Shown here piece after piece: positions 1 through 64,000 of a stretch of 64,000 bases of DNA. The DNA comes from Candidatus Omnitrophota bacterium (GTDB lineage Bacteria > Omnitrophota > Gorgyraeia > Pluralincolimonadales > Pluralincolimonadaceae). The position numbers and the translations under genes are program-made. The stretch lies in NCBI GenBank assembly GCA_041653595.1, contig JBAZFB010000001.1:68467-132466 (forward strand), written 5' to 3'. Position 1 is the stretch's first letter; every line of letters begins with the position of its first letter. A model generated the notes under the pieces. It did no database searches. It saw only the letters and a program-made list of their open reading frames with translations, and had not been told where the DNA came from.

Positions 1-1022
1 AGCTTCTTGTTTTTGTTGTGTCTTTCGAGGGCGACTTCAAGTATCCTGTTCATCAGGTCCGGATAATTGAGTCCGGCGCATTTCGCTATATAAGGGAAAT
101 TAGAATCTACCGGGTCCAGCCCCGGCAGCGGGTTCACTTCCAGGACATACGGGACGCCTTCTTTCCCGAGCATTATATCGACGCGGGAAAGGTCGACACA
201 GCCTATGGCGCGGAACGCCTTGAGGGCGGTCTCTTTTACCGTCTTAGCCTCGGCCGCGCTCAAACGCGCCGGGCAATGCCAGTTCGGGGTCAATCCCTTA
301 CTCTCCTCCACTTCCTTCTCGAACTCCTTGACCTTCCATGTATAAAAAAATTCGCCCGAGGCCTTGCAGTTCGAGAAATCTATCTCGAGTATCGGCATCG
401 CGGCGGCCGGATAATTGCCGAGTATACCGACGGTCAGCTCTTTACCGTCGATGAATTCCTCGACGAGCGTCTCCTGTTGGTAGACGCGCGCGGTCCTCTC
501 GACCTCGCGGATGAGCTCTGTCTTATTCCGGACGACGCTGGCCATAGTTATTCCCTTGCCCGAGCCCTCGCTGTTAGGTTTCGCTATAAGCGGATACTTA
601 AGCCCTTCATCGGAGGCGGACGCCGGATCCGTCACAAGCCTGTATTTCGGCGTCGGTATCCCCGCCTGCTCGAAAAGTTTTTTCGTAAGCGTCTTGTTCA
701 GCGAGACGCTTAAAGCCATGACTCCCGAACCCGTATACGGGATCCCGAGAAAATCGAGTATCGCCGGCACCTGCGATTCCCTCGATTCGCCGTTAAGCCC
801 TTCGGCTATATTGAATACCATGTCTACTTTATTGTTCTGGAACCAGTTCAGCAGCCCCTTGTCCGCCTCGACCAGGAATACTTCATTGCCGCCGGAACGA
901 AGTCCGCTTGCTATCGCCTCGATCGTCTCCTTGCTGTCAAATTCAGAATAATAATCATCGGGAAGGCCGGTATTGCCGGTCTTCCTCTTCAGGTTATATG
1001 TAAGGGCTACCTTAAGTCCCAT
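1..1022 (-). CDS. D-alanine--D-alanine ligase family ATP-grasp protein; second tandem paralog, C-terminal end runs past the window start
   Basis: Manual reverse translation gives MGLKVALTYNLKRK...IAKPNSEGSGKGI...LEVNPLPGLD...ALERHNKNKK. The Ddl-type E-V-N-x-x-P-G motif and ATP-grasp lysine loop are present. ATG is at rc 1020-1022, 1 nt after the stop of the next ddl gene. Not in the ORF track because no stop lies inside the window. Confidence 0.7.
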   Translation of the reverse strand, partial: MGLKVALTYNLKRKTGNTGLPDDYYSEFDSKETIEAIASGLRSGGNEVFLVEADKGLLNWFQNNKVDMVFNIAEGLNGESRESQVPAILDFLGIPYTGSGVMALSVSLNKTLTKKLFEQAGIPTPKYRLVTDPASASDEGLKYPLIAKPNSEGSGKGITMASVVRNKTELIREVERTARVYQQETLVEEFIDGKELTVGILGNYPAAAMPILEIDFSNCKASGEFFYTWKVKEFEKEVEESKGLTPNWHCPARLSAAEAKTVKETALKAFRAIGCVDLSRVDIMLGKEGVPYVLEVNPLPGLDPVDSNFPYIAKCAGLNYPDLMNRILEVALERHNKNKK

Positions 1023-1023
1023 C

Positions 1024-2070
1024 TTATCTCATCCCGTACCTTTCCAGCGCGTGATCGAGTATCCTGTTTATTATGTTGTTGTATGATATCTTCATGTTCC
1101 TCGCCACTGTCATGAAGACATCCTCGGTAGAGAGCGACGGCAGCGGGTTGATCTCGAGCACGAACGGGTTGCCGTTCTTGTCCACCCTTATATCTACCCT
1201 GCCGAAATCGCGGCATTCTACCGCCTTATAGGCCTTTAAAGCCACGGCCTTAAGCTTCTTGTCGAGGTCCCGGGTGATCTTTGCCGGGCATACATAGCTT
1301 AACGTGTCCGACTTTATCCTCGAGAAGGTGTAGCAGAGGTCGCCTAGGTTTGTCTTGCCGTCTATGCTGATCTGGACCGTCGGCAGCACCTCGGGGTTTT
1401 CGGTCCCTATGATAGGTACGGTGAATTCCGAGCCGGTAATAAATTTTTCGACGAGTGCCGGCTGTTTATAAGTCCGTATTACCCAACCCGCGCGCCTTTT
1501 GAGCTCGCGGACGTTCTTTACGATAGACTTATCGCTTATCCCCTTGCTCGAGCCTTCCTGCTTCGGCTTGACTATCAGGGGATAACCGATCCCAACGCCG
1601 TCTATATTCCTTATATCGGAGACCTCAAAGAACGCGGGCGTAGGCACACCTTCGGAGATGAGGATCTTCTTTGCCATTATCTTGTCGAGCGTCAGGCCCA
1701 GCGTAAGCCCGTCGCCCCCGACGAACGGGATTCCGGCCATCTCCAATATCACGGGCACCTCGGATTCTCTGTTCCGCCCGGTTATGCCCTCGGCTATATT
1801 AAAGACGATGTCGACATCGAGCTTTTTCAACCGGAGAAGGAGGTTGCGGACGTTACCGATCTTCACGACCTTATGGCCGCCGGATTCTATTGCGTCCTTT
1901 ATGACTTCGATGGTATCGGGATGGTCAAACTCGGCATTGGCGTCTTCCGGATCGCCTTTCTTCAATACATAGTCGGGCTTGACGTCGTAGGTCAGCCCCA
2001 CTATTTTACCCCGCGCCTTTGAGGTGCGGGGCTTGTGCCCCATTCCGCGTTTCACCGCAACATTTGCCAT
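1024..2070 (-). CDS. ddl: D-alanine--D-alanine ligase (Ddl family, ATP-grasp)
   Basis: 348 aa. Motifs KPKQEGSSKGI and LEINPLPSLS; ATP-grasp architecture and size typical of Ddl. Confidence 0.8.
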   Translation of the reverse strand: MANVAVKRGMGHKPRTSKARGKIVGLTYDVKPDYVLKKGDPEDANAEFDHPDTIEVIKDAIESGGHKVVKIGNVRNLLLRLKKLDVDIVFNIAEGITGRNRESEVPVILEMAGIPFVGGDGLTLGLTLDKIMAKKILISEGVPTPAFFEVSDIRNIDGVGIGYPLIVKPKQEGSSKGISDKSIVKNVRELKRRAGWVIRTYKQPALVEKFITGSEFTVPIIGTENPEVLPTVQISIDGKTNLGDLCYTFSRIKSDTLSYVCPAKITRDLDKKLKAVALKAYKAVECRDFGRVDIRVDKNGNPFVLEINPLPSLSTEDVFMTVARNMKISYNNIINRILDHALERYGMR

Positions 2071-2089
2071 AATTTATCTTCCCGGGGTA

Positions 2090-2132
2090 CAAAAAAAGAA
2101 GGGACTTCCCCGTTTAGAAGTCCCTTCTTTTA
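2090..2132 (-). terminator. Rho-independent terminator hairpin flanked by A/T tracts on both sides (bidirectional)
   Basis: AGAAGGGACTTC-cccgttta-GAAGTCCCTTCT is a perfect 12-bp stem. It has A7 upstream and T4A5 downstream on the plus strand, so the minus-strand transcript ends in U7. It lies just downstream of the membrane-protein gene. Confidence 0.6.
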
Positions 2133-2179
2133 AAAACCTAGTTGAAATTATCCAACTTTTACTGCTCGTTCCTCCGGAA

Positions 2180-2863
2180 TTATCTTTTCTTCCATTTGTC
2201 GACAATTTCCGACGTTATCTTGCCGGCAATATCCTTCGAGCCGAGGCCGAACGCCAGGCCCAAAGCTAATCCGGTCGCCGCCAATGCCACCACTACCACG
2301 GTGTCCAATATGAATGTCCTGACACCGAGCATCGGGAGGACCGTAAGTACCGTTATTACTATGATTATTATCTGCGCTATCGATCCGAGGTTCTTCGAAG
2401 TCGCTATCCCGGCGTTCGATGCCGTTGTCCTTACAATCGAACCTATCAAAGCGGCAAAGAAAAGACCCAGTACCAGAACGAAGATCGAAAGTACTACCCT
2501 ACCGGCGTATTCAACCGCCTGATCGAGGAAACCGGACGTCTTGAGGCCCACTACGTTCAGTGTTATGATCACAAACACCAGAACCAGCAGCCAATAGATC
2601 ACCATACCGATCAACTCTGACAGGGTATGTTTGATCTCGCCTTTGGCGAGTATGCTCGCGATACCTGCCTTTTCAGATAAGACATCAAAGCGGGCGACCT
2701 TAAGTACCTGAACAACAGCCTTCTCGACGATCTTCGTGATGATCAGGAAGATAACGAGAAGTATCAATCCGCCTACGAGAAGTATCAGGTAATTCGCCAA
2801 ATTCGACCATACCTGGCTCCAGGTGGTGACGATCAAATTCAATGTCGTCTGCCCTTGACCCAT
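2180..2863 (-). CDS. Multi-pass membrane protein with conserved TM-helix repeats (mechanosensitive-channel-like)
   Basis: Highly hydrophobic. The likely start is the internal MGQGQ codon at 2863, preceded by AGGAGG. The ORF-track start at 2944 lacks an RBS. Confidence 0.5.
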   Translation of the reverse strand: MGQGQTTLNLIVTTWSQVWSNLANYLILLVGGLILLVIFLIITKIVEKAVVQVLKVARFDVLSEKAGIASILAKGEIKHTLSELIGMVIYWLLVLVFVIITLNVVGLKTSGFLDQAVEYAGRVVLSIFVLVLGLFFAALIGSIVRTTASNAGIATSKNLGSIAQIIIIVITVLTVLPMLGVRTFILDTVVVVALAATGLALGLAFGLGSKDIAGKITSEIVDKWKKR

Positions 2864-3022
2864 CTTACCCCTCCTTTCAGGTTTTAATTCCCTAAAATGA
2901 TTCCCTGTTTGATTTAATATTAACATAAAGAAAATAATTGTCAAGCACTTTTTCCAGGTTTAGCAATAAATTTCTATTCCGCGGCCGCGGCATTATGATA
3001 TAATCATAAAAATTAAACGGAG

Positions 3023-3589
3023 ATGAAGATGAAAAGACTTTTTGATCTCAAAGCGTGGATTTTAGTTTCTATTATCCTGATTTTCTGCAATATCGCGGCT
3101 TTTGCGGCCGGTAACAAGAAGGTTGCGCAGCTTTTGGGGCAGGCGACACAGTTTTTAAGCGCCGGCGACTACGATAAGGCGATAAAAACATGCGATGACA
3201 TCCTCGGAGTGGACCGGAATTGCCCGGCCGCCTATTATCTCCGCGGATTCGCCAACCGTTACAAGAAGGAATACGTGATCGCTATCGTGGATTTCACGCG
3301 CGCGGTGCAGCTCAACCCTAAATATGCGGCCGCCTATTACGGCCGCGCGCTCTCATACGCATATACGGGGGATTACGGTAACGCGCTGGCGGACCTTGAC
3401 GCGGCGATCGCCATAGATCCCCGTTATACCGACGCGTATATAAACCGCGCGAGGGTCTATTATGAGATAGACGAATACGACAAGGCGTGGGACGACGTGC
3501 ATAAGGCGGAATCCCTCGGCGTATCCGAGGACATACTATACAAGAGCTTCATCAAGAAGCTGAAGGAAGTTTCGGGAAGGAACCGATAG
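3023..3589 (+). CDS. Secreted/lipoprotein TPR-repeat protein
   Basis: N-terminal signal peptide (ILVSIILIFCNIAAFA). Repeated AYYxRGxAY TPR motifs. The alternative start at 3029 has better SD spacing. Confidence 0.7.
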   Translation: MKMKRLFDLKAWILVSIILIFCNIAAFAAGNKKVAQLLGQATQFLSAGDYDKAIKTCDDILGVDRNCPAAYYLRGFANRYKKEYVIAIVDFTRAVQLNPKYAAAYYGRALSYAYTGDYGNALADLDAAIAIDPRYTDAYINRARVYYEIDEYDKAWDDVHKAESLGVSEDILYKSFIKKLKEVSGRNR

Positions 3590-3620
3590 CGGCGGGCGGG
3601 ATCCAAGCCCGTCTTTTTTA
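3590..3620 (+). terminator. Putative terminator of the TPR gene
   Basis: GC stem GCGGGC..GCCCGTC followed by TTTTTTAC. Confidence 0.45.
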
Positions 3621-3623
3621 CTT

Positions 3624-3896
3624 TTAGGTCTTTTTCCTGTTGGGGAATAACACCAGTATAACAAACCCGAAGATGCTTAAAAGCCCGAGTAATCCCCAGG
3701 CGCCTTTGTAGCCTTTGCCTTTCGCGTAATTCCACAGGCCCCATATCAGCAGCAGGAATCCGCCGTAGATAAGGATAGCCGCGCACCAGAGGACTATCCC
3801 GATATGGACATAATAACTTGCCAAAAACCCGATTATCTGCGCCAGTATCCCGAACCCAACTCCGATATTCGTCTTTGTCCTGTACTCCCCTATCAT
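3624..3896 (-). CDS. Small hydrophobic membrane protein
   Basis: 90 aa with 3 predicted TM segments. Start overlaps the ogg stop by 4 nt. Confidence 0.4.
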   Translation of the reverse strand: MIGEYRTKTNIGVGFGILAQIIGFLASYYVHIGIVLWCAAILIYGGFLLLIWGLWNYAKGKGYKGAWGLLGLLSIFGFVILVLFPNRKKT

Positions 3897-4735
3897 GCTT
3901 TCCCCCTCCCGTGCCTTAAATAATGATATAAGTATTCCTGCGCGTATCCGGCGTAGGCGCCGAAACGTTCCCGCGCGAACTCCGCGGCTTTCTTAGGCGC
4001 CACGGTCTTCCCGTCAAAATATAACTCCTCGATGCCCCTCTTTATCCACACATCTACCGGAAAGGCCTCGTATTTCTTGAACGAAAAGAGCAAGACACAA
4101 TCCGCGACCTTCCCGCCCACGCCCTTAAGCGACATCAGCCTTTCCTTCGCTTCCGTATAGTTTAAATCCTCGAGCGCATCCAAGTCAAACTTTTTCGAGG
4201 CGACCTTCTGCGCGGTATCCTTTATATACGCGGCCCTGAAACCGAGCCCCAATCCCTTGAGGGCTTTTATATCGGCCCCGGCGATACGCGCGGCCGGAGG
4301 AAAGGAATAAGCTTCCGTCCCGCCAAAGGCGAGCCTCTTGCCGAACCTTTTCGAAAGGCCTGCTATCATCTTTTTTATGCGCGGGATATTGGTATACGAT
4401 GAAAGGATGAACGAGGCGAGGCACTCCCACCGGTCCTGGTTCAATATCCTGAGGCCGCGGTATTTCTTTATGGCCTTTTTGATGTGCGGGTCTGCGCCTA
4501 TTTCCTTATATATGCGCGGCAGGTCCTCATTGAGCCCGAAATAATCGGCTATCTTATCCCTGTCTACGGGGGAACCGGCCTCTATGGCGAGAGCGCGGCC
4601 GTCAAACGCGACCTTGACAAGCGCTTTGCCTATCACGCCGGCGTAAAAATCACCGGACCTCTCCCACCGGAACGCCTGGCCGCATTCCAACGTATGTTCG
4701 AGGTTAAAATCAGAGACGGGTAAGCTTAATCTCAT
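3893..4735 (-). CDS. ogg: 8-oxoguanine DNA glycosylase/AP lyase (HhH-GPD, Ogg family)
   Basis: N-terminal ECGQAFRW motif characteristic of Ogg. HhH-GPD region ([15 protein letters not shown]...D). Confidence 0.8.
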
Positions 4736-5286
4736 TTTACTTTAGGAAGGACTATCCCCTGTTGCGCCTGGTATTTTCCTTTTCTGTCCCTGTATGTGAC
4801 TTCCGGCGCTTCGTCGCATTCGTAAAAGAGGAGCTGCGCGATGCCTTCTTCGGAATAGATCTTTGCGGGATGCGGCGTCGTATTGCTTACCGCCATGGTG
4901 AGGTAACCCTCCCAGGTCGGTTCGAGCGGGCTGATATTCACGATCACCCCGCAGCGGCAGTATGTGGACTTGCCGAAGCAGATGGCGATCACCCTCTCCG
5001 GCATCTTGAAGTATTCCAGCGAACGCGCGAGGACGAACGAGTTCGGCGGGATAATGCACTCTTTTCCCTTAAAGTCGACGAAAGAGTGCGGGTCGATATG
5101 CTTGGGGTCTATTACGGGATTTCCCGTGCCGACGAATACCTTGAATTCGTCATGGACCCTTATGTCGTAACCGAAGCTCGAGAGGCCGTAACTGATATGG
5201 CCCTCTGAGACCTGGTGGTCGATAAAAGGTTCGATCATCCCGGCCTCGAGGACCATCTTTTTGATCCAGCGATCAGGTTTTATCAT
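4732..5286 (-). CDS. dcd: dCTP deaminase
   Basis: 184 aa; dUTPase-like fold sequence (MIKPDRWI..., [16 protein letters not shown]) typical of Dcd. Confidence 0.85.
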
Positions 5287-7656
5287 TTAGCCGCACTTGG
5301 AATAGCCGCACGCCTTGCAGACCATGCAGCCTTCGACGTGCTGGAGCGCGCCGCCGCAATCCGGGCAGACACCTACGACGTTGCCGAGCTTGTTCTTCCC
5401 CTTCGCTTCGCTCAGGACTCCGCCCTTCACTTCGCTCAGGACACCGGCTTTCGCGGAAGGCAACTCTTCGGCCCTTACTTCAGGCGCGGACTGCGGAGCC
5501 GCGGCGACGTCCTGCGCTTTCTTGTTCAGCAGCCGTCTTTCTATGACCTTTGCCAAGGCATCGGCGCAGGAGAATATCCTGCCGCCCTTCTCCCACGACG
5601 GGTTTGGGCACCTGATGCCGTTGAGCTGCTCTATTATTGAATGGGTATCGAGGCCGCAGCGCAGCGCGAGCGATACGAGCCTGCCGATGGCTTCGAGTTG
5701 GCTCGAGGCGCATCCGCCGGCCTTGCCCATCTGCGTGAATACCTCGAACGGCATCCCGTTCTCGTCCTCATTTATCGTGATATAGAGGTTGCCGCAGCCC
5801 GTGAGTATCTTCGTGGTCGTGCCCCTTGTGACCTCGGGCCTCGGGCGGGGTGATGTGCGCGCCTTATCTTCGGCCTTCGCTGCCGGGGCCTCGTTCCCTT
5901 CGGCGTTCTCCGCGTCCGGTTTCTCTTTAGTGCGGGCGATATAAAGGACCTGCTCTTCGCGGCTGCCGTCGCGGTATATGGTCACGCCCTTGCATCCCAT
6001 CTTATAAGCCAACAGGTATACCTCGTGCACATTGTCCGGCGTCGCGTTATGCGGGAAGTTGACCGTCTTCGAAACGGCGTTATCCGTATACTTCTGGAAA
6101 GCTGCCTGCATCCTGATATGCCAGATCGGCGTTATGTCGTGCGCCGTGACGAATACCCTCTTTATGTCGTCGGGGACCTCCTCTACGTCATGGAGCGTCC
6201 CTTTCTCGGCGATCTTCTGCATCAGCTCTTCGGAATAGAAACCGCGTTCCTTCGCGACGCCCTCGAATAACCTGTTGACCTCGACCAGTTTCGTCTTGTC
6301 CATCACCTCGCGGTAATAGGATATGGCGAAAACCGGTTCGATGCCGCTCGAGGTGTCGGCGAGTATGGAGAGCGTCCCGGTCGGGGCGATAGTGGTCAGC
6401 GTCGCGTTCCTCAGGCTCGGCCCGTCGGAATAAACGGAGCTCGAGAAGTTCGGGAACGGCCCGCGCCTTAACGCGAGCGCGTGCGCTTCCCTCCTCGATT
6501 CTTCCTGGATGAACGACATCACCTTCTCGGCCAATTCTATCGCTTCGTCGGAATTATAAGGGACCCCAAGCTTTATGAGCATCTCGGCGAATCCCATGAC
6601 GCCGAGGCCGATCTTCCGGTTGGCCTTGGTCATCGTCTCGATCTGCGGGAGCGGGAACTTGTTCATATCGATCACGTTATCGAGGAAATGGATCGCGAGT
6701 TTCGTCGTCCGGCGCAGCTTCTCCCAGTCGAGCTGGGGAGAGGAGGCATCCATGTCCACCATCTTAGAAAGGTTTATCGAGCCGAGGTTGCAGCTCTCAT
6801 AGGGGAGCAAGGGCTGCTCGCCGCACGGGTTCGTCGATTCGATCGCGCCGATCTTCGGCGTCGGGTTCGACTTGTTTATCCTGTCGATGAATATTATTCC
6901 CGGCTCGCCGTTCTTCCAGGCCCTCTTGACTATCATGTCGAATACTTCGCGGGCCTTCAGGTGCCCGAAGACTTTCTTGTTGTGCGGGGCGATGAGGTCG
7001 TATTCCTCGTCGCGCTCGACCCTCTTCATGAACTCTTCGGTGATCGCGACCGAGATGTTGAAATTCGTTATGTCCTTGTCCGTCTCTTTGCATTTTATGA
7101 AATCGAGGACATCCGGATGGTCGATGCGCAGTATGCCCATGTTCGCGCCGCGGCGTGTGCCGCCTTGTTTTACGGCGTGGGTGGCAGCGTCGAATACTTT
7201 CATGAAGGATACCGGGCCGCTCGCGATGCCGCCGGTCGTCTTTACCATCGAGTTGGCCGGGCGCAGCCTAGAGAAAGAGAACCCGGTGCCGCCGCCGGAA
7301 CGATGGATGAGCGCCGTGTTCTTTATCGCCTCGAATATCGATTCCATGGAATCTTCCACCGGCAGGACGAAACACGCCGACAGCTGCTGCAGCTCGCGTC
7401 CGGCGTTCATCAGGGTCGGTGAATTAGGCAGGAAGTCCAGGTTGTATATTATAGAGTAAAACTCATCCTCAAGCTTTGCCACATTATAATCTGGATCATA
7501 ATATGAGTCCGCTGAAGCTATGTTATGCGCTACGCGCCTGAAGAGCTCCTCCGGGGTCTCTATGACGCGGCCTTCCGAGTCCTTCCTGAGATAACGTTTT
7601 TCCAGGACTTTTTTGGAATTGGCTGATAAACCATTCTTGATACCTGTATCCCCCAT
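5287..7656 (-). CDS. nrdJ: Ribonucleoside-diphosphate reductase, class II (adenosylcobalamin-dependent) NrdJ
   Basis: NPCGEQPL active-site motif and C-terminal CPDCGG..CMVCKACG zinc ribbon. Probable start MGDTG at 7656 with AGGAGG-8nt-ATG. The ORF-track start at 7692 is an upstream extension. Confidence 0.9.
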   Translation of the reverse strand: MGDTGIKNGLSANSKKVLEKRYLRKDSEGRVIETPEELFRRVAHNIASADSYYDPDYNVAKLEDEFYSIIYNLDFLPNSPTLMNAGRELQQLSACFVLPVEDSMESIFEAIKNTALIHRSGGGTGFSFSRLRPANSMVKTTGGIASGPVSFMKVFDAATHAVKQGGTRRGANMGILRIDHPDVLDFIKCKETDKDITNFNISVAITEEFMKRVERDEEYDLIAPHNKKVFGHLKAREVFDMIVKRAWKNGEPGIIFIDRINKSNPTPKIGAIESTNPCGEQPLLPYESCNLGSINLSKMVDMDASSPQLDWEKLRRTTKLAIHFLDNVIDMNKFPLPQIETMTKANRKIGLGVMGFAEMLIKLGVPYNSDEAIELAEKVMSFIQEESRREAHALALRRGPFPNFSSSVYSDGPSLRNATLTTIAPTGTLSILADTSSGIEPVFAISYYREVMDKTKLVEVNRLFEGVAKERGFYSEELMQKIAEKGTLHDVEEVPDDIKRVFVTAHDITPIWHIRMQAAFQKYTDNAVSKTVNFPHNATPDNVHEVYLLAYKMGCKGVTIYRDGSREEQVLYIARTKEKPDAENAEGNEAPAAKAEDKARTSPRPRPEVTRGTTTKILTGCGNLYITINEDENGMPFEVFTQMGKAGGCASSQLEAIGRLVSLALRCGLDTHSIIEQLNGIRCPNPSWEKGGRIFSCADALAKVIERRLLNKKAQDVAAAPQSAPEVRAEELPSAKAGVLSEVKGGVLSEAKGKNKLGNVVGVCPDCGGALQHVEGCMVCKACGYSKCG

Positions 7657-7681
7657 AACCACGCCCTCCTTTCCAACCGCC

Positions 7682-7733
7682 AGTATAGTCAACCGCTAGT
7701 ATCGTGTCAAGGAAAAAATACTACATATTGTGT
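7682..7733 (-). promoter_or_regulatory. sigma70-like promoter of nrdJ with an NrdR-box-like palindrome immediately upstream
   Basis: Minus strand reads TTGACA-17nt-TATACT (rc of 7705-7710 and 7682-7687). ACACAATATGTAGT (rc of 7720-7733) resembles the NrdR box consensus acaCwAtATaTwGtgt. Confidence 0.45.
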
Positions 7734-7749
7734 TTCCCGTCGGCAAAAA

Positions 7750-7784
7750 CCCCCTATTTTGTGTTTTCCACGTTATTTAGGGGG
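7750..7784 (-). terminator. Hairpin with a U-tract on the minus strand, ending a ~230 nt transcribed element between gpmA and nrdJ
   Basis: CCCCCTA-21nt loop-TAGGGGG is a perfect 7-bp stem, followed on the minus strand by TTTTTG. Confidence 0.45.
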
Positions 7785-8025
7785 CTTTTGCTTCTACTTG
7801 CCCTTTTTGCGAAAAGAACTTCGCCCTTTTAGGGTAGGTTACTTCTTGGGTTTCTTTTTTCCGCAACCGCATGATCCGCACATTGCATTCTCTCCTCTGG
7901 TTCGCTTCGCTCACCATCCCTCGAACTATCCCGAACGCTGCCGAGGGATTTTTAGCCCTTACGTGTCCGGCTATAATTATACCATCTTTTTTCAATTCCG
8001 CAATAATATCTTTTCAGCGGCGCTT

Positions 8026-8775
8026 CTACTTTTTGGCTTTGCCCTGATTGGCGACGGCTTCCATCGCCTTCTTGACTTCTTCCGGGTCGCCGAGATAATA
8101 ATGCTTTATCGGTTTCAGGTTATTGTCGAGTTCGTAGACAAGAGGCAGGCCTGTGGGTATATTAAGCCCGACGATATCCTGGTCCGATACGTTATCGAGG
8201 TATTTTACGAGCGCCCTTAAAGAGTTGCCGTGCGCGGCGATAATGACGTGTTTGCCGCTCTTTACTGCCGGCGCCATAGTCTCGTGCCAATAAGGAAGGA
8301 AGCGCGCGACCGTATCCTTGAGGCACTCGGTCAGCGGTATCTCGCTCGGTTTCAAATCTTTGTAGCGCGGGTCTTTCGCCGGGCTGCGGGGGTCATTTTT
8401 TTCTAATGCCGGCGGCGGCGTGTCGTAACTCCTGCGCCATACTAAAACCTGCTCTTCGCCGAACTTCGCGGCCATCTCGGATTTATTGAGGCCTTGTAGC
8501 GCGCCGTAATGCCTCTCGTTTAAGCGCCATGAATTATATACGGGTATCCACATCAAGTCCATCCCGTCGAGGGTTATCCAGAGCGTCCTTATCGCCCTCT
8601 TGAGGACCGACGTGAACGCGACGTCGAATACGAAACCTTCCTTCTTTAACACCTCGCCTGCCTTCTTCGCCTCGGCGAGGCCTTTCTCGGAGAGGTCGAC
8701 ATCTGTCCAGCCGGTGAACCGGTTCTCCTTATTCCAAGTACTCTCGCCGTGACGAAGTAATACAACTTTATACAT
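8026..8775 (-). CDS. gpmA: 2,3-bisphosphoglycerate-dependent phosphoglycerate mutase
   Basis: [10 protein letters not shown] phosphohistidine motif. 249 aa, full-length dPGM. RBS AAGGAG is 7 nt upstream. Confidence 0.9.
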
Positions 8776-8859
8776 TTTGATCTCCTTTATTAAGCGGTAT
8801 CCCGCGGTGACCCGGAGTGCTAATCCGCGGGATGGTAATTACATCTGTAAGCGGTACCA

Positions 8860-10845
8860 TTATATCTTAAAAGCCTCTTCAAATTCAATATCATCCAGAC
8901 CTTCTCCCACCCGTTCTACATCCATAAACCGTTCCAGGATACTTCCCTCTTTAAGGAAGCGGGAGACTTCGGTAAATATAGAGCCGGTATTCCCGCCGGC
9001 ATAACTCCTCATCCAGCGGGCGGAGCGGTCTATGGCAGGTTTTAATAGTATGAGGTTATCTTTTGCCCGCGTGGCTGCCACGTAAAACAGGCGGCGTTCC
9101 TCTTCTATCGCGTCGTTATCGTCCATGGACTGGTACGACGGCAGATGTCCCTCGGCCACGTATATGACGAAGACCGTGTGCCACTCGAGCCCCTTCGCCG
9201 AGTGTATCGTCGAAAGCGTCATCGCGTGGTCATGTTTGCCCCGTAAGCCCGCATCGAGGACGCTCTTCTCCGGCGGCTCGAGCGCCATGTCGGTCAGGAA
9301 GGTCTCGAGCGATTTATACCTCGAGGCGATGCGCTCCAGCGAATTCAAGTCCGGCGCGCGCCTGTGGAAATCGTCGTATTTCGCCTTGAGCAGAGGATCG
9401 TAATATTTCAGGAATTCTTTCAGGAGTTCAACGGGCGGGTATTTCCCGGGTTTCAATTCTTTCAGCATATCGATAAGGTTTACCAGGTCTTCTGATTTTT
9501 TTAAAATGTCCTTGTCGACCTCGAGGCCTTTATTTTTTTCTATCATCTGCTCGGTTATCTTCGCGGCGGTCTTCTGCCCGATGCCGCGCATCAATAACAA
9601 GGCCCTGTGCCAGCTCACTTGGTCGTCGGGATTTTGAGCGATACGCAAGTATGAGATGACGTCCTTTATATGCGCCGCCTCGACGAACCTCTGTCCGCCG
9701 TATTTTACGAACGGGATATCGTGGTTGGCGAGCTCGATCTCAAGGTCGTTCGAGTGCCAACCGGCGCGGAATAGCACGGCGATCTCCTTGAGCATGACGC
9801 CCTCATCGACCAGTTCGATTATCTTCTGGACGATATATCTGGATTGGGTGTTTTCATCGCGCGCTTCGACGAACACCGGGGATTTCCCTTCGCGCTTCTT
9901 GGTAAAAAGGACCTTCTCGAACTTCTCCTCGGCGTTCTTTATGACCTCGTTGGTCAGGTCGAGTATCTGCTGGGTCGAGCGGTAGTTCTCCTCCAGCATT
10001 ATCACCTTCGCGCCCCTGAACACCTTCGGGAAGTCTATGATGTTCTTGAAATTCGCGCCGCGGAACGAATATATACTCTGGGAATCGTCGCCGACGACCA
10101 TGACATTATCGTGCTCCGATGCCAGCAAACGCACGATATCCGCCTGCAGCCTGTTCGTGTCCTGGTATTCATCGACCATTATATACTGATACTGTTCCGA
10201 GAGCCTCGAGCGGACATCCTTGTGCTCATGGAGCAGCCTTTTCAAGAATACGAGCAGGTCGTCGTAGTCCATGAGAGACTTCTCGCGCTTGTATTTGGCG
10301 TATCCCTCTTTTATCTTCTTTATCGCGCTCTCCCATTCGACGAACTGCGGGTATTCGAGCTCGAGGATTTTGCCGATATCGTCCGATTTGTTGACGGATT
10401 TCGAGATGACGTCGAGAAGCGCCCCCTTGCGAGGGAAGTGCTTCTCGAGATGGTCGAAGCCGAACTTGACGCGCACGATATTTACCGCGTCCTCGGCGTC
10501 GGATTCGTCCATTATCGTGAAATTATTGGGATATTCGACCAGCTTCGCGTATTTGCGCAGGACCATATTGGCGAATGAGTGGAAGGTGCCGCCGGCGACC
10601 CTCTCGCAGCGGTCGTCGAGCAATTTAGCGGCGCGGCGGAGCATCTCTTCGGACGCCTTGCGGGTAAAGGTAAGCAGTAATATCCGGTCGGGCTTGATTC
10701 CTTTTTCAACGAGGTAGGCCACGCGGTAGACGAGCGTGCGCGTCTTCCCGCTGCCTGCCCCGGCGATGACAAGATGCGGCCCTTCAGTGGACTCGACCGC
10801 TTTAAACTGGGCGGGATTTAATTCTTTTTTATAATCTATCTTCAT
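8860..10845 (-). CDS. ATP-dependent DNA helicase, UvrD/PcrA/Rep family
   Basis: Walker A AGAGSGKT plus helicase motifs (DEYQDTN, VGDDSQSIY, ...TIHSAKGLE). Confidence 0.85.
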   Translation of the reverse strand: MKIDYKKELNPAQFKAVESTEGPHLVIAGAGSGKTRTLVYRVAYLVEKGIKPDRILLLTFTRKASEEMLRRAAKLLDDRCERVAGGTFHSFANMVLRKYAKLVEYPNNFTIMDESDAEDAVNIVRVKFGFDHLEKHFPRKGALLDVISKSVNKSDDIGKILELEYPQFVEWESAIKKIKEGYAKYKREKSLMDYDDLLVFLKRLLHEHKDVRSRLSEQYQYIMVDEYQDTNRLQADIVRLLASEHDNVMVVGDDSQSIYSFRGANFKNIIDFPKVFRGAKVIMLEENYRSTQQILDLTNEVIKNAEEKFEKVLFTKKREGKSPVFVEARDENTQSRYIVQKIIELVDEGVMLKEIAVLFRAGWHSNDLEIELANHDIPFVKYGGQRFVEAAHIKDVISYLRIAQNPDDQVSWHRALLLMRGIGQKTAAKITEQMIEKNKGLEVDKDILKKSEDLVNLIDMLKELKPGKYPPVELLKEFLKYYDPLLKAKYDDFHRRAPDLNSLERIASRYKSLETFLTDMALEPPEKSVLDAGLRGKHDHAMTLSTIHSAKGLEWHTVFVIYVAEGHLPSYQSMDDNDAIEEERRLFYVAATRAKDNLILLKPAIDRSARWMRSYAGGNTGSIFTEVSRFLKEGSILERFMDVERVGEGLDDIEFEEAFKI

Positions 10846-11311
10846 TCTTGGCTTTTTCGACCATCTGGCGTTCGGAGGGATAAGTCATTATCCTTAAGGC
10901 CTCTTCTACCGGCAGCCAGCGGACGTCTTCGGCGTCCGTGTCGTGGTCCGCGGTGTTCCCGGATTCGAACCTTACGAGGTAGAAATATACGGTCTTGTGG
11001 ACGCGGGCCTTGTCCTCATCCGAATAGAACCAGTAATTTATCTTCCCGAGTTCCTTCTCGATGGAGCCGGTAAGGCCTGTCTCTTCCTTGATCTCGCGGA
11101 GGGCCGCCTGCTGGGGGGTCTCGAGTCTCTCTATCTTTCCTTTGGGAAGGCAGAATATCTTTCCTTCGCCGCGGGTCAGGACAATGACCTCCGTTTCGGC
11201 GCCTGCCTTGCGGTATACCACGCCGCCGGCAGAGAATTGTAATTTTGTCTTTATAGGTTTACTCATGGTTATCCCCGGGGGAACCATGGTTGACCCTATC
11301 GGGTCAACCAT
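10829..11311 (-). CDS. NUDIX hydrolase
   Basis: Nudix box GKIERLETPQQAALREIKEETGL. The ORF-track start at 11413 is probably too long. Candidate starts at 11311 (GGGAG 9 nt upstream), 11287 or 11266. Confidence 0.7.
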   Translation of the reverse strand: MVDPIGSTMVPPGITMSKPIKTKLQFSAGGVVYRKAGAETEVIVLTRGEGKIFCLPKGKIERLETPQQAALREIKEETGLTGSIEKELGKINYWFYSDEDKARVHKTVYFYLVRFESGNTADHDTDAEDVRWLPVEEALRIMTYPSERQMVEKAKNEDRL

Positions 11312-11461
11312 TTCGCCATTACTCCCAAATAGGGGGCTCAAAAAAAAGGCCTCCTTCATTACCTCTGAGGTGAGCCGACATACAGCACCACCGGGCAGCT
11401 TGAAACCGCCCAACCGTCGACATTCTAGTCGAAGGCAATGAAGGAGGTCCGGGGAGACTTA

Positions 11462-11668
11462 TTATTGCTTCTCTTTCTTCTCTTCCAGGGAGTCTTTTAT
11501 CTCGCCGATCCCCGCAAACACCGCGAGCAACCCGCCGAGTAAAAGTATTATGACCAGCCCGGATCTGAGGAAGCCGACTATATATTCTTCCCACCAATTT
11601 ATCAGGCCAACCACTCCGAGGACGATGGCGATCAGTCCGCCGATTATTGAGAGATATTTGCTCACCAT
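11462..11668 (-). CDS. Small membrane protein (2 TM)
   Basis: 68 aa hydrophobic. AGGAGG lies immediately upstream. Confidence 0.4.
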   Translation of the reverse strand: MVSKYLSIIGGLIAIVLGVVGLINWWEEYIVGFLRSGLVIILLLGGLLAVFAGIGEIKDSLEEKKEKQ

Positions 11669-11730
11669 CCGCCTCCTAAAACGTCCATTTCAAAAGAACC
11701 ATTAGAATTATATCACCCAAAAAAGCTTTG

Positions 11731-12216
11731 TCAAGGGATTTTATAGCCGATTTTTCTTAAGAGGTCCTTCCGCCATTTGACCCCGGCCTCGTCCTCTATT
11801 CCCTTCGGTTTCGCGCCGTCTATCACGCCGAGGATGCCCCTGCCGTTCTCCGATTCGGCGATGATAAGCTCGACCGGATTGGCAGTCGCGCAATAGATCC
11901 CGCATACCTCCGGGATATTTTTTATCGCGTTGAGCACGTTTATCGGATAGGAATCCTTCATTATTATAACAAAGCAGTGCCCCGCGCCGATCGCGAGCGC
12001 GTTCTTCTCTGCGAGCCTCTTTAGCTCCTCATCCGTGCCTGTGGACCTGACAAGGCACGCGCCGGAGGATTCGCAGAAAGCCATGCCGAATTTTATCCCC
12101 GGCACAGCGCCGGCCATCGCCTCGTGGATATCCTCGACCGTCTTTATGAAATGCGACTGGCCGATTATGATGTTATATTCCGCGGGTTTCTCTATCTTTA
12201 CGGTCTTCGTTTCCAT
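11731..12216 (-). CDS. Adenosine-specific kinase family protein (PF04008-like, archaeal type)
   Basis: 161 aa. Strong similarity to the ~160-aa adenosine-specific kinase family (KIEKPAEYNIIIGQSHFIKTVEDIHEA..IGAGHCFVI..GRGILGVIDG). Confidence 0.55.
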   Translation of the reverse strand: METKTVKIEKPAEYNIIIGQSHFIKTVEDIHEAMAGAVPGIKFGMAFCESSGACLVRSTGTDEELKRLAEKNALAIGAGHCFVIIMKDSYPINVLNAIKNIPEVCGIYCATANPVELIIAESENGRGILGVIDGAKPKGIEDEAGVKWRKDLLRKIGYKIP

Positions 12217-12226
12217 AGGTCCCTCC

Positions 12227-12682
12227 TTACCCTAATTTCGCGAGCTCTTCGGCGACCATCTGGCTGAGCATCTTGCCGTCAGCGGCGCCCTTTGCTTCCT
12301 CCATCGCGGCCTTCATGACCTTGCCCATGTCGGCGCGGCCCTTCGCCTCTACCGCCGCGATCGCGTTCTTGACGATGGGTTTTAACTCATCGGCAGACAG
12401 CATCTTGGGCATATACGATTCGAGTATCTTAAGCTCTACCGTCTCTTTATCAACGAGGTCCTGCCTGTTCCCCTTCGTGAACCCGTCGATGGAGTCCTTA
12501 TGCTGTTTTATCTGCTTAGATATGATGCCCGTCACGTCCTTGTCCTCGAGCTTTTCTGCCTTCTTCTCTATCTCGAGGTTCTTCATCCCCGCTTTGAGCA
12601 TACGCAGGGTCGAGAGCCTTATCCCGTCCTTGGCCTTCATCGCTTCCTTTATGTCCGCGTCGATCTTTTCCGCGAGAGTCAT
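12227..12682 (-). CDS. GatB/YqeY domain protein
   Basis: 151 aa YqeY-like sequence (MTLAEKIDADIKEAMKAKD..LSTLRMLKA). Confidence 0.8.
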   Translation of the reverse strand: MTLAEKIDADIKEAMKAKDGIRLSTLRMLKAGMKNLEIEKKAEKLEDKDVTGIISKQIKQHKDSIDGFTKGNRQDLVDKETVELKILESYMPKMLSADELKPIVKNAIAAVEAKGRADMGKVMKAAMEEAKGAADGKMLSQMVAEELAKLG

Positions 12683-13392
12683 TTCTTGTCCCCCTTTTTA
12701 TATACGAGTTTCGATATCCAGATGGAAAGTTCATACAAAAACAGCATCGGCACCGCCATCAGGCACTGGGTGAACGCGTCCGGCGTCGGCGTTATTACCG
12801 CGGCGGCTATGAATATTACGATTACCGCGAACTTCCTGTTCCTGTTCAGGAATGAAGGAGTGACTATCCCGAGTTTTGACAGTATCATCACAACGACAGG
12901 CAGTTCAAATGCTATCCCGAAGGAGAGAAGCATCATTATCACGAAAGACAGGTATTCCGATATCGAAAGTATCGGAAATACATTATGGTCGGGGAAATTG
13001 ATAAGGAACCGCAGAGCCCACGGAACGACAAAACTATACGCAAACACGACGCCGCCTAAAAAAAGCGTGGCGGAAAACGGGAGCGCGAACATCACTACCT
13101 TTTTTTCTTTTTCATTAAGACCGGCCGAGACAAAGGCCCAGAGCTGGTAAAGTACGACCGGTGACGCCAAAAAAAGCCCCGCAAAAAACGCCAGCTTGCA
13201 GTATTCCAGGAAGGCTTCGGCGGGAGAAAAGAAATTCAAGTGGTCTACCGATGGGAACATGAGCAATGACAGGATAAGCCGGACTTTCCAGAAAGCCAGT
13301 GCCGAGCAAATTACCACAGCCGCCGCCGATACCAATATGCGCCGGCGGAGCTCATCGAGATGCTCCACGAGTGTCATCTTGCTGTCAGCCAT
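12679..13392 (-). CDS. tatC: Sec-independent (Tat) protein translocase TatC
   Basis: 237 aa, 6 TM; TatC family sequence (HLDELRRRIL...). Confidence 0.85.
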   Translation of the reverse strand: MADSKMTLVEHLDELRRRILVSAAAVVICSALAFWKVRLILSLLMFPSVDHLNFFSPAEAFLEYCKLAFFAGLFLASPVVLYQLWAFVSAGLNEKEKKVVMFALPFSATLFLGGVVFAYSFVVPWALRFLINFPDHNVFPILSISEYLSFVIMMLLSFGIAFELPVVVMILSKLGIVTPSFLNRNRKFAVIVIFIAAAVITPTPDAFTQCLMAVPMLFLYELSIWISKLVYKKGDKK

Positions 13393-13404
13393 TTTAAAGG
13401 AGGG

Positions 13405-13569
13405 TTATTCTTTTTTGGATGACTGGGAATCGTCGTCTTTCATCGCCTTCTTAAACTCATTGATGGCCTTGCCTAATGAGCGGGCGATCTCGGGAAGACG
13501 CGCCGCCCCGAAGACGAGGAGGACGATGATAAGGATGATGATCAATTCCGGGAAACCGATATTGAACAT
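13405..13569 (-). CDS. tatA: Twin-arginine translocase TatA/E
   Basis: Found by manual translation; 54 aa, below the ORF-track cutoff. Sequence: [62 protein letters not shown]-5nt-ATG. Sits immediately upstream of tatC. Confidence 0.8.
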
Positions 13570-13582
13570 TTATACCTCCGTG

Positions 13583-14836
13583 TTATCTACGGAGATTATA
13601 ACACAAGGACAAAAGCGAGGCAAGGAATAGAAAGACCGTTGGAGGTTCCGGGACGAGGCCGTTCATCGCTTCCGCGTTAGACATTATGATGCCTATGGTA
13701 GAGGCGTCGGCCGGATAGAATACCCCGAACCCGTCGTTATGGCCCGAGCCGTCGGCTTCCAACATCCAGAAATTAGAGCCGGCCATAGAACTCCCCCGGG
13801 CGGCGGCCTCATAGACCGCGGCGAGATACGCCCGGTACCATGTATCCCTTACGTCTGCGGGCAGCTGTTTGCCGAACTCCTCGAAGATGAGCGGCTTATT
13901 CAGGATGTCGGCGTCAGAGACGTGCTGCTCTATCCAGGCAAGGGCCTGCTGCATATCCCAGTTCCAGAAATCGGAATATACATGGAGCGTCGCGAAATCT
14001 ATATTGGCGAGATTATGGTCCCCAACGAAATCCCCTCCTGTCGAACCGTTCTGGTACCACTGCGATCCCCTGTCCTTATAGAACCCTTCCACGCCGGTCG
14101 TGACGAGATGGTTCGCGTCGTTGGCCTTTACATAAGAGCTCATCTCATCGAGCCAGTTGCGCAGTTTCGCGCCGGTAGGGTCTGATTCCGCCCTCGCCTC
14201 GTTAGCCAATTCCCACGCCATGATGGTCGGGTCGTCTTTATAGACCCTGCCGTTATAAGTATTCGTCCTGTTCATGACGGTAGTGACGTAATCCTTATAC
14301 CATTGCCTGGTAGCAGGATCGGTATAAAAATCATCATGGCTTGCGGCGGACGGACTGAAGCTGTTATACCAGTTCATCCCGCCGTAATCGTCCCAGTTGT
14401 TGACGAGGGTGGGAAGGACGCGTATGCCGTAGCTCTCGGCCTTATACAGGACATAATCAAGGCCCTTGAAGGCGCTCTCATTGTATACGCCCGGGGCTGT
14501 CTGGTAAGCCCACGAAACCGGATAACCGTCCCTGTTCGCGCCGCCGTCATTAAAGGCCCATGTCCTGATGACGCTCAGCCCCATCTCCTTGGCCGACGAC
14601 AGGACCTGGTCTACCATCGGCCGGTAAGTTTCGTCCTCGGCGAAATAGCTCAGGTAAAAATTGTTCGTGCCCGTGTAATAGAACGGCTGGCCGCCCGAAT
14701 AGAACTGGCTACCGCTTCTCGTGACAAAGCTGTCTATCTCTGCCCGGCAGGAATAAGCCGTTATCAGGCTGATTATAACCGCGAAGTAAAATAGTATACT
14801 CTGGTATATCTTTACTGGGCATTTTTTTAGCAACAT
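13583..14836 (-). CDS. Secreted GH5 glycoside hydrolase (beta-mannanase-like) with PEP-CTERM-like C-terminal anchor
   Basis: Signal peptide; GH5 catalytic NEP-type motif AWELANEAR. The C-terminus VPEPPTVFLFLASLLSLCYNLRR matches the PEP-hydrophobic-RR sorting-signal architecture. Confidence 0.75.
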   Translation of the reverse strand: MLLKKCPVKIYQSILFYFAVIISLITAYSCRAEIDSFVTRSGSQFYSGGQPFYYTGTNNFYLSYFAEDETYRPMVDQVLSSAKEMGLSVIRTWAFNDGGANRDGYPVSWAYQTAPGVYNESAFKGLDYVLYKAESYGIRVLPTLVNNWDDYGGMNWYNSFSPSAASHDDFYTDPATRQWYKDYVTTVMNRTNTYNGRVYKDDPTIMAWELANEARAESDPTGAKLRNWLDEMSSYVKANDANHLVTTGVEGFYKDRGSQWYQNGSTGGDFVGDHNLANIDFATLHVYSDFWNWDMQQALAWIEQHVSDADILNKPLIFEEFGKQLPADVRDTWYRAYLAAVYEAAARGSSMAGSNFWMLEADGSGHNDGFGVFYPADASTIGIIMSNAEAMNGLVPEPPTVFLFLASLLSLCYNLRR

Positions 14837-14986
14837 TACTATCTCCTGGTTATATTAAGGAAGGGACTGCGGGAGGCTGCCGATATAGCCGGCTTCCAAC
14901 CCGCGAAGATTATACCATAAAAATCAAATACGGCAATTAAAATTATTTGCTTTTTTGTAGGAAATTTTATTGTTATAATGCTGTCT

Positions 14987-17236
14987 ATGAGACGACCCTT
15001 ATATCTTGCGGTCTTTATCTTCGGTTTCGCGGCAATGGCAGTCCAGATCCTGCTGATGCGGGAACTCCTGGTGGTCTTCTACGGCAACGAGCTATCCGCG
15101 GGAATAATGCTCGCCTCGTGGCTCTTCTGGGTCGCGGCGGGAAGTTTCGCGGCAAGATTTAAAAAATTCCGGGAAGGGATATTCCACTTACTCCTCCTCT
15201 CCGTCGCTGTGATCGTACCCGCGACGATATACCTTATAAGGGACATGAGGAACATTCTCGGCGTATCCGCCGGCGAGCTGATCGGGCTTGCGCCGATGGC
15301 TTTCTCCGTCTTCATCCTGCTCGCGCCGGCGTGCCTCGTCTTCGGTTCCCTTTTTGCCGTAAGCTGCCTCCTCGCCTCGCCGGAACCGGACTCGGCGCCG
15401 TCAGCCGCGGGAAAAATATACATGATCGAATCGCTCGGCGCTGTCGCCGGAGGCGTCGCCTTCAACCTGCTTTTGATCTATATCTTCGGCCCTTTACAGA
15501 TAGCTTTATTTTGCGGCTTATTAAACATCATTGCCGCGCTAATCATGGCTGACAGGAGGAAAGCTCCGGTAAGATGGGCCGCGACAGCCGTCTTCATGTA
15601 TTCCGTGGCCATCTATATCCTCTTCCCTTCGGGACTGGCCGATTTCCGCATGAGGGAGATGCAATGGAAGGGCCTCGAGTTGATCTCCGTAAAAGATTCC
15701 AAATACGGGAATATCGCGCTCACCAGGCTCGGGCCCCAGTTCAACCTGTTTGAGAACGGCCTCCTTACCGCGGCGACCGGCGATCTTCTGACCGCCGAGG
15801 AGTCGGTCCATTACGCGATGCTTGAACATCCCGCGCCCAAGAAAATCCTGCTTATAGGCGGGGCGCTCAACGGCGCTCTCGACGAAGTATTAAGGCATCC
15901 CGTCGAGTCGGTCGATTGCGTCGAGCTTGATCCCGAATCGGTGGAGATCGCGATAGAAAGGTACCCGCAAGGGTCTCTTTCCGGGTTATCCGACCCCAGG
16001 GTAAAGATGCATTATCTTGATGCCAAGCTCTTTGTAAAGGAAAGAGCCCTGGCACTGGACGCGCCTTCCTCGCGATACGACGTGATAATACTCACCCTCC
16101 CGAACCCTTACACGGCGCAGATAAACAGGTTCTACTCCTTCGAGTTCTACGGCGAAGCAAAACGCATCCTCGATGAGAAAGGGATATTTTCCTTCGGGGT
16201 CTCTTCCTCCGCGGATTATATCAGCGCCGACCTGGCGCGTTTTTTGAAATGCCTCGTCCTCACCCTTTCAAAACATTTTTCCGATATAAAGATAATTCCC
16301 GGGGAGAATGATTATTTTCTCGCCTCTCCGGCCGCGGGGATACTGACATATGACTATAAGACGCTCATCGCCAGGGCCAAGGAGAGGGGTCTCGACCTGA
16401 AATACGTAAATGAACATTACCTGCCGGATAAGCTGGACCCGATGCGCGTAGGATACCTTGAGGGCGCGATAAAAGTCGCCAGGGGCGCGAAGATCAACTT
16501 CGACCTGCGGCCCGTCGGATATTATTATGACATGGTCCTCTGGTCGGAGCGGGTCGACCCGCGGCTCAAGTCCTTCTTCAGGGGGTTGAGTACTTTCAAT
16601 TGGGGGATAATGCTGGGCATCGCGGGTTTTGCCTTCATCGGGCTGGCGCTTCTGCGCGGAAGGAACGGCTCTTTAAAACGGATGCCGTATTTCGTCTCTA
16701 TCGGGACGTCCGGTTTCTCGACGATGCTGCTGCAGGTAGTCCTAATACTCGCCTTCCAGTCGGCATACGGCTATGTATATTATAAAATAGGGTTTATATT
16801 CGCCTCGTTCATGCTGGGGCTTGCCGGCGGCAGCTTTATAGGCGCGAATTTGATAAAAAATGACGGGCGGCTCGCGAGGCAGTACTTCAATATCCAGGCC
16901 GCCCTATGCGCATACTGCCTGCTCCTGCCGGTAGTGTTCCGGTTGAATTGGGTCGCCGAGGGCTTCTTCCTGCTATTGCCGGCGGCTGCGGGGCTCCTGG
17001 GCGGGCTGCAGTTCACGATGGCAAACAGGATATGTTCAGGCGGTGTGAGTGGGAATGCGGCGCCGGTGATCTACGCGGTCGATCTCCTGGGCGCGTGCGC
17101 CGGCTCGCTGATAACCGCCGCGATAATAATACCTGTCAAGGGGATCGAGTTCGCGTGCATCTCTGCGGGATTCGTGAATCTCGCGGTATTGGTATTACTC
17201 GCGGGCGGGGATCAGCTCTTCCGCTCCAGGACATAA
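14987..17236 (+). CDS. Membrane-embedded spermidine synthase-like (polyamine aminopropyltransferase fold) protein
   Basis: ~750 aa. Multi-TM N- and C-terminal regions flank a SpeE-like class I MTase-fold core (KKILLIGGALNG...DVIILTLPNPYTAQ). The first ATG in the ORF track (14978) lies inside the TATAAT box, so the probable start is 14987. Confidence 0.6.
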   Translation: MRRPLYLAVFIFGFAAMAVQILLMRELLVVFYGNELSAGIMLASWLFWVAAGSFAARFKKFREGIFHLLLLSVAVIVPATIYLIRDMRNILGVSAGELIGLAPMAFSVFILLAPACLVFGSLFAVSCLLASPEPDSAPSAAGKIYMIESLGAVAGGVAFNLLLIYIFGPLQIALFCGLLNIIAALIMADRRKAPVRWAATAVFMYSVAIYILFPSGLADFRMREMQWKGLELISVKDSKYGNIALTRLGPQFNLFENGLLTAATGDLLTAEESVHYAMLEHPAPKKILLIGGALNGALDEVLRHPVESVDCVELDPESVEIAIERYPQGSLSGLSDPRVKMHYLDAKLFVKERALALDAPSSRYDVIILTLPNPYTAQINRFYSFEFYGEAKRILDEKGIFSFGVSSSADYISADLARFLKCLVLTLSKHFSDIKIIPGENDYFLASPAAGILTYDYKTLIARAKERGLDLKYVNEHYLPDKLDPMRVGYLEGAIKVARGAKINFDLRPVGYYYDMVLWSERVDPRLKSFFRGLSTFNWGIMLGIAGFAFIGLALLRGRNGSLKRMPYFVSIGTSGFSTMLLQVVLILAFQSAYGYVYYKIGFIFASFMLGLAGGSFIGANLIKNDGRLARQYFNIQAALCAYCLLLPVVFRLNWVAEGFFLLLPAAAGLLGGLQFTMANRICSGGVSGNAAPVIYAVDLLGACAGSLITAAIIIPVKGIEFACISAGFVNLAVLVLLAGGDQLFRSRT

Positions 17237-18195
17237 TCGGCGATCTCGCAAAAGGTCTTTCGGAGCATGCCGTCACCGTCGGCGAGCTTCTTCTTGGCCA
17301 GCTTCACGTAATCCGACGCTATGCCCTTCGAACGCGATATCGCCCCGGAACTCAATGCCTTCTCCCTCAGTATACGGTGAGAAGATTTTCCGCCGGAAGT
17401 GATGAGCTCGACTATACCCATCCTGTTCTTCCTGCCGGCGTTCTTTAATAGGAATATTATGGGCAGGGTGAGCTTTCCCTTCTCCATGTCCTGCCAGACG
17501 GTTTTCCCGAGCTGGCTCTCCTCCCCGACGAGGTCGAGGCAGTCGTCCGTTATCTGGAACGCCACGCCCAAATAAAGCCCGTAAGCCGCGAGCCGGTTTA
17601 TCTTATCCTCGCTGAGGCGCCCGAGCATTCCGCCGGATGCGCAGCAGTCCGAGATGAGGTACGCGCTCTTCCTTTTTATTATATCGAGATAATCGTCCTC
17701 GGTGATATCGAAATTATAGGCGTTCGCCAGCTGGGCAAGCTCCCCCTCGCACATCCTGGCGGCCGTCTTGGAGAATACGGTCATTATCCCCGGCTCGTCG
17801 AGCTTCGAGACTATGTCGAAGGCGCGCGCCAAAAGATAATCGCCGGCTATCACGGAGACGGCGTTGCCCCACTTGCTGTTTATCGTCCGCTGGCTGCGCC
17901 TTAATACCGCCTCATCTATTATATCGTCGTGCACGAGGCTCGCGGCGTGTATAAGCTCTATCGCCACGCCGAGCGATACGGCCTTCTCCATATCGCCTTC
18001 GCCCAATTTGGCCGAAAGCAGCACGAGCGTAGGCCTGAAGAATTTGCCGTGCGCCTTCGACAGGTAACTTCCTATCCCCCGTATCGGCTCGGATTGCCAT
18101 TTGAGCTGGTGCGCGTAATTGCTCTTCACCGCGGCCAGTTCCGCGGCGACGGGCCTTATTATCCTCTCGAGTTCTTTCGCGCTGTCTTTCATCAA
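17212..18195 (-). CDS. Polyprenyl diphosphate synthase (trans-isoprenyl diphosphate synthase)
   Basis: Both aspartate-rich motifs are present (LVHDDIIDE and FQITDDCLD). Confidence 0.85.
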   Translation of the reverse strand: MMKDSAKELERIIRPVAAELAAVKSNYAHQLKWQSEPIRGIGSYLSKAHGKFFRPTLVLLSAKLGEGDMEKAVSLGVAIELIHAASLVHDDIIDEAVLRRSQRTINSKWGNAVSVIAGDYLLARAFDIVSKLDEPGIMTVFSKTAARMCEGELAQLANAYNFDITEDDYLDIIKRKSAYLISDCCASGGMLGRLSEDKINRLAAYGLYLGVAFQITDDCLDLVGEESQLGKTVWQDMEKGKLTLPIIFLLKNAGRKNRMGIVELITSGGKSSHRILREKALSSGAISRSKGIASDYVKLAKKKLADGDGMLRKTFCEIADYVLERKS

Positions 18196-18371
18196 CCGGC
18201 CAATCTCCTGTAATAACGGCCTTCTTTATCCGAGACATTGCTGACCGCCTTGCGCTTAAAAACACCGGCAAACGCTTTTAGCGGCGAGCCGAACAAGGCC
18301 AGCGCGGCAATGATCAATATGTTCCTTTTCAGGAATTCCCTCCTGGTCATCCCTTCTTTGCGCGTATCCAT
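18192..18371 (-). CDS. Small ORF with a twin-arginine (Tat) signal peptide
   Basis: 59 aa: MDTRKEGMTRREFLKRNILIIAALALFGSPLKAFA|GVFKRK.... AGGAGG-4nt-ATG. The stop overlaps the polyprenyl synthase start in an ATGA arrangement. Confidence 0.4.
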   Translation of the reverse strand: MDTRKEGMTRREFLKRNILIIAALALFGSPLKAFAGVFKRKAVSNVSDKEGRYYRRLAG

Positions 18372-18384
18372 CTTTCCTCCTTTA

Positions 18385-19368
18385 TCACTGCCAGACTCCC
18401 GGGATCGCCTCATTACAAGAGGCGCATCTTCCGTTTGCGACATTATTTTCCAGCACATCGTAGCCGACGCGCTTTATTAAAAGCTTCCCGCACTTGGGAC
18501 AATAGGTATTATTCCCGTCGTGGGAGGGGATATTCCCGACATAGGCGTAATGGACGCCCCTCTTTTTTGCCATCTTCCACGCGGCGTCGAGCGTCTCTTC
18601 CGGGGTCGGCGGCAGGTTCTTTAGCTGGTACTGCGGCCAGAATTTGGAAAAATGCAGCGGGACATCGGCGCCCACGTTCTCGACCGTCCAGTCGATAAGG
18701 CGGGCCAGGTCATCTTTTTTGTCGTTTAGCGTCGGGACTATCAGGTTGACCAGCTCCATCCAGACTTTGCGCTCCTTGATCGCCTTTATCGTATCGAGGA
18801 CCGGTCGGAGCCTCCCAAAAGAGACCTTATTGTAAAATTCTTCGGTTATCCCCTTGAAATCCACCTTTATCGCGTCGACCGCCGAGCAGAGGTCATCAAG
18901 CGGCTTAGGGTTAATATATCCGGCGGTAATAAATACGCTTTTGATGCCCGCCTCCCGGCCGATCTTCGCGGTATCCAGGACATATTCCAAATATATGACG
19001 GGATCATTATAAGTATACGCGATCGACCTGCAGTTATACGCGGCCGCCCTTCGCGCCAATTCCCCCGGCGGGAGGTCGATATTATCGGTCTCTTCCGGAT
19101 CCGACTGCGAGATGTCCCAGTTCTGGCAGTATTTGCAGTGCAGGTTGCATCCGGCCGTTCCTATCGAGAACGCGGATGAGGCGGGAAGGAAATGGTAGAG
19201 GGGCTTCTTTTCGATGGGGTCCACGTGGACGGCGCACGGCTTTCCGTAGACGAGGCTTATTACCTTGCCGCCTTTGTTCGACCTCGCCCTGCAGTTACCC
19301 TTCTGTCCTTCATCGAGGACGCATCCGTTGGGACATAACTCGCATTGTACGAGATCTCCCTTTGCCAT
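18385..19368 (-). CDS. Radical SAM enzyme, AmmeMemoRadiSam-system / PflA-like activase family
   Basis: CNLHCKYCQNW (CxxxCxxC) motif typical of this subfamily. C-terminal CPKCG...CASC zinc ribbon. Confidence 0.7.
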   Translation of the reverse strand: MAKGDLVQCELCPNGCVLDEGQKGNCRARSNKGGKVISLVYGKPCAVHVDPIEKKPLYHFLPASSAFSIGTAGCNLHCKYCQNWDISQSDPEETDNIDLPPGELARRAAAYNCRSIAYTYNDPVIYLEYVLDTAKIGREAGIKSVFITAGYINPKPLDDLCSAVDAIKVDFKGITEEFYNKVSFGRLRPVLDTIKAIKERKVWMELVNLIVPTLNDKKDDLARLIDWTVENVGADVPLHFSKFWPQYQLKNLPPTPEETLDAAWKMAKKRGVHYAYVGNIPSHDGNNTYCPKCGKLLIKRVGYDVLENNVANGRCASCNEAIPGVWQ

Positions 19369-19386
19369 ATTGACCCCTTTACCGGC

Positions 19387-20781
19387 TTATTCTTCGTCGG
19401 AGACAAAAAGCTCGGGAAGGAATTTCTTAACTTTCCTCAGCATCTCCTGGTTCGAGATTACGGTCGTCCGGCCTTTGGCGTATTCGGAATCGACCCACTC
19501 CTTTATCTTGATGACCCCGGGGTTGTCTTTCGTGACCTGCTCATCCTTGCCCAGGTTCAAATAAAGGTTAAGCCACTTGGCTATCCCGGCTACGCCGGAT
19601 TTGTCGTTTATCGCGACCGTGACCTTCTTCTTGAGGATCTTCTCGGTATTAAATACGTTGTAAATCTCCTCGTCCTTCATCAGGCCGTCGGCGTGGATAC
19701 CCGCGCTCGTCATATTGAAATTCCTGCCGACGAACGGCTGGTTGTGCGGTATCTCGTAGCCTATCTCTTTAGTAAAATATTCGGCGATATCGGTGATGGC
19801 GGTCGTATCTATGCCGTCCTTGACGCCGCGGAGGGCGAGGTACTCCATCACGAGGCCCTCGATAGGGGTGTTGCCGGTCCTCTCGCCTATGCCCAGCATA
19901 GCGCCGTTAGCAGCGCAGCAGCCGTAAAGCCAGGATGTGGTCGCGTTGATGAGCCCGTGGTAGAAATCGTTGTGGCCGTGCCACTCGAGCTGCTCCGACG
20001 GGACCTCGGCGAGGTTCACCAGCCCGTAGATTATCCCTTTGACGCTCCTCGGGAGCGCGGTGCCTGGATAAGTCACGCCGTAGCCCATGGTATCGCAGGC
20101 CCTTATCTTTATCGGGATCTTCGCCTCCTTGGAAAGCTCCATCAGCTCCTGGACGAATGGGACGACGAACCCGTAGAAATCGGCGCGGGTTATATCCTCG
20201 AGGTGGCACCTAGGGATTATCCCCAGGTCGAGCGCGGATTTGACGATACCGAGATACATATCCATCGCCTGCTTCCTCGTCTTCTTGAGCTTGAGGAATA
20301 TGTGATAGTCGGACGCGGAAGTGAGTATCCCCGTCTCTTTAAGGCCCATCTCCTTGACGAGCTTGAAATCTTCCTTTACCGGCCTTATCCATCCCGTGAC
20401 CTGCGGGAATTTATGGCCGAGCTCGAGGCATTTCCTCACCGCATCCTTGTCCTTATCGGTATAGAGGAAGAACTCGCATTGCCTGATGAGGCCCTGTGAG
20501 CCGCCGAGCCTGTGCAGCATATCGTAGAGGTCGACTATCTGCTTTACCGTGAACGGCGGCAGTGATTGCTGTCCGTCCCTGAAAGTCGTATCCGTTATCC
20601 AGATATCATCCGGCGGGTTCATCGGGACTATCCGGTGGTTAAATACGATCTTCGGGACATCGGTATAATTGAATATCTCCCTGAAAAGGTTCGGGTCATC
20701 GATATCCTGGAGCTCGTACCTGTAATACTCCTCCTCGAGGGTGTTCGTCTTCTTATTGAATTTTATCTCGCCTTTTCTCAT
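19387..20781 (-). CDS. HMGL-like DRE-TIM synthase (Re-citrate synthase / homocitrate / isopropylmalate synthase family)
   Basis: WITDTTFRDGQQS substrate-binding motif. 464 aa. Operon context with aconitase-family and MDH genes suggests Re-citrate synthase. Confidence 0.6.
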   Translation of the reverse strand: MRKGEIKFNKKTNTLEEEYYRYELQDIDDPNLFREIFNYTDVPKIVFNHRIVPMNPPDDIWITDTTFRDGQQSLPPFTVKQIVDLYDMLHRLGGSQGLIRQCEFFLYTDKDKDAVRKCLELGHKFPQVTGWIRPVKEDFKLVKEMGLKETGILTSASDYHIFLKLKKTRKQAMDMYLGIVKSALDLGIIPRCHLEDITRADFYGFVVPFVQELMELSKEAKIPIKIRACDTMGYGVTYPGTALPRSVKGIIYGLVNLAEVPSEQLEWHGHNDFYHGLINATTSWLYGCCAANGAMLGIGERTGNTPIEGLVMEYLALRGVKDGIDTTAITDIAEYFTKEIGYEIPHNQPFVGRNFNMTSAGIHADGLMKDEEIYNVFNTEKILKKKVTVAINDKSGVAGIAKWLNLYLNLGKDEQVTKDNPGVIKIKEWVDSEYAKGRTTVISNQEMLRKVKKFLPELFVSDEE

Positions 20782-20798
20782 CGTCTTGCCTCTTCCCG

Positions 20799-21740
20799 TT
20801 AAACCAGCCCGGATTTTTTTAGGTAATCTATTCCTTCCCTGACCTGTTCAGCCGACCAGCGGAGCGCCGCCAGTTCTTTGTCCGAAATTTTCAATTCTAT
20901 CGTCTCTTCGACGCCGTCCTCCCCTATCCTGGCCGGGACGCCGCAATAAAGGTCCTTTATCCCGTATTGCCCGTCCAGATATACGCTCGCAGGAAGCACC
21001 TCGTTCTTGTCCTTGATCACCGCCTCGAGCATCTCGCAGACCGCGCTCGACGGCGCGTAAAAAGCGCTTCCGGTCTTAAGGAGCGAGACGATCTCGGCGC
21101 CCCCGTCGCGCGTCCTTTGTATTATGGCCTTAAGCTCGCCGTCGGGGATCATCTCCGAGACCGGCCTCCCTTTCGCCTTGGCATATTCGACAAGCGGGAC
21201 CATCGAATCGCCGTGGCCGCCGAGGACCATGGCCTCCACTTCCGACGGCAATACCCCGAGTTTTTCCGCTATGAAATATTTAAACCTCGCAGTATCGAGG
21301 ACTCCGGCCATCCCGAATACCCTCCTGCTCTCAAAACCGGAGACCTTGTAAGCCAGGTACGTCATGATATCCAGCGGGTTCGTCACCATTATTATGATCG
21401 ATCCCGGGCAATATTTACGTATATTCTCCGCCGCCTCCTTGACGATCGCCGCGTTCTTGACGAGGAGGTCCTCGCGCGTCATCCCGGGTTTGCGGGCCAG
21501 GCCTGCGGTCACGATGACCGCGCCTGAGCCTTTTATAAGGGAATAGTCGGAGCCTCCCTCTATATTAAAATTATACTCTTCCGTCGAGGCCGCCTGGCCG
21601 AGGTCCAGGGCCTTGCCCTTCGCCAGCCCTTCGGCAATATCGACGAGGACGACGTCGGCGAGTTTCCTCTCCACTATCCTCTGCGCGCATGTCCCGCCTA
21701 CCTGGCCGGCGCCTATGACCGCGACCTTGAGGTTATTCAA
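20799..21740 (-). CDS. mdh: Malate dehydrogenase (LDH-like family)
   Basis: VIGAGQVGG Rossmann motif, IVTAGLARKPGMTR and GGHGDSMVP motifs. Confidence 0.85.
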   Translation of the reverse strand: MNNLKVAVIGAGQVGGTCAQRIVERKLADVVLVDIAEGLAKGKALDLGQAASTEEYNFNIEGGSDYSLIKGSGAVIVTAGLARKPGMTREDLLVKNAAIVKEAAENIRKYCPGSIIIMVTNPLDIMTYLAYKVSGFESRRVFGMAGVLDTARFKYFIAEKLGVLPSEVEAMVLGGHGDSMVPLVEYAKAKGRPVSEMIPDGELKAIIQRTRDGGAEIVSLLKTGSAFYAPSSAVCEMLEAVIKDKNEVLPASVYLDGQYGIKDLYCGVPARIGEDGVEETIELKISDKELAALRWSAEQVREGIDYLKKSGLV

Positions 21741-22233
21741 TCTTGAAATCCCCGTGTTTCTTTATATGGTCTACGAGCCCGCCGTCACCGAGTATCTGCG
21801 TCATCGCTTTCGGGAGCGGCGCGAATTTCAGGTCGATCTTTTTTGTCACGTTCCTTATCACGCCCTTCTCGAGGTTCACCTCGAGTTCGTCACCGGCGGA
21901 AATTTTATCGGTATCGCACTCTATGGCCGGCAGGCCTATGTTTATCGCGTTCCTGAAGAATATCCTCGCGAACGATTTTGCGAGCACGCACGAAACGCCT
22001 GCCAATTTTATAATGGTAGGGGCGTGTTCCCTTGATGAGCCTAGTCCAAAATTCCTGCCGCCAACCACTAGATCACCCTTCGCGACCTTCGAGGCGAACT
22101 GCGGATCCGCGTCCTCGAGGACGTGTTTCGCGAGCTCGTTAAGGTCAGACCTGAGGTGGAAATATCTTCCCGGGGCGATAAGGTCGGTAGATATATCGTT
22201 GCCGAACTTCCACGCCTTTCCGCGTAATAACAT
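21733..22233 (-). CDS. Aconitase-family small subunit (LeuD-like)
   Basis: Probable start MLLRGKAWKFG at 22233, overlapping the large-subunit stop by 1 nt (TAATG). The ORF-track N-terminal extension is Arg-rich junk. Confidence 0.75.
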   Translation of the reverse strand: MLLRGKAWKFGNDISTDLIAPGRYFHLRSDLNELAKHVLEDADPQFASKVAKGDLVVGGRNFGLGSSREHAPTIIKLAGVSCVLAKSFARIFFRNAINIGLPAIECDTDKISAGDELEVNLEKGVIRNVTKKIDLKFAPLPKAMTQILGDGGLVDHIKKHGDFKIE

Positions 22234-23486
22234 TATAGGTACTCCCTGGGGTCGGTTACCTCGCCCTTGATCGCCGAGGCGGCCGCAGTCGCCGGCGAAG
22301 CGAGATATATGAAACTCTTGGGATTGCCCATCCTGCCGAGAAAATTCCTGTTGGATGTGGAGATGCAATTCTCTCCGTCTCCCAGTATGCCGCCGTGTAC
22401 CCCGACGCACGCGCCGCAGCCCGGGGTAGTCACCGTCGCCCCGAACTCTATGAATGTCTCGAGCAGCCCTTCCTTGGCCGCCATAAGGTAAACGTCCTTC
22501 GACGCCGGCGTCACGATGACACGCGTATCCGGGTCGCGCTTACGGCCTTTCCATATCGCCGCGACCAATTTAAGGTCCTCTATCCTGCCGTTCGTGCACG
22601 AGCCGATAAAGACCTGGTGTATCTTGACCTTCCCTATCTTATCTATAGGCTTGGCATTATCGATCGTATGCGGAAGGGAGACCATAGGCGCCAGCTTATC
22701 CACTTCGATATTTATCTCTTTTTCGAATTTCGCGTCCTTGTCCGATTTTATCTCCCGGTATTTCTCTTCCCTGCCGTGCTGTTTAAGATATGCCTTGGTC
22801 ACCCTGTCGGAGGCGAATATGCCGGCCTTGGCCCCGGCCTCTACGGCCATATTAGATATTACCAGCCGCTCCGACATCGGGAGCGATACCATCGCCTCGC
22901 CGGTAAACTCGAGGGCCTTATAAGTGGCCCCCTCGGCGCCGAGCGTGCCGATGAGATATAACATGAAATCTTTTGCATATACGCCGGGCTTGAATTTACC
23001 GCTGACCGCTATCTTTATCGTCTGAGGGACGCGGAACCACGTCTTGCCGAGGCCCATAGCGACGGCCACATCTGTAGATCCCATCCCTGTCGCGAAAGCG
23101 CCCAATGCCCCGCCGGTGCAGGTATGGGAATCGGCGCCGACAAGGACGTTGCCCGGCGAGGTGAAAAGCTCGCTCATTATCTGGTGGCAGACCCCCTCGC
23201 CTATCTCGAACAGGTAACAGCCCGTCTTCCTCGCGAAATTCCTCAACGTTATGTGGTCGTTCGAGAGTTCTTTCCTGGGCGACGGCGCCGCGTGGTCGAG
23301 AAATACGGCAATGCCCTGCGGGTTGACGACTTTTTTTATCCCCAACTGCTCGAGCTGCCTTACCGCGAGCGGCCCGGTGCCGTCCTGCAGGAGGCAAAGA
23401 TCCACCTTGGCGATGACGAAATCGTCCGCCTTTACGTCCTTCCCGGAATGCTCGGACAATATCTTTTCCGAAATTGTTTTTCCCAT
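22233..23486 (-). CDS. Aconitase-family large subunit (LeuC-like 3-isopropylmalate dehydratase/homoaconitase type)
   Basis: 417 aa with Fe-S ligating cysteines (GSCTNGR, CGACVG). Confidence 0.8.
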   Translation of the reverse strand: MGKTISEKILSEHSGKDVKADDFVIAKVDLCLLQDGTGPLAVRQLEQLGIKKVVNPQGIAVFLDHAAPSPRKELSNDHITLRNFARKTGCYLFEIGEGVCHQIMSELFTSPGNVLVGADSHTCTGGALGAFATGMGSTDVAVAMGLGKTWFRVPQTIKIAVSGKFKPGVYAKDFMLYLIGTLGAEGATYKALEFTGEAMVSLPMSERLVISNMAVEAGAKAGIFASDRVTKAYLKQHGREEKYREIKSDKDAKFEKEINIEVDKLAPMVSLPHTIDNAKPIDKIGKVKIHQVFIGSCTNGRIEDLKLVAAIWKGRKRDPDTRVIVTPASKDVYLMAAKEGLLETFIEFGATVTTPGCGACVGVHGGILGDGENCISTSNRNFLGRMGNPKSFIYLASPATAAASAIKGEVTDPREYL

Positions 23487-23502
23487 ATTTGTCTTATTAG
23501 GT

Positions 23503-23540
23503 ATAAAGCCCGGGGTTCGAGGGTCCCGGGCTTTATTTGA
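23503..23540 (-). terminator. GC-rich hairpin terminator after the small secreted-protein gene
   Basis: AAAGCCCGGG-10nt-CCCGGGCTTT flanked by T-rich sequence. Confidence 0.5.
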
Positions 23541-23557
23541 GATTCAAGGAAATGCTT

Positions 23558-23926
23558 TTATTTCTTTTCGGCTGGCCAGGATTCCTCTACGGATTTTCCG
23601 GGCATCTCTGCCGTACCAACGACCCCGGTCTTTACCGTATCTGCCGTCCCGGTAACGGGAGTTGTCACTATCTTTTCGGCTGCCCCTTCTTCGCCGGTAA
23701 GCGTCCCGCCGACAGCTTTCCCTGTGTCAGCCACGGTCCCGACGGCCTTTACGCCTGTATCGCCGACGACCTGGGCGGAATCCTTAGCGGCATTGAACGG
23801 CCAGTGGAACACGCCGCGCCAGAACTTCACAAAACCGTTCTCCTGCTGCTCTGCCGCGCATGCCGAACCGGCTACCATGCACGTTACGACCATTACCGCC
23901 AATACCAACAATGCCAACTTCTTCAT
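23558..23926 (-). CDS. Small secreted repeat protein
   Basis: Signal peptide, then DTGVKAVGTVADTGKAVGGT-type repeats. Confidence 0.45.
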   Translation of the reverse strand: MKKLALLVLAVMVVTCMVAGSACAAEQQENGFVKFWRGVFHWPFNAAKDSAQVVGDTGVKAVGTVADTGKAVGGTLTGEEGAAEKIVTTPVTGTADTVKTGVVGTAEMPGKSVEESWPAEKK

Positions 23927-23999
23927 TTACTTCCCCCTTTTAATGAGCCCCGACAATCGGGGCGAATTATGTCCGCCAAGTATTTGGCGGACTTCCTTA

Positions 24000-24185
24000 T
24001 CACTCTATCGAGATAGCTTCAACAGGACAACTGTCCTTGGCTTCTTTGCAGGTTTCCTCGGCTGCTTTTGGTACAGGATTGACTTTCACGGAAGCGGTAT
24101 CGCCCTTCATTTCGAAGACCTCCGGGCATATATTAGTGCAGAGTTCGCAACCGGTGCAGAGATTCGGGTCTACCTTAGCTTTCAT
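24000..24185 (-). CDS. 4Fe-4S ferredoxin (single-cluster)
   Basis: CTGCELCTNICP ... C motif; 61 aa. Confidence 0.75.
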   Translation of the reverse strand: MKAKVDPNLCTGCELCTNICPEVFEMKGDTASVKVNPVPKAAEETCKEAKDSCPVEAISIE

Positions 24186-24877
24186 CTAGTCACCTCCTCC
24201 ATACGCTCCATAAGCAACCCTTCGGCTAAACGCTCTTCTTTGCCGGTGATGTGGCCTTCGAGGAATTCAGCCTGTAATTGTTTAGAGAGGCAGTTTATGA
24301 ATATATTTAAGGCATTATTATACGACCATTTACGCCAAACGTCAAGTGGCAAACTGACCTCGCCCTGTTGCAATACGACCCCGAACTTGCGCCTCTGGGC
24401 CGCGCCGGCTATCTTCTTGCCGCGAGAGACTACATCCGACCTGACAGGCAGGGCAAAACACGAACCGAACGCCTTGGCCGGGACCGAAACCGGGGCATAA
24501 AGCTCGGCCTCAAGGCCCAATTCCTTCACCGCGGCGGCAACGCCTTCGTGTATATGGCGGTATGACGCGGCGGTCCCTTCCGGCATCACTCCTGAGCGCT
24601 CGCCGAAGACCAGGGAATACGTGATCCCGAGCTCGTCATGGTATACCGAACCGCCGCCGGTTGGCCGCCGGACGATCGGGACGCTGCTCTTCAGGAAAGG
24701 GCTATCGTCAAGCCGCTGGAATTTGCCTATAGAGACGCATGGGTATGTCCAACGGTATACTCTCAGGGTGGGGGCTGACGGCTCTTCCGCCATAGACTGC
24801 ATGATCGCCTCGTCGAGGGCCATGTTGGCCCCCGGCTCACGGGCGCCGTCTATTATCAGGCGCCAGGTTTTTTCCAT
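24182..24877 (-). CDS. Lipoyl/octanoyl transferase, LplA/LipM family (BPL_LPL catalytic domain)
   Basis: [15 protein letters not shown] motif. Overlaps gcvPB upstream and the ferredoxin gene downstream. Confidence 0.7.
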
Positions 24878-26310
24878 CTTAAGTTAAGCTCCCTTGCGGC
24901 GAGGACTTCATCGAGCCTGCGGACAGGGGTTATATGCGGCGCCCCGGTCAAGAGCGAGGCATTAGACCTCGCCTCCGCGGCTATCCTTATCATCGTTTCG
25001 GCGAAGGCATCGAGCGTCTCTTTCGACTCGGTCTCGGTCGGCTCTATCATTATCGCCTCCTCGACTATAAGCGGGAAATATACCGTCGGCGCGTGGAACC
25101 CGTAATCCAGGAGGCGTTTCGCGATATCGAGCGTCTTTACGCCGAACTCCTTCTTATCCTTCCCTGTGAGGACAAATTCGTGCATGCACGGCTCGTCCTC
25201 GACGGCGAGCTGGTAGTCGTTCTTGAGCTTCGCTTTCAGGTAATTCGCGTTGAGGACCGCCTCGAACGTGGCATCCTTCAGGCCGTCGGAGCCGAGCGAT
25301 TTCATATAGCAATATGCCCTTATTATCACGCCCGTGTTCCCATAAAAGGCGCGGACCTTGCCGATCGACCTCTTCTGGTCGTAATCGAGCGAGAGCTTGT
25401 TCCTCTTCTGTTTTATCCTGGGGATAGGGAGGAAATCTGCCAGATGGGCCTTTACGCCGACCGGCCCGGAACCTGGCCCGCCGCCGCCGTGCGGCGTGGA
25501 GAAAGTTTTATGAAGGTTCACATGACATACATCGAATCCCATATCCCCGGGCCTGGCCACGCCGAGAAGCGCGTTTAAGTTCGCGCCGTCCAGGTAAAGG
25601 AGCGCGCCGGCCTTATGGACTATATCGGCTATCTCTTTGACATTCTTCTCGAAGAGGCCGAGCGTATTCGGGTTCGTAAGCATCAGGACCGCGACCTCAT
25701 CGTCCATCGCGGCCTTCAGCGAGTCAAGGTCTATGCGGCCCGCCTTATCGGATCTTACCGTGACCACCTCATATCCGCATAACGCCGCGGACGCCGGATT
25801 GGTCCCGTGCGCCGAATCGGGTATCACGACTTTCTTGCGGGGGCTGCCTTTTGAAGTATGATATGCCCTGACGATGAGCATGCCGGTAAGCTCTCCGTGC
25901 GCGCCGGCCGCGGGCTGGAGAGTGAAAGCGTCCATCCCGCAGATCTTGCAGAGAGCCTGTTCCGTCTCATAAAGCACCTCCAGCATCCCCTGCACGCTCG
26001 TTTCCGGCTGGTAAGGATGGAGCCCGGTAAATTGCGGAAGGCCGGCCATCTTCTCGTTTATCTTCGGGTTATATTTCATCGTGCATGAGCCGAGCGGATA
26101 GAAATTCGTATCAATGGAATAATTCAGCTGCGACAACCGCGTAAAATGCCGTACGCAGTCGAGCTCGCTGACCTCGGGAAGGTCAGGTCCGTCCTTGCGC
26201 AGGCATTCCTGCGGGATAAGCGACTTTATATCGGCGTCCGGCACGTCGAGTTTCGGGAGAGAATATCCCTTCCTGCCGGGGCTGCTTATTTCGAATATAA
26301 GTTTTTCCAT
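24856..26310 (-). CDS. gcvPB: Glycine dehydrogenase (decarboxylating) subunit 2
   Basis: 484 aa; PLP-dependent P-protein C-terminal half. Overlaps gcvPA by 1 nt. Confidence 0.9.
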
Positions 26311-27644
26311 CAGTGTTTCCCCAGGAGTTCCGCGAACCTGTCAAGGTCATCGTTCGACTTCGTCTCGGTGACGCAGATCAGCATGCAATTCTTCATATCG
26401 GCGCGGAACCTGCCGAGCGGCAGGCCGCCTATCATGCCGTGCTTGAGAAGGTCGCCTGTTATCTTATCCGTCTCTTTCCCGCACCTGACCACGAATTCGT
26501 TGAAGAACGGCGCCTCGAACATCAGCTCGAACCCGCTCAATTTAAGTATCTTATCTTTAAGATAATGGCTCTTCAAGACGTTCTGCCGCGCGACTTCCTT
26601 TATCCCTTCCTTGCCTAACAGCGAAAGGTGGACGCACGCGGCCAGTGCCATGAGCCCTTCGTTGCTGCAGATATTTGACGTCGCCTTCTCCCTGCGGATA
26701 TGCTGTTCGCGCGCCTGCATCGTCAGGACGAAACCGCGCTTTCCTTCTATATCTTTTGTCATGCCGGCGACCCTGCCCGGCATCTTGCGCATATGTTTTT
26801 CTTTTACCGCGAAGAAACCCAGGTACGGCCCGCCGAAACTCATCGGTATCCCGAGCGGCTGGCCTTCGCCGACCGCGATATCGGCGTTATATCCGCCCGG
26901 AGCTTTTAATATTCCGAGCGATACGGGATTTACGCAGGCGATCAGGAGCGCTCCGCAGGAATGGCAGATGGATTCGATCTTGTCGGCCTTCTCGATGCAG
27001 CCGAAGAAATTCGGGTTCTGGACGATCACGCAGGCAGTGGAATCGTTCGCTTCTTTTTTTAATGCCGTTTCGTCGAAGAGGCCGCCTGCATGCGGTATCT
27101 CTACAAATTCTATCTTATACCCTTCAAGGTATGTCTTTATTACCTGCCTGTACTCGGGATGCAGGGAGCTTGAGAATATGACACGGTTCCTGCCGGTCTC
27201 CTTTACAGCGAGAATGACGGCCTCGGCCAAAGCTGACGCGCCGTCGTACATCGAGGCGTTGGCGACGTCCATTCCGGTCAATTCGCATATAAGGCTTTGG
27301 TACTCATATATCGCCTGTAGTGTTCCCTGGCTCGCCTCGGCCTGGTACGGCGTATATGCGGTAAGAAATTCCCCCCTTGAGATCAGCGATTCGACGGCCT
27401 GCGGGATATAATGCTCGTACGCGCCGCCGCCAAGGAAGGAAACCAGTTTCTGGGTAGAATAATTCTTCCCTGCCTTATCAAGCATGAGCTTTTTCAGCTC
27501 AAGTTCGGAGATGCCTTCGGCCAGGTCGAGCTTCTGCAGGCGGAACTCTTTGGGGATGGCGCTGAAAAGATCTTCTGAGGATGCCGCTCCTATAACGCCG
27601 AGCATCTCTTTCTTGTCTTTATCGGTATGGGGCGAGTACTTCAA
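26310..27644 (-). CDS. gcvPA: Glycine dehydrogenase (decarboxylating) subunit 1
   Basis: 444 aa P-protein N-terminal half. Confidence 0.9.
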
Positions 27645-27645
27645 A

Positions 27646-28035
27646 TCAATGCGCTCCGGTCTTTATGAATTCCAGGTAATCCTTTTGCGTCATCAGGGAA
27701 TCTATCTCTGATTTGTCCTTCATCTCGATCGCGAAGAACCAGCCCTCTTCATAGGGCGACTTGTTGACCAGTGAAGGGTCCTTTTCGACCGCATCGTTCG
27801 CTTTTACTATCTTCCCGGATACCGGGGCATATATCGAGAAGGCGGCCTTTACCGATTCCACTACCGCGGCCTCGCCTGCCTTCGCTACCTCTTTACCGGT
27901 TTTGGGAAGTTCGACGAAGACGACGTCGGTTATCTCTTTCTGGGCGTGGTCTGTTATGCCTACGTAGCCGGTGCTGCCCTCGACCCTAAGCCATTCATGC
28001 GTCTTCGTAAAACGCAGTTTCTCCAGATCGACCAT
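27646..28035 (-). CDS. gcvH: Glycine cleavage system H protein
   Basis: 129 aa with lipoyl-lysine region (ESVKAA). Confidence 0.9.
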   Translation of the reverse strand: MVDLEKLRFTKTHEWLRVEGSTGYVGITDHAQKEITDVVFVELPKTGKEVAKAGEAAVVESVKAAFSIYAPVSGKIVKANDAVEKDPSLVNKSPYEEGWFFAIEMKDKSEIDSLMTQKDYLEFIKTGAH

Positions 28036-28061
28036 TATCTCTTCCTCCTGCTTGTCCCGCG

Positions 28062-29162
28062 CTAATTTTTAGCGCGGCGATAAAATGGCGTCTCCACAAT
28101 AACGGCCTTCTTCTTTTCGCCGTGGACTATCACATCGAAAATCCCGCCGGTCTTGGAATCTTCCGGCGCGACATACGCGAAACCTATATTTTCTTTCAAA
28201 GTCGGCGAATAAGTCCCGCTCGTAACTATGCCGGCACTCTTCCCGCCCTTTTCTATGGCATATCCGGTGCGGGGGATCGCTCTATCCAACATCTTAAATC
28301 CTACCAGTATCTCCTCGATCCCCTTTGCCTTCCTCTCGAGTATAGCTTTTTTGCCGATGAAATCCTTGCTCAGGTCAAGCGTCCTCTCCAGCCCCGACTC
28401 CAATGGTGTCTTAGACTCATCAGTATCGACACCATAAAGCGGGCATCCCGCCTCAAGCCTTAAGGTGTCCCTCGCGCCCAGCCCGGCCGGGATAAGGCCA
28501 TATCCTTTTCCGGAGGCCAGGATATCGTTCCAGACCTTTATGCACTTGCCTGCCGGTATGAACATCTCGAACCCGTCCTCGCCGGTGTATCCGCTCCTCG
28601 AAAGGAGCGCGTAAGAACCGTCGACTTCGGTTTCGACAAAATGGCGGTGTTTGAGCTGGTCGATGTAGGCTTTACAAAAGTGAGACAATATCTGCTGCGA
28701 AGCCGGCCCCTGGATGGCTATCCCGCCGAGCGAATCGTTTATATCTTTTATATCGGCGCCTTCCGTGTTATGAGACCGTATCCACGCGAGGTCTTTTTCG
28801 AAGGTCGAGGCGTTCACGATAAGGATATACCTCTCTTCGCCCGCGTTATATATGAAGGCGTCATCAAGGGTCCCGCCGTTATCGTCGCATAACGGGGAAT
28901 AGACTATGCCTCCCGGGGCGGCCTTTTCTATGTTATTGGTGAATATCTTCTGCAGGAATTCTTTCGAGGACTTTCCGGAGACCTCGAGTTTTCCGAGGTG
29001 GGAGATATCGAAAAGCCCGGCTTTGGTGCGGGTCGCGTTATGTTCCTCAATAATGCTCGTATACTGGATAGGTAAAAGCCAGCCGTGGAATGAAACGATC
29101 TTCGCGTTAAGACCCTTGTGCGCCTCGTAGAGGGGGGTCTTCCTGTCTTCAGTGGAAGTCAT
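28062..29162 (-). CDS. gcvT: Glycine cleavage system aminomethyltransferase T
   Basis: 366 aa GcvT family. Confidence 0.9.
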   Translation of the reverse strand: MTSTEDRKTPLYEAHKGLNAKIVSFHGWLLPIQYTSIIEEHNATRTKAGLFDISHLGKLEVSGKSSKEFLQKIFTNNIEKAAPGGIVYSPLCDDNGGTLDDAFIYNAGEERYILIVNASTFEKDLAWIRSHNTEGADIKDINDSLGGIAIQGPASQQILSHFCKAYIDQLKHRHFVETEVDGSYALLSRSGYTGEDGFEMFIPAGKCIKVWNDILASGKGYGLIPAGLGARDTLRLEAGCPLYGVDTDESKTPLESGLERTLDLSKDFIGKKAILERKAKGIEEILVGFKMLDRAIPRTGYAIEKGGKSAGIVTSGTYSPTLKENIGFAYVAPEDSKTGGIFDVIVHGEKKKAVIVETPFYRRAKN

Positions 29163-29165
29163 CTA

Positions 29166-31280
29166 TTATTTTTCTAGCTCTATGCTTATCCTGGCGTCTA
29201 TCGCCATGCTTCCGCCTTTCCCTTCAGCCGGGAAGACCTTAAGCGGGTTTATATCGAGTTCTTTTATCATGGGGAAATCCGTGACCAGCTGCGAAAGCCT
29301 GAGCAACCCTTCTCTTATCGAATCTATATCCGCGGGTTTCTCGCCGCGGGCGCCTTTAAGGAGCGCGGCCGATTTTATCGAATCTACCATTTCAGCAGCC
29401 TCGCGCGGGAGTATCGGGGCGATCTTGAAACTGACGTCCTTAAGCACCTCGACATAGATGCCGCCGAGCCCGAACATAAGCATCGGCCCGAATTGCGCGT
29501 CTTTCGACATGCCCAGTATGACCTCTTTCCCTCCCGAGACCATCTCCTGGACGAGGACGCCGAGGATATTCGCGTTCGGCACCGCAGCCTTGGACTTCCT
29601 CATTATCTCATCAAACGCCGCCTCCGCTTCCTTGGCGTCCTTGAGCCCGACCTTGACCCCGCCCACGTCCGATTTATGCAGTATGTCAGGCGAGGCTATC
29701 TTCATTACGACGGGATAACCTGTCTTATCCGCGGCCACTGCCGCCTCAGCGGCGTTCTTGGCTAGGGTGCTCTTCGGCAGCCTGAAGCCGTAACTTTCTA
29801 TGATATCGCGCGCGGTATATTCGGGAATCTCTTTCTGCCCGGATCTGGCCGCCGCGTCGAGTATCTTCTTTACCCTGTCTTTGTCGACCTTAAAAGACTT
29901 TATGTCTTCCTTGGGAAGGTCGAGCATATTTTTGTATTTGACCATTATATTGAAGGACGAGATGGCGCGTTCAGGGAAGAGGAAATTCGGTATTTTATTG
30001 TCCTGCAGGATATTCGTGCCCTTCTCGACCAGCCTGCCGCCGATGAAACTCGTGAATATGGGCTTGCTGTCCTTGCTGGCCACAAGGACGTCGGCGGTCT
30101 CCTTTATCTTGCTGTTGCTCTGGGGCGTCAGTATCACTATAAGCCCGTTGACATTCGGATCTTTTAGAAGGGCGCTTACCGCGACCTTATACCTCTGGTC
30201 ATCGGCATCGCCTATGACGTCCACGGGATTATTCAGCGCGGCTGTCTTGGGAAGCGCCCCCCTCAGGTAATCGACCGTCTCTTTGCTCAGGGGCGCGACT
30301 TTCGCGAACTGTGAACGCTCGACCGCGTCGACCGCGATTATCCCCGGCCCGCCGGCATTAGTTATTATCGCGAGGTTCGGGCCCTGCGGGAGCTTCTGGT
30401 ATGAAAAAGCCACGGCGTAATCGAAAAGGTCCGCGATCGTCCTTGCGCGTATTATGCCTGTCTGCGCGAACGCTGCGTCGAACGCGGCATCGGAGCCCGC
30501 GAGGCTCCCGGTATGGCTTGAAGCGGCCTTTGCCCCTGCCTTGGACCCGCCGGCCTTGCAGATTATCACGGGCTTCTTGGCCGTGACCTCCCTGGCGACT
30601 CGCATAAATTCCTTGCCGTCCTTTACATCTTCTATATAGCCTAAGATGACTTTCGTGTCCGGATCCTCACCGAGCGCTTTCAGCAGGTCAGTCTCCGATA
30701 TGTCGGCTTTATTCCCGATGCTTACGAACTTGGAGAAACCTATCTTCTCCTTGACCGCCCAGTCGAGTATGGCAGTGCACAAGGCGCCTGACTGGGAAAA
30801 GAAAGCTATATCTCCGGGAAGCGGCGAGATTGCGGCAAACGAAGCGTTAAGGTGGGCGGTGGAGCTGATAAACCCGAGGCAGTTGGGGCCGAGCACCCTT
30901 ACCCCGTGTTCTTTAGCTACCGCGGCCAATTCCAGCTCGAGTTTCTTTCCTTCAGGGCCTGTTTCCTTGAAACCGGCGGTTATGACTATTGCGGCCTTTA
31001 TGCCTTTCTTGCCGCATTCCTTCATGACTTCGATGACCCCGGCCGCCGGGATGGCGAAGACCGCGAGATCGATATCTTCCTTTACGTCGAGCACCGACGG
31101 ATAGGCTTTATCCCCCATCACCTCGGTATCTTTGGGGTTTATCGGATATATTTTTCCTTTATATCCGTATTCCTTGAGATTGAATAGTACGTCGTGGCCG
31201 ATCTTGCCTTTTTTGGGGGATGCGCCGATTATGGCGATGGAACGGGGGTTGAAAAGCCTGTCCAGACCGTTTGAGCTCAT
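29166..31280 (-). CDS. Acetyl-CoA synthetase (ADP-forming), fused alpha/beta (acetate--CoA ligase [ADP-forming])
   Basis: 704 aa. CoA-binding N-domain (IAIIGAS), succinyl-CoA-synthetase-like flavodoxin and ATP-grasp domains. Confidence 0.8.
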   Translation of the reverse strand: MSSNGLDRLFNPRSIAIIGASPKKGKIGHDVLFNLKEYGYKGKIYPINPKDTEVMGDKAYPSVLDVKEDIDLAVFAIPAAGVIEVMKECGKKGIKAAIVITAGFKETGPEGKKLELELAAVAKEHGVRVLGPNCLGFISSTAHLNASFAAISPLPGDIAFFSQSGALCTAILDWAVKEKIGFSKFVSIGNKADISETDLLKALGEDPDTKVILGYIEDVKDGKEFMRVAREVTAKKPVIICKAGGSKAGAKAASSHTGSLAGSDAAFDAAFAQTGIIRARTIADLFDYAVAFSYQKLPQGPNLAIITNAGGPGIIAVDAVERSQFAKVAPLSKETVDYLRGALPKTAALNNPVDVIGDADDQRYKVAVSALLKDPNVNGLIVILTPQSNSKIKETADVLVASKDSKPIFTSFIGGRLVEKGTNILQDNKIPNFLFPERAISSFNIMVKYKNMLDLPKEDIKSFKVDKDRVKKILDAAARSGQKEIPEYTARDIIESYGFRLPKSTLAKNAAEAAVAADKTGYPVVMKIASPDILHKSDVGGVKVGLKDAKEAEAAFDEIMRKSKAAVPNANILGVLVQEMVSGGKEVILGMSKDAQFGPMLMFGLGGIYVEVLKDVSFKIAPILPREAAEMVDSIKSAALLKGARGEKPADIDSIREGLLRLSQLVTDFPMIKELDINPLKVFPAEGKGGSMAIDARISIELEK

Positions 31281-31347
31281 TTCATATTCCTTAGATTTTT
31301 TAGGTTAACAAGCCTTTCCGAGCATTACGAAAAGGTGGGATAGGGGT

Positions 31348-31390
31348 ATTTTATTAGGAAGGGGCAAAATTGTCAACGAAAATTTGACAA
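31348..31390 (-). promoter_or_regulatory. sigma70-like promoter of the ACD-gcv operon, with its -35 embedded in an inverted repeat
   Basis: Minus strand reads TTGACA-17nt-TAAAAT. The -35 lies inside TTGTCAA-N7-TTGACAA. SD AAGGAA is 7 nt before the ATG. Confidence 0.5.
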
Positions 31391-31392
31391 AT

Positions 31393-31454
31393 CCTAGAGA
31401 TCGCATGCGATCTCTAGGGCCCCAGATCCTAGAAATCGCATAGCGATTTCTAGG
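31393..31454. repeat. Two tandem near-identical perfect palindromes (26 and 27 bp)
   Basis: CCTAGAGATCGCATGCGATCTCTAGG at 31393-31418 and CCTAGAAATCGCATAGCGATTTCTAGG at 31428-31454. They are between the esterase stop and the ACD promoter. Confidence 0.6.
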
Positions 31455-31468
31455 AATCCCGGATGGGA

Positions 31469-32491
31469 TCACTGTTTTGCTATCCAGTCGAGGGCTTGCG
31501 AAATTATCGCCGGGGAAGGCCATTCGTGTCCGCCTTCGAATTCGTGCTTATAGACCTTCAGGTGGTTCGTATCTAACTTCGTATAAACCTTCTTTACCTC
31601 CTCCAGATTAGAGTCTTTCTTTCCTATACACAAATAGACGGCTACATTTTTGGCTATCTCCTGCCTTTCATCGGCGAACCCCGCGGCGCAGGCGATCACG
31701 CCCTTGAATTGGGCCGGATGGCCATATGCCATTTTAAACGACATCCTTGCTCCTCCTGAAAGGCCTGCCGCGTAAAACCGTTTTTCGTCGACCCTGAAAC
31801 GCTTCGGGATATCTTTAAGCATTGCCTCTTGCGCGCTGACTATGGGCTCCCACGGCCCGTTCTTGGCATCATGCGAACCGACAACGATCCATCCCAGGTT
31901 ATCCGCGGCGTAAGCAAACCGTTTAGCGGCATCTTCGCCGTTCCCGTTGGGGTCAAAACAGAAAAGAACGGGTCTCTTGGTTTTCGTATCATAATTGGAC
32001 GGCAGACGGACGGTATACCTATATGACGCGGAACCCGCATTGAAACTTATTGTATCGACAAGCTTAACGGGTTTTTCCTCCACCGGCTTTTGTTCCGCCG
32101 CTTCTTTTCTTTCTTCGGGTTCCGGTTTGGCTAACTTCTCATGTTCATCTTTCGTCACCCATTTGCCGTCGTATAAGATAAGCCCTTTGGCTTCCTGTTC
32201 GGCCGCAGTTTTTTTCCACTGTTCGTGCTCGGATTCGCGCTGCTGTTTTTGATCCTCCCATTTTTTCTTTAATTTCGCGTTCTCGCCGTCGCTCGCTTTT
32301 GAGATCGATTCTATGAGTGACTTGGGATAGGTCATCCTGCCGATATTTACGGCAACGACCACCGAATCGTCCGTTTCTATCTCTATCACACCTTCGACAG
32401 AACCGCCGGATTTGAGGCAAATAACATCCGCGAAAACGGCGGTAGGAATTAAGAGGAAGATAATAAGAAATAAAAGCGAGTGTTTTTTCAT
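31469..32491 (-). CDS. Secreted alpha/beta-hydrolase esterase (PHB-depolymerase-like esterase family)
   Basis: Signal peptide, charged coiled-coil-like linker, GLSGG nucleophile elbow. Confidence 0.6.
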   Translation of the reverse strand: MKKHSLLFLIIFLLIPTAVFADVICLKSGGSVEGVIEIETDDSVVVAVNIGRMTYPKSLIESISKASDGENAKLKKKWEDQKQQRESEHEQWKKTAAEQEAKGLILYDGKWVTKDEHEKLAKPEPEERKEAAEQKPVEEKPVKLVDTISFNAGSASYRYTVRLPSNYDTKTKRPVLFCFDPNGNGEDAAKRFAYAADNLGWIVVGSHDAKNGPWEPIVSAQEAMLKDIPKRFRVDEKRFYAAGLSGGARMSFKMAYGHPAQFKGVIACAAGFADERQEIAKNVAVYLCIGKKDSNLEEVKKVYTKLDTNHLKVYKHEFEGGHEWPSPAIISQALDWIAKQ

Positions 32492-32494
32492 TTG

Positions 32495-35400
32495 TCATTC
32501 TTTATTTTCTTTAGAGCTCTTAATAATATCCTTTATCTCGATATCTAAATTTGAAGTTATGAAGCTTTCTTCTTGTTTAAAGATCTCTTTTTTATTTAAT
32601 CCTTTATCCTTATCAAATGCTTTCCTTAAAATTTCGAGCGCTTTCTTTTTGTCGTTCTTCCTTAAATATGATACGCTCAATCCCAATGCATCGGTTGCCT
32701 TAAACTTGCCTTTCCCGAGAACCTTCTGGAAGATTTCGATGGCTTCGTCATATTTACCATTCTCGTAATACGCCCATCCAAGGGTTCCAAGATGATCATG
32801 ATCTTCGGGACCTAATTCCACACCCTTCTTTGCCCAATAAATCGTCTTGTCTCTTTCAGAGTTTTCTATTATAGAATCCCATGCGAGGTTATTGTAAGCG
32901 CACCCAAGGGTCGAACCATATTCAATGGCTTTCTTATAATAGAAAATAGCTTGTTTGAAATCATCTTTTTTATCGAATAAAAATCCCAAGCGTTCATAAG
33001 TATAATGATATTCGGGATTTATGCTTTCTTCAAGTTTGAATTCTCTTATTGCATCATCGACTTTATCCTTCTTCTTATAAGCTAAACCTAAAAAATAATG
33101 GGCTCTTCCAATATCCTCGTCTAATTCCAAGGCTTTTTTGGCGTTATCAATAACTTGTTCAATATTATCTTTTTTATAAAATACGCGGCAAATTTCCACG
33201 CGAAGCTCTGGGCTATCGGGCATGATTTCCAGGCCCTTTTTCAATAACTGAAGCGCTTTATCTACTTCATTTACATCAAAATACAATTCGTTCAACCAAA
33301 CATAAGCATCTGTGTATTTATTATCCAACTCAAGGCATTTAAGATATGACTGCTCTGCCTCTTTAAACATTTTTTTATTTCCATAAATTACTGCCAGATT
33401 ATAATAAACTGCTGGGGATTTAGGAGACAACGTCTGAGCCTTGAGGGTTTCCTTAAGCGCCTTATCATATTCATGATTATGGGAATACCTTGAACCGAGA
33501 CTCAAGTGAGCCAATGCAAAATAAGGGGCTATATTAAGGGCCTTCTCGAGCAGGACCTTCGTTTCATCATAAATTTTTCTATCATTTTTATTGCTACCTA
33601 TAAGAGCCATATATTTATCCCAATAGCAGTCGGCATCAAAAGGGTCAAGCTTTAAAGCCGCGTCATACATATAATCGGCTGTATCTATCCGGCCCGCAGG
33701 GAAAAAATTTGCTAATTCTTTATACGCAAGAGAAAAATTAGGGTCTTTTTTTAGAGCCAACCTCAGATAGATCAATCCTTCAAAAAAAGATGTGACATTT
33801 CTTTTTGAAATATTTTCTCCCTGATAAGCCCCCTTGGAATATAATAAAAAACAGCTAAAATCAGGAAGATAGAATTCTTCTATTCGCCTTCTCTCTAAAT
33901 CTGAAATTGATACTTCCAAATTTTTAACTATTTGAAAAATCATCTTTTGGCTCGCCTTCAGAAAGACATCTTTTCTACACTTAATCTCATCTAAAACTAT
34001 GGTTGCATTCCTCTTTTTATCAAAGATTGAAACGCTCAGGATCAAACTATTGTTATCGCTGCTTTCCTGAGAAACCCTGCCTATCAAAAGGTATTCTACT
34101 CCCCGTTTTTCACATGCTGCGGTCAGTTCCTTTCCGTTTTTTAAAAAACAATTTTTCTCGCCAGGTTCGCTGTAATAATCTAATATTGAAAACTTTCTTA
34201 TGCACATTAAATTTCTTCTAAATACCCGCTGTAAACCGATATTGATCGGCTGATGTTCCTCCGCTAAGCTGCCTACATCAAAATAGGAAATGCCTATTCG
34301 CATAGGATCCTTTATAATAATATCTTCCGGAGATATTACGGGTAAGACAGCCTCAGGATACTTTCGTAAATTCGGCCGCGGCAGTTTCGATAATTCTTCG
34401 AAAGTCATACCGGCAGTTCCTTTATAATCAAGTACCTCAAAGCGGTCAAAATAACAACTCCCGAGCATCTGGTAATTATACAAGGCGAGCGCCTTAAAAC
34501 TTAAATCCGTATCGGAAAACTTTATATGTCCGGCATCGACAAAGCCAATTTGATTCACTGTAACATCTACCGGCAGCCAAGTACCATTATCATAAATTTC
34601 GTTCCACATATGATACCCAAAATAGCCGTGGCCATAAGAGATCCCGAGAACGCCCTTTGCGGGTATGCCTAATGAACGGCAAAGAGCGCAAAATAAGACC
34701 GCATATTCCGAACAATCCCCTTCCTTGATCTTCAAGACATCTCTAGCGGAATAAAATCCTTTCTTTTCCGTAAATTTAATCTCGCCATTGATCCATTTGG
34801 AGATCTTGGTGACTTTTGTAATTATGTTCTCGTCGGCGCCTGCTATCTCCAAGGCGAGGGATCGAATTGCGTTATCGTTAATCTCGGCGTAAACGGAATC
34901 CGCTAAATATTTATTTGTATTTTCTCTCCCGATCTTAAATATCCTGTCGGGAATTTTTATATTATTCTCTACGATGACTTCGTAATTATTATTTATAAAA
35001 CTGACTTTTTGACGGGGACTTCTTAGGATCAAATTGTTCCTGATGAGCGTAAAAGAACGGCCCTTTACTTTCAGATAATAAAGTTTGTTCAAATCCACCA
35101 TATAAGTAGCAACCGGTATCGAAGACCTCTTGGATGCCGGCAATATCGCATCTTTTTCGACCTCAGATTCAGGGATTACTTTATATAACACATTTATATT
35201 TTCATATTGACCGCTAATTAATTTACCGTCTTCATCGATTATAAATCGTTGATTTAAATTATCAAAAGTTTTGCTGCTGACTGCAATTTCAAAAAAAACC
35301 TTCTGTTTGCCCCCGATGGGTGACTCGAACTTTCTGACAACCGTAAGTTTTTCTTTTATGACCTCAAGAAAATCCTCTTCAAAGACGTCAAATTCATAGG

Positions 35401-35857
35401 ACCCCACCCCCAGATTTCTATCAGCCACTAATTTCATTAAAATGACCGAGGGATACACTTTGCTGTTTGTTGACACCTTGCAATGCGTAACGTAACCATT
35501 TCTGGTAATATCGATTGCAATACCCTCTTTTGTCGCTCTCGCTTCAGCATAGAGTTCGCCTTCATACTCATGATTCTTTAATTCTAAATGGTCTAAGCTT
35601 AAATCCTTATTGACAAAAACGATAATTTCCCCTGTTTTTTTTGAATCGGGCGCATCCGCAGTCGGATAGTCATAGCTCAGTATCCTCACTTCGTGCCCTT
35701 CTTTATCCTCGCGGGGCAAAATCCGGTAGTTAAAATAGCCTGTCTTCTTGTTTTCAAAAAATATATTGCCCCAATATTCTTCATTGATTGCATCAGCCAA
35801 TGTGTATCCGGTGGACATGGATATTATCAAAATTGTAAAGAAAAATTTAAATTTCAT
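32495..35857 (-). CDS. Large secreted transglutaminase-like cysteine-protease-fold protein with C-terminal TPR repeats
   Basis: Signal peptide. TGase-like core (EGDCSEYAVLF...GYHMWNEIYDNGTWLPVD; Cys-His-Asp). More than 10 TPR motifs in the C-terminal half. Strongly AT-rich codon usage. Confidence 0.7.
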   Translation of the reverse strand: MKFKFFFTILIISMSTGYTLADAINEEYWGNIFFENKKTGYFNYRILPREDKEGHEVRILSYDYPTADAPDSKKTGEIIVFVNKDLSLDHLELKNHEYEGELYAEARATKEGIAIDITRNGYVTHCKVSTNSKVYPSVILMKLVADRNLGVGSYEFDVFEEDFLEVIKEKLTVVRKFESPIGGKQKVFFEIAVSSKTFDNLNQRFIIDEDGKLISGQYENINVLYKVIPESEVEKDAILPASKRSSIPVATYMVDLNKLYYLKVKGRSFTLIRNNLILRSPRQKVSFINNNYEVIVENNIKIPDRIFKIGRENTNKYLADSVYAEINDNAIRSLALEIAGADENIITKVTKISKWINGEIKFTEKKGFYSARDVLKIKEGDCSEYAVLFCALCRSLGIPAKGVLGISYGHGYFGYHMWNEIYDNGTWLPVDVTVNQIGFVDAGHIKFSDTDLSFKALALYNYQMLGSCYFDRFEVLDYKGTAGMTFEELSKLPRPNLRKYPEAVLPVISPEDIIIKDPMRIGISYFDVGSLAEEHQPINIGLQRVFRRNLMCIRKFSILDYYSEPGEKNCFLKNGKELTAACEKRGVEYLLIGRVSQESSDNNSLILSVSIFDKKRNATIVLDEIKCRKDVFLKASQKMIFQIVKNLEVSISDLERRRIEEFYLPDFSCFLLYSKGAYQGENISKRNVTSFFEGLIYLRLALKKDPNFSLAYKELANFFPAGRIDTADYMYDAALKLDPFDADCYWDKYMALIGSNKNDRKIYDETKVLLEKALNIAPYFALAHLSLGSRYSHNHEYDKALKETLKAQTLSPKSPAVYYNLAVIYGNKKMFKEAEQSYLKCLELDNKYTDAYVWLNELYFDVNEVDKALQLLKKGLEIMPDSPELRVEICRVFYKKDNIEQVIDNAKKALELDEDIGRAHYFLGLAYKKKDKVDDAIREFKLEESINPEYHYTYERLGFLFDKKDDFKQAIFYYKKAIEYGSTLGCAYNNLAWDSIIENSERDKTIYWAKKGVELGPEDHDHLGTLGWAYYENGKYDEAIEIFQKVLGKGKFKATDALGLSVSYLRKNDKKKALEILRKAFDKDKGLNKKEIFKQEESFITSNLDIEIKDIIKSSKENKE

Positions 35858-36288
35858 GTATTTTCGTCTTTCTTTTTCATAATAAAAATTTTAGTAACTA
35901 TAATTTTTTGAATGCTGCTTGTATTATTATACCTCATAATTATAAGTATTTAAAGGAGTTAGGCAAAGGTCTTTGATCAATTTGTGGAGGGTAAATCAGT
36001 TTGGCTTTTGATTATCTATCAGTATCGGGTGGCGCACTCTGGGAAATAAGAATATTATCCTTGATAAGCTACAATTTTAGCAGAAATCCCTGGGGACAGT
36101 TCTGGGATTAAATACAAAAACGTCCCCTTACTTCCCTAAAAAGCCAAGTCGCTGGTTGGAAAGCCATTTTCTAGGTGACTTTGGGATACTGTGTATAATT
36201 TTTGCACCGTGCGCTCTTGAGGCAGGATAAAACTACTTGTCAATTAAGTTAATTCCGGACCCTATTTTTTCTCTGTTCTTTTTCATTT

Positions 36289-36630
36289 TCATGGCATTGT
36301 AACATAAAAGCCATGTTTTATTAAAATCGGCGCTAAAATTCGTAATGCAAGGTGAAAAAATACAAGCATTAAAACGCCTATCTGGAATAAGGTTGCTAAC
36401 ATACTTAAAATAATCGAGACTAATTTGTTTATCTTTGAAAAATTTTTAAATAAATAACCTGCCGTGCCAACAAAAATCAGAATACTTACCAAAAGTATTA
36501 CCGGTAACCAAAATTTTTGAAATATCTTACCACTACCTCCTTGACCCGCTAATACATCAGCTATGAAAACTATCGAACTCAAAAATAGGTAAGCTACATA
36601 CCCAATAATGCATAAAATAAATGATTGCAT
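36289..36630 (-). CDS. Small polytopic membrane protein, candidate immunity protein for the upstream RHS toxin
   Basis: 113 aa with 3-4 TM segments. GGGGGA RBS. Starts 18 nt after the toxin stop. AT-rich. Confidence 0.45.
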   Translation of the reverse strand: MQSFILCIIGYVAYLFLSSIVFIADVLAGQGGSGKIFQKFWLPVILLVSILIFVGTAGYLFKNFSKINKLVSIILSMLATLFQIGVLMLVFFHLALRILAPILIKHGFYVTMP

Positions 36631-36647
36631 AATTATTCCCCCTTTTC

Positions 36648-39600
36648 TTAATATAAAGGAATTGGTTTATCTGCACCGGGTTGCCACCCGGGCAAATTTG
36701 GTATATTGGAAACACCGGCATCTTCTAAAATTCCATAAGTATAGGAGTTACTATTATAAAAGGGATCAATTGGCCAAGGTGTAGCATCATATGATAAATC
36801 ATTTTCATATTTTCCTGCTGAATTCAAGATATCTTTTATCAAATTTGTATCTGAACGTTTATCTAATATCCTCTGGCTATTTTTTAATTTTTCAGGTCTG
36901 TCAGCGGAGCTGCAAGGCGTAGCTACTAATTTACCATCTTTAGGATTGGCACTTAAGGTAAGTTCCAATTCGCCCTTTGAATTCTTATAGAAACCTGAGT
37001 TGGCAAAATCACTTGGATTATCGGGATGAAGTATAATTACCGTGTGGCTCCCCATTCCTAATACAGGCCTTGCTCCTATTGCTACATATAATCCCCACGG
37101 ATCATACTTATTAATGGGATCGTTATTGAGGTAGACGTAAAGGTTGGGTCCGTCTATCATCTCCAACGGGTCTTTGGTGATGAAGCGCCCTATTAAGGGG
37201 TTGTAATACCTGGCGCCGAAGAAGACAAGCCCTGTCTGGGGAGTGTATTCCTTGGTCTTGTAGGCGTATTTGGATTCCAAAGAGCCGGACTGATAGATTA
37301 TGTTGCCGAACGCATCGTAATCGTAGGTCTGGATGACAACGCCACTGCTGTTGGTTATCTGGTTGACGTTGCCTAAGTTGGAGTCATGATAATAGAGCGT
37401 ATTCGTCCAGTCGAAACTGCTTACAAGCCCTCCTATCCCTCCGGGGGCTGAAGGCAACTTGGAGTACATTATCAGGATATTATTTGAGGGGTCTCTTTCA
37501 ATGAGCGGGGCAAGGCCGTCATAGAGGTATTTTACCACGTTGCCGCCTATGTTGGTAGTGATACGTCTGCCGTCGCCTGAATAGGCGTAGTAGGTATTTA
37601 TATAGGGGGTTATTATGCCCCAGGGCCTGTTCTCGTAGTCGTAGTAGTAATAGGTGGTGCCGGTCCTACTGTTGGTTTCAACAACGAGATTGCCGTTGTT
37701 GTCGTAGGAGTAGCTTATCGACTCATACGGTAAAATCCTTGAAGTAATCTGGTTGGCGGCGTTATATGAGTTGGATATGGGGAGGCCGTCTCTTGTTTCT
37801 GAAGTGCGGTTTCCGGCATTGTCATAGGTGTAATTTCTGGTGTATGGGTATGAGCCTGTTTTGTCCTCATGGGTGAGGCGCCCAGCGTCGTTGTAGATAA
37901 AGTTATAGGTGTTGCCGAAGTTGTTGCTAATAGTTGTTATCTTACCGAGACTGTTGTAGTCATAGTGGTAACTCGAGAGGGTGTTCTGGGAACCATCTTT
38001 AACCGTTAAGGTGTTTACCCTGTCGTTGTCGTAGTAGAGCCATTCGGTGTAGGTGGAGTTGGGATAGTTCATTCTTGTCAGGCGGTTAGCGGTGTCGTAG
38101 TAAAAGGTTGTAGTCTGGCTCTGGGAGTTGGTCAGGGTATAGGGCAGGTTGTTGGCGTAGTAGGCGTAAGAGAAGTAACCTGCCGGAGTGGTCATGGATA
38201 TCCTGTTACCCGCGTAGTCATAGAAGTAGGTTATGGTGTCGTTGGCCTCGGGGCCGTCTACGGACGAGAGCCATGTCCTTGAGTTGTAGGTGTAGGTTGT
38301 CGCGCCATAATAATCGGTCATGGTAGCTGTTTTGCCATATCTGTTGTATAAATATACCACAGAGTTCGAGTCCGGGTATGAAACGGAATAAAGCTTGCCC
38401 GCTAAGTCATAGGTATAGGTGATGGTGTTGCCGTTAGCGTCTGTCTTGGTCTTGAGCTTACCGTTCTTGTAGTAGGTGCAGGTTGTTGTTTTGTTTAAAG
38501 GGTCAGTCTCGGTTAAGACGACGTTGACGTTGGGGTCATAGGTGTAAGTGGTGGTGTGGCCGTTCTGGTCTACCACGGAGGTAAGGTTACCTACCTCATC
38601 ATAATTGTAGGTCGTAGTATTTCCCAAGCCGTCTGCGACTGTCTTTATGCGGTAATAGCTATCAAAGGTGCGGCTTTCGACGGCTAAAAGCGTGCTGTCC
38701 GGACGGTATTTCTTCATGGTAGTGTAGTTTTTGCTGTCATTGAGTAATGGCGGGGAGCTTTCATAAGTGAAGATAGTTATCTCTTGGGTAGGGTCGGTTA
38801 CTTTAGTCAGGCGATTGTAGTGGTCGTTGTATTCGTAGGTGGTCTCAACAGGATTACCGTTGACGTAGCGGATGAGTTTCGTCATATTACCGAACGCGTC
38901 GTATTCATATTGCGTTACTTTGGTTCCAGGATCGGTTATGCTTACGCACTGGTTGAGTTCATTGTAAACATAGGTTGTTGTATGATTATTCGCGTCCCTG
39001 AAGGTCAAGAGATTGGAGTTTTTGTCGTAAGTATATTCTTCATAGCTTGAGTCGGGATAGGTCTTTCTCGTGAGCCGGCCTAAACCGTCATATTCGTAAC
39101 TTGTGGCAATCGGATCACTGCCGCTGTTATCGCCGTATTTTGAGGAAGTCATACGACCAAGTGTATCGTACGTGTACTGAATATAATTGCCTTCCCCATC
39201 CGTTTCCTTGGTGGTATTTCCGTATGTGTCGTAGGTATAATCCGTGGCTATGCCTTCGGGATCGATTATCTTCGTAAGACATCCGTACTGGTCGTACTGT
39301 TTTTCTATCGTCGCCGTTCCCTGATTATTGGGAGAAGGTGTGTATCTATGCCTTAGATTGCCATTTGAATCGTAGTCATATGTCCACGCCCTCTCTTTGG
39401 GATCTGTTATCGAAGTGATATAATGAAAAGTGGGGTCATAAGTAAAATACGCGGTATAACCTTCGTCGTTGTCGAGCTGCAAGGCGCTGCCAAAACGGTC
39501 TTGCACCCAGCCGCAGCCTTTGCCGTTCTCATCCGTAACCGAATCGCGAATATAACTATCATCGAAAGTGTAATTTGTTACGCCGTTATTTGAATCCGTA

Positions 39601-42600
39601 ATGCGAGTAATCTTTCCCTTCACGTATTCAAAGATGCTGGTTCTGTTGCGCATGTCGGTTATTGTGGTAATGCCTGTTTCAAAGAGATATTCATAAGTCG
39701 CCTGATTTCCTTTTGCGTCAGTAACGCGGTCGCAGACGTCGCTTATGTTCGAAGGGTCCCTGATATAATGATATTCCGTCCTGTTTCCCTCTGAGTCGAT
39801 ATACGCAGTTACGTTATGGATATTGCTTGCGTCATTATATTCGTATGTTTCCGAATAATTTTCGGGGCCTGTCACCGAAATTAGGTTTCCATTGTCATAA
39901 TAATAATTATAGGTAACCGAAAGCGAACCGGCAACACCTGTCACCGTCGAAATCCGGCCGTTACTATAGGTAAAGTCAATATGCCTGTCCCAATTTTCGT
40001 ATATCATATACAAAATGGGGCCGCCATAAATATACGAAAGACGGTTTCCGTTTAAGTCCTCAATATATAAAACACGACGGGTACCTTGATAGTTATCGAA
40101 ATGATATCTCTGTTTCCCGTACTTAATGGTCCAGCGCATCCAGTCATATGTCCCGTCACCATTATTGATTAGCTCCGAGCCGTCGCATTCAGGCCCGTAG
40201 TAGGAGCCGGCGCCGTTATACTCGTAACTAAATATCGTTCCATCCGGCCCGGTTATGATGACTTTTTCGGGATCCTGCCCTTGAGCCGGGATTACCTGCA
40301 TTTTGACATCGTGCGCAAGCGCCCAACCAAAGCCTATTTTGGAATCAACCTCACTGCTCGATGAATAGGTCCTTGTAAGATTCAGGCTGATGCCGTGTTT
40401 TCTCCCCCTTCCTAGTATGAATATATCTGTCTTCGGAATGATCACCTGGCCGCCTGTTATGGCTATTGGGTCAACGGGGGTGTCGCACTGTGTCGACGCG
40501 CGTTGCCCGCTTCCCATATATGTCATTCCTAACCCGCCGTCCGCATGCGGGTTATGCCCCGTCATCGAATCGTAAAGGTTAACACCCATCAAGTAATCCT
40601 CAGGAAGGCTTGCCTCCAATTTGCCATACTCTACTTCCCATTCGCCATTCGGAAGAACACCGGGATCGTTCTTAGTTATGCCTCCCTCGGATGACCGGCG
40701 ATTACCGCCCTTAATGGCTAACAGCTCGTCGGCAGCTAATTCTTTAACGTCAGGACGAGCCTTGACCGCCAGTATCTGTCCCTTCCATCTGGCCGGAAGC
40801 TCTTTATAGCTAATGAATTCGCTTGATAAATTATCTCTAACCAATATGCCGGCTGATCTTATACTCTCAAGGAATGCGTAATGACCGCTGTCTATAAACA
40901 GTATCGCTTCCCCGTTGTATTCCTTCAGTTTTTCTGCATCAATCTTAAATGCTGATACTTTCAAACCGTTATTTTTGGCCGCCTTTATAAGACCAAGTAA
41001 AGTGGTCCCGTCTTTATCCGTTCCGGCGGATTTAGCTATCTCTTTCGGCGTAGATTTTATACCGTAAGTCTTAAGCAATAAATTCAATGCATATGGGCCG
41101 CAAGCGTTATTTAGCGATGTCGCCGCTGACTGTTTGCCCAATCTTTCTATCAGCTTCAGCACCCCTTTGGCCTCGGCTGTCAGGAAATGATACGGATAAT
41201 TGGACACTAGCCGCTCAAAAGTTTCTTTGGCAAGCGGATAATTCCGCTGGTAATACCGGACCTTTCCTATCCAGAATAGAGCTTCCGCGGCATAGTAGGT
41301 GTCGCTGTTTAACGCTGTTTCATATTCCTTAAGGGCTTTTTCATAATCTTTGCGTTCAAAATATATGTGGCCTATCTCTATATGAAGCGGAGCCACAAAT
41401 TTACCCTCATCTATCTTGCTCTGCGCGTAAGCTATCGCCTCATCCGCCCCGTAATATATGACCTTACCCGTCATAGGATCTCTTTTCTTCTTCTCGCGTA
41501 ACGCTTGGACGATCTTAATATCGTCTCCTTGCGACTTAAAATATTCTATCGCCTTGTCGAATGACCTGAGCTGCCAATATATGTCCCCCAAAGCGTCCAG
41601 GTCGTTTGCTGTGTTAAAATATTTGATTGCCTGGTTAAACTGCTTTCTTTTTAGGGCCATCCTTCCCAATCCGGACATATCGTTGGCATCAGTAAAATAC
41701 TTCTCGGACTTTACGTAATCGCCAATTTCGCCGTAGAGAAAACCGAGGCCGGAAATATCATTAGCCTTTTGAAATAGTTCCAACGCTTTGTCGAATTTCT
41801 TGTCCTTAAGTTGAGTGAGACCTAATCCCGAGAGGTCGTTGGCGGCTGTAAAACAATTCTCCGCCTCCTTGAAATCACCCGCTCCCAGATAAACGTGACC
41901 TAACAACGAAAGATCATTCGCATTCTTGGCATATTGCGCGGCTCTTGCATAATCTTTCTGCACGCAATAGGTAAACCCTATGCCCGAAGGGTCGTTCGCT
42001 TTGGTAAAACTATCCAGCGCTCCCTTATAATTATGCCCCTTAAGATACGCATAGCCTAAGGCGGACGGGTCGTTTGCCTGTTTCGCGTATGATAGAGCGG
42101 CGGAATAGCTATTCATACCGTTATAGGCGACACTTAAGCCGGATTTGTCGTTTGCCTGGCTAAAAGAGCTGATAGCTTTGTCGTATTGCCTCTTGCCGCA
42201 GTAGGCATGGCCTAAGGCAGATAGATCGTTTGCCGCCAAGGCATATTTTATCGCTTCGTCGAATTGTTTCTTTCCTGAATAAGCAAGGCTTATCCCGGAG
42301 AGATCATTTGCCTGCTTAAAATATTTTAAAGCGCTGTCAAAATCCCTTTTGCCGCAGTAGGCATGGCCTATCCCCGAATTGTCCTTGTTAGAAGCGAACT
42401 GAGTAAGCGCCTCGTCGTATCTTCTTTCAGCCAAAAGGACAAGGCCGAGGCCCCCTTTGTCCCCTGCCTGGCTAAACCATCCCCGCGCTTCGTCTATCTT
42501 ATTTTCTCCCAGAGCCGCCAGGCCCATCCCCGAATAATCATTCGCCTGCCTGAAATATTCTCTTGCCTTGCTAAAATCTCTTTTTCCGCAGTAAGCGAGG

Positions 42601-42923
42601 CCTATCCCCGAGTAATCCTTCTTCTGCTCAAAGTGTCTTATTGCTTCATCATATTGGCGTTTTCCGCAATAGGCCATCCCCATCCCGGAAAGATCATTTG
42701 CTTTTTCAAAACTTTCCTTCGCAATGTCGTAACACCTCATCCCCAGATAAGCTATCCCCGCGCCGGAATAGTTATTCTTTTTTAGATATATTTCCAGCGC
42801 TCCTTTATAGTCGCCTTGCTCGATAGCCCGGAAGGCGATAACATCATCGGCAGATTCGAAACCCAGTATAAATAACGAACCCAATATCAACGCCGCGGCC
42901 ACTAAAACTATTTTCCTTTTCAT
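36648..42923 (-). CDS. Sec-secreted RHS/YD-repeat polymorphic toxin with an N-terminal 26-aa repeat array and an internal C39-like peptidase domain
   Basis: Probable start MKRKIVLV at 42923 (AAGGAG-6nt-ATG). Signal peptide. About 16 copies of ANDxSGxGxAYCGKRxYDxAIxxFxQ. C39 motifs NNACGPYAL and GHYAFL. Many YD repeats (YEYDAFGN, YTYDTLGR, YEYDGLGRLT). RHS core end ...NKYDPWGLY followed by a ~165-aa unrecognised C-terminal domain. Confidence 0.8.
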   Translation of the reverse strand: MKRKIVLVAAALILGSLFILGFESADDVIAFRAIEQGDYKGALEIYLKKNNYSGAGIAYLGMRCYDIAKESFEKANDLSGMGMAYCGKRQYDEAIRHFEQKKDYSGIGLAYCGKRDFSKAREYFRQANDYSGMGLAALGENKIDEARGWFSQAGDKGGLGLVLLAERRYDEALTQFASNKDNSGIGHAYCGKRDFDSALKYFKQANDLSGISLAYSGKKQFDEAIKYALAANDLSALGHAYCGKRQYDKAISSFSQANDKSGLSVAYNGMNSYSAALSYAKQANDPSALGYAYLKGHNYKGALDSFTKANDPSGIGFTYCVQKDYARAAQYAKNANDLSLLGHVYLGAGDFKEAENCFTAANDLSGLGLTQLKDKKFDKALELFQKANDISGLGFLYGEIGDYVKSEKYFTDANDMSGLGRMALKRKQFNQAIKYFNTANDLDALGDIYWQLRSFDKAIEYFKSQGDDIKIVQALREKKKRDPMTGKVIYYGADEAIAYAQSKIDEGKFVAPLHIEIGHIYFERKDYEKALKEYETALNSDTYYAAEALFWIGKVRYYQRNYPLAKETFERLVSNYPYHFLTAEAKGVLKLIERLGKQSAATSLNNACGPYALNLLLKTYGIKSTPKEIAKSAGTDKDGTTLLGLIKAAKNNGLKVSAFKIDAEKLKEYNGEAILFIDSGHYAFLESIRSAGILVRDNLSSEFISYKELPARWKGQILAVKARPDVKELAADELLAIKGGNRRSSEGGITKNDPGVLPNGEWEVEYGKLEASLPEDYLMGVNLYDSMTGHNPHADGGLGMTYMGSGQRASTQCDTPVDPIAITGGQVIIPKTDIFILGRGRKHGISLNLTRTYSSSSEVDSKIGFGWALAHDVKMQVIPAQGQDPEKVIITGPDGTIFSYEYNGAGSYYGPECDGSELINNGDGTYDWMRWTIKYGKQRYHFDNYQGTRRVLYIEDLNGNRLSYIYGGPILYMIYENWDRHIDFTYSNGRISTVTGVAGSLSVTYNYYYDNGNLISVTGPENYSETYEYNDASNIHNVTAYIDSEGNRTEYHYIRDPSNISDVCDRVTDAKGNQATYEYLFETGITTITDMRNRTSIFEYVKGKITRITDSNNGVTNYTFDDSYIRDSVTDENGKGCGWVQDRFGSALQLDNDEGYTAYFTYDPTFHYITSITDPKERAWTYDYDSNGNLRHRYTPSPNNQGTATIEKQYDQYGCLTKIIDPEGIATDYTYDTYGNTTKETDGEGNYIQYTYDTLGRMTSSKYGDNSGSDPIATSYEYDGLGRLTRKTYPDSSYEEYTYDKNSNLLTFRDANNHTTTYVYNELNQCVSITDPGTKVTQYEYDAFGNMTKLIRYVNGNPVETTYEYNDHYNRLTKVTDPTQEITIFTYESSPPLLNDSKNYTTMKKYRPDSTLLAVESRTFDSYYRIKTVADGLGNTTTYNYDEVGNLTSVVDQNGHTTTYTYDPNVNVVLTETDPLNKTTTCTYYKNGKLKTKTDANGNTITYTYDLAGKLYSVSYPDSNSVVYLYNRYGKTATMTDYYGATTYTYNSRTWLSSVDGPEANDTITYFYDYAGNRISMTTPAGYFSYAYYANNLPYTLTNSQSQTTTFYYDTANRLTRMNYPNSTYTEWLYYDNDRVNTLTVKDGSQNTLSSYHYDYNSLGKITTISNNFGNTYNFIYNDAGRLTHEDKTGSYPYTRNYTYDNAGNRTSETRDGLPISNSYNAANQITSRILPYESISYSYDNNGNLVVETNSRTGTTYYYYDYENRPWGIITPYINTYYAYSGDGRRITTNIGGNVVKYLYDGLAPLIERDPSNNILIMYSKLPSAPGGIGGLVSSFDWTNTLYYHDSNLGNVNQITNSSGVVIQTYDYDAFGNIIYQSGSLESKYAYKTKEYTPQTGLVFFGARYYNPLIGRFITKDPLEMIDGPNLYVYLNNDPINKYDPWGLYVAIGARPVLGMGSHTVIILHPDNPSDFANSGFYKNSKGELELTLSANPKDGKLVATPCSSADRPEKLKNSQRILDKRSDTNLIKDILNSAGKYENDLSYDATPWPIDPFYNSNSYTYGILEDAGVSNIPNLPGWQPGADKPIPLY
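41480..42790 (-). repeat. Tandem ~78-bp coding repeats (26-aa half-TPR-like unit) in the N-terminal region of the RHS protein
   Basis: Approximately 16 consecutive 26-aa units with consensus ANDLSGLGxAYCGKRxYDxAIxYFxQ, read from the translation. Confidence 0.6.
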
Positions 42924-42939
42924 CACGCTCTCCTTCTTT

Positions 42940-44571
42940 TTATTGGAGCGTCTTGCCAATGAATAACAATATTACCGCCAGAATGATCAGAGGAGTTATT
43001 GCCAAGAACCTGACAAATCTATTCTCAAAGCCGCTATTTAGAATCACTACCCCTATTGCAGTGCCTGCGGCGAAAGACAAAAACCAGATATTCCGTGAAG
43101 TTAAGCCGATGGTTAAAAAGAGTCCCGCGAAAACACATTCTATAATCACGGCTATCTTGCTGTTAGCAAGGCTGACGGAGTTATCGGCCGTGACGGGAAA
43201 ATCGGCTTTTTTGCTGACAAGATAAGCTAACGCGGCAATAGAGGAATTCACCTGCGTAGCATAGAACATGAACGTATACATGGCAATATAGCGAAATCTC
43301 TTTACGGGATGATGAATCATTTCCAAAATGGCCGGCAGTATTGGTGCGACAATGGTCAGGATAAGCATGGAAAAGAAATCCCATCTCCAAAAAAGGTTGC
43401 CCGAGATCCCGACCAATGTCCCAACGAAAGTATCATTGAAGGCAAGCGGCATTTTAAACATTGGGCCTTGGAATTGGAAATGGTAAAAATAGAACGGCAG
43501 GATTATCCCTACCGACAAAAGAAGCGCTAAAAACGGAAGGCCTAACAACAGGCTCTGAGCTGAAACGATGATGTCGAATTTTTCAATCCAGCTTATATTC
43601 CTGCTTTTGAGGAAATCCGGGTAGAATTTAAAAAGACATTCCGCCGTTCCCCTTATCCACTTTTCATTTCTTTTCCTATACTGGCGGTAGGTTGAAGGAA
43701 AATCCTCCATACAGGTTACGTCTTTTGCGTATACGCCGTAGTATCCCTTCTCCTTTATCTTCATAGAATACGCGAGGTCCTCTGTCGCCACCTCGGGGAA
43801 ACCGCCGATCGCCCTTAAAACATCGAGGCGCATTAACGCCCCGTGCCCGTAGAACATAACAAATCCATATTTATTTTTGGTACTCAGGTAATGGTCGCAA
43901 TGGAGTTCGATCTGATAACCGAGGCCTTGCGCGAAAGTTGATTTTTGATTCGAATTAAATTCCTGGCGCGATTGAACGAAAGCAACACGCGAATCACTAA
44001 AATACGGAAACAGTTTAATTATATAGTCGCTAGGTAATAGCGTATCGGCGTCAGATACGCTGAAATACTCGAAGTTCCCTATTTTACTCAATCCGTAGTT
44101 TAAATTACCCGCTTTATACCCGATCCTTTCCGGGCGCCGTATTACACTTATTGCCTTAGAATATCTGGCTACAAATTCGTCTATTCTCTCTTTGTATTCT
44201 CTGTTGGTGCTGTCATCCAAAATAAAGGTACGGAAATTGTCGTAGCCCTGAGCGAGACAAGTTAAGACCGCCTCTTCTTTAAAGTCATTGCAGGTGGTAT
44301 AGAGCAATGCGACCGCGGGAGCCTTTTCCTGATTTTGCCGAACGATATTATAGCCCGGCGTAGATTTGATATATGAGAATAGAATTATTACAAGGTGATA
44401 AAATGCATAAAACCAAAAAATATTAAGTAAGATACTAAAACATGCTACGGCAATTTTAGCAAAGATATTTTCTGGACCAACAACAAGGGCTAACACGCGG
44501 GGGCTAAAATAAAAAGCGGCGCATAGCCAGCAAAAGATCATTGTGCCGAACATTACAGGGTTCTTTTTCAT
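42940..44571 (-). CDS. Family-2 glycosyltransferase, processive polysaccharide synthase type (cellulose-synthase-like)
   Basis: N-terminal TMs. D, DxD (SDADTL) and Q-x-x-R-W-like (QYRKRNEKWIRG) motifs, then C-terminal TMs. The stop is 16 nt upstream of the RHS start. Confidence 0.7.
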   Translation of the reverse strand: MKKNPVMFGTMIFCWLCAAFYFSPRVLALVVGPENIFAKIAVACFSILLNIFWFYAFYHLVIILFSYIKSTPGYNIVRQNQEKAPAVALLYTTCNDFKEEAVLTCLAQGYDNFRTFILDDSTNREYKERIDEFVARYSKAISVIRRPERIGYKAGNLNYGLSKIGNFEYFSVSDADTLLPSDYIIKLFPYFSDSRVAFVQSRQEFNSNQKSTFAQGLGYQIELHCDHYLSTKNKYGFVMFYGHGALMRLDVLRAIGGFPEVATEDLAYSMKIKEKGYYGVYAKDVTCMEDFPSTYRQYRKRNEKWIRGTAECLFKFYPDFLKSRNISWIEKFDIIVSAQSLLLGLPFLALLLSVGIILPFYFYHFQFQGPMFKMPLAFNDTFVGTLVGISGNLFWRWDFFSMLILTIVAPILPAILEMIHHPVKRFRYIAMYTFMFYATQVNSSIAALAYLVSKKADFPVTADNSVSLANSKIAVIIECVFAGLFLTIGLTSRNIWFLSFAAGTAIGVVILNSGFENRFVRFLAITPLIILAVILLFIGKTLQ

Positions 44572-44612
44572 CTTAATTAGGGTTCGAAAGGTGTCGAAAA
44601 ATTAAAACAAAA

Positions 44613-44636
44613 AACGGCGATTAGAAAATCGCCGTT
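44613..44636 (-). terminator. Rho-independent terminator (AACGGCGATT-agaa-AATCGCCGTT) with a U-tract on the minus strand
   Basis: Perfect 10-bp stem followed on the minus strand by TTTTTTGTTTTAATTTTT. Confidence 0.55.
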
Positions 44637-44769
44637 ACGGAATTAATTTGGTACTCTAAGCGGGTAAAACTCCATCGGAATTTCTCCTTAAAAGAGCTTT
44701 CGCCGGAAGAAAAAAGGAAATCTATTTTATCTCTTAATTAAAATGGCCACTCCTTAATATGATTACGTA

Positions 44770-44796
44770 GGGCGGCACTTTTATCAAGTGCCGCCC
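44770..44796 (-). terminator. GC-rich hairpin immediately after the stop of the giant GH gene
   Basis: GGGCGGCACTT-ttatc-AAGTGCCGCCC is a perfect 11-bp stem with no strong U-tract. Confidence 0.4.
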
Positions 44797-44813
44797 CAAT
44801 GTGGTTTAAGTCT

Positions 44814-47800
44814 CTAAAACGACCAGCGGATGGAGTCTATGTAGAATGTAGTGGCGGATTCCGCGGTGATCTTGAACGGGCAGTAGACTTGGCTCAATGT
44901 AGCTCCCGAGAAGTCGCTTATCGGTATGGAGACTTCCTGCCACGACCCGCCGCTCGACGAGATATACTTCGTATAGGTATACCCCGCAGGCGCCTCTATC
45001 TCCACCTTTAAGGTCGTTGAACTCTTGACCCAGAACTTAAGGTAACCGTTGGCATACGTCGACAGGTCTACTGTGCCGCTCGTATGGAAAACACCCCATC
45101 CCGCCCACGCGGTGCTTATCGTCTGGAAGCATTTTGTCCCTTCAGGCGGGGTTTCGCCGGTATAATCACCGTTCCAACTGCCGAAGCCCCAGGTATAGAT
45201 ACTGCTGCCCTGCGGTATCCCGGAATCGGAGTAGACGCTGTAAGCGGTGCCGACGGTGATCTTCGTTTCGGGTTCGTAGGGCTCTCCTGTTGCGGTAAAC
45301 CTGAAGGTATCGTCCATGCCGATCCTCTCCTCATACGGCTCAACGCCTTCCCTCTTATGGTCGAAGAAGTAAGCGCCCCACATGTAGTTGCTGCCGTAAG
45401 GGGTATTTTCGGGAACCTCTATCTCGAAGCTTTCGTCTCCACTTCCGTCCTCGATAATAAAGTCCTCGCTAGCGTAAGTTTCGCCCGTATAGACATCCTG
45501 CAGGAATATCCGCAGGGTCAACGGGAAGGTCACCGCATACGGCTTCCATGCGGTTATCGTGACTATCGTGTCCAGGCCTTCCCAGACCACCGGTACTTCA
45601 ACCGTAGTGTCCGGATTGAAGTCCGTCGGGAAGTTCTCGTCCTCGACCTTCAATCGCGGCGCCCAGTATAACGAGGTCGGTACCTCATATTTATCCGACG
45701 TCTCGGTAAACCAGGTTATCCAGTTATACTTTCCGCCGCTCGCCGAATCCTCCAAGTCCGTATCGGCCGGGTCGTAGTCGGGAACCAGCGCGTATTCCGG
45801 GACATACGGACTCCTGAAATCATCCAGGAGGCCATTTACCGACTTGGTCTGCAGCCAGTCTTCCAGCCTAAACTGGGCTGCCGACGGATAGCCGGCCAAT
45901 GTCATCTTCTTTAGCAAGGTGATGATATCGGTGGCAAGATCTCCGTCGGTCAGGGTTATCCTGTAATATTTACAGGCGGTGTCTAAGTTTATCGTCGGGT
46001 TGTAATCGCCGGCCCAGTTGCCCGAGGTGTAAATATTGGTCCACGAGCTTCTGTCCGGGGACTTCTCGACGGTCAACTGGCTCCATGTGCCCGCGAAACT
46101 AAAGTTCATCGTCAACGTCGGAGATGTCGCTGAGGAGATGTCTTTAAATGCCATGGACAACTGCGGCCTTGTGCCGCTCGTGTTGGCGTTGCTGATCCAT
46201 GTAGTGGTTGTCTCGGTAAGCCAGCTGTTGGGGTCGGCCTTGCCGTCGAACATCGGGCTGCCGCCGTAGACCTCATTTGTAAGGCCGTCGCCGTTATCGC
46301 CGTCTTCCTTAAAACCGAAGTTGAGTTTAAGCGTATCATTCCTCGTGTTGTATGCGATCCAGTTATCGAACGTCCTGCCGCCGGTTGAAAGGAATGTCGC
46401 GCCGGCGTGGTAGAGGCCGTAGCCGGAGATGCTGGACTCGTAACCCGGGTCGTTAAACGAGGTGTAGAAGCCCATATGGTCCGTCCACGGGTCGGCCGAA
46501 TCCCACGGATAGGTATAGATCGTCCAATAGATGTTATCGTCGCCGCTCATGGTCGTATCCGGGATCTCGAATTGGAGGTTCTCGGTCCCGTTGGGATCTA
46601 TCGTCCATATCTCCTTTTCGGCTAACAGGAAATCGCCGTCTTCTTCATTCGGCGTGGCATATTTAAGCTGGATCCTCATCTTATAGATCTCTCTTGTCGT
46701 CCAATCGAAGACGTTCTGAGAGACCTGGCCGAATTCGTCCGTCAACTGGTCGTCGGTGTCGACGCCGTAGTTGAAGACGAAGGTCTTTCCTTTCTTCTCG
46801 CCGGTATCCGATGTGGCGAAGTAGGCGTCGTCGAAATAATACGTTCCCTGGTTCCATTCGTATAATTCGATTGAGGCAACCCTTTCCCAGTCTATCCCCG
46901 CTGTCTGCGAAACGGGCCATGATATCAAAGTCCACTCGTTCTGGACGGCCGACATCGTCGACCAGACCGCCGAGCTTAGATTGCCCCATTTGTCCTTGAA
47001 TTTGATCTGTAACGAATTGCTGCCTTGCGTGTCATATACCCAGACGTAGAAATCGGTCATAGTCGCCAGATTCATATATCCGATAGGCGCGGCGATGTTA
47101 ATACCGAGCGTGCCGCCGCCTGATGCGGATATCATCTTGACCGAACGGGTGCCGCTATGGACGATCGTCGTCTCGAACGCGGGATTAGACTGCCAGGCGT
47201 CATAGTAGTAATCGCCGGGGGTCGAATTGCCGGGCTCGAGGTTCTGGAAGGAAACGTTCTCCTTGGTCAGTAGGTTGCTTATCAAAGCAGGTGCGGAAGA
47301 GGCCGCGTTCTTTATATCGGCGATCTTCGTGCCTGTCGTAACCGTCGTCCAGGAGATCGCGGAAGCGCCCGAAGCCGTCGCTATATTCTGGCCGTTGGAG
47401 TAATCCTTGGTGATGTAATGAGTGTTGTCGGTAACCTGCAGGTTCAACAGGTCGCTTAAGGTCGTATACCCTGAATCGACGCCAAAGGCGCTCTCGATCC
47501 TTCCGGTGCCCGATGAGCCGTCCGGCTGCTTGATGCCGACGCCGCCGTCCGTGGCCACGACCGTAAACTGTCCCGCCTGCAAATACGCCTTTATGTTGTA
47601 GCATTCGTCGTTATTCATGACATAGACGCTCGGCAGGACCACGATCGGGAAGAATTCTTTCAAGTAACCCCAATCGAGGTTAAGCAGGTTGCCGTCGAGG
47701 CCTCTCTCGTTATCGTCGATGAAATAGTAACCCAACACGGGTTCCCATACGCCCAGCTGTGAGGCCTTTGCGCCCACTCCTATCTTTCCGCTGGCGAGGC

Positions 47801-50800
47801 CGGTGTTGGTAAACCCGCCTTGATACTCATTATCAAGATAGACCTGGAAGTTCGGTCCCGCCGCGATAACTTTCAATGTATGGAAGGTGCCGGCCGAGAG
47901 GGGGTTTGCGAGGTTGGCTACATTACCTCCGAACTCCTGGCCATTTACCCTTCCGCCGTACTTCACCCTCCAGAGCCCATAGTTGTTGTAGGGCTTGACG
48001 TAGTAGAAGTTGTTGTTATCCTGATAACGGAAGACAAGGTACGCCTCCGCGAAGTACGGGTCCATTGTGACGTACTTGAATTTCATCTCGGCGGTATAGT
48101 CTGTCCATGCCGAGTTTCCCGCAACCGAGATATTATAGCTCTGGCTCATTCGGTCGATGCTGTACTCATAGCTCGGCACCGTCCAGCGGCTCGAACCTTC
48201 CGCCACCGTCCAGTTGTTCGCGTTGCCGCTGCTGAAATCATCCGAGAACAGGGTATTGCCGCCGCTCGTTACCACGACGTCATCGAAATCGGTGACCGCC
48301 GGGTTGGAATGGACGTAGCCTAAGTCCTCAAGCCAATCGCAGACCTGGTTTACCTTATTGTAATGGGTTGAATACAGCGCCTGCGTCTTGGCGGACCTTA
48401 CGACCGCTATGCGCTGCGGGAAGGAAGTCTCCCTGCTGATAGGCGTATTCTCCCATGATTGATATTCATACAGGTCCTCCCACTTGAAATTGACGGAGTA
48501 GCTCTGTCCTTTGTTTAACGCGGTCGGAAGAGACGTGGTGGGAGCCGCTCCCCATTCCAATTGCGTCTTTTGATACGACTCCGCCACCTTTACGCTCGAC
48601 TCCTCCAGCCAGGCATGAATGACGTAATTTCCTCCGTCTGGAGTCGATATATAGTCGCTGTCGGCCTTGTTCGCATCCGGTATCCAGAGCCACAGCGTCT
48701 GTTCGCCTGCTCCGGTGACGGTGGTATTCATCGACTCATAGATCTCGTTGGGGGTGTTATCCCCGTTGTCGCCGTCTTCCTGGAAAGCGACGTATAATGT
48801 CAGATCCGATGCCGCCAGGGTATCATACCTTACCTTGACCTGATACGACTTATCCCCCATGGGGTGGACGACAGCCGGCGCGTCAAGTATCGTAGCCTTC
48901 TTTGAAGGAGAACCGCTGTAAGCCTTTATCAGTTCATGGCCGTCGGGTACCAGCGTCAAATTAAACGTCCCGTCGCTGTTCTCTTCTATAACCCCGCCTG
49001 TGGTCAGATTCTCGACTGTCCTCCCGCTGATCAGGCTCGTCGTTATCGTCACGCTCTCGTTCTGGTCGTTTCTGTAATTCTTGGCCGATATCAGGATGGA
49101 GCCGTCGCTCCCGGTCCTGTAACAGACCTGGACATATTGAGAGCCCGTGACATTCAAACTCGGCTGTATGCCGAAGCCGGTCAAGAATATAGCCTTCATC
49201 CAATCGTAATGCTTTGCCCACGGGATTATATCCTGTTTGCCGTCGCCGTCTCCGTCCGGGCTTATGTCTCCCAGGCTGAACGTCGTTATAGCGGCCTTGG
49301 ATGTCCCGTTGTCCTTTATCACAAGCGCAGGGTTGCCGTTTGAATGGGTGGCATAGACCGTGCCTGTCGTAGCGGTGATCATATTGCTGTATTTCCAGAC
49401 GCGGAAGACATCCTGTCTTGATGCGGTCAACGGCGAAAGCGCCTGGGTGACCGTCGTGGTGATGGGCGTAAAATTAATCCCATATTGGCCGTTTCTTGCC
49501 GGGTCATCATAACCGGAGGTATTCGCGGCATTGACGCCGAAGATATTGCCCATCTCTGTTGTGAAGTCGCCTAATGAGTTTACGTGGTAGTCCTGCATTC
49601 CGGGCAGGTCCGCGTCCGCGTAGATGTTGACGCCCGCGGGAATTATCTTTGTGCGGATATAATTCATATCCCCCGGGTAGGTCCGCATATTCCTCGGCAG
49701 TATTATAGCCGCGTAAGAACTGTAATCGGCCGGCGTGCCGTTATTCTTCTCGAAACTCTGGAACGCAATCTGGCTTCCAGATACATAGGTCGCCTGATCT
49801 AAATAATAGACGCCCTGATTCCATTCATAGAGCTCGACCGATGCGATCCTGTCTTTGTTGAGATTGGGAACGCTTGGATACTGCGTCATGTCCCAGTTTA
49901 TCTGTGTCCACTGGTTCTGCACCGAATTGTTCGAAGACCACAGGCAATAGCCGTCGCCTCCCGACCCTCCGTCGCCTTCCGCGTCTCTTAAGCGCAGTTG
50001 GATAGAGTTATTCCCCTGCGTATCATAGACCCAGACAGAGAAACCGGTAGCGCTGCTTAAATCCATTACCTGAGCGCTGTTGGCCGGGTATACCGCAACC
50101 GTCCCGCCGCCGCTTCCGGCAGTTATCTTCAGGGATCTCGTCCCGGCATAAACCGTCGAAAGGTTTATCACGGGATCAGACTGCCAGATATCCTTAAAAT
50201 ATTTCGAAGCCAAAAGAGCGGTCCTGTCGATAAATGCGGGGTTCAGCCCCAGCCTCGTCAACGGGCCGTAGAGCTGCTGCATGTTGCATTCATAACGGTT
50301 ATACATCCCGTCGGTCGCATCCGACCAGTAGAACGCCACATCCGGGGTGGGGTCGGTCGAATTTCCTATAAGCCCTTCGACGTCTATCTGCTCCATCAGA
50401 TTATAGGTATCCCTTACGACCCAGAACGAAGGCTTGATCCTTCTGTCGGCATATACGATGCCGAAACCTTTTTCCCTGTCTGTAATATAGGGCCTGTCAT
50501 TCCAGGTGAAGACGTGGACGCCTATGGCACCCGCTTCCAATTCCTCCCATAAGGAATTTCTTATCAGCGGTCCCTGGTTCAGTTCGTTCATCCCGGAATA
50601 CATTGTCTCGGAACTCGTGAAACCGGTCTCGGTGCAGAGAACGGGCAGACCCGTCCTCCATTTGGCATTTATCACTCCCCACCGGCCTGTCTGGGACTCA
50701 TGCCCCAACAGGTCCCACGGATAATTATTTATAGACCAGAAATCAAGCGGAGCGCCTATATCCCTGCAGGCCTTCGCGATCTTGGCCGTATCCTCTGCGT

Positions 50801-52034
50801 GATAACGCCAATCCTCCTCGCCCCATTGCATGCCGACGGTGGCATAGGAGATAAGATGGTTCGGGTCGGATTGCCTTACCGCCTGCGCGCCCAGGGAGGT
50901 AAAACTCGCTATACTATCCTCTCTCCACTGGACCAGGTCCCACCATGCGCCCGGATTATAGACGGCCGGGTTCGGGTTGCCGCTGGCGATCCCGCCCGGA
51001 TCATTCGGCGGCCACTTCGAGGTATCGCAATAGTCATCGCGGGTGTAATATTCCGGCATTATGACCGTGGTGAAGGAAGCGTATGTTGTGCCCCAAACCT
51101 GGTTTAATGCGGCGATAGTGCCATATTTTGCCGACAGCCAGGTCCTGAAGGCGCTTTCGCAATCGGCGTCATAGCCGTCCTGCTTTCCGCTCCATAGCCC
51201 AAGATAACCGTATTCGTTTCCGACTATCCAGCCGACGATAGTGGGATTGTCTTTGTATCTGGCCGCAACGGCAGATAGAAACTCGGCATACTGCGCGCGG
51301 GCGTTGGCGTTCTCGTAGGAGATAATATCCGACTTCCAACGGGCCTGTTGAAATACCCCCTCGTTATCGTACCCCGGCGGATGCATTGTAAACCCGCTCT
51401 GAGTAAACCAGTCGGGCGGCCATTGATAACCGACGAGCGCGAAGATCCTGATGCCGCGCTGGGCCGCTGCCTGCACGAAATAATCGTAGTTCGTCCAATC
51501 GAACTGGTTATCGCCGGCTGACTCTATCTGTTTCCAGACGAAATCGACCCTTATGGAATTAACATTTGCCTTGACCATCTCGTCCAGGTCGTAATCGATC
51601 TGCTCGAAGGTCTGCCACATGCCGAGGGGCCGGTTCCATGTCTGATACGCTATCCCGTGAGGGATCCAGTAGTCGTTCTTTGCCTCGTCCCATAAATAAC
51701 CGTTTTTAAATGTAATAAATACCTGCCCCGTAAAATCCTGATCCAGCTGGTCGGCGCTTAAAGGGGTATAACTTTTTGAGGCGGGGCTGGTCTTCCAGCC
51801 GAACTTTGAGGGAGTAACCGTATAATTACCCGACGATAAACTTACAAATTCGTAATAGCCGTTTGCGCCTGTCGTGTAATTCTGGCTTGCCGCTCCAGTC
51901 AGGGCAACGGATACGCCGCTTATGCCCTGGGCGCTAGAGTCTTTGACATAGCCATTTATGGTATAAGCGTATGCCTGACTCGATAGAACAAAAAGAAAAA
52001 GCGCTGTGACAAAAAACCATTTCTTCCTCATCAT
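44814..52034 (-). CDS. Giant (2406 aa) secreted multidomain glycoside hydrolase
   Basis: Signal peptide. CarboxypepD_reg-like domain (YTINGYVKDSSAQGISGVSVALTG). GH-A clan TIM-barrel module of GH42/GH5 type (WIVGNEYGYLGLW). LamG/DUF1080-like beta-sandwich. Repeated CBM-like beta-sandwich modules including the C-terminus. Confidence 0.7.
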   Translation of the reverse strand: MMRKKWFFVTALFLFVLSSQAYAYTINGYVKDSSAQGISGVSVALTGAASQNYTTGANGYYEFVSLSSGNYTVTPSKFGWKTSPASKSYTPLSADQLDQDFTGQVFITFKNGYLWDEAKNDYWIPHGIAYQTWNRPLGMWQTFEQIDYDLDEMVKANVNSIRVDFVWKQIESAGDNQFDWTNYDYFVQAAAQRGIRIFALVGYQWPPDWFTQSGFTMHPPGYDNEGVFQQARWKSDIISYENANARAQYAEFLSAVAARYKDNPTIVGWIVGNEYGYLGLWSGKQDGYDADCESAFRTWLSAKYGTIAALNQVWGTTYASFTTVIMPEYYTRDDYCDTSKWPPNDPGGIASGNPNPAVYNPGAWWDLVQWREDSIASFTSLGAQAVRQSDPNHLISYATVGMQWGEEDWRYHAEDTAKIAKACRDIGAPLDFWSINNYPWDLLGHESQTGRWGVINAKWRTGLPVLCTETGFTSSETMYSGMNELNQGPLIRNSLWEELEAGAIGVHVFTWNDRPYITDREKGFGIVYADRRIKPSFWVVRDTYNLMEQIDVEGLIGNSTDPTPDVAFYWSDATDGMYNRYECNMQQLYGPLTRLGLNPAFIDRTALLASKYFKDIWQSDPVINLSTVYAGTRSLKITAGSGGGTVAVYPANSAQVMDLSSATGFSVWVYDTQGNNSIQLRLRDAEGDGGSGGDGYCLWSSNNSVQNQWTQINWDMTQYPSVPNLNKDRIASVELYEWNQGVYYLDQATYVSGSQIAFQSFEKNNGTPADYSSYAAIILPRNMRTYPGDMNYIRTKIIPAGVNIYADADLPGMQDYHVNSLGDFTTEMGNIFGVNAANTSGYDDPARNGQYGINFTPITTTVTQALSPLTASRQDVFRVWKYSNMITATTGTVYATHSNGNPALVIKDNGTSKAAITTFSLGDISPDGDGDGKQDIIPWAKHYDWMKAIFLTGFGIQPSLNVTGSQYVQVCYRTGSDGSILISAKNYRNDQNESVTITTSLISGRTVENLTTGGVIEENSDGTFNLTLVPDGHELIKAYSGSPSKKATILDAPAVVHPMGDKSYQVKVRYDTLAASDLTLYVAFQEDGDNGDNTPNEIYESMNTTVTGAGEQTLWLWIPDANKADSDYISTPDGGNYVIHAWLEESSVKVAESYQKTQLEWGAAPTTSLPTALNKGQSYSVNFKWEDLYEYQSWENTPISRETSFPQRIAVVRSAKTQALYSTHYNKVNQVCDWLEDLGYVHSNPAVTDFDDVVVTSGGNTLFSDDFSSGNANNWTVAEGSSRWTVPSYEYSIDRMSQSYNISVAGNSAWTDYTAEMKFKYVTMDPYFAEAYLVFRYQDNNNFYYVKPYNNYGLWRVKYGGRVNGQEFGGNVANLANPLSAGTFHTLKVIAAGPNFQVYLDNEYQGGFTNTGLASGKIGVGAKASQLGVWEPVLGYYFIDDNERGLDGNLLNLDWGYLKEFFPIVVLPSVYVMNNDECYNIKAYLQAGQFTVVATDGGVGIKQPDGSSGTGRIESAFGVDSGYTTLSDLLNLQVTDNTHYITKDYSNGQNIATASGASAISWTTVTTGTKIADIKNAASSAPALISNLLTKENVSFQNLEPGNSTPGDYYYDAWQSNPAFETTIVHSGTRSVKMISASGGGTLGINIAAPIGYMNLATMTDFYVWVYDTQGSNSLQIKFKDKWGNLSSAVWSTMSAVQNEWTLISWPVSQTAGIDWERVASIELYEWNQGTYYFDDAYFATSDTGEKKGKTFVFNYGVDTDDQLTDEFGQVSQNVFDWTTREIYKMRIQLKYATPNEEDGDFLLAEKEIWTIDPNGTENLQFEIPDTTMSGDDNIYWTIYTYPWDSADPWTDHMGFYTSFNDPGYESSISGYGLYHAGATFLSTGGRTFDNWIAYNTRNDTLKLNFGFKEDGDNGDGLTNEVYGGSPMFDGKADPNSWLTETTTTWISNANTSGTRPQLSMAFKDISSATSPTLTMNFSFAGTWSQLTVEKSPDRSSWTNIYTSGNWAGDYNPTINLDTACKYYRITLTDGDLATDIITLLKKMTLAGYPSAAQFRLEDWLQTKSVNGLLDDFRSPYVPEYALVPDYDPADTDLEDSASGGKYNWITWFTETSDKYEVPTSLYWAPRLKVEDENFPTDFNPDTTVEVPVVWEGLDTIVTITAWKPYAVTFPLTLRIFLQDVYTGETYASEDFIIEDGSGDESFEIEVPENTPYGSNYMWGAYFFDHKREGVEPYEERIGMDDTFRFTATGEPYEPETKITVGTAYSVYSDSGIPQGSSIYTWGFGSWNGDYTGETPPEGTKCFQTISTAWAGWGVFHTSGTVDLSTYANGYLKFWVKSSTTLKVEIEAPAGYTYTKYISSSGGSWQEVSIPISDFSGATLSQVYCPFKITAESATTFYIDSIRWSF

Positions 52035-52084
52035 GTTACCCCCTACTTTTTATCTTAAAAACGTGTCGAGTAATAAAAGAAAAA

Positions 52085-52110
52085 AACGGCGATTTTTTAA
52101 AATCGCCGTT
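52085..52110 (-). terminator. Hairpin AACGGCGATTTT..AAAATCGCCGTT plus U-tract, the same core arms as the hairpin at 44613
   Basis: Perfect palindrome followed on the minus strand by T7. It is downstream of the response regulator and upstream of the giant GH gene. Confidence 0.5.
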
Positions 52111-52277
52111 TAGTATTTTCTTTTCGGTGAGAACCGAAACCTGCTGAACTCATTTTTTGAAACCTTCTGAAGGACTGATTTTTTGTCTGAGTCTTCAAGA
52201 AAGGTGTGGAAACAGTGGGAGTATACATCAAATATTAATTTTGTCAAGTAAAAATTTTTAGGGCCTTTCAAATATAT

Positions 52278-52640
52278 TTATTTCGTCCCCAAAACTTCCT
52301 TTAATACCTGGACTATCTCTTCCTTCTTTACCGGCTTGTTGACGAACTTGCTCACGCCGGTCTCTATCGCCTTGGCGTATATATCCCAGTCTCCGAATGC
52401 TGTTATCATGACAACAGGGATAGAGGGAAACTCCTTCTTCGACTTCTTCAGGAAGACAAGGCCGTTCTCGCCCGGCATGGAGAGGTCCGCGAAGACGATG
52501 CCGAACTTCTCCTTCTTGATGGCGGCGAGGCCCTCGGCGGTATTAAGCGAGACCGAAACCTCATGCCCCTCGCTCTTCAATATCTTGGAAAAGGCCACAC
52601 CGAACTCAACATCATCGTCGACCAGCAATATCTTTGCCAT
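52278..52640 (-). CDS. Stand-alone response regulator receiver (CheY-like)
   Basis: DDD acidic pocket (LLVDDDVE...D54-like ADLSMPG) and KP motif. Confidence 0.8.
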   Translation of the reverse strand: MAKILLVDDDVEFGVAFSKILKSEGHEVSVSLNTAEGLAAIKKEKFGIVFADLSMPGENGLVFLKKSKKEFPSIPVVMITAFGDWDIYAKAIETGVSKFVNKPVKKEEIVQVLKEVLGTK

Positions 52641-52655
52641 TAAAGCGCCTCCTTT

Positions 52656-53861
52656 TCAGACCACGAACGGCAATCTTATCTTTACTTTAGTGCCTCTATT
52701 GACTTTGCTTTCGCAGGATATGCCCCCGCCCGCGGTGATGACCATGTCGCGCGCTATATAAAGCCCCAGTCCGGTACCCACATCTTTTGTAGTGAAGAAT
52801 GGCTCGAATATCCTTCTAAGATTTTCCCGGGCTATCCCGACACCCGTATCCTCGACCGTGATCTCGACGTCATCCTTTTCCTTTTTTGTATAGACCCTGA
52901 TCTGTCCGCCCGACGGCATAGCCTCGAAGGAATTCCTCATGATGTTCAACATGATCTGCCGCAATTGGCTCTCTTCGATCCTGGCGTTGGGCAGGCCTTT
53001 CTCGAGTTCCTTAAGGAACGAGATGCCTTTGCGGCTCGCCTCTTTTTCCAGAAACTTCACGAGCGAATCAAGGAGGGCGCTTACGTCACAGCTTTTATAT
53101 TCGGACCTCGACTTCCTCATGAACTTAAGGTGTTCCCCGACGACATCGTTGACCTCCTGGACCTCGTTCATGATGGAGCCTATCAGCGTCCCGGCTTCTT
53201 TGGCATCTACCCCCTGGCATTTCTTTATTTGCTCGGCCAGGAGTTCGGCGTTAAGGCTGATAGTGCTCAGGGGATTCCTTACCGCGTGCGCTATCTGGGA
53301 CGACATCAGCCCCATGGCCGCGAGCTGTTCGGCATTGACGAGCTGGCGGTGCATCCGCCTCTCCCTTTCCGAGAGATACCCCATAGTGACTGCCAGGAGC
53401 AAGAGGAATCCCGCGCGCAGCGAGATATCGGTCCAATGGATCTTTATCAGGCAGTCCGGACAGGAAAAGATGTAGACGCCCGAGACGAGCAGGGCTATTC
53501 CGATACTGGCAAAGAGGCCGTAATAAAAAGAATGTATGGCGGCGAGGAGGAAAAATCCCAAAGTGAAGGTCGAATTGAGCCCGCCGGTCATCGGCACGAC
53601 CACGCTGAGGAAGATGAGATCGACGAGCAGCTCAAAGAAATATATCTTGGGGGCCTTGTCGGCGAACTTGAATACGCACAAGTACAGCGCGAGATTGTAA
53701 ACGAAGTAGATCCCGATAATGACGAGGAATAAGAGCTTGGCGCCGGGGGGCATAGGATGGTACAGCCCCCAGATCATCGCGCCGAAGACCGCCAATAACT
53801 TGACCAGCGCGAAAGCGAAATCCGTCGGGTCGATATTAAAGATATGCCTCTCCGGTCTCAT
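52656..53861 (-). CDS. Membrane sensor histidine kinase
   Basis: N-terminal TMs, H-box HAVRNPLSTIS, HATPase_c N/G boxes (DTGVGI, GTGLGL). Confidence 0.8.
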   Translation of the reverse strand: MRPERHIFNIDPTDFAFALVKLLAVFGAMIWGLYHPMPPGAKLLFLVIIGIYFVYNLALYLCVFKFADKAPKIYFFELLVDLIFLSVVVPMTGGLNSTFTLGFFLLAAIHSFYYGLFASIGIALLVSGVYIFSCPDCLIKIHWTDISLRAGFLLLLAVTMGYLSERERRMHRQLVNAEQLAAMGLMSSQIAHAVRNPLSTISLNAELLAEQIKKCQGVDAKEAGTLIGSIMNEVQEVNDVVGEHLKFMRKSRSEYKSCDVSALLDSLVKFLEKEASRKGISFLKELEKGLPNARIEESQLRQIMLNIMRNSFEAMPSGGQIRVYTKKEKDDVEITVEDTGVGIARENLRRIFEPFFTTKDVGTGLGLYIARDMVITAGGGISCESKVNRGTKVKIRLPFVV

Positions 53862-55870
53862 TGCAGCTCTTCCTTATATACCCTCAATATCTCGGCCACG
53901 CTCCACGCCTGCGATATTGCGCCCTTCGGGTTATAGGGCGGGTCGCCGTCAAAGATCTCGGATACCGTTCCGAGGCCGGCGTCTTTGATGTGTTCCGCGA
54001 GGGGAGCTAAAAATCTCCTCGCCTCCTGCCGCGTGTTCTTATTCCTGCCGTAGACGTTAAGGTAGGCGGAGATAAAGTGCCCCAACAGCCACGGCCAGAC
54101 CGTGCCCTGATGGTAACAGGCGTCGCGCATGCGCTGGTCCCCGGAATATACGCCGCGGTAATTCCTGTCTTTCGGCGATAGGGAACGAAGGCCGTAAGGC
54201 GTAAGGAGCTCTTTCCCCACCACATCGATGACCCTTTTTTCCTTCTCTTTCCCGATCAGCCGGTACGGGAGGCTGAGGGCGAATATCTGGTTGGGGCGGA
54301 GCGAGGCGTCCGGCCCTCCTTCATTGACGCAGTCATACAGGTAGCCCCCTGCCTCGTTCCAAAAGGTTATCTCAAAACTCTTCTTCGTAAGGTGGGCGAG
54401 CCGCGCGCACTCGTGGCGGTATTTGAGATCAAGCTTCTCGCAGATATCTTCCATTATCTTCAGGGCGTTGTACCAGAGGGCATTGACCTCGACGGCTTTC
54501 CCGTTCCTGGGCGTCACCACCCATCCGCCTATCTTCGCGTCCATCCATGTCAGCTGCGCGTCCGGGTCTTCGGTGGCGACCAGTCCGTCCTTGTCCATCT
54601 TTATGCCGTAACGCGTCCCGTTTATGTAGAACTGGATTATCTCTTCGAGGCAGTCGAGCATATTTGATTCGATGAAATCATAATCATTGGTATATTCGAG
54701 GAATTTGTGTATCGCCCAGAAGAACCACAGGGACGAATCGACGCTGTTATATTCGGGCTCTTTCGCCTTCTCCGGGAACCTGTTGGGAATCATCCCTTCG
54801 TCGCAATGTTTCGCGAACGTCAGCAGGATATCCTTCGCCTCGTCGTACCTGCCCAGGGTGAGGGTCAGGCCGGGAAGCGATATAAGGGCGTCCCTGCCCC
54901 AATCCCAGAACCAGTGGTAGCCCGCGACTATCGTCGGCAGGCCGTCCGGCCTCTTTATCAGGAACGAGTCTGACGCGTTCGCCAGGCGCACGGCGAAATT
55001 GTCCTTCAAGTTGACCGCGGCGGAGATCTCGCTGTGCCGCAGGACCTCGCTCGACTCGAGGACCTCGAGCGACCGCATCTTGCGCCCCTCGGTCGAGGCG
55101 ACGATGTAAGCCTTGTCCCCTTCCTTGACCAGGAAGCCGAGCTCCCCGGGGCTGTAGAGGTCCTCGTGATATTCGAGGCCCCTCTCCTTTTCGCGCTGGT
55201 ACTCGAAGGACTTGTACCAATATCCCGTCCGCTCGAACCTGTCGGCGTTGTTGGCCAGGTAAATTATCGGCGACTCGCCGTACGGCTTCATCTTGATATA
55301 TCCTTCCAGGCACTCGACCGACTTGTCGAAACCCGAGTTCTCCATCGATACCCAGTGGTAATCTCGCGCGGCGATAAGCGGCTGCAGCAATAGCTCGAGA
55401 TAACCCGGCGATTTCAGCACCTTATAAGTGATAACGGTCGTGTTCTCGCCGTGGACCATGAAGACAGCTTTCTCTATGGTCACATCCCCGGCCTTGTAGG
55501 TGAATACAGGGAACGGGTCCAGCCTGAACTCCTCGAGATACCTGTAGCCTTCGGGATGGATTATGCCGCCGGGGTAATTGCTGCAGGAGAGGTTATACCG
55601 GCTGCCGTCTTTCAGCACAAGGGTCTCTTCAAGCTTTGACAGGACTACCATGCGCGCGAGCGAAGGCCCTACCGCGGCCACGAGCAATCCGTGATAACGG
55701 CGGGTATTAGTCCCGATTATGGTCGATGACGCGTAGCCTCCGAGGCCGTTCGTCTCGATCCATTCCCTGGATGAGGCGGCCTGGAAATCGCCGCACACTT
55801 CCTTCCCGAAACGGATGACTTCGTCTGTCGCCGGGGATGCTTCCCTTACCGCGTCCTTCGTCATTATCAT
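53858..55870 (-). CDS. Glycogen debranching enzyme (amylo-alpha-1,6-glucosidase family, GDE_N/GDE_C)
   Basis: 670 aa bacterial-type GDE. ATGA overlap with the kinase gene. Confidence 0.7.
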   Translation of the reverse strand: MIMTKDAVREASPATDEVIRFGKEVCGDFQAASSREWIETNGLGGYASSTIIGTNTRRYHGLLVAAVGPSLARMVVLSKLEETLVLKDGSRYNLSCSNYPGGIIHPEGYRYLEEFRLDPFPVFTYKAGDVTIEKAVFMVHGENTTVITYKVLKSPGYLELLLQPLIAARDYHWVSMENSGFDKSVECLEGYIKMKPYGESPIIYLANNADRFERTGYWYKSFEYQREKERGLEYHEDLYSPGELGFLVKEGDKAYIVASTEGRKMRSLEVLESSEVLRHSEISAAVNLKDNFAVRLANASDSFLIKRPDGLPTIVAGYHWFWDWGRDALISLPGLTLTLGRYDEAKDILLTFAKHCDEGMIPNRFPEKAKEPEYNSVDSSLWFFWAIHKFLEYTNDYDFIESNMLDCLEEIIQFYINGTRYGIKMDKDGLVATEDPDAQLTWMDAKIGGWVVTPRNGKAVEVNALWYNALKIMEDICEKLDLKYRHECARLAHLTKKSFEITFWNEAGGYLYDCVNEGGPDASLRPNQIFALSLPYRLIGKEKEKRVIDVVGKELLTPYGLRSLSPKDRNYRGVYSGDQRMRDACYHQGTVWPWLLGHFISAYLNVYGRNKNTRQEARRFLAPLAEHIKDAGLGTVSEIFDGDPPYNPKGAISQAWSVAEILRVYKEELQ

Positions 55871-55871
55871 C

Positions 55872-56387
55872 CTATTCCAGCCCGCCTTTCGTCTTCCCGC
55901 CCTCGGCGTCCAGCTTCCTGAAGAACTCTTCCGGCCGCAGGTTCTCTATCTCTTTCTCGAAATTCTTCACCTCGTCTTCGCTTATGGGCTTGTTTATGAC
56001 CGGGCAGAGTTCGAGCACCTTCTCATCGATAAATACCGGCGCGCCGGTCCTCACGGCCAAGGCTATGGCGTCGGACGGCCGCGAATCTATCTCCAGGGTC
56101 TTATCACCCTGTTTCAGTATGACGGTGGCGTAATAGGCGTTGTCCTTCAAGTCGCTTATGATGACCTTCTCGATCGAGCCGCCGAGCGCCTTGATGAGGT
56201 TTACGGTAAGGTCGTGCGTCAGCGGCCTTTTGAATTTCCCTCCCTCGAGGACCATCACGATCGATGTCCCCTCGCTCACGCCTATCCAGATGGGTATCAG
56301 CCTCGAGCCGTCCACCTCTTCCAGGGTGACGACATACTGCGCTAATGGAGGGATAAATATCAACGAGTAGATCTTGGCGAGTTTCAT
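55872..56387 (-). CDS. Bifunctional nuclease (BFN, PF02577) family protein
   Basis: DSRPSDAIALAVR signature. 171 aa. Confidence 0.6.
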   Translation of the reverse strand: MKLAKIYSLIFIPPLAQYVVTLEEVDGSRLIPIWIGVSEGTSIVMVLEGGKFKRPLTHDLTVNLIKALGGSIEKVIISDLKDNAYYATVILKQGDKTLEIDSRPSDAIALAVRTGAPVFIDEKVLELCPVINKPISEDEVKNFEKEIENLRPEEFFRKLDAEGGKTKGGLE

Positions 56388-56428
56388 TCCGCGCTCTCCT
56401 GCTACAATATTAGACCATACCCTCTATC

Positions 56429-57056
56429 TAGGGACGGTTCTTGAGCCAATCGGAGAAGTGTCCCCTATTAATATTAAAAATTTCTGAAAGAAAATCCCTT
56501 TTTCTTGCGTCTATTATATAACAAGGAGGTTTAAGATGCCAAGGAGCGCAAGAGTATTTATAGAAAATGCCTGCTATCATATTATAGCAAGGGGAAACCA
56601 AAAACAAGAGGTTTTCTTTGAGACAGTTGACTACGAAAAATATCTTCAACTGCTGAAAAAGTACAAAACAAAATACCATTTTAAACTCTACGGTTACTGC
56701 CTTATGAATAATCATGTACATATGGTGATAGACCCCGGGAAACCACGAGAAATATCCAAAGCCATACAGGGACTGAATTTATCTTATTCGATATGGTTCA
56801 ACGCAAAATATGACAAAATCGGGCATCTTTGGCAGGACCGTTTTAAGAGTATGGTTATTGAAAAAAATGATTATCTTATTACCTGTATCAACTATATTGA
56901 GGCCAACCCCGTCAGGGGAAACATAGTAAACAGCCCTTTGGATTATCTTTGGAGTAGCTATAAAGAAAGAATCTTCGATATAAAAAATGGGGTTTTAGAT
57001 GTACCAGAATTATTTTGAGGGACATTTCTCCGATTGGCTCAAGAACCGTCCCTAGA
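56429..57056 (+). mobile_element. REP-RAYT-REP unit: IS200/IS605-like Y1 (REP-associated tyrosine transposase) gene flanked by inverted REP-like repeats
   Basis: CTAGGGACGGTTCTTGAGCCAATCGGAGAAGTGTCCCC at 56429-56465. Its reverse complement (2 mismatches) is at 57018-57056 and begins at the RAYT stop codon. Confidence 0.7.
56536..57018 (+). CDS. REP-associated tyrosine transposase (RAYT; IS200-like Y1 HuH transposase)
   Basis: 160 aa. HuH motif NNHVHMVID and catalytic Tyr region (NYIEANPVRG). Typical RAYT size. Confidence 0.75.
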   Translation: MPRSARVFIENACYHIIARGNQKQEVFFETVDYEKYLQLLKKYKTKYHFKLYGYCLMNNHVHMVIDPGKPREISKAIQGLNLSYSIWFNAKYDKIGHLWQDRFKSMVIEKNDYLITCINYIEANPVRGNIVNSPLDYLWSSYKERIFDIKNGVLDVPELF

Positions 57057-58218
57057 GCATCTCAAGGACTAAACATTTGAGGTAATTCGATTCGGGGAAG
57101 TTCAGGAGGATAGGGTGGTCGGCGGGCTGGATGCGTTTCTCTATGAGGCGCGCGCGCCTGCGCGATTCGGACAAAGCCTCCGCCAGGATGTCCATGAATT
57201 GCCCTTCCGAAAGGTTGTAAGAACACGAGCAGGTCATAAGGTGCCCGCCTTTTTTCAGTAATTTCATAGCCCTGAAATTTATGTCTATATAACCGCGCGC
57301 CGCGGCCTGTATATCTTTCTTTGACTTCGCGAACGCCGGCGGATCGAGAACTATGAAGTCGAACTGCCTTTCTTCTTTCTGGAATGATTTTAATGTCTCG
57401 GAGACCTTCCCCTCGACTGTTTCGATTTTCGTGAGGCCGTTAAGTTCGGCGTTCTCCTTTAATCCCCGGAGCGCAGGACCCGAGGAATCGACGGCGGTCA
57501 CCTCGCCGGCCGATAGCGCCATATGCAGGGAGAAGAGGCCCTGGTATGAGAAACAATCGAGCGCCTTGCCCCTGGAGTATTTTTCCGAGGCGATGTGGTT
57601 CTCGCGCTGGTCGAGGTACGCGCCGGTCTTCTGGCCGCTCATTATATCGACAAGATATTTTATATTACCCTCGCGGACCACTGCCTTCTCAGGCGGCCTG
57701 CCATAGAGGACCTCTTTCTTCTCTTCGAGGCCTTCGAACTTCCTCATAGCCGAATCGTTCCTCGCGACTATAGACGCCGGCTTAAGCAGGTCCTTCAGGC
57801 CGTCAACGATCGTATCTTTTATATTGTCCATGCCGAGGCATAACGTCTGTATGGACAGGTGCTCGCCGTATTTATCCACAATGAGCGAGGGGAGGCCGTC
57901 GGCCTCGGAATGGGCGATGCGGTACGCGTCGGCGTCCTTTACGGTCTTCTTCCTGTACTCTATGCATCCGGAAAGCCGGCTGCGCCAGAACCCCGCGTCG
58001 ACCGGCACGTCATCGTAAGTGATTATTCGCAGGGCGATCTTCGACCTTTCATTATAAAAGGCCTTGGCAATGAATTTGCCGCTGTTGTCCAGGACTGAGA
58101 TTATCGAACCGGAGAGGGAAGGATCATTTCTTTCGAGATCATCCTTATATATCCACGGGTGGCCGGTGCGGAACCATGCCGCGCCTTTCCTTGTGATTCT
58201 CAGGGACGGGGTTTGCAT
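57052..58218 (-). CDS. Class I SAM-dependent rRNA methyltransferase, RlmI/RlmK-like (PUA-like N-domain + MTase)
   Basis: 388 aa; MTase motifs (LDCFSYQGLFS, DPPAF). Confidence 0.7.
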   Translation of the reverse strand: MQTPSLRITRKGAAWFRTGHPWIYKDDLERNDPSLSGSIISVLDNSGKFIAKAFYNERSKIALRIITYDDVPVDAGFWRSRLSGCIEYRKKTVKDADAYRIAHSEADGLPSLIVDKYGEHLSIQTLCLGMDNIKDTIVDGLKDLLKPASIVARNDSAMRKFEGLEEKKEVLYGRPPEKAVVREGNIKYLVDIMSGQKTGAYLDQRENHIASEKYSRGKALDCFSYQGLFSLHMALSAGEVTAVDSSGPALRGLKENAELNGLTKIETVEGKVSETLKSFQKEERQFDFIVLDPPAFAKSKKDIQAAARGYIDINFRAMKLLKKGGHLMTCSCSYNLSEGQFMDILAEALSESRRRARLIEKRIQPADHPILLNFPESNYLKCLVLEML

Positions 58219-58255
58219 AGAATGATTCTAACAGGCGATATGCTTGCGTGTCAAT

Positions 58256-58266
58256 TGTGATATAAT
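58256..58266 (+). promoter_or_regulatory. Extended -10 promoter (TGaTATAAT) positioned for a leaderless MFS transcript
   Basis: TATAAT at 58261-58266 with TG at -15/-14. The ATG at 58276 is only 9 nt downstream and has no SD. Confidence 0.4.
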
Positions 58267-58275
58267 ATCGCCGAT

Positions 58276-59583
58276 ATGGAAAAGAAAGGGAAGATAAGGC
58301 AAAGCCTCAGGAATTCCTTCATAGACGGCGCATTCTGCTCGGCGATGATAGGTTTTGTCGACCAGTATATAACGCCGTTCGCGGTCGCGCTTAAGGCGAC
58401 GAGCGAGCAGATAGGCATGCTTACCGCTTTCCCGAACCTCGTCGCTTCCCTGATACAGCTCAAATCGGCGGACGTTACCGAACACCTCAAGAGCCGCATG
58501 AGGATAATAAGGATATTCGTATTCTTCCACGCCTTTATGTTCCTCCCTATCCTGCTTATACCGCTCATTTTCACCACTAACAGGGCGGGATGGCTTATCG
58601 TCTTTGTCACAATGGCGGCCTCTTTCAACGCGTTCCCGGGCCCGGCATGGACGAGCCTGATGGCCGACCATCTTCCCGCGCGCAGCAGGGGAAAGTATTT
58701 CGGCTGGAGGAACAGGCTGTTGGGCATGATCACCGTGGCGTGCGCGATTCTCGCGGGTTTTATCCTCAATATCTTCGGCAAGGATAAGCTCTACGGTTTC
58801 ATGGTGATACTCGGGCTTGCTTTTGTGTCGCGGTTCATATCCTGGTATTTCCTGAGCAAGATGTACGAGCCGCCGATAAAGGTCACGAGCGAGCACTATT
58901 TCACGTTCTGGGATTTCATAAAAAGGACGAAACAATCGAATTTCGCGAAGTTCGTCATATATGTCGCGAGCATCAGCTTCGCCCAAAATATCTCGGGGCC
59001 GTTCTTTGCGGTATATATGATCAGGGACCTCAATTTAAGTTACGGCATGTACACCATCATAGTGACGTCCTCGACCATAGCGACCCTGCTTACCATGGGG
59101 ATATGGGGAAGGCATGCCGACGTGGTCGGCAACATGAAGGTCATAAGGCTCACGTCGTTCTTCATACCGGTCATCCCGGTCTTATGGCTCTTTTCGCATA
59201 ATGTCTACTATCTTATAATAATCCAGCTGTTTGCCGGATATGTCTGGGCCGGATTCAACCTCTCGATATTTAATTTCGTATATGACGCGGTCACGCCGGA
59301 GAAGAGGACGCGCTGCGTCTCGTATTTTAACGTCATAAACGGGATGGCGATATGCTGCGGCGCCTTACTGGGAGGTTTCCTCGCAAAGAGCCTGCCGCCG
59401 ATATTCGGTTACCGGCTGCTGACCTTATTTTTGCTTTCGGGCGTCCTGCGGGCCGTATTTTCCGCGACTATACTTCCTATGGTAAAGGAGGTCAGGCGCG
59501 TGGAAAAGATCAGCAGCCTCGACCTCTTCTTCAGCATCACCCGGCTGCGGCCGATAGAGGTAGAAGGCGAAAAAGATATTTAG
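58276..59583 (+). CDS. MFS transporter
   Basis: 435 aa, 12 TM; MFS signature between TM2 and TM3 (GRHADVVG...). Confidence 0.75.
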   Translation: MEKKGKIRQSLRNSFIDGAFCSAMIGFVDQYITPFAVALKATSEQIGMLTAFPNLVASLIQLKSADVTEHLKSRMRIIRIFVFFHAFMFLPILLIPLIFTTNRAGWLIVFVTMAASFNAFPGPAWTSLMADHLPARSRGKYFGWRNRLLGMITVACAILAGFILNIFGKDKLYGFMVILGLAFVSRFISWYFLSKMYEPPIKVTSEHYFTFWDFIKRTKQSNFAKFVIYVASISFAQNISGPFFAVYMIRDLNLSYGMYTIIVTSSTIATLLTMGIWGRHADVVGNMKVIRLTSFFIPVIPVLWLFSHNVYYLIIIQLFAGYVWAGFNLSIFNFVYDAVTPEKRTRCVSYFNVINGMAICCGALLGGFLAKSLPPIFGYRLLTLFLLSGVLRAVFSATILPMVKEVRRVEKISSLDLFFSITRLRPIEVEGEKDI

Positions 59584-59668
59584 GGACGGTTCTTGAGCTA
59601 ATCGGAAAAGTGTCCCCCATCCAAATACTAAGGGGACACTTTTAGCTTTGGCTCAAGAACCGTCCCTC
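59581..59668. repeat. REP doublet: two inverted copies of the same REP-like element found around the RAYT gene
   Basis: TAGGGACGGTTCTTGAGCTAATCGGAAAAGTGTCCCCC at 59581-59618 and its inverted copy at 59632-59668. The first copy begins at the MFS stop codon; the second ends 2 nt after the GH116-like stop. Confidence 0.7.
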
Positions 59669-61961
59669 TTATTTTCCGGAAGAGGGACTTAAGGATATTC
59701 TCGTATGGGTCGTCTATCTCCAGTAAGAGTTCCCAGACGGCGCGGGCGCGCTGGTATTGCTCGGGATTGGTCGGCCGCGGAGTGCCCCCTCCGTCATGCC
59801 ATCCTTCGGGGGTGTTGAACCAGTAGGCGCTCGGTTCGTGTCCGTAGACGATATAATAGCAGCCGTACGCCGCCTTAAGCGCCTCTTCTTTAAGGCCGAG
59901 GTGGTACATGGTCGCGGCCATAAAATATGTGGAACCCGGCCAGACCTCCCTGGCCATGTTGATATTTATATCGCTTCCGTCGGCGTTCCTGCTGTTAATG
60001 GCTCCGCAGTCGCCCACGCCGTCGCCGTTAAAATCATTGAGCGGCACGACGCACATCTCATAGACCTTTTTCAGGTATCGGACCATACGCTCGCGCGGAA
60101 GGATATCGGGCAATTCCGTCGTCTCGCAGAACCTCTGGCCGTTCAGCCCGTCGGCCATTATGGCGCCGGAATTTTTTCCCGCGGTGTCCATCCTGTAATA
60201 CTGCCCCGCTTCATTCCACAGCTGTTTGTCGAGGTTTGTCCTCGCTTTATCAAGGAGTCCGAGCGCTTCCTTAAGTATCGGGTCGCGCTGGACATGCGCC
60301 AGCTTTACCACCGCCTCGAGCGCTCCGACCCAGAGCCCGCCGCATAAGAGGCTGGTGCCGTACAGGCCCCACGCGTCGTAGGTATTATCCGAACCGTTGT
60401 TGTTCGGCAGCCCGTCCCCGTCCGTGTCCTGGGACTTCATGTACTCGTAGGTCATCTTCACTGCCGCCCAGCAGTAATCTAGGAACTCCCTGTCCTCGCG
60501 GACATAATAATACCTGGCTACCTGCTGGATGAACTTGGCGTGCAGGTCTTTCCAGTGCAGCTTGTTCGTACCGTAGTTATCGAATTTGAAGAACGGGTCG
60601 TCAGCCGGCGCGCCGAAGTCGTGCGGCGTCTGGTGGAGGCTGTCGTAATGCATTATACCGTCGGCGAAACACCTCAATATGTCCCGTTCTATCTCCGGCC
60701 AGAACTTGAGCGTCAGTATCGAACAGTAATGCCTGACGTCGAAAGTCTCGCAGAACGGGTAGCCTATCGATTCCATGACGAAGAACTTATGGTCGTCCTC
60801 ATGGAGCCCCATATATTCCCGGTCGTGGCCGGACTTAAGCCCGGATTCGTAGAACGTCCCGCCGAACTGCGTGTAATATAATTCGTTGAAAGCCGCGGTC
60901 TTGAGCCAGGCCGGGTATTTCCTGTTCCTTATGACGGGATTCATCCACGCGTCGACCTTCTTCTCCCATTCCGGGTAATTCGCGAGGGCTTCTTTCGCGA
61001 TATTGAAGGATTGCGCGGAATCCCGTCCGAAATATTCGGTATATTTCCTCCACCACTCGGTACCGGTGACGCACGCGTCGCCGAATTTCACTACCGGAAA
61101 ATCCCACGAGAGGACGACCGGCACTACCTTTGACTCTCCGGGACCGAGCGAGACCTTGACCGCTATGGCCGCGGCCGAATCAGAACCGTCGAGCCTGCTG
61201 TTGCCGAGAAGGCCGTCGGCCTTAAAATCCCTCCAGACCTCGGAGCCGTCGCCGTCCTTATTCCAGCTGAGCGCGTATGTAAGGACCGCACCCTTATCCG
61301 CCCTGGATGCGACGCACCATTCCGAATTCTGTGTCTCGGGCGTATTGTCCGGGCGGTCGGCCTTTAAGACTATTCCGGTGATGTCGCCGTCATTTTTGAG
61401 GATATTTTTATAGCCCCTCCGGCGCAGGGACCCGCTGAAAGGCGGCTGCGGCCAGGTGAGCATAACCGAGGCCTCGGCTTTCTCCTTGGCAGGATTGGAA
61501 AATTTAAACTGCCAGACGGCGACAGGATAAGACGTCTCTTTGTAATTATTCGGGATTATAGGCGAGAAGAACTTCTGCGAGATATCGAGGGTGAAGCAGT
61601 CATACGTGACCCATCCCTTTGGCTGGAGGGCGCAATACGCCGCTTCCCCTTTATTTAATTTATCCCATGCCGGTTTTAGCGACGGGTTCGTCCCGAGCGT
61701 CTTTACTTTAGCCGGGCCGGACCCGACTTTCTCGTAGACATGGAACGCGCCCTCATAAAGCCATGTCTGGTCGTAGGCGCCGCACTTGAGCGCCCAAGGG
61801 CCGAACGCGCCGGAGATGCTGTACATGAAAGCTCCGGCGCCGAACCCCCCGAGCGCCACGCCCCTGTCCGGGCAGGAGCTCGCCGTGTTAGAAGGCACAT
61901 CGCCGAGACCCCTCTTCCAGGCGCAATCGGGTATCTCGAAAAAATCCCTCTTCCTCGTCAT
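59628..61961 (-). CDS. GH116-like (GBA2-type beta-glucosidase/glucosylceramidase family) glycoside hydrolase
   Basis: 777 aa. N-terminal beta-sandwich with GGFGAG motif, C-terminal (alpha/alpha)6-like region. Assignment by overall resemblance only. Confidence 0.5.
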   Translation of the reverse strand: MTRKRDFFEIPDCAWKRGLGDVPSNTASSCPDRGVALGGFGAGAFMYSISGAFGPWALKCGAYDQTWLYEGAFHVYEKVGSGPAKVKTLGTNPSLKPAWDKLNKGEAAYCALQPKGWVTYDCFTLDISQKFFSPIIPNNYKETSYPVAVWQFKFSNPAKEKAEASVMLTWPQPPFSGSLRRRGYKNILKNDGDITGIVLKADRPDNTPETQNSEWCVASRADKGAVLTYALSWNKDGDGSEVWRDFKADGLLGNSRLDGSDSAAAIAVKVSLGPGESKVVPVVLSWDFPVVKFGDACVTGTEWWRKYTEYFGRDSAQSFNIAKEALANYPEWEKKVDAWMNPVIRNRKYPAWLKTAAFNELYYTQFGGTFYESGLKSGHDREYMGLHEDDHKFFVMESIGYPFCETFDVRHYCSILTLKFWPEIERDILRCFADGIMHYDSLHQTPHDFGAPADDPFFKFDNYGTNKLHWKDLHAKFIQQVARYYYVREDREFLDYCWAAVKMTYEYMKSQDTDGDGLPNNNGSDNTYDAWGLYGTSLLCGGLWVGALEAVVKLAHVQRDPILKEALGLLDKARTNLDKQLWNEAGQYYRMDTAGKNSGAIMADGLNGQRFCETTELPDILPRERMVRYLKKVYEMCVVPLNDFNGDGVGDCGAINSRNADGSDININMAREVWPGSTYFMAATMYHLGLKEEALKAAYGCYYIVYGHEPSAYWFNTPEGWHDGGGTPRPTNPEQYQRARAVWELLLEIDDPYENILKSLFRKIRGTVLEPKLKVSP

Positions 61962-64000
61962 CTATTCCAGTTCTTCTTCTTTTATTACCTTTATTTGTAC
62001 CGGCCCTTTATAGATGCCGCCCTGCCTTTCGTTGTCGTATACCTTCACAGCTATCACATTCTGCGAATTGAGGTTCACGATGCCCGCCGGGATCTCGTAA
62101 TTCCTTTCTTTCTCCCATACCGACTGGACGTGCGGAGGGAACAAACCGCTCTTGCCTACGAGGTTATTGTTGAAGAAGGTCATATCGACATCGTCGATGC
62201 CCCCAAACTGGAGAGTTATCTTAGCGCCTTTCTCCTTCCAGATCTCCCTTCTCTCCTTGGAGAGCTTGAAGCTGTACCAATACCATGCGTATCCGTCGTA
62301 GTTGGCGAATCCCTGGGTCTCCCAGACCGCCGGCACATTTACCTCTTTCCACTCCCTGCCCGGAAATTTCAGTTTAGCCCAATTGATATCGTCGCCGGTC
62401 CTGAAATACCATTTGCCCGAAAGGTCCAGCGTATCGAGGACCTTCTTCGGCTTGGTGAAACCGCAGAGTTTAATCGCTTTCTTGATGTTCTTGTTCTGCG
62501 CGAAATATTTCCAGACCATCCCGGTCCTGTAGTTCTCTATCATAAGGACTATCGGGCCCTGGTCGATGCCGATATATTTCGATGAGACCCAGTTCCTGTC
62601 CCAGTTGAACGCGTCGACGAAACCGTATTTGCCCCAGATCTTGTCCCTGTAATTGGCATACATATACCTGGCCGCCTTTATCGAGAGGTCCGGGGTAAAG
62701 ATGATGGAGGATATCGCCGCTGTAGGCGATACCGTCCCGTCGTTCTCGCCGTTAGGGGCCCCGTAGGCCTTGTAGCCGTCCGGTCCGTCGCAGGCGGTCA
62801 GTCCCCAGCAGTCCGGGCCGTAGGTCTTGCTGCGGTTCGCATTGTCGATGCACCACTGCCTGTTAGCCATCGTCGCCTGGACCGAGTTTTGGAAATAATC
62901 CATGAAGCTATCTTCTTTGCCCTTGAAATCGACGTAGCAGTGCGAATACTGGTGGGTAAATAAAGCCGGCGGGCCGGTGAACCTGAAGCCTTTATAGGTC
63001 GTGAAACCCCTGTTATAGGCGCTCCAGGAATCGGGCGACATCGGATGCGTATCCGAACCTATGCCCATAAAATACAGCACCAGGTGTTCGGAGGTATAAC
63101 CCGACCACCTGTAAGGCAGAAAACCCTTCTCCGGGAACCAGCCCATGCTCGGGGTGGTGCCGTTGTCCATCATCCACGCCCAATCGACCCTGTCGCAGAT
63201 CTCCTTCGCAAGCCCCTCTATCTCGGTGCCTTTGTAATATTCTCCCACGAAGACGACTCCGGCCAGGAGCAGCGTCGTATCTATCGAGGAGAGCTCGCAA
63301 TCGCCCCAGCGCTTCCCTGTCTTCATGTCCAGGAAATGATAATAGAAACCGTGGACGCATTCTGCCCTGTCCCTGAAGAACTTAAGGGTCGTGATTATCC
63401 TCTCTTTTACCTTGTCTTCCGGGAGCCAGCCGCGTTCCACTGCCACGCAGAGCGCGGGCAGGCCGAACCCGACCGACGCGATGCTGGCCATCGGCGAATT
63501 GTCCTTGAGGAGGGTATTGCAGGTATCCTTGATCAGACCGTTCTCGGGATTCGCTTCCTCCCAGAAGAACATGCACGCCGAATGCTCAATGAGGTCTAGG
63601 AACTGTTCGTCGGTCATCGTCGATGGCTCAGGCGCCTTGCATCTTATCGGCTGCGGCCTGGAAACGTTCGTCCTCTCGCCCTCAAGGGTGAGCCCGTCCA
63701 AATAGATCACCCCGGAGAACGGCTGTCCGTAATCATTGCGGAACGTGACCGAAAAATTATCCATATTGTACCAATCGTATATCGATTTAAAATCCGCCAG
63801 GGGGATCGTGACTTTCTGCCATCCCGCAGTCACGCCTGCCGGAAGATATGTCTTTATATCCAGCTTCTCCTCGAACGACGAGCCGTCTTTCATTCCTACT
63901 TTAAATACTTCTCCGCCCTTCTCCCCCTTCACCCAGAAAATGACAATCCCGTATTTGCTCAGGTCCTTTCCGACCAGGCCGAACCAGAAACCCGATTCCT
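61962..64000 (-). CDS. Glucoamylase-like DUF3131/GH144-like (beta-1,2-glucanase family) hydrolase with C-terminal GH2-type sugar-binding jelly roll; N-terminus probably beyond the window
   Basis: WGKYGFVDAFNWD...GIDQGPIVLMIENY motif region. The ORF stays open in frame upstream of the first Met toward the window end. Confidence 0.5.
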   Translation of the reverse strand, partial: ESGFWFGLVGKDLSKYGIVIFWVKGEKGGEVFKVGMKDGSSFEEKLDIKTYLPAGVTAGWQKVTIPLADFKSIYDWYNMDNFSVTFRNDYGQPFSGVIYLDGLTLEGERTNVSRPQPIRCKAPEPSTMTDEQFLDLIEHSACMFFWEEANPENGLIKDTCNTLLKDNSPMASIASVGFGLPALCVAVERGWLPEDKVKERIITTLKFFRDRAECVHGFYYHFLDMKTGKRWGDCELSSIDTTLLLAGVVFVGEYYKGTEIEGLAKEICDRVDWAWMMDNGTTPSMGWFPEKGFLPYRWSGYTSEHLVLYFMGIGSDTHPMSPDSWSAYNRGFTTYKGFRFTGPPALFTHQYSHCYVDFKGKEDSFMDYFQNSVQATMANRQWCIDNANRSKTYGPDCWGLTACDGPDGYKAYGAPNGENDGTVSPTAAISSIIFTPDLSIKAARYMYANYRDKIWGKYGFVDAFNWDRNWVSSKYIGIDQGPIVLMIENYRTGMVWKYFAQNKNIKKAIKLCGFTKPKKVLDTLDLSGKWYFRTGDDINWAKLKFPGREWKEVNVPAVWETQGFANYDGYAWYWYSFKLSKERREIWKEKGAKITLQFGGIDDVDMTFFNNNLVGKSGLFPPHVQSVWEKERNYEIPAGIVNLNSQNVIAVKVYDNERQGGIYKGPVQIKVIKEEELE

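Follow-up and report, generated by a model that had tools for sequence, protein, structure and literature searches.

A probable REPtron/TIRtron locus in Omnitrophota: a single-copy Y1 HuH gene bracketed by inverted 36-nt imperfect palindromes

The closest relatives by sequence of the protein considered here are the TIRYTs, which we take to correspond to Bertels' Group 1. In TIRtrons a TIRYT gene stands between long terminal inverted repeats (TIRs) (Di Nocera, De Gregorio & Rocco 2013, PMC3733652), and their products correspond to TnpAY1 subclass 2.1, which was described as not REP-associated and whose members carry a C-terminal extension of about 50-90 aa (HTH-like) and have a median length of 238 aa (Quentin et al. 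2018, PMC6006769). TnpAY1 class 2 as a whole is recognised by a Y---NP signature and a low intragenomic copy number (PMC6006769). The published TIR families are moderately abundant, occur as singles and dimers and include self-complementary TIRs; the same study gives a GGGGWSAS motif for TIRYT inverted repeats and reports that repeats favour intergenic regions of the tandem and convergent kinds (PMC3733652). REPtron or REPIN-RAYT systems are known from E. coli, Pseudomonas and Stenotrophomonas (Nunvar 2010; Bertels & Rainey 2011; Ton-Hoang 2012; Messing 2012, PDB 4ER8; Corneloup 2021, PMC8266576).

The locus described here lies in a 64,000-nt stretch of an Omnitrophota genome (hereafter the window), for which an earlier note had reported a Y1 transposase gene between inverted repeats and a second pair of the same repeats nearby. 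The features are the following.

56430..56465 (35-mer core 56431-56465), plus strand: repeat c1, A type with AATCGGAGAA centre, 0 mismatches in the pattern search; upstream REPtron arm, its 5' end outward and facing the start of the BFN gene (56387)
56513..56542, minus strand: sigma-70-like promoter match, TTGGCA-18-TATAAT, 11/12, a consensus match only
56536..57018, plus strand: Y1 HuH tyrosine transposase-like gene of TIRYT/RAYT type, 160 aa
57018..57053 (core 57018-57052), minus strand: repeat c2, A type, 2 mismatches; downstream REPtron arm
59582..59617 (core 59583-59617), plus strand: repeat c3, A type, 2 mismatches; left arm of the doublet
59618..59631: doublet spacer, 14 nt between the 35-mer cores (12 nt between nhmmer envelopes), the loop of the doublet hairpin
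59632..59667 (core 59632-59666), minus strand: repeat c4, B type with AAAGCTAAAA centre; right arm of the doublet
59662..59688: small extra hairpin, GTCCCTCTT / AAGAGGGAC, read from the sequence as the end of c4 plus a truncated repeat start

The repeat unit is a 36-nt imperfect palindrome, A-GGGACGGTTC…GTCCCY, and its four copies were recovered where the earlier note had put them. A pattern search, for which 100 shuffles gave a chance expectation of none, returned c1-c3; c4, which differs from the pattern at five central positions (AAAGCTAAAA in place of AATCGGAGAA), was detected through the inverted-repeat pairs I3/I4 and by nhmmer (E=2e-12). The arms around the Y1 gene (pair I1, c1/c2) are 36-38 nt long and 97% complementary, and c3 and c4 make up the inverted doublet that had been noted between MFS and GH116. 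In c1, c3, c4 and most copies of the wider family the GGGGWSAS motif of TIRYT repeats reads GGGGACAC; c2 departs from it and reads AGGGACAT. The four copies span no more than 3.2 kb, and nhmmer returned no other significant copy in the 64-kb window (a weak partial match at 36092-36127, E=0.17, was left uncounted). Such clustering is what a chance or purely local duplication, devoid of wider meaning, would produce; however, no copies are expected by chance and the repeat stands in 61 distinct contexts elsewhere, so this explanation is refuted and we give it practically no weight.

These contexts, from 23 genome loci and 40 metagenome loci (61 when counted as unique contexts), belong essentially all to Omnitrophota MAGs and metagenomes. 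By our estimate about nine chance matches to the exact 19-mer core would be expected over the whole 596-Gb collection, and all matches found fall in one lineage. The element is thus dispersed in other genomes and not confined to the window, but copy number appears low against the tens to hundreds anticipated in the earlier note: the representative MAGs, which are fragmented genomes of relatives, hold 1-11 exact-core copies (the highest count, in JBAZFE, being 11 exact 19-mer matches on 8 contigs), and about a third more copies diverge from the exact search pattern. The repeats occur as singletons and as inverted doublets, the latter usually pairing one A arm with one B arm, and in 22 of 22 inverted pairs the 5' ends point outward. 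Spacing within these pairs is either 1-14 nt (13 pairs) or 234-590 nt (9 pairs), the wider ones mostly enclosing the Y1 gene or its remnants. Among intergenic contexts, 26 are tandem and 15 convergent, as against 7 divergent; a further 11 'intragenic' sites, which came from crude stop-to-stop ORF calls, were dropped, being mostly open frames upstream of true starts.

The edges of the unit are sharp. An A is found at -1 in 65/65 copies and conservation ends at +36, giving a 5' context of N-T/C-A followed by GGGAC, with a G at -3 (which would make GTAG) in a few copies only. A strict TA target is unsupported, since the A at -1 is invariant but a T occupies -2 in only 57% of A-type and 32% of B-type copies. 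The doublet flanks are unequal, with TA beside the A arm and CA or GA beside the B arm, and this difference between the two arms rules out a DDE-type MITE with target-site duplication.

The 160-aa product of the Y1 gene is a member of the Y1 HuH superfamily, as the earlier note had proposed: it matches Pfam Y1_Tnp (PF01797) with 72.9 bits (E=3e-20, cut-off 23), and carries the HuH motif H60-V61-H62, a WQ motif (W99-Q100) and a single catalytic tyrosine, Y120, in YIEANP. In an alignment of 20 homologues H60, H62, Y120, N124 and P125 are invariant, Q100 is conserved and W99 nearly invariant; the HuH motif and Y115 of E. coli TnpAREP align with their counterparts here. The AF2 model (pLDDT 87.8) has the ferredoxin-like fold, and its top Foldseek match in the PDB is TnpAREP (4ER8, TM 0.71), with the transposases of IS608 and ISDra2 next. 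With Y120-I-E-A-N124-P125 and one copy in the window, the protein has both the signature and the low copy number of TnpAY1 class 2. Contigs that encode the identical protein are one of 185,650 bp from NCBI and short ones from JGI and ENA. A sigma-70-like match (56513..56542) overlaps the start of the Y1 gene and is directed through c1 toward BFN.

The earlier note had called the arrangement a canonical REP-RAYT-REP. The inverted flanks are indeed REPtron-like, and the HuH and tyrosine motifs hold on alignment, but in sequence the protein falls with the TIRYTs described by Di Nocera 2013 and not with the RAYTs of GTAG-tagged REPs. Against reference sequences taken from Additional file 5 of that study (PMC3733652), phmmer gave 80-130 bits for twelve TIRYTs, with 36-39% identity over the whole 160 aa, compared with 13-31 bits for the RAYTs of E. 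coli, Pseudomonas and Stenotrophomonas (13.6-30.9 for the four reported; a fifth, sml_2816, was matched solely in BLASTP, E=0.001). The NCBIfam equivalog REP_Tyr_transpos (NF047646) scores 73 bits, below its cut-off of 80. E100, H101 and R104, named as the GTAG-contact positions of E. coli TnpAREP (PMC6006769), align here with S105, M106 and E109. The locus therefore departs from a canonical REPtron (RAYT groups 2 and 3; subclasses 2.2 and 2.5) in its equivalog score, its contact positions and its tag. Only the catalytic core is present in the protein, which terminates about 20 residues past the WSSY motif and is devoid of the HTH-like C-terminal domain. Its close homologues are nearly all 156-177 aa long; the nearest 50%-cluster relatives, most of them 190-325 aa, show similarity confined to their N-terminal ~145 residues.

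We then considered the chromosomal setting. The order GDE-BFN-(repeat-gene-repeat)-rlmI-MFS-GH116 is kept, with an intact gene at 72-75% amino acid identity, in the lineages L022, L036, L043 and L006; L045 and L021 have the same GDE-to-GH116 order, but there the Y1 gene is a pseudogene. The gene thus keeps its site between BFN and rlmI in at least five lineages besides the window. Homologues at 56-64% identity occupy three other loci, all flanked by inverted AGGGACG…GTGTCCCC repeats, and the association of gene and flanking repeats was found in every lineage examined. The dN/dS of the Y1 gene (0.065-0.10) resembles that of its neighbour BFN (0.04-0.11); the gene is under purifying selection of a housekeeping-like kind. 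The gene is present once in the 64-kb window, and each close homologue cluster lies on one or a few contigs. Its composition differs from that of the surroundings: GC is 35.6%, against 52-57% in the neighbouring genes, and GC3 is 0.38-0.49, against 0.69-0.78 in the host context. The gene tree places L022 nearer to L043/L006 than L036, whereas rlmI and BFN place L036 with L043/L006. With its single copy, vertical inheritance and housekeeping-like evolution the gene fits the profile of a domesticated RAYT (Bertels 2017), with the caveat that, given the mild tree discordance and the persistently low GC3, strict vertical descent may not be the whole story.

The foreign-looking GC, the more distant homologues at different loci, and a doublet that has the geometry of the 620-bp unit minus its gene, 5' ends outward, would also fit an autonomous IS200/IS605-like insertion sequence made of the gene and its repeats, the doublet being its MITE derivative. 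We regard this as very improbable. The site on the chromosome is shared by at least 6 lineages, protein divergence and dN/dS match those of the neighbouring housekeeping gene, and the low copy number in the window and within each homologue cluster is at odds with a multi-copy element. The NCBIfam IS200 model (NF033573) gives 23 bits versus a cut-off of 55, and the tyrosine motif is the Y---NP of class 2 rather than the Y---Q of IS200. A tnpB gene is lacking, the flanking hairpins are mutually inverted, unlike IS200/IS605 ends, and no target-site duplications border the doublets (TA precedes the A arm, CA the B arm). What is shared with the IS200/IS605 TnpA proteins of IS608 and ISDra2 is the HuH/Y1 fold and, presumably, a chemistry on single-stranded hairpin DNA.

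Orthologous sites differ in their repeat content. At the MFS/GH116 junction L006 and L043 have an empty site, L021 retains a collapsed footprint (TAGGGACGGTCCCTGTAG) and the window has a filled site. The reverse is seen at one further position of the window:

10829..10845, minus strand: empty site, overlap of the stop of a NUDIX-like gene and the start of a helicase gene

Five related loci have a repeat copy exactly at this NUDIX/helicase junction and the window has none, although the flanks are ~25% diverged, which limits the precision of the insertion boundaries there. One orthologous site has either a single unit or a doublet, depending on the locus. This presence/absence polymorphism, with empty, footprint and filled sites, shows that the repeats turn over. 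Beyond c4, the small hairpin at 59662..59688 is followed by AAGGATATT, a stretch that duplicates the last MFS codons; to judge from the sequence, the two seem to be what is left of a previous event at this junction.

The position of the copies relative to stop codons was as the earlier note had described it, with copies at the MFS and RAYT stops and over the 3' end of rlmI. The MFS stop TAG (59581-59583) consists of TA plus the first G of c3, and the rlmI stop TAG (57052-57054, minus strand) of TA plus the first G of c2, whose opposite end abuts the TGA of the Y1 gene (57016-57018). The GH116 ORF (59628-61961, minus strand) runs right through c4, which lies wholly inside its 3' end and codes for about 12 residues (GTVLEPKLKVS), and stops at a TAG (59628-59630) in the doublet spacer; this read-through was absent from the earlier note. 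In the orthologous empty sites the MFS and GH116 stop codons overlap (CTAG), and it is there that the doublet landed: its insertion kept the MFS stop, destroyed that of GH116 and added 24 residues to GH116, a tail that looks like tolerated damage and not design. Across the family, the stop of the upstream gene mostly lies at -11 to +19 nt relative to the start of the repeat; the repeat's own TAG serves as the stop in 8 contexts (6 independent loci) and an internal TGA in 5.

From this positioning the earlier note had suggested selection of the repeats as terminators or mRNA stabilisers, that is, host-selected RNA elements whose function would set their place at stop codons. Besides the closeness to stops and the predominance of tandem and convergent regions, the doublet speaks for such a role, since folding, which the earlier note had proposed, gave one long hairpin (-33 kcal/mol, z -11), very stable on both strands and followed by U-rich stretches on either side in the window; a part for REPs in terminating transcription and stabilising mRNA has also been discussed (PMC3733652). 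Single units, in contrast, are weak hairpins (about -8 kcal/mol; c1 alone is imperfect, at -7.9 kcal/mol, z -3.1), and the 3' flanks of the family copies have no consistent T tract. A consensus scan for terminators and promoters, in which the number of sites was not above that in shuffles, called none of c1-c4 as a canonical intrinsic terminator, and an Rfam scan of 56000-60000 gave no family at threshold; a sub-threshold miRNA-precursor match on the doublet hairpin (31 bits versus 85) was taken as a generic hairpin match. Moreover, the same junctions lack the repeat in related species, the window doublet cost GH116 its stop, and c1 precedes a gene start instead of marking a 3' end. The placement itself needs no such selection. 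REP termini supplying TAG stops are a published general REP property (PMC3733652), and the empty-site comparison points the same way. As the unit is always preceded by A, often by TA, it begins (T)AG and has a TGA in a second frame, so that insertions in or beside a stop will often supply one. We consider RNA-level selection improbable as the explanation of the stop-codon position; a possible RNA role of the repeats would be compatible with the REPtron/TIRtron explanation.

Altogether, the data very probably describe a REPtron/TIRtron, a single-copy, chromosomally fixed Y1 HuH gene bracketed by inverted copies of its cognate 36-nt imperfect palindrome, and as such a new instance in Omnitrophota of a known type of system and not a new mechanism. 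With TIRtrons it shares, besides sequence similarity, the NHVH / WQ / YIE-NP signature and the bracketing of the gene by ~36-nt inverted repeats with a match to GGGGWSAS (GGGGACAC, compared by presence), and its repeats are likewise moderately abundant and occur as singles and dimers; their bias toward tandem and convergent regions agrees with the published one (PMC3733652). It differs in the length of the protein (160 aa versus 216-238 aa in TIRYTs, the HTH-like domain missing), in the conserved A/B dimorphism of the repeat centre and in its host phylum, which lies outside the surveys of PMC3733652 and PMC6006769. With REPtrons it shares a single-copy, vertically inherited Y1 gene, lost in some lineages, between inverted palindromic repeats over-represented elsewhere in the genome, and also the dispersal of repeats at gene 3' ends with some supplying TAG stops, the best structural match (4ER8), and doublets that fold into one long hairpin as heterodimers of two subtypes, comparable to Y and Z in BIMEs. 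The differences lie in the low scores to those RAYTs, in the unpaired GTAG or 5' GT[AG]G tag, replaced here by an invariant A at -1 and a frequent T or C at -2, in a long loop of ~15 nt, and in an apparent copy number of about ten per genome (1-11 exact-core copies per fragmented MAG) versus hundreds.

Judged from its homologues, TnpAREP of E. coli and TnpA of IS608, the enzyme would bind the single-stranded DNA hairpin of a unit or doublet, then cut and rejoin beside the hairpin foot via a 5'-phosphotyrosine at Y120, with H60 and H62 holding the metal. In this way it would copy or move the repeats and not its own gene, and repeats would persist where they do least harm, at the extreme 3' ends of genes in a compact genome. 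Catalysis on these repeats, and the cleavage position, are inferred from those homologous enzymes.

With these results the known range of REPtron/TIRtron systems comes to include Omnitrophota, a phylum whose members are largely uncultured and have small, compact genomes. The comparison offers a locus that is fixed, sister lineages in which the gene is either intact or decayed, and repeat sites in the empty, footprint and filled states; this clean data set could be used to ask whether TIRYT-type enzymes mobilise their flanking repeats. Caution is also called for in annotation, as several Omnitrophota genes (GH116 here, the NUDIX-like gene in relatives) have C-terminal tails encoded by a repeat or stops supplied by one. 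More tentatively, the observations could be read jointly as a phylum-wide, still-turning-over REPIN-like population driven by a minimal, core-only TIRYT, whose AT-rich codon usage, maintained past synonymous saturation, would reflect either selection throttling its expression or a cassette-like exchange of alleles between lineages via the flanking repeats; we hold this possible but doubtful. If true, it would mean that subclass 2.1 enzymes can maintain true palindromic repeat populations without the C-terminal domain.

Pattern, inverted-repeat and profile searches found four copies of the repeat in the window (c1 to c4), at the positions where the earlier note had seen them, whereas no match to the 35-mer is expected in shuffled sequence. 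The profile search of the 64-kb window gave no significant copy beyond these four.
56431-56465, + strand: repeat copy c1, matching the 35-mer with at most two mismatches
57018-57052, - strand: repeat copy c2, matching the 35-mer with at most two mismatches
58276-59583, + strand: MFS gene
59583-59617, + strand: repeat copy c3, matching the 35-mer with at most two mismatches
59628-61961, - strand: GH116 gene
59632-59666, - strand: repeat copy c4, which differs at five central positions and was identified as an inverted-repeat partner (I3/I4) and by the profile search (E=2e-12)

The arrangement was also as described: c1 and c2 are mutually inverted and bracket the ORF of the Y1 HuH gene (56536-57018; with its repeats, the REPtron), and c3 and c4, separated by 14 nt, form an inverted doublet that lies between the convergent genes MFS and GH116. 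The TAG stops of MFS and rlmI each consist of a flanking TA and the first G of the repeat, and the other end of c2 adjoins the TGA stop of the Y1 gene. The GH116 ORF runs across c4 to a stop within the doublet spacer. Elsewhere, an intergenic 35-nt palindrome at 36093-36127 (GGGACAGTTCTGGGATTAAATACAAAAACGTCCCC) has the termini of the family and an unrelated centre; its match to the repeat is statistically non-significant, and it may be a decayed or a distinct repeat. A run of diverged direct repeats at 41535-42711, with a period of 78 nt (26 codons), is most likely the coding sequence of a TPR/Sel1-like repeat protein and has no relation to the present finding.

Alignment of 65-69 unique copies gave sharp unit boundaries: an invariant A at -1 precedes GGGACGGTTC…GTCCCY, with conservation gone at +36. 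Two subtypes were told apart by their centres, AATCGGRGAA in the A type (base -2 is T in 57% of copies) and AAAGCTARAA in the B type (C in 42%, T in 32%). The unit is imperfectly palindromic, its stem about 10 bp long and its loop about 15 nt; single window copies folded at -8 kcal/mol (z about -3) and repeat variants with a CCGTCCC end at -13. The c3/c4 doublet, whose folding had been proposed as a check, formed one long hairpin of -33 kcal/mol (z about -11) on both strands.

The 160-aa protein matched Pfam Y1_Tnp with 72.9 bits and NCBIfam REP_Tyr_transpos with 73 bits (under the cut-off of 80), and its NCBIfam IS200 score was low (23 bits). The HuH and tyrosine motifs that it had been expected to carry were present on alignment: H60, H62, Q100, Y120, N124 and P125 were invariant across 20 aligned homologues, and W99 almost so. 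With Y120, N124 and P125 the protein carries the Y---NP signature described for TnpAY1 class 2 (PMC6006769). In a weak phmmer match to E. coli TnpAREP (4ER8; E=0.55), the HuH motif and Y120 paired with the HMH motif and Y115. When the AlphaFold model (pLDDT 87.8) was compared with the PDB, 4ER8 ranked first (TM 0.71) and the transposases of IS608, ISDra2 and IS200 came next.

The RAYTs and TIRYTs published by Di Nocera et al. 2013 (Additional file 5) served as references for placing the protein. It matched TIRYTs (e.g. Geobacter gbm_2474, dau_2153, tkm_1558 and S. maltophilia sml_1152) over its full length with 80-130 bits and 36-39% identity, versus just 13-31 bits for the GTAG-REP RAYTs of E. 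coli, Pseudomonas and Stenotrophomonas. On these scores we assign it to the TIRYT clade, as a subclass 2.1-like member with the signature NHVH/WQ/YIE-NP, although it is about 70 residues shorter than the clade. The earlier note, which had read the locus as a canonical REP-RAYT-REP, was thus right in kind, this being a REPtron-like system, but not as to the clade. Among 1.84 billion cluster representatives searched, 34,242 relatives were identified; the closest, mostly 190-325 aa in length, match within their N-terminal ~145 residues only, while the Omnitrophota family is uniform at about 158-160 aa.

Cognate repeats accompany the gene in other contexts. Four homologues with 56-64% identity, from three other contexts (recA/cinA, DUF192/T2SSE and gidA/phosphomutase), all had flanking inverted repeats built to the same plan (AGGGACG…GTGTCCCC), some of them doubled, with centres resembling the A and B types. 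The element is not unique to the window, since the 19-mer GGGACGGTTCTTGAGCYAA occurred at 23 loci of the species-representative genome set, nearly all labelled Omnitrophota, and at 40 metagenome loci, giving 61 unique contexts. Its copy number is low, however, and not the tens to hundreds anticipated for a REP family: exact 19-mer counts, which miss diverged copies (about a third more), were 11 in the MAG JBAZFE, 4 in JBAYMW and at most 3 in all others. The 5' ends pointed outward in all 22 inverted pairs, with spacers of 1-14 nt in 13 pairs and of 234-590 nt in the other 9, most of these around the gene or its remnants. Geometrically, therefore, the doublet is a REPtron minus the gene. The usual doublet joins an A arm to a B arm, so that its hairpin contains a small internal loop; the pairing is akin to the Y/Z heterodimers of E. 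coli BIMEs. Repeat sites lay in 26 tandem, 15 convergent and 7 divergent intergenic regions, the same bias as reported for REPs in general (PMC3733652). Our literature search found no paper connecting Omnitrophota with RAYT, REPIN or TIRYT.

The placement at stop codons, noted for MFS, rlmI and the Y1 gene, is real. For genes that enter a repeat at its 5' end, the reading frame ended on the TAG of the repeat in 8 contexts (6 independent loci), on a repeat-internal TGA in 5, and 5-11 nt upstream of the repeat in about 9. Termini that contribute TAG stops have been described for REPs in general (PMC3733652). The placement is a known consequence of such elements settling at extreme gene 3' ends, and the proposed selection as terminators or mRNA stabilisers is not needed to account for it. 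A terminator scan did not call the repeats as intrinsic terminators, and no family exceeded the threshold in an Rfam search.

We then compared orthologous junctions. At MFS/GH116, the stops overlap as CTAG and the repeat is absent in two related loci (L006 and L043), a third (L021) has a collapsed remnant (TAGGGACGGTCCCTGTAG), and the window has the full doublet plus an additional truncated repeat start. Insertion of the doublet kept the MFS stop and abolished that of GH116, so that the window GH116 has a 24-residue extension, about 12 residues of which are repeat-encoded. That truncated start (AAGAGGGAC) is found in the 38 nt separating c4 from conserved GH116 codons (59668-59705), where the final MFS codons also recur (AAGGATATT); this junction has been through more than a single insertion. 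The NUDIX/helicase overlap is empty in the window (10829-10845) and filled by a unit in five related loci, in which the NUDIX-like gene reads through it. Another orthologous site is occupied by one unit in L008 and L042 but by a doublet in L018/L052. Mini-palindromes of joined repeat termini (GGGACGTCCC) were found beside several REPtrons, adjoining full repeats in L043 (~1462-1480), L006, L036, L005 and L038, and one of this type lies at the L021 MFS/GH116 junction (~1575-1590). They look like repeats with the middle deleted or excision remnants, and recall the 'double foot' idea of Quentin et al. (PMC6006769). Four independent 5-9 nt tandem duplications (e.g. TAGAGCA, TATAGCATC and ATCAATC, each twice) adjoin the 5' boundary of a repeat (L022 ~920-960, L006 ~5281-5320, L021 ~4100-4125, L051 ~270-292); those at the rlmI junction stand between the gene's own stop and the repeat. 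The duplications may have arisen by nicking and repair or by slippage at the foot of the hairpin.

The HuH/Y1 catalytic set and fold, the hairpin-forming cognate repeats inverted around the gene and the insertion/deletion polymorphism of the repeats are the observed basis for a mechanism, which we infer from E. coli TnpAREP and IS608 (PMC8266576). By this analogy the enzyme would bind the folded single-stranded repeat hairpin, and would cleave and rejoin close to its foot via a 5'-phosphotyrosine intermediate, which would spread units or doublets and not the gene. The GTAG-reading residues of E. coli TnpAREP are not conserved in the 160-aa protein, which fits the differing 5' context of its repeat.

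The gene order GDE-BFN-[repeat-gene-repeat]-rlmI-MFS-GH116 was found again elsewhere in Omnitrophota, both in MAGs and on metagenome contigs; two of these carry the depositors' label 'Planctomycetia'. L006, L010, L023 (CAZYUB010000004.1) and L014 (CAZTIQ010000007.1) are titled 'uncultured Planctomycetia bacterium'; L006 is syntenic with the window, with a protein identity of 72-83%, and the label is probably wrong or from another scheme. Within the window, the minus strand carries rlmI, BFN and GDE, and the REPtron lies antisense within what was once perhaps a single transcription unit. A strong sigma-70-like match (TTGGCA-18-TATAAT; 56513-56542, - strand) lies across the transposase start codon and is directed through c1 at BFN.

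The transposase-like gene is intact in L022 (MAG JBAZFE), L036, L043 and L006, with 72-75% amino-acid identity, the same range as for rlmI, BFN and MFS. In L045 and L021/L053 it has decayed. The pseudogenes (L021 4162-4370, in the MAG JBAYMW, and L045 2493-2829) have kept their flanking repeats, and their loss of function as genes is recent, because rlmI of these two lineages is 96-97% identical to that of L022, whose gene is intact. The gene tree showed mild discordance with rlmI and BFN: the L022 gene is nearer to those of L043/L006 than is the L036 gene (89% versus only 80% nucleotide identity to L043), while BFN and the C-terminal region of rlmI group L036 with L043/L006. A possible reason is allele exchange, or a shift of rate, at the REPtron. 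The gene is also AT-rich, with a GC of 36% and a GC3 of 0.38 in the window and of 36-40% and 0.38-0.49 in orthologues, compared with a GC3 of 0.69-0.78 in neighbouring genes. This contrast was seen in every orthologue (L022, L036, L043, L006) and in distant homologues (L067-L071), and persists despite saturation of synonymous sites between lineages; A3 and T3 are about equal, so there is no strand asymmetry. The low GC3 suggests either that rare codons or AT-rich DNA are selected for, or that alleles have been replaced repeatedly. With these two caveats, the REPtron locus is fixed and vertically inherited. Among the intact orthologues dN/dS was 0.065-0.10 (0.04-0.11 for the adjacent BFN), and this constraint, together with the fixed locus, matches the 'domesticated transposase' pattern described by Bertels et al. 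2017.
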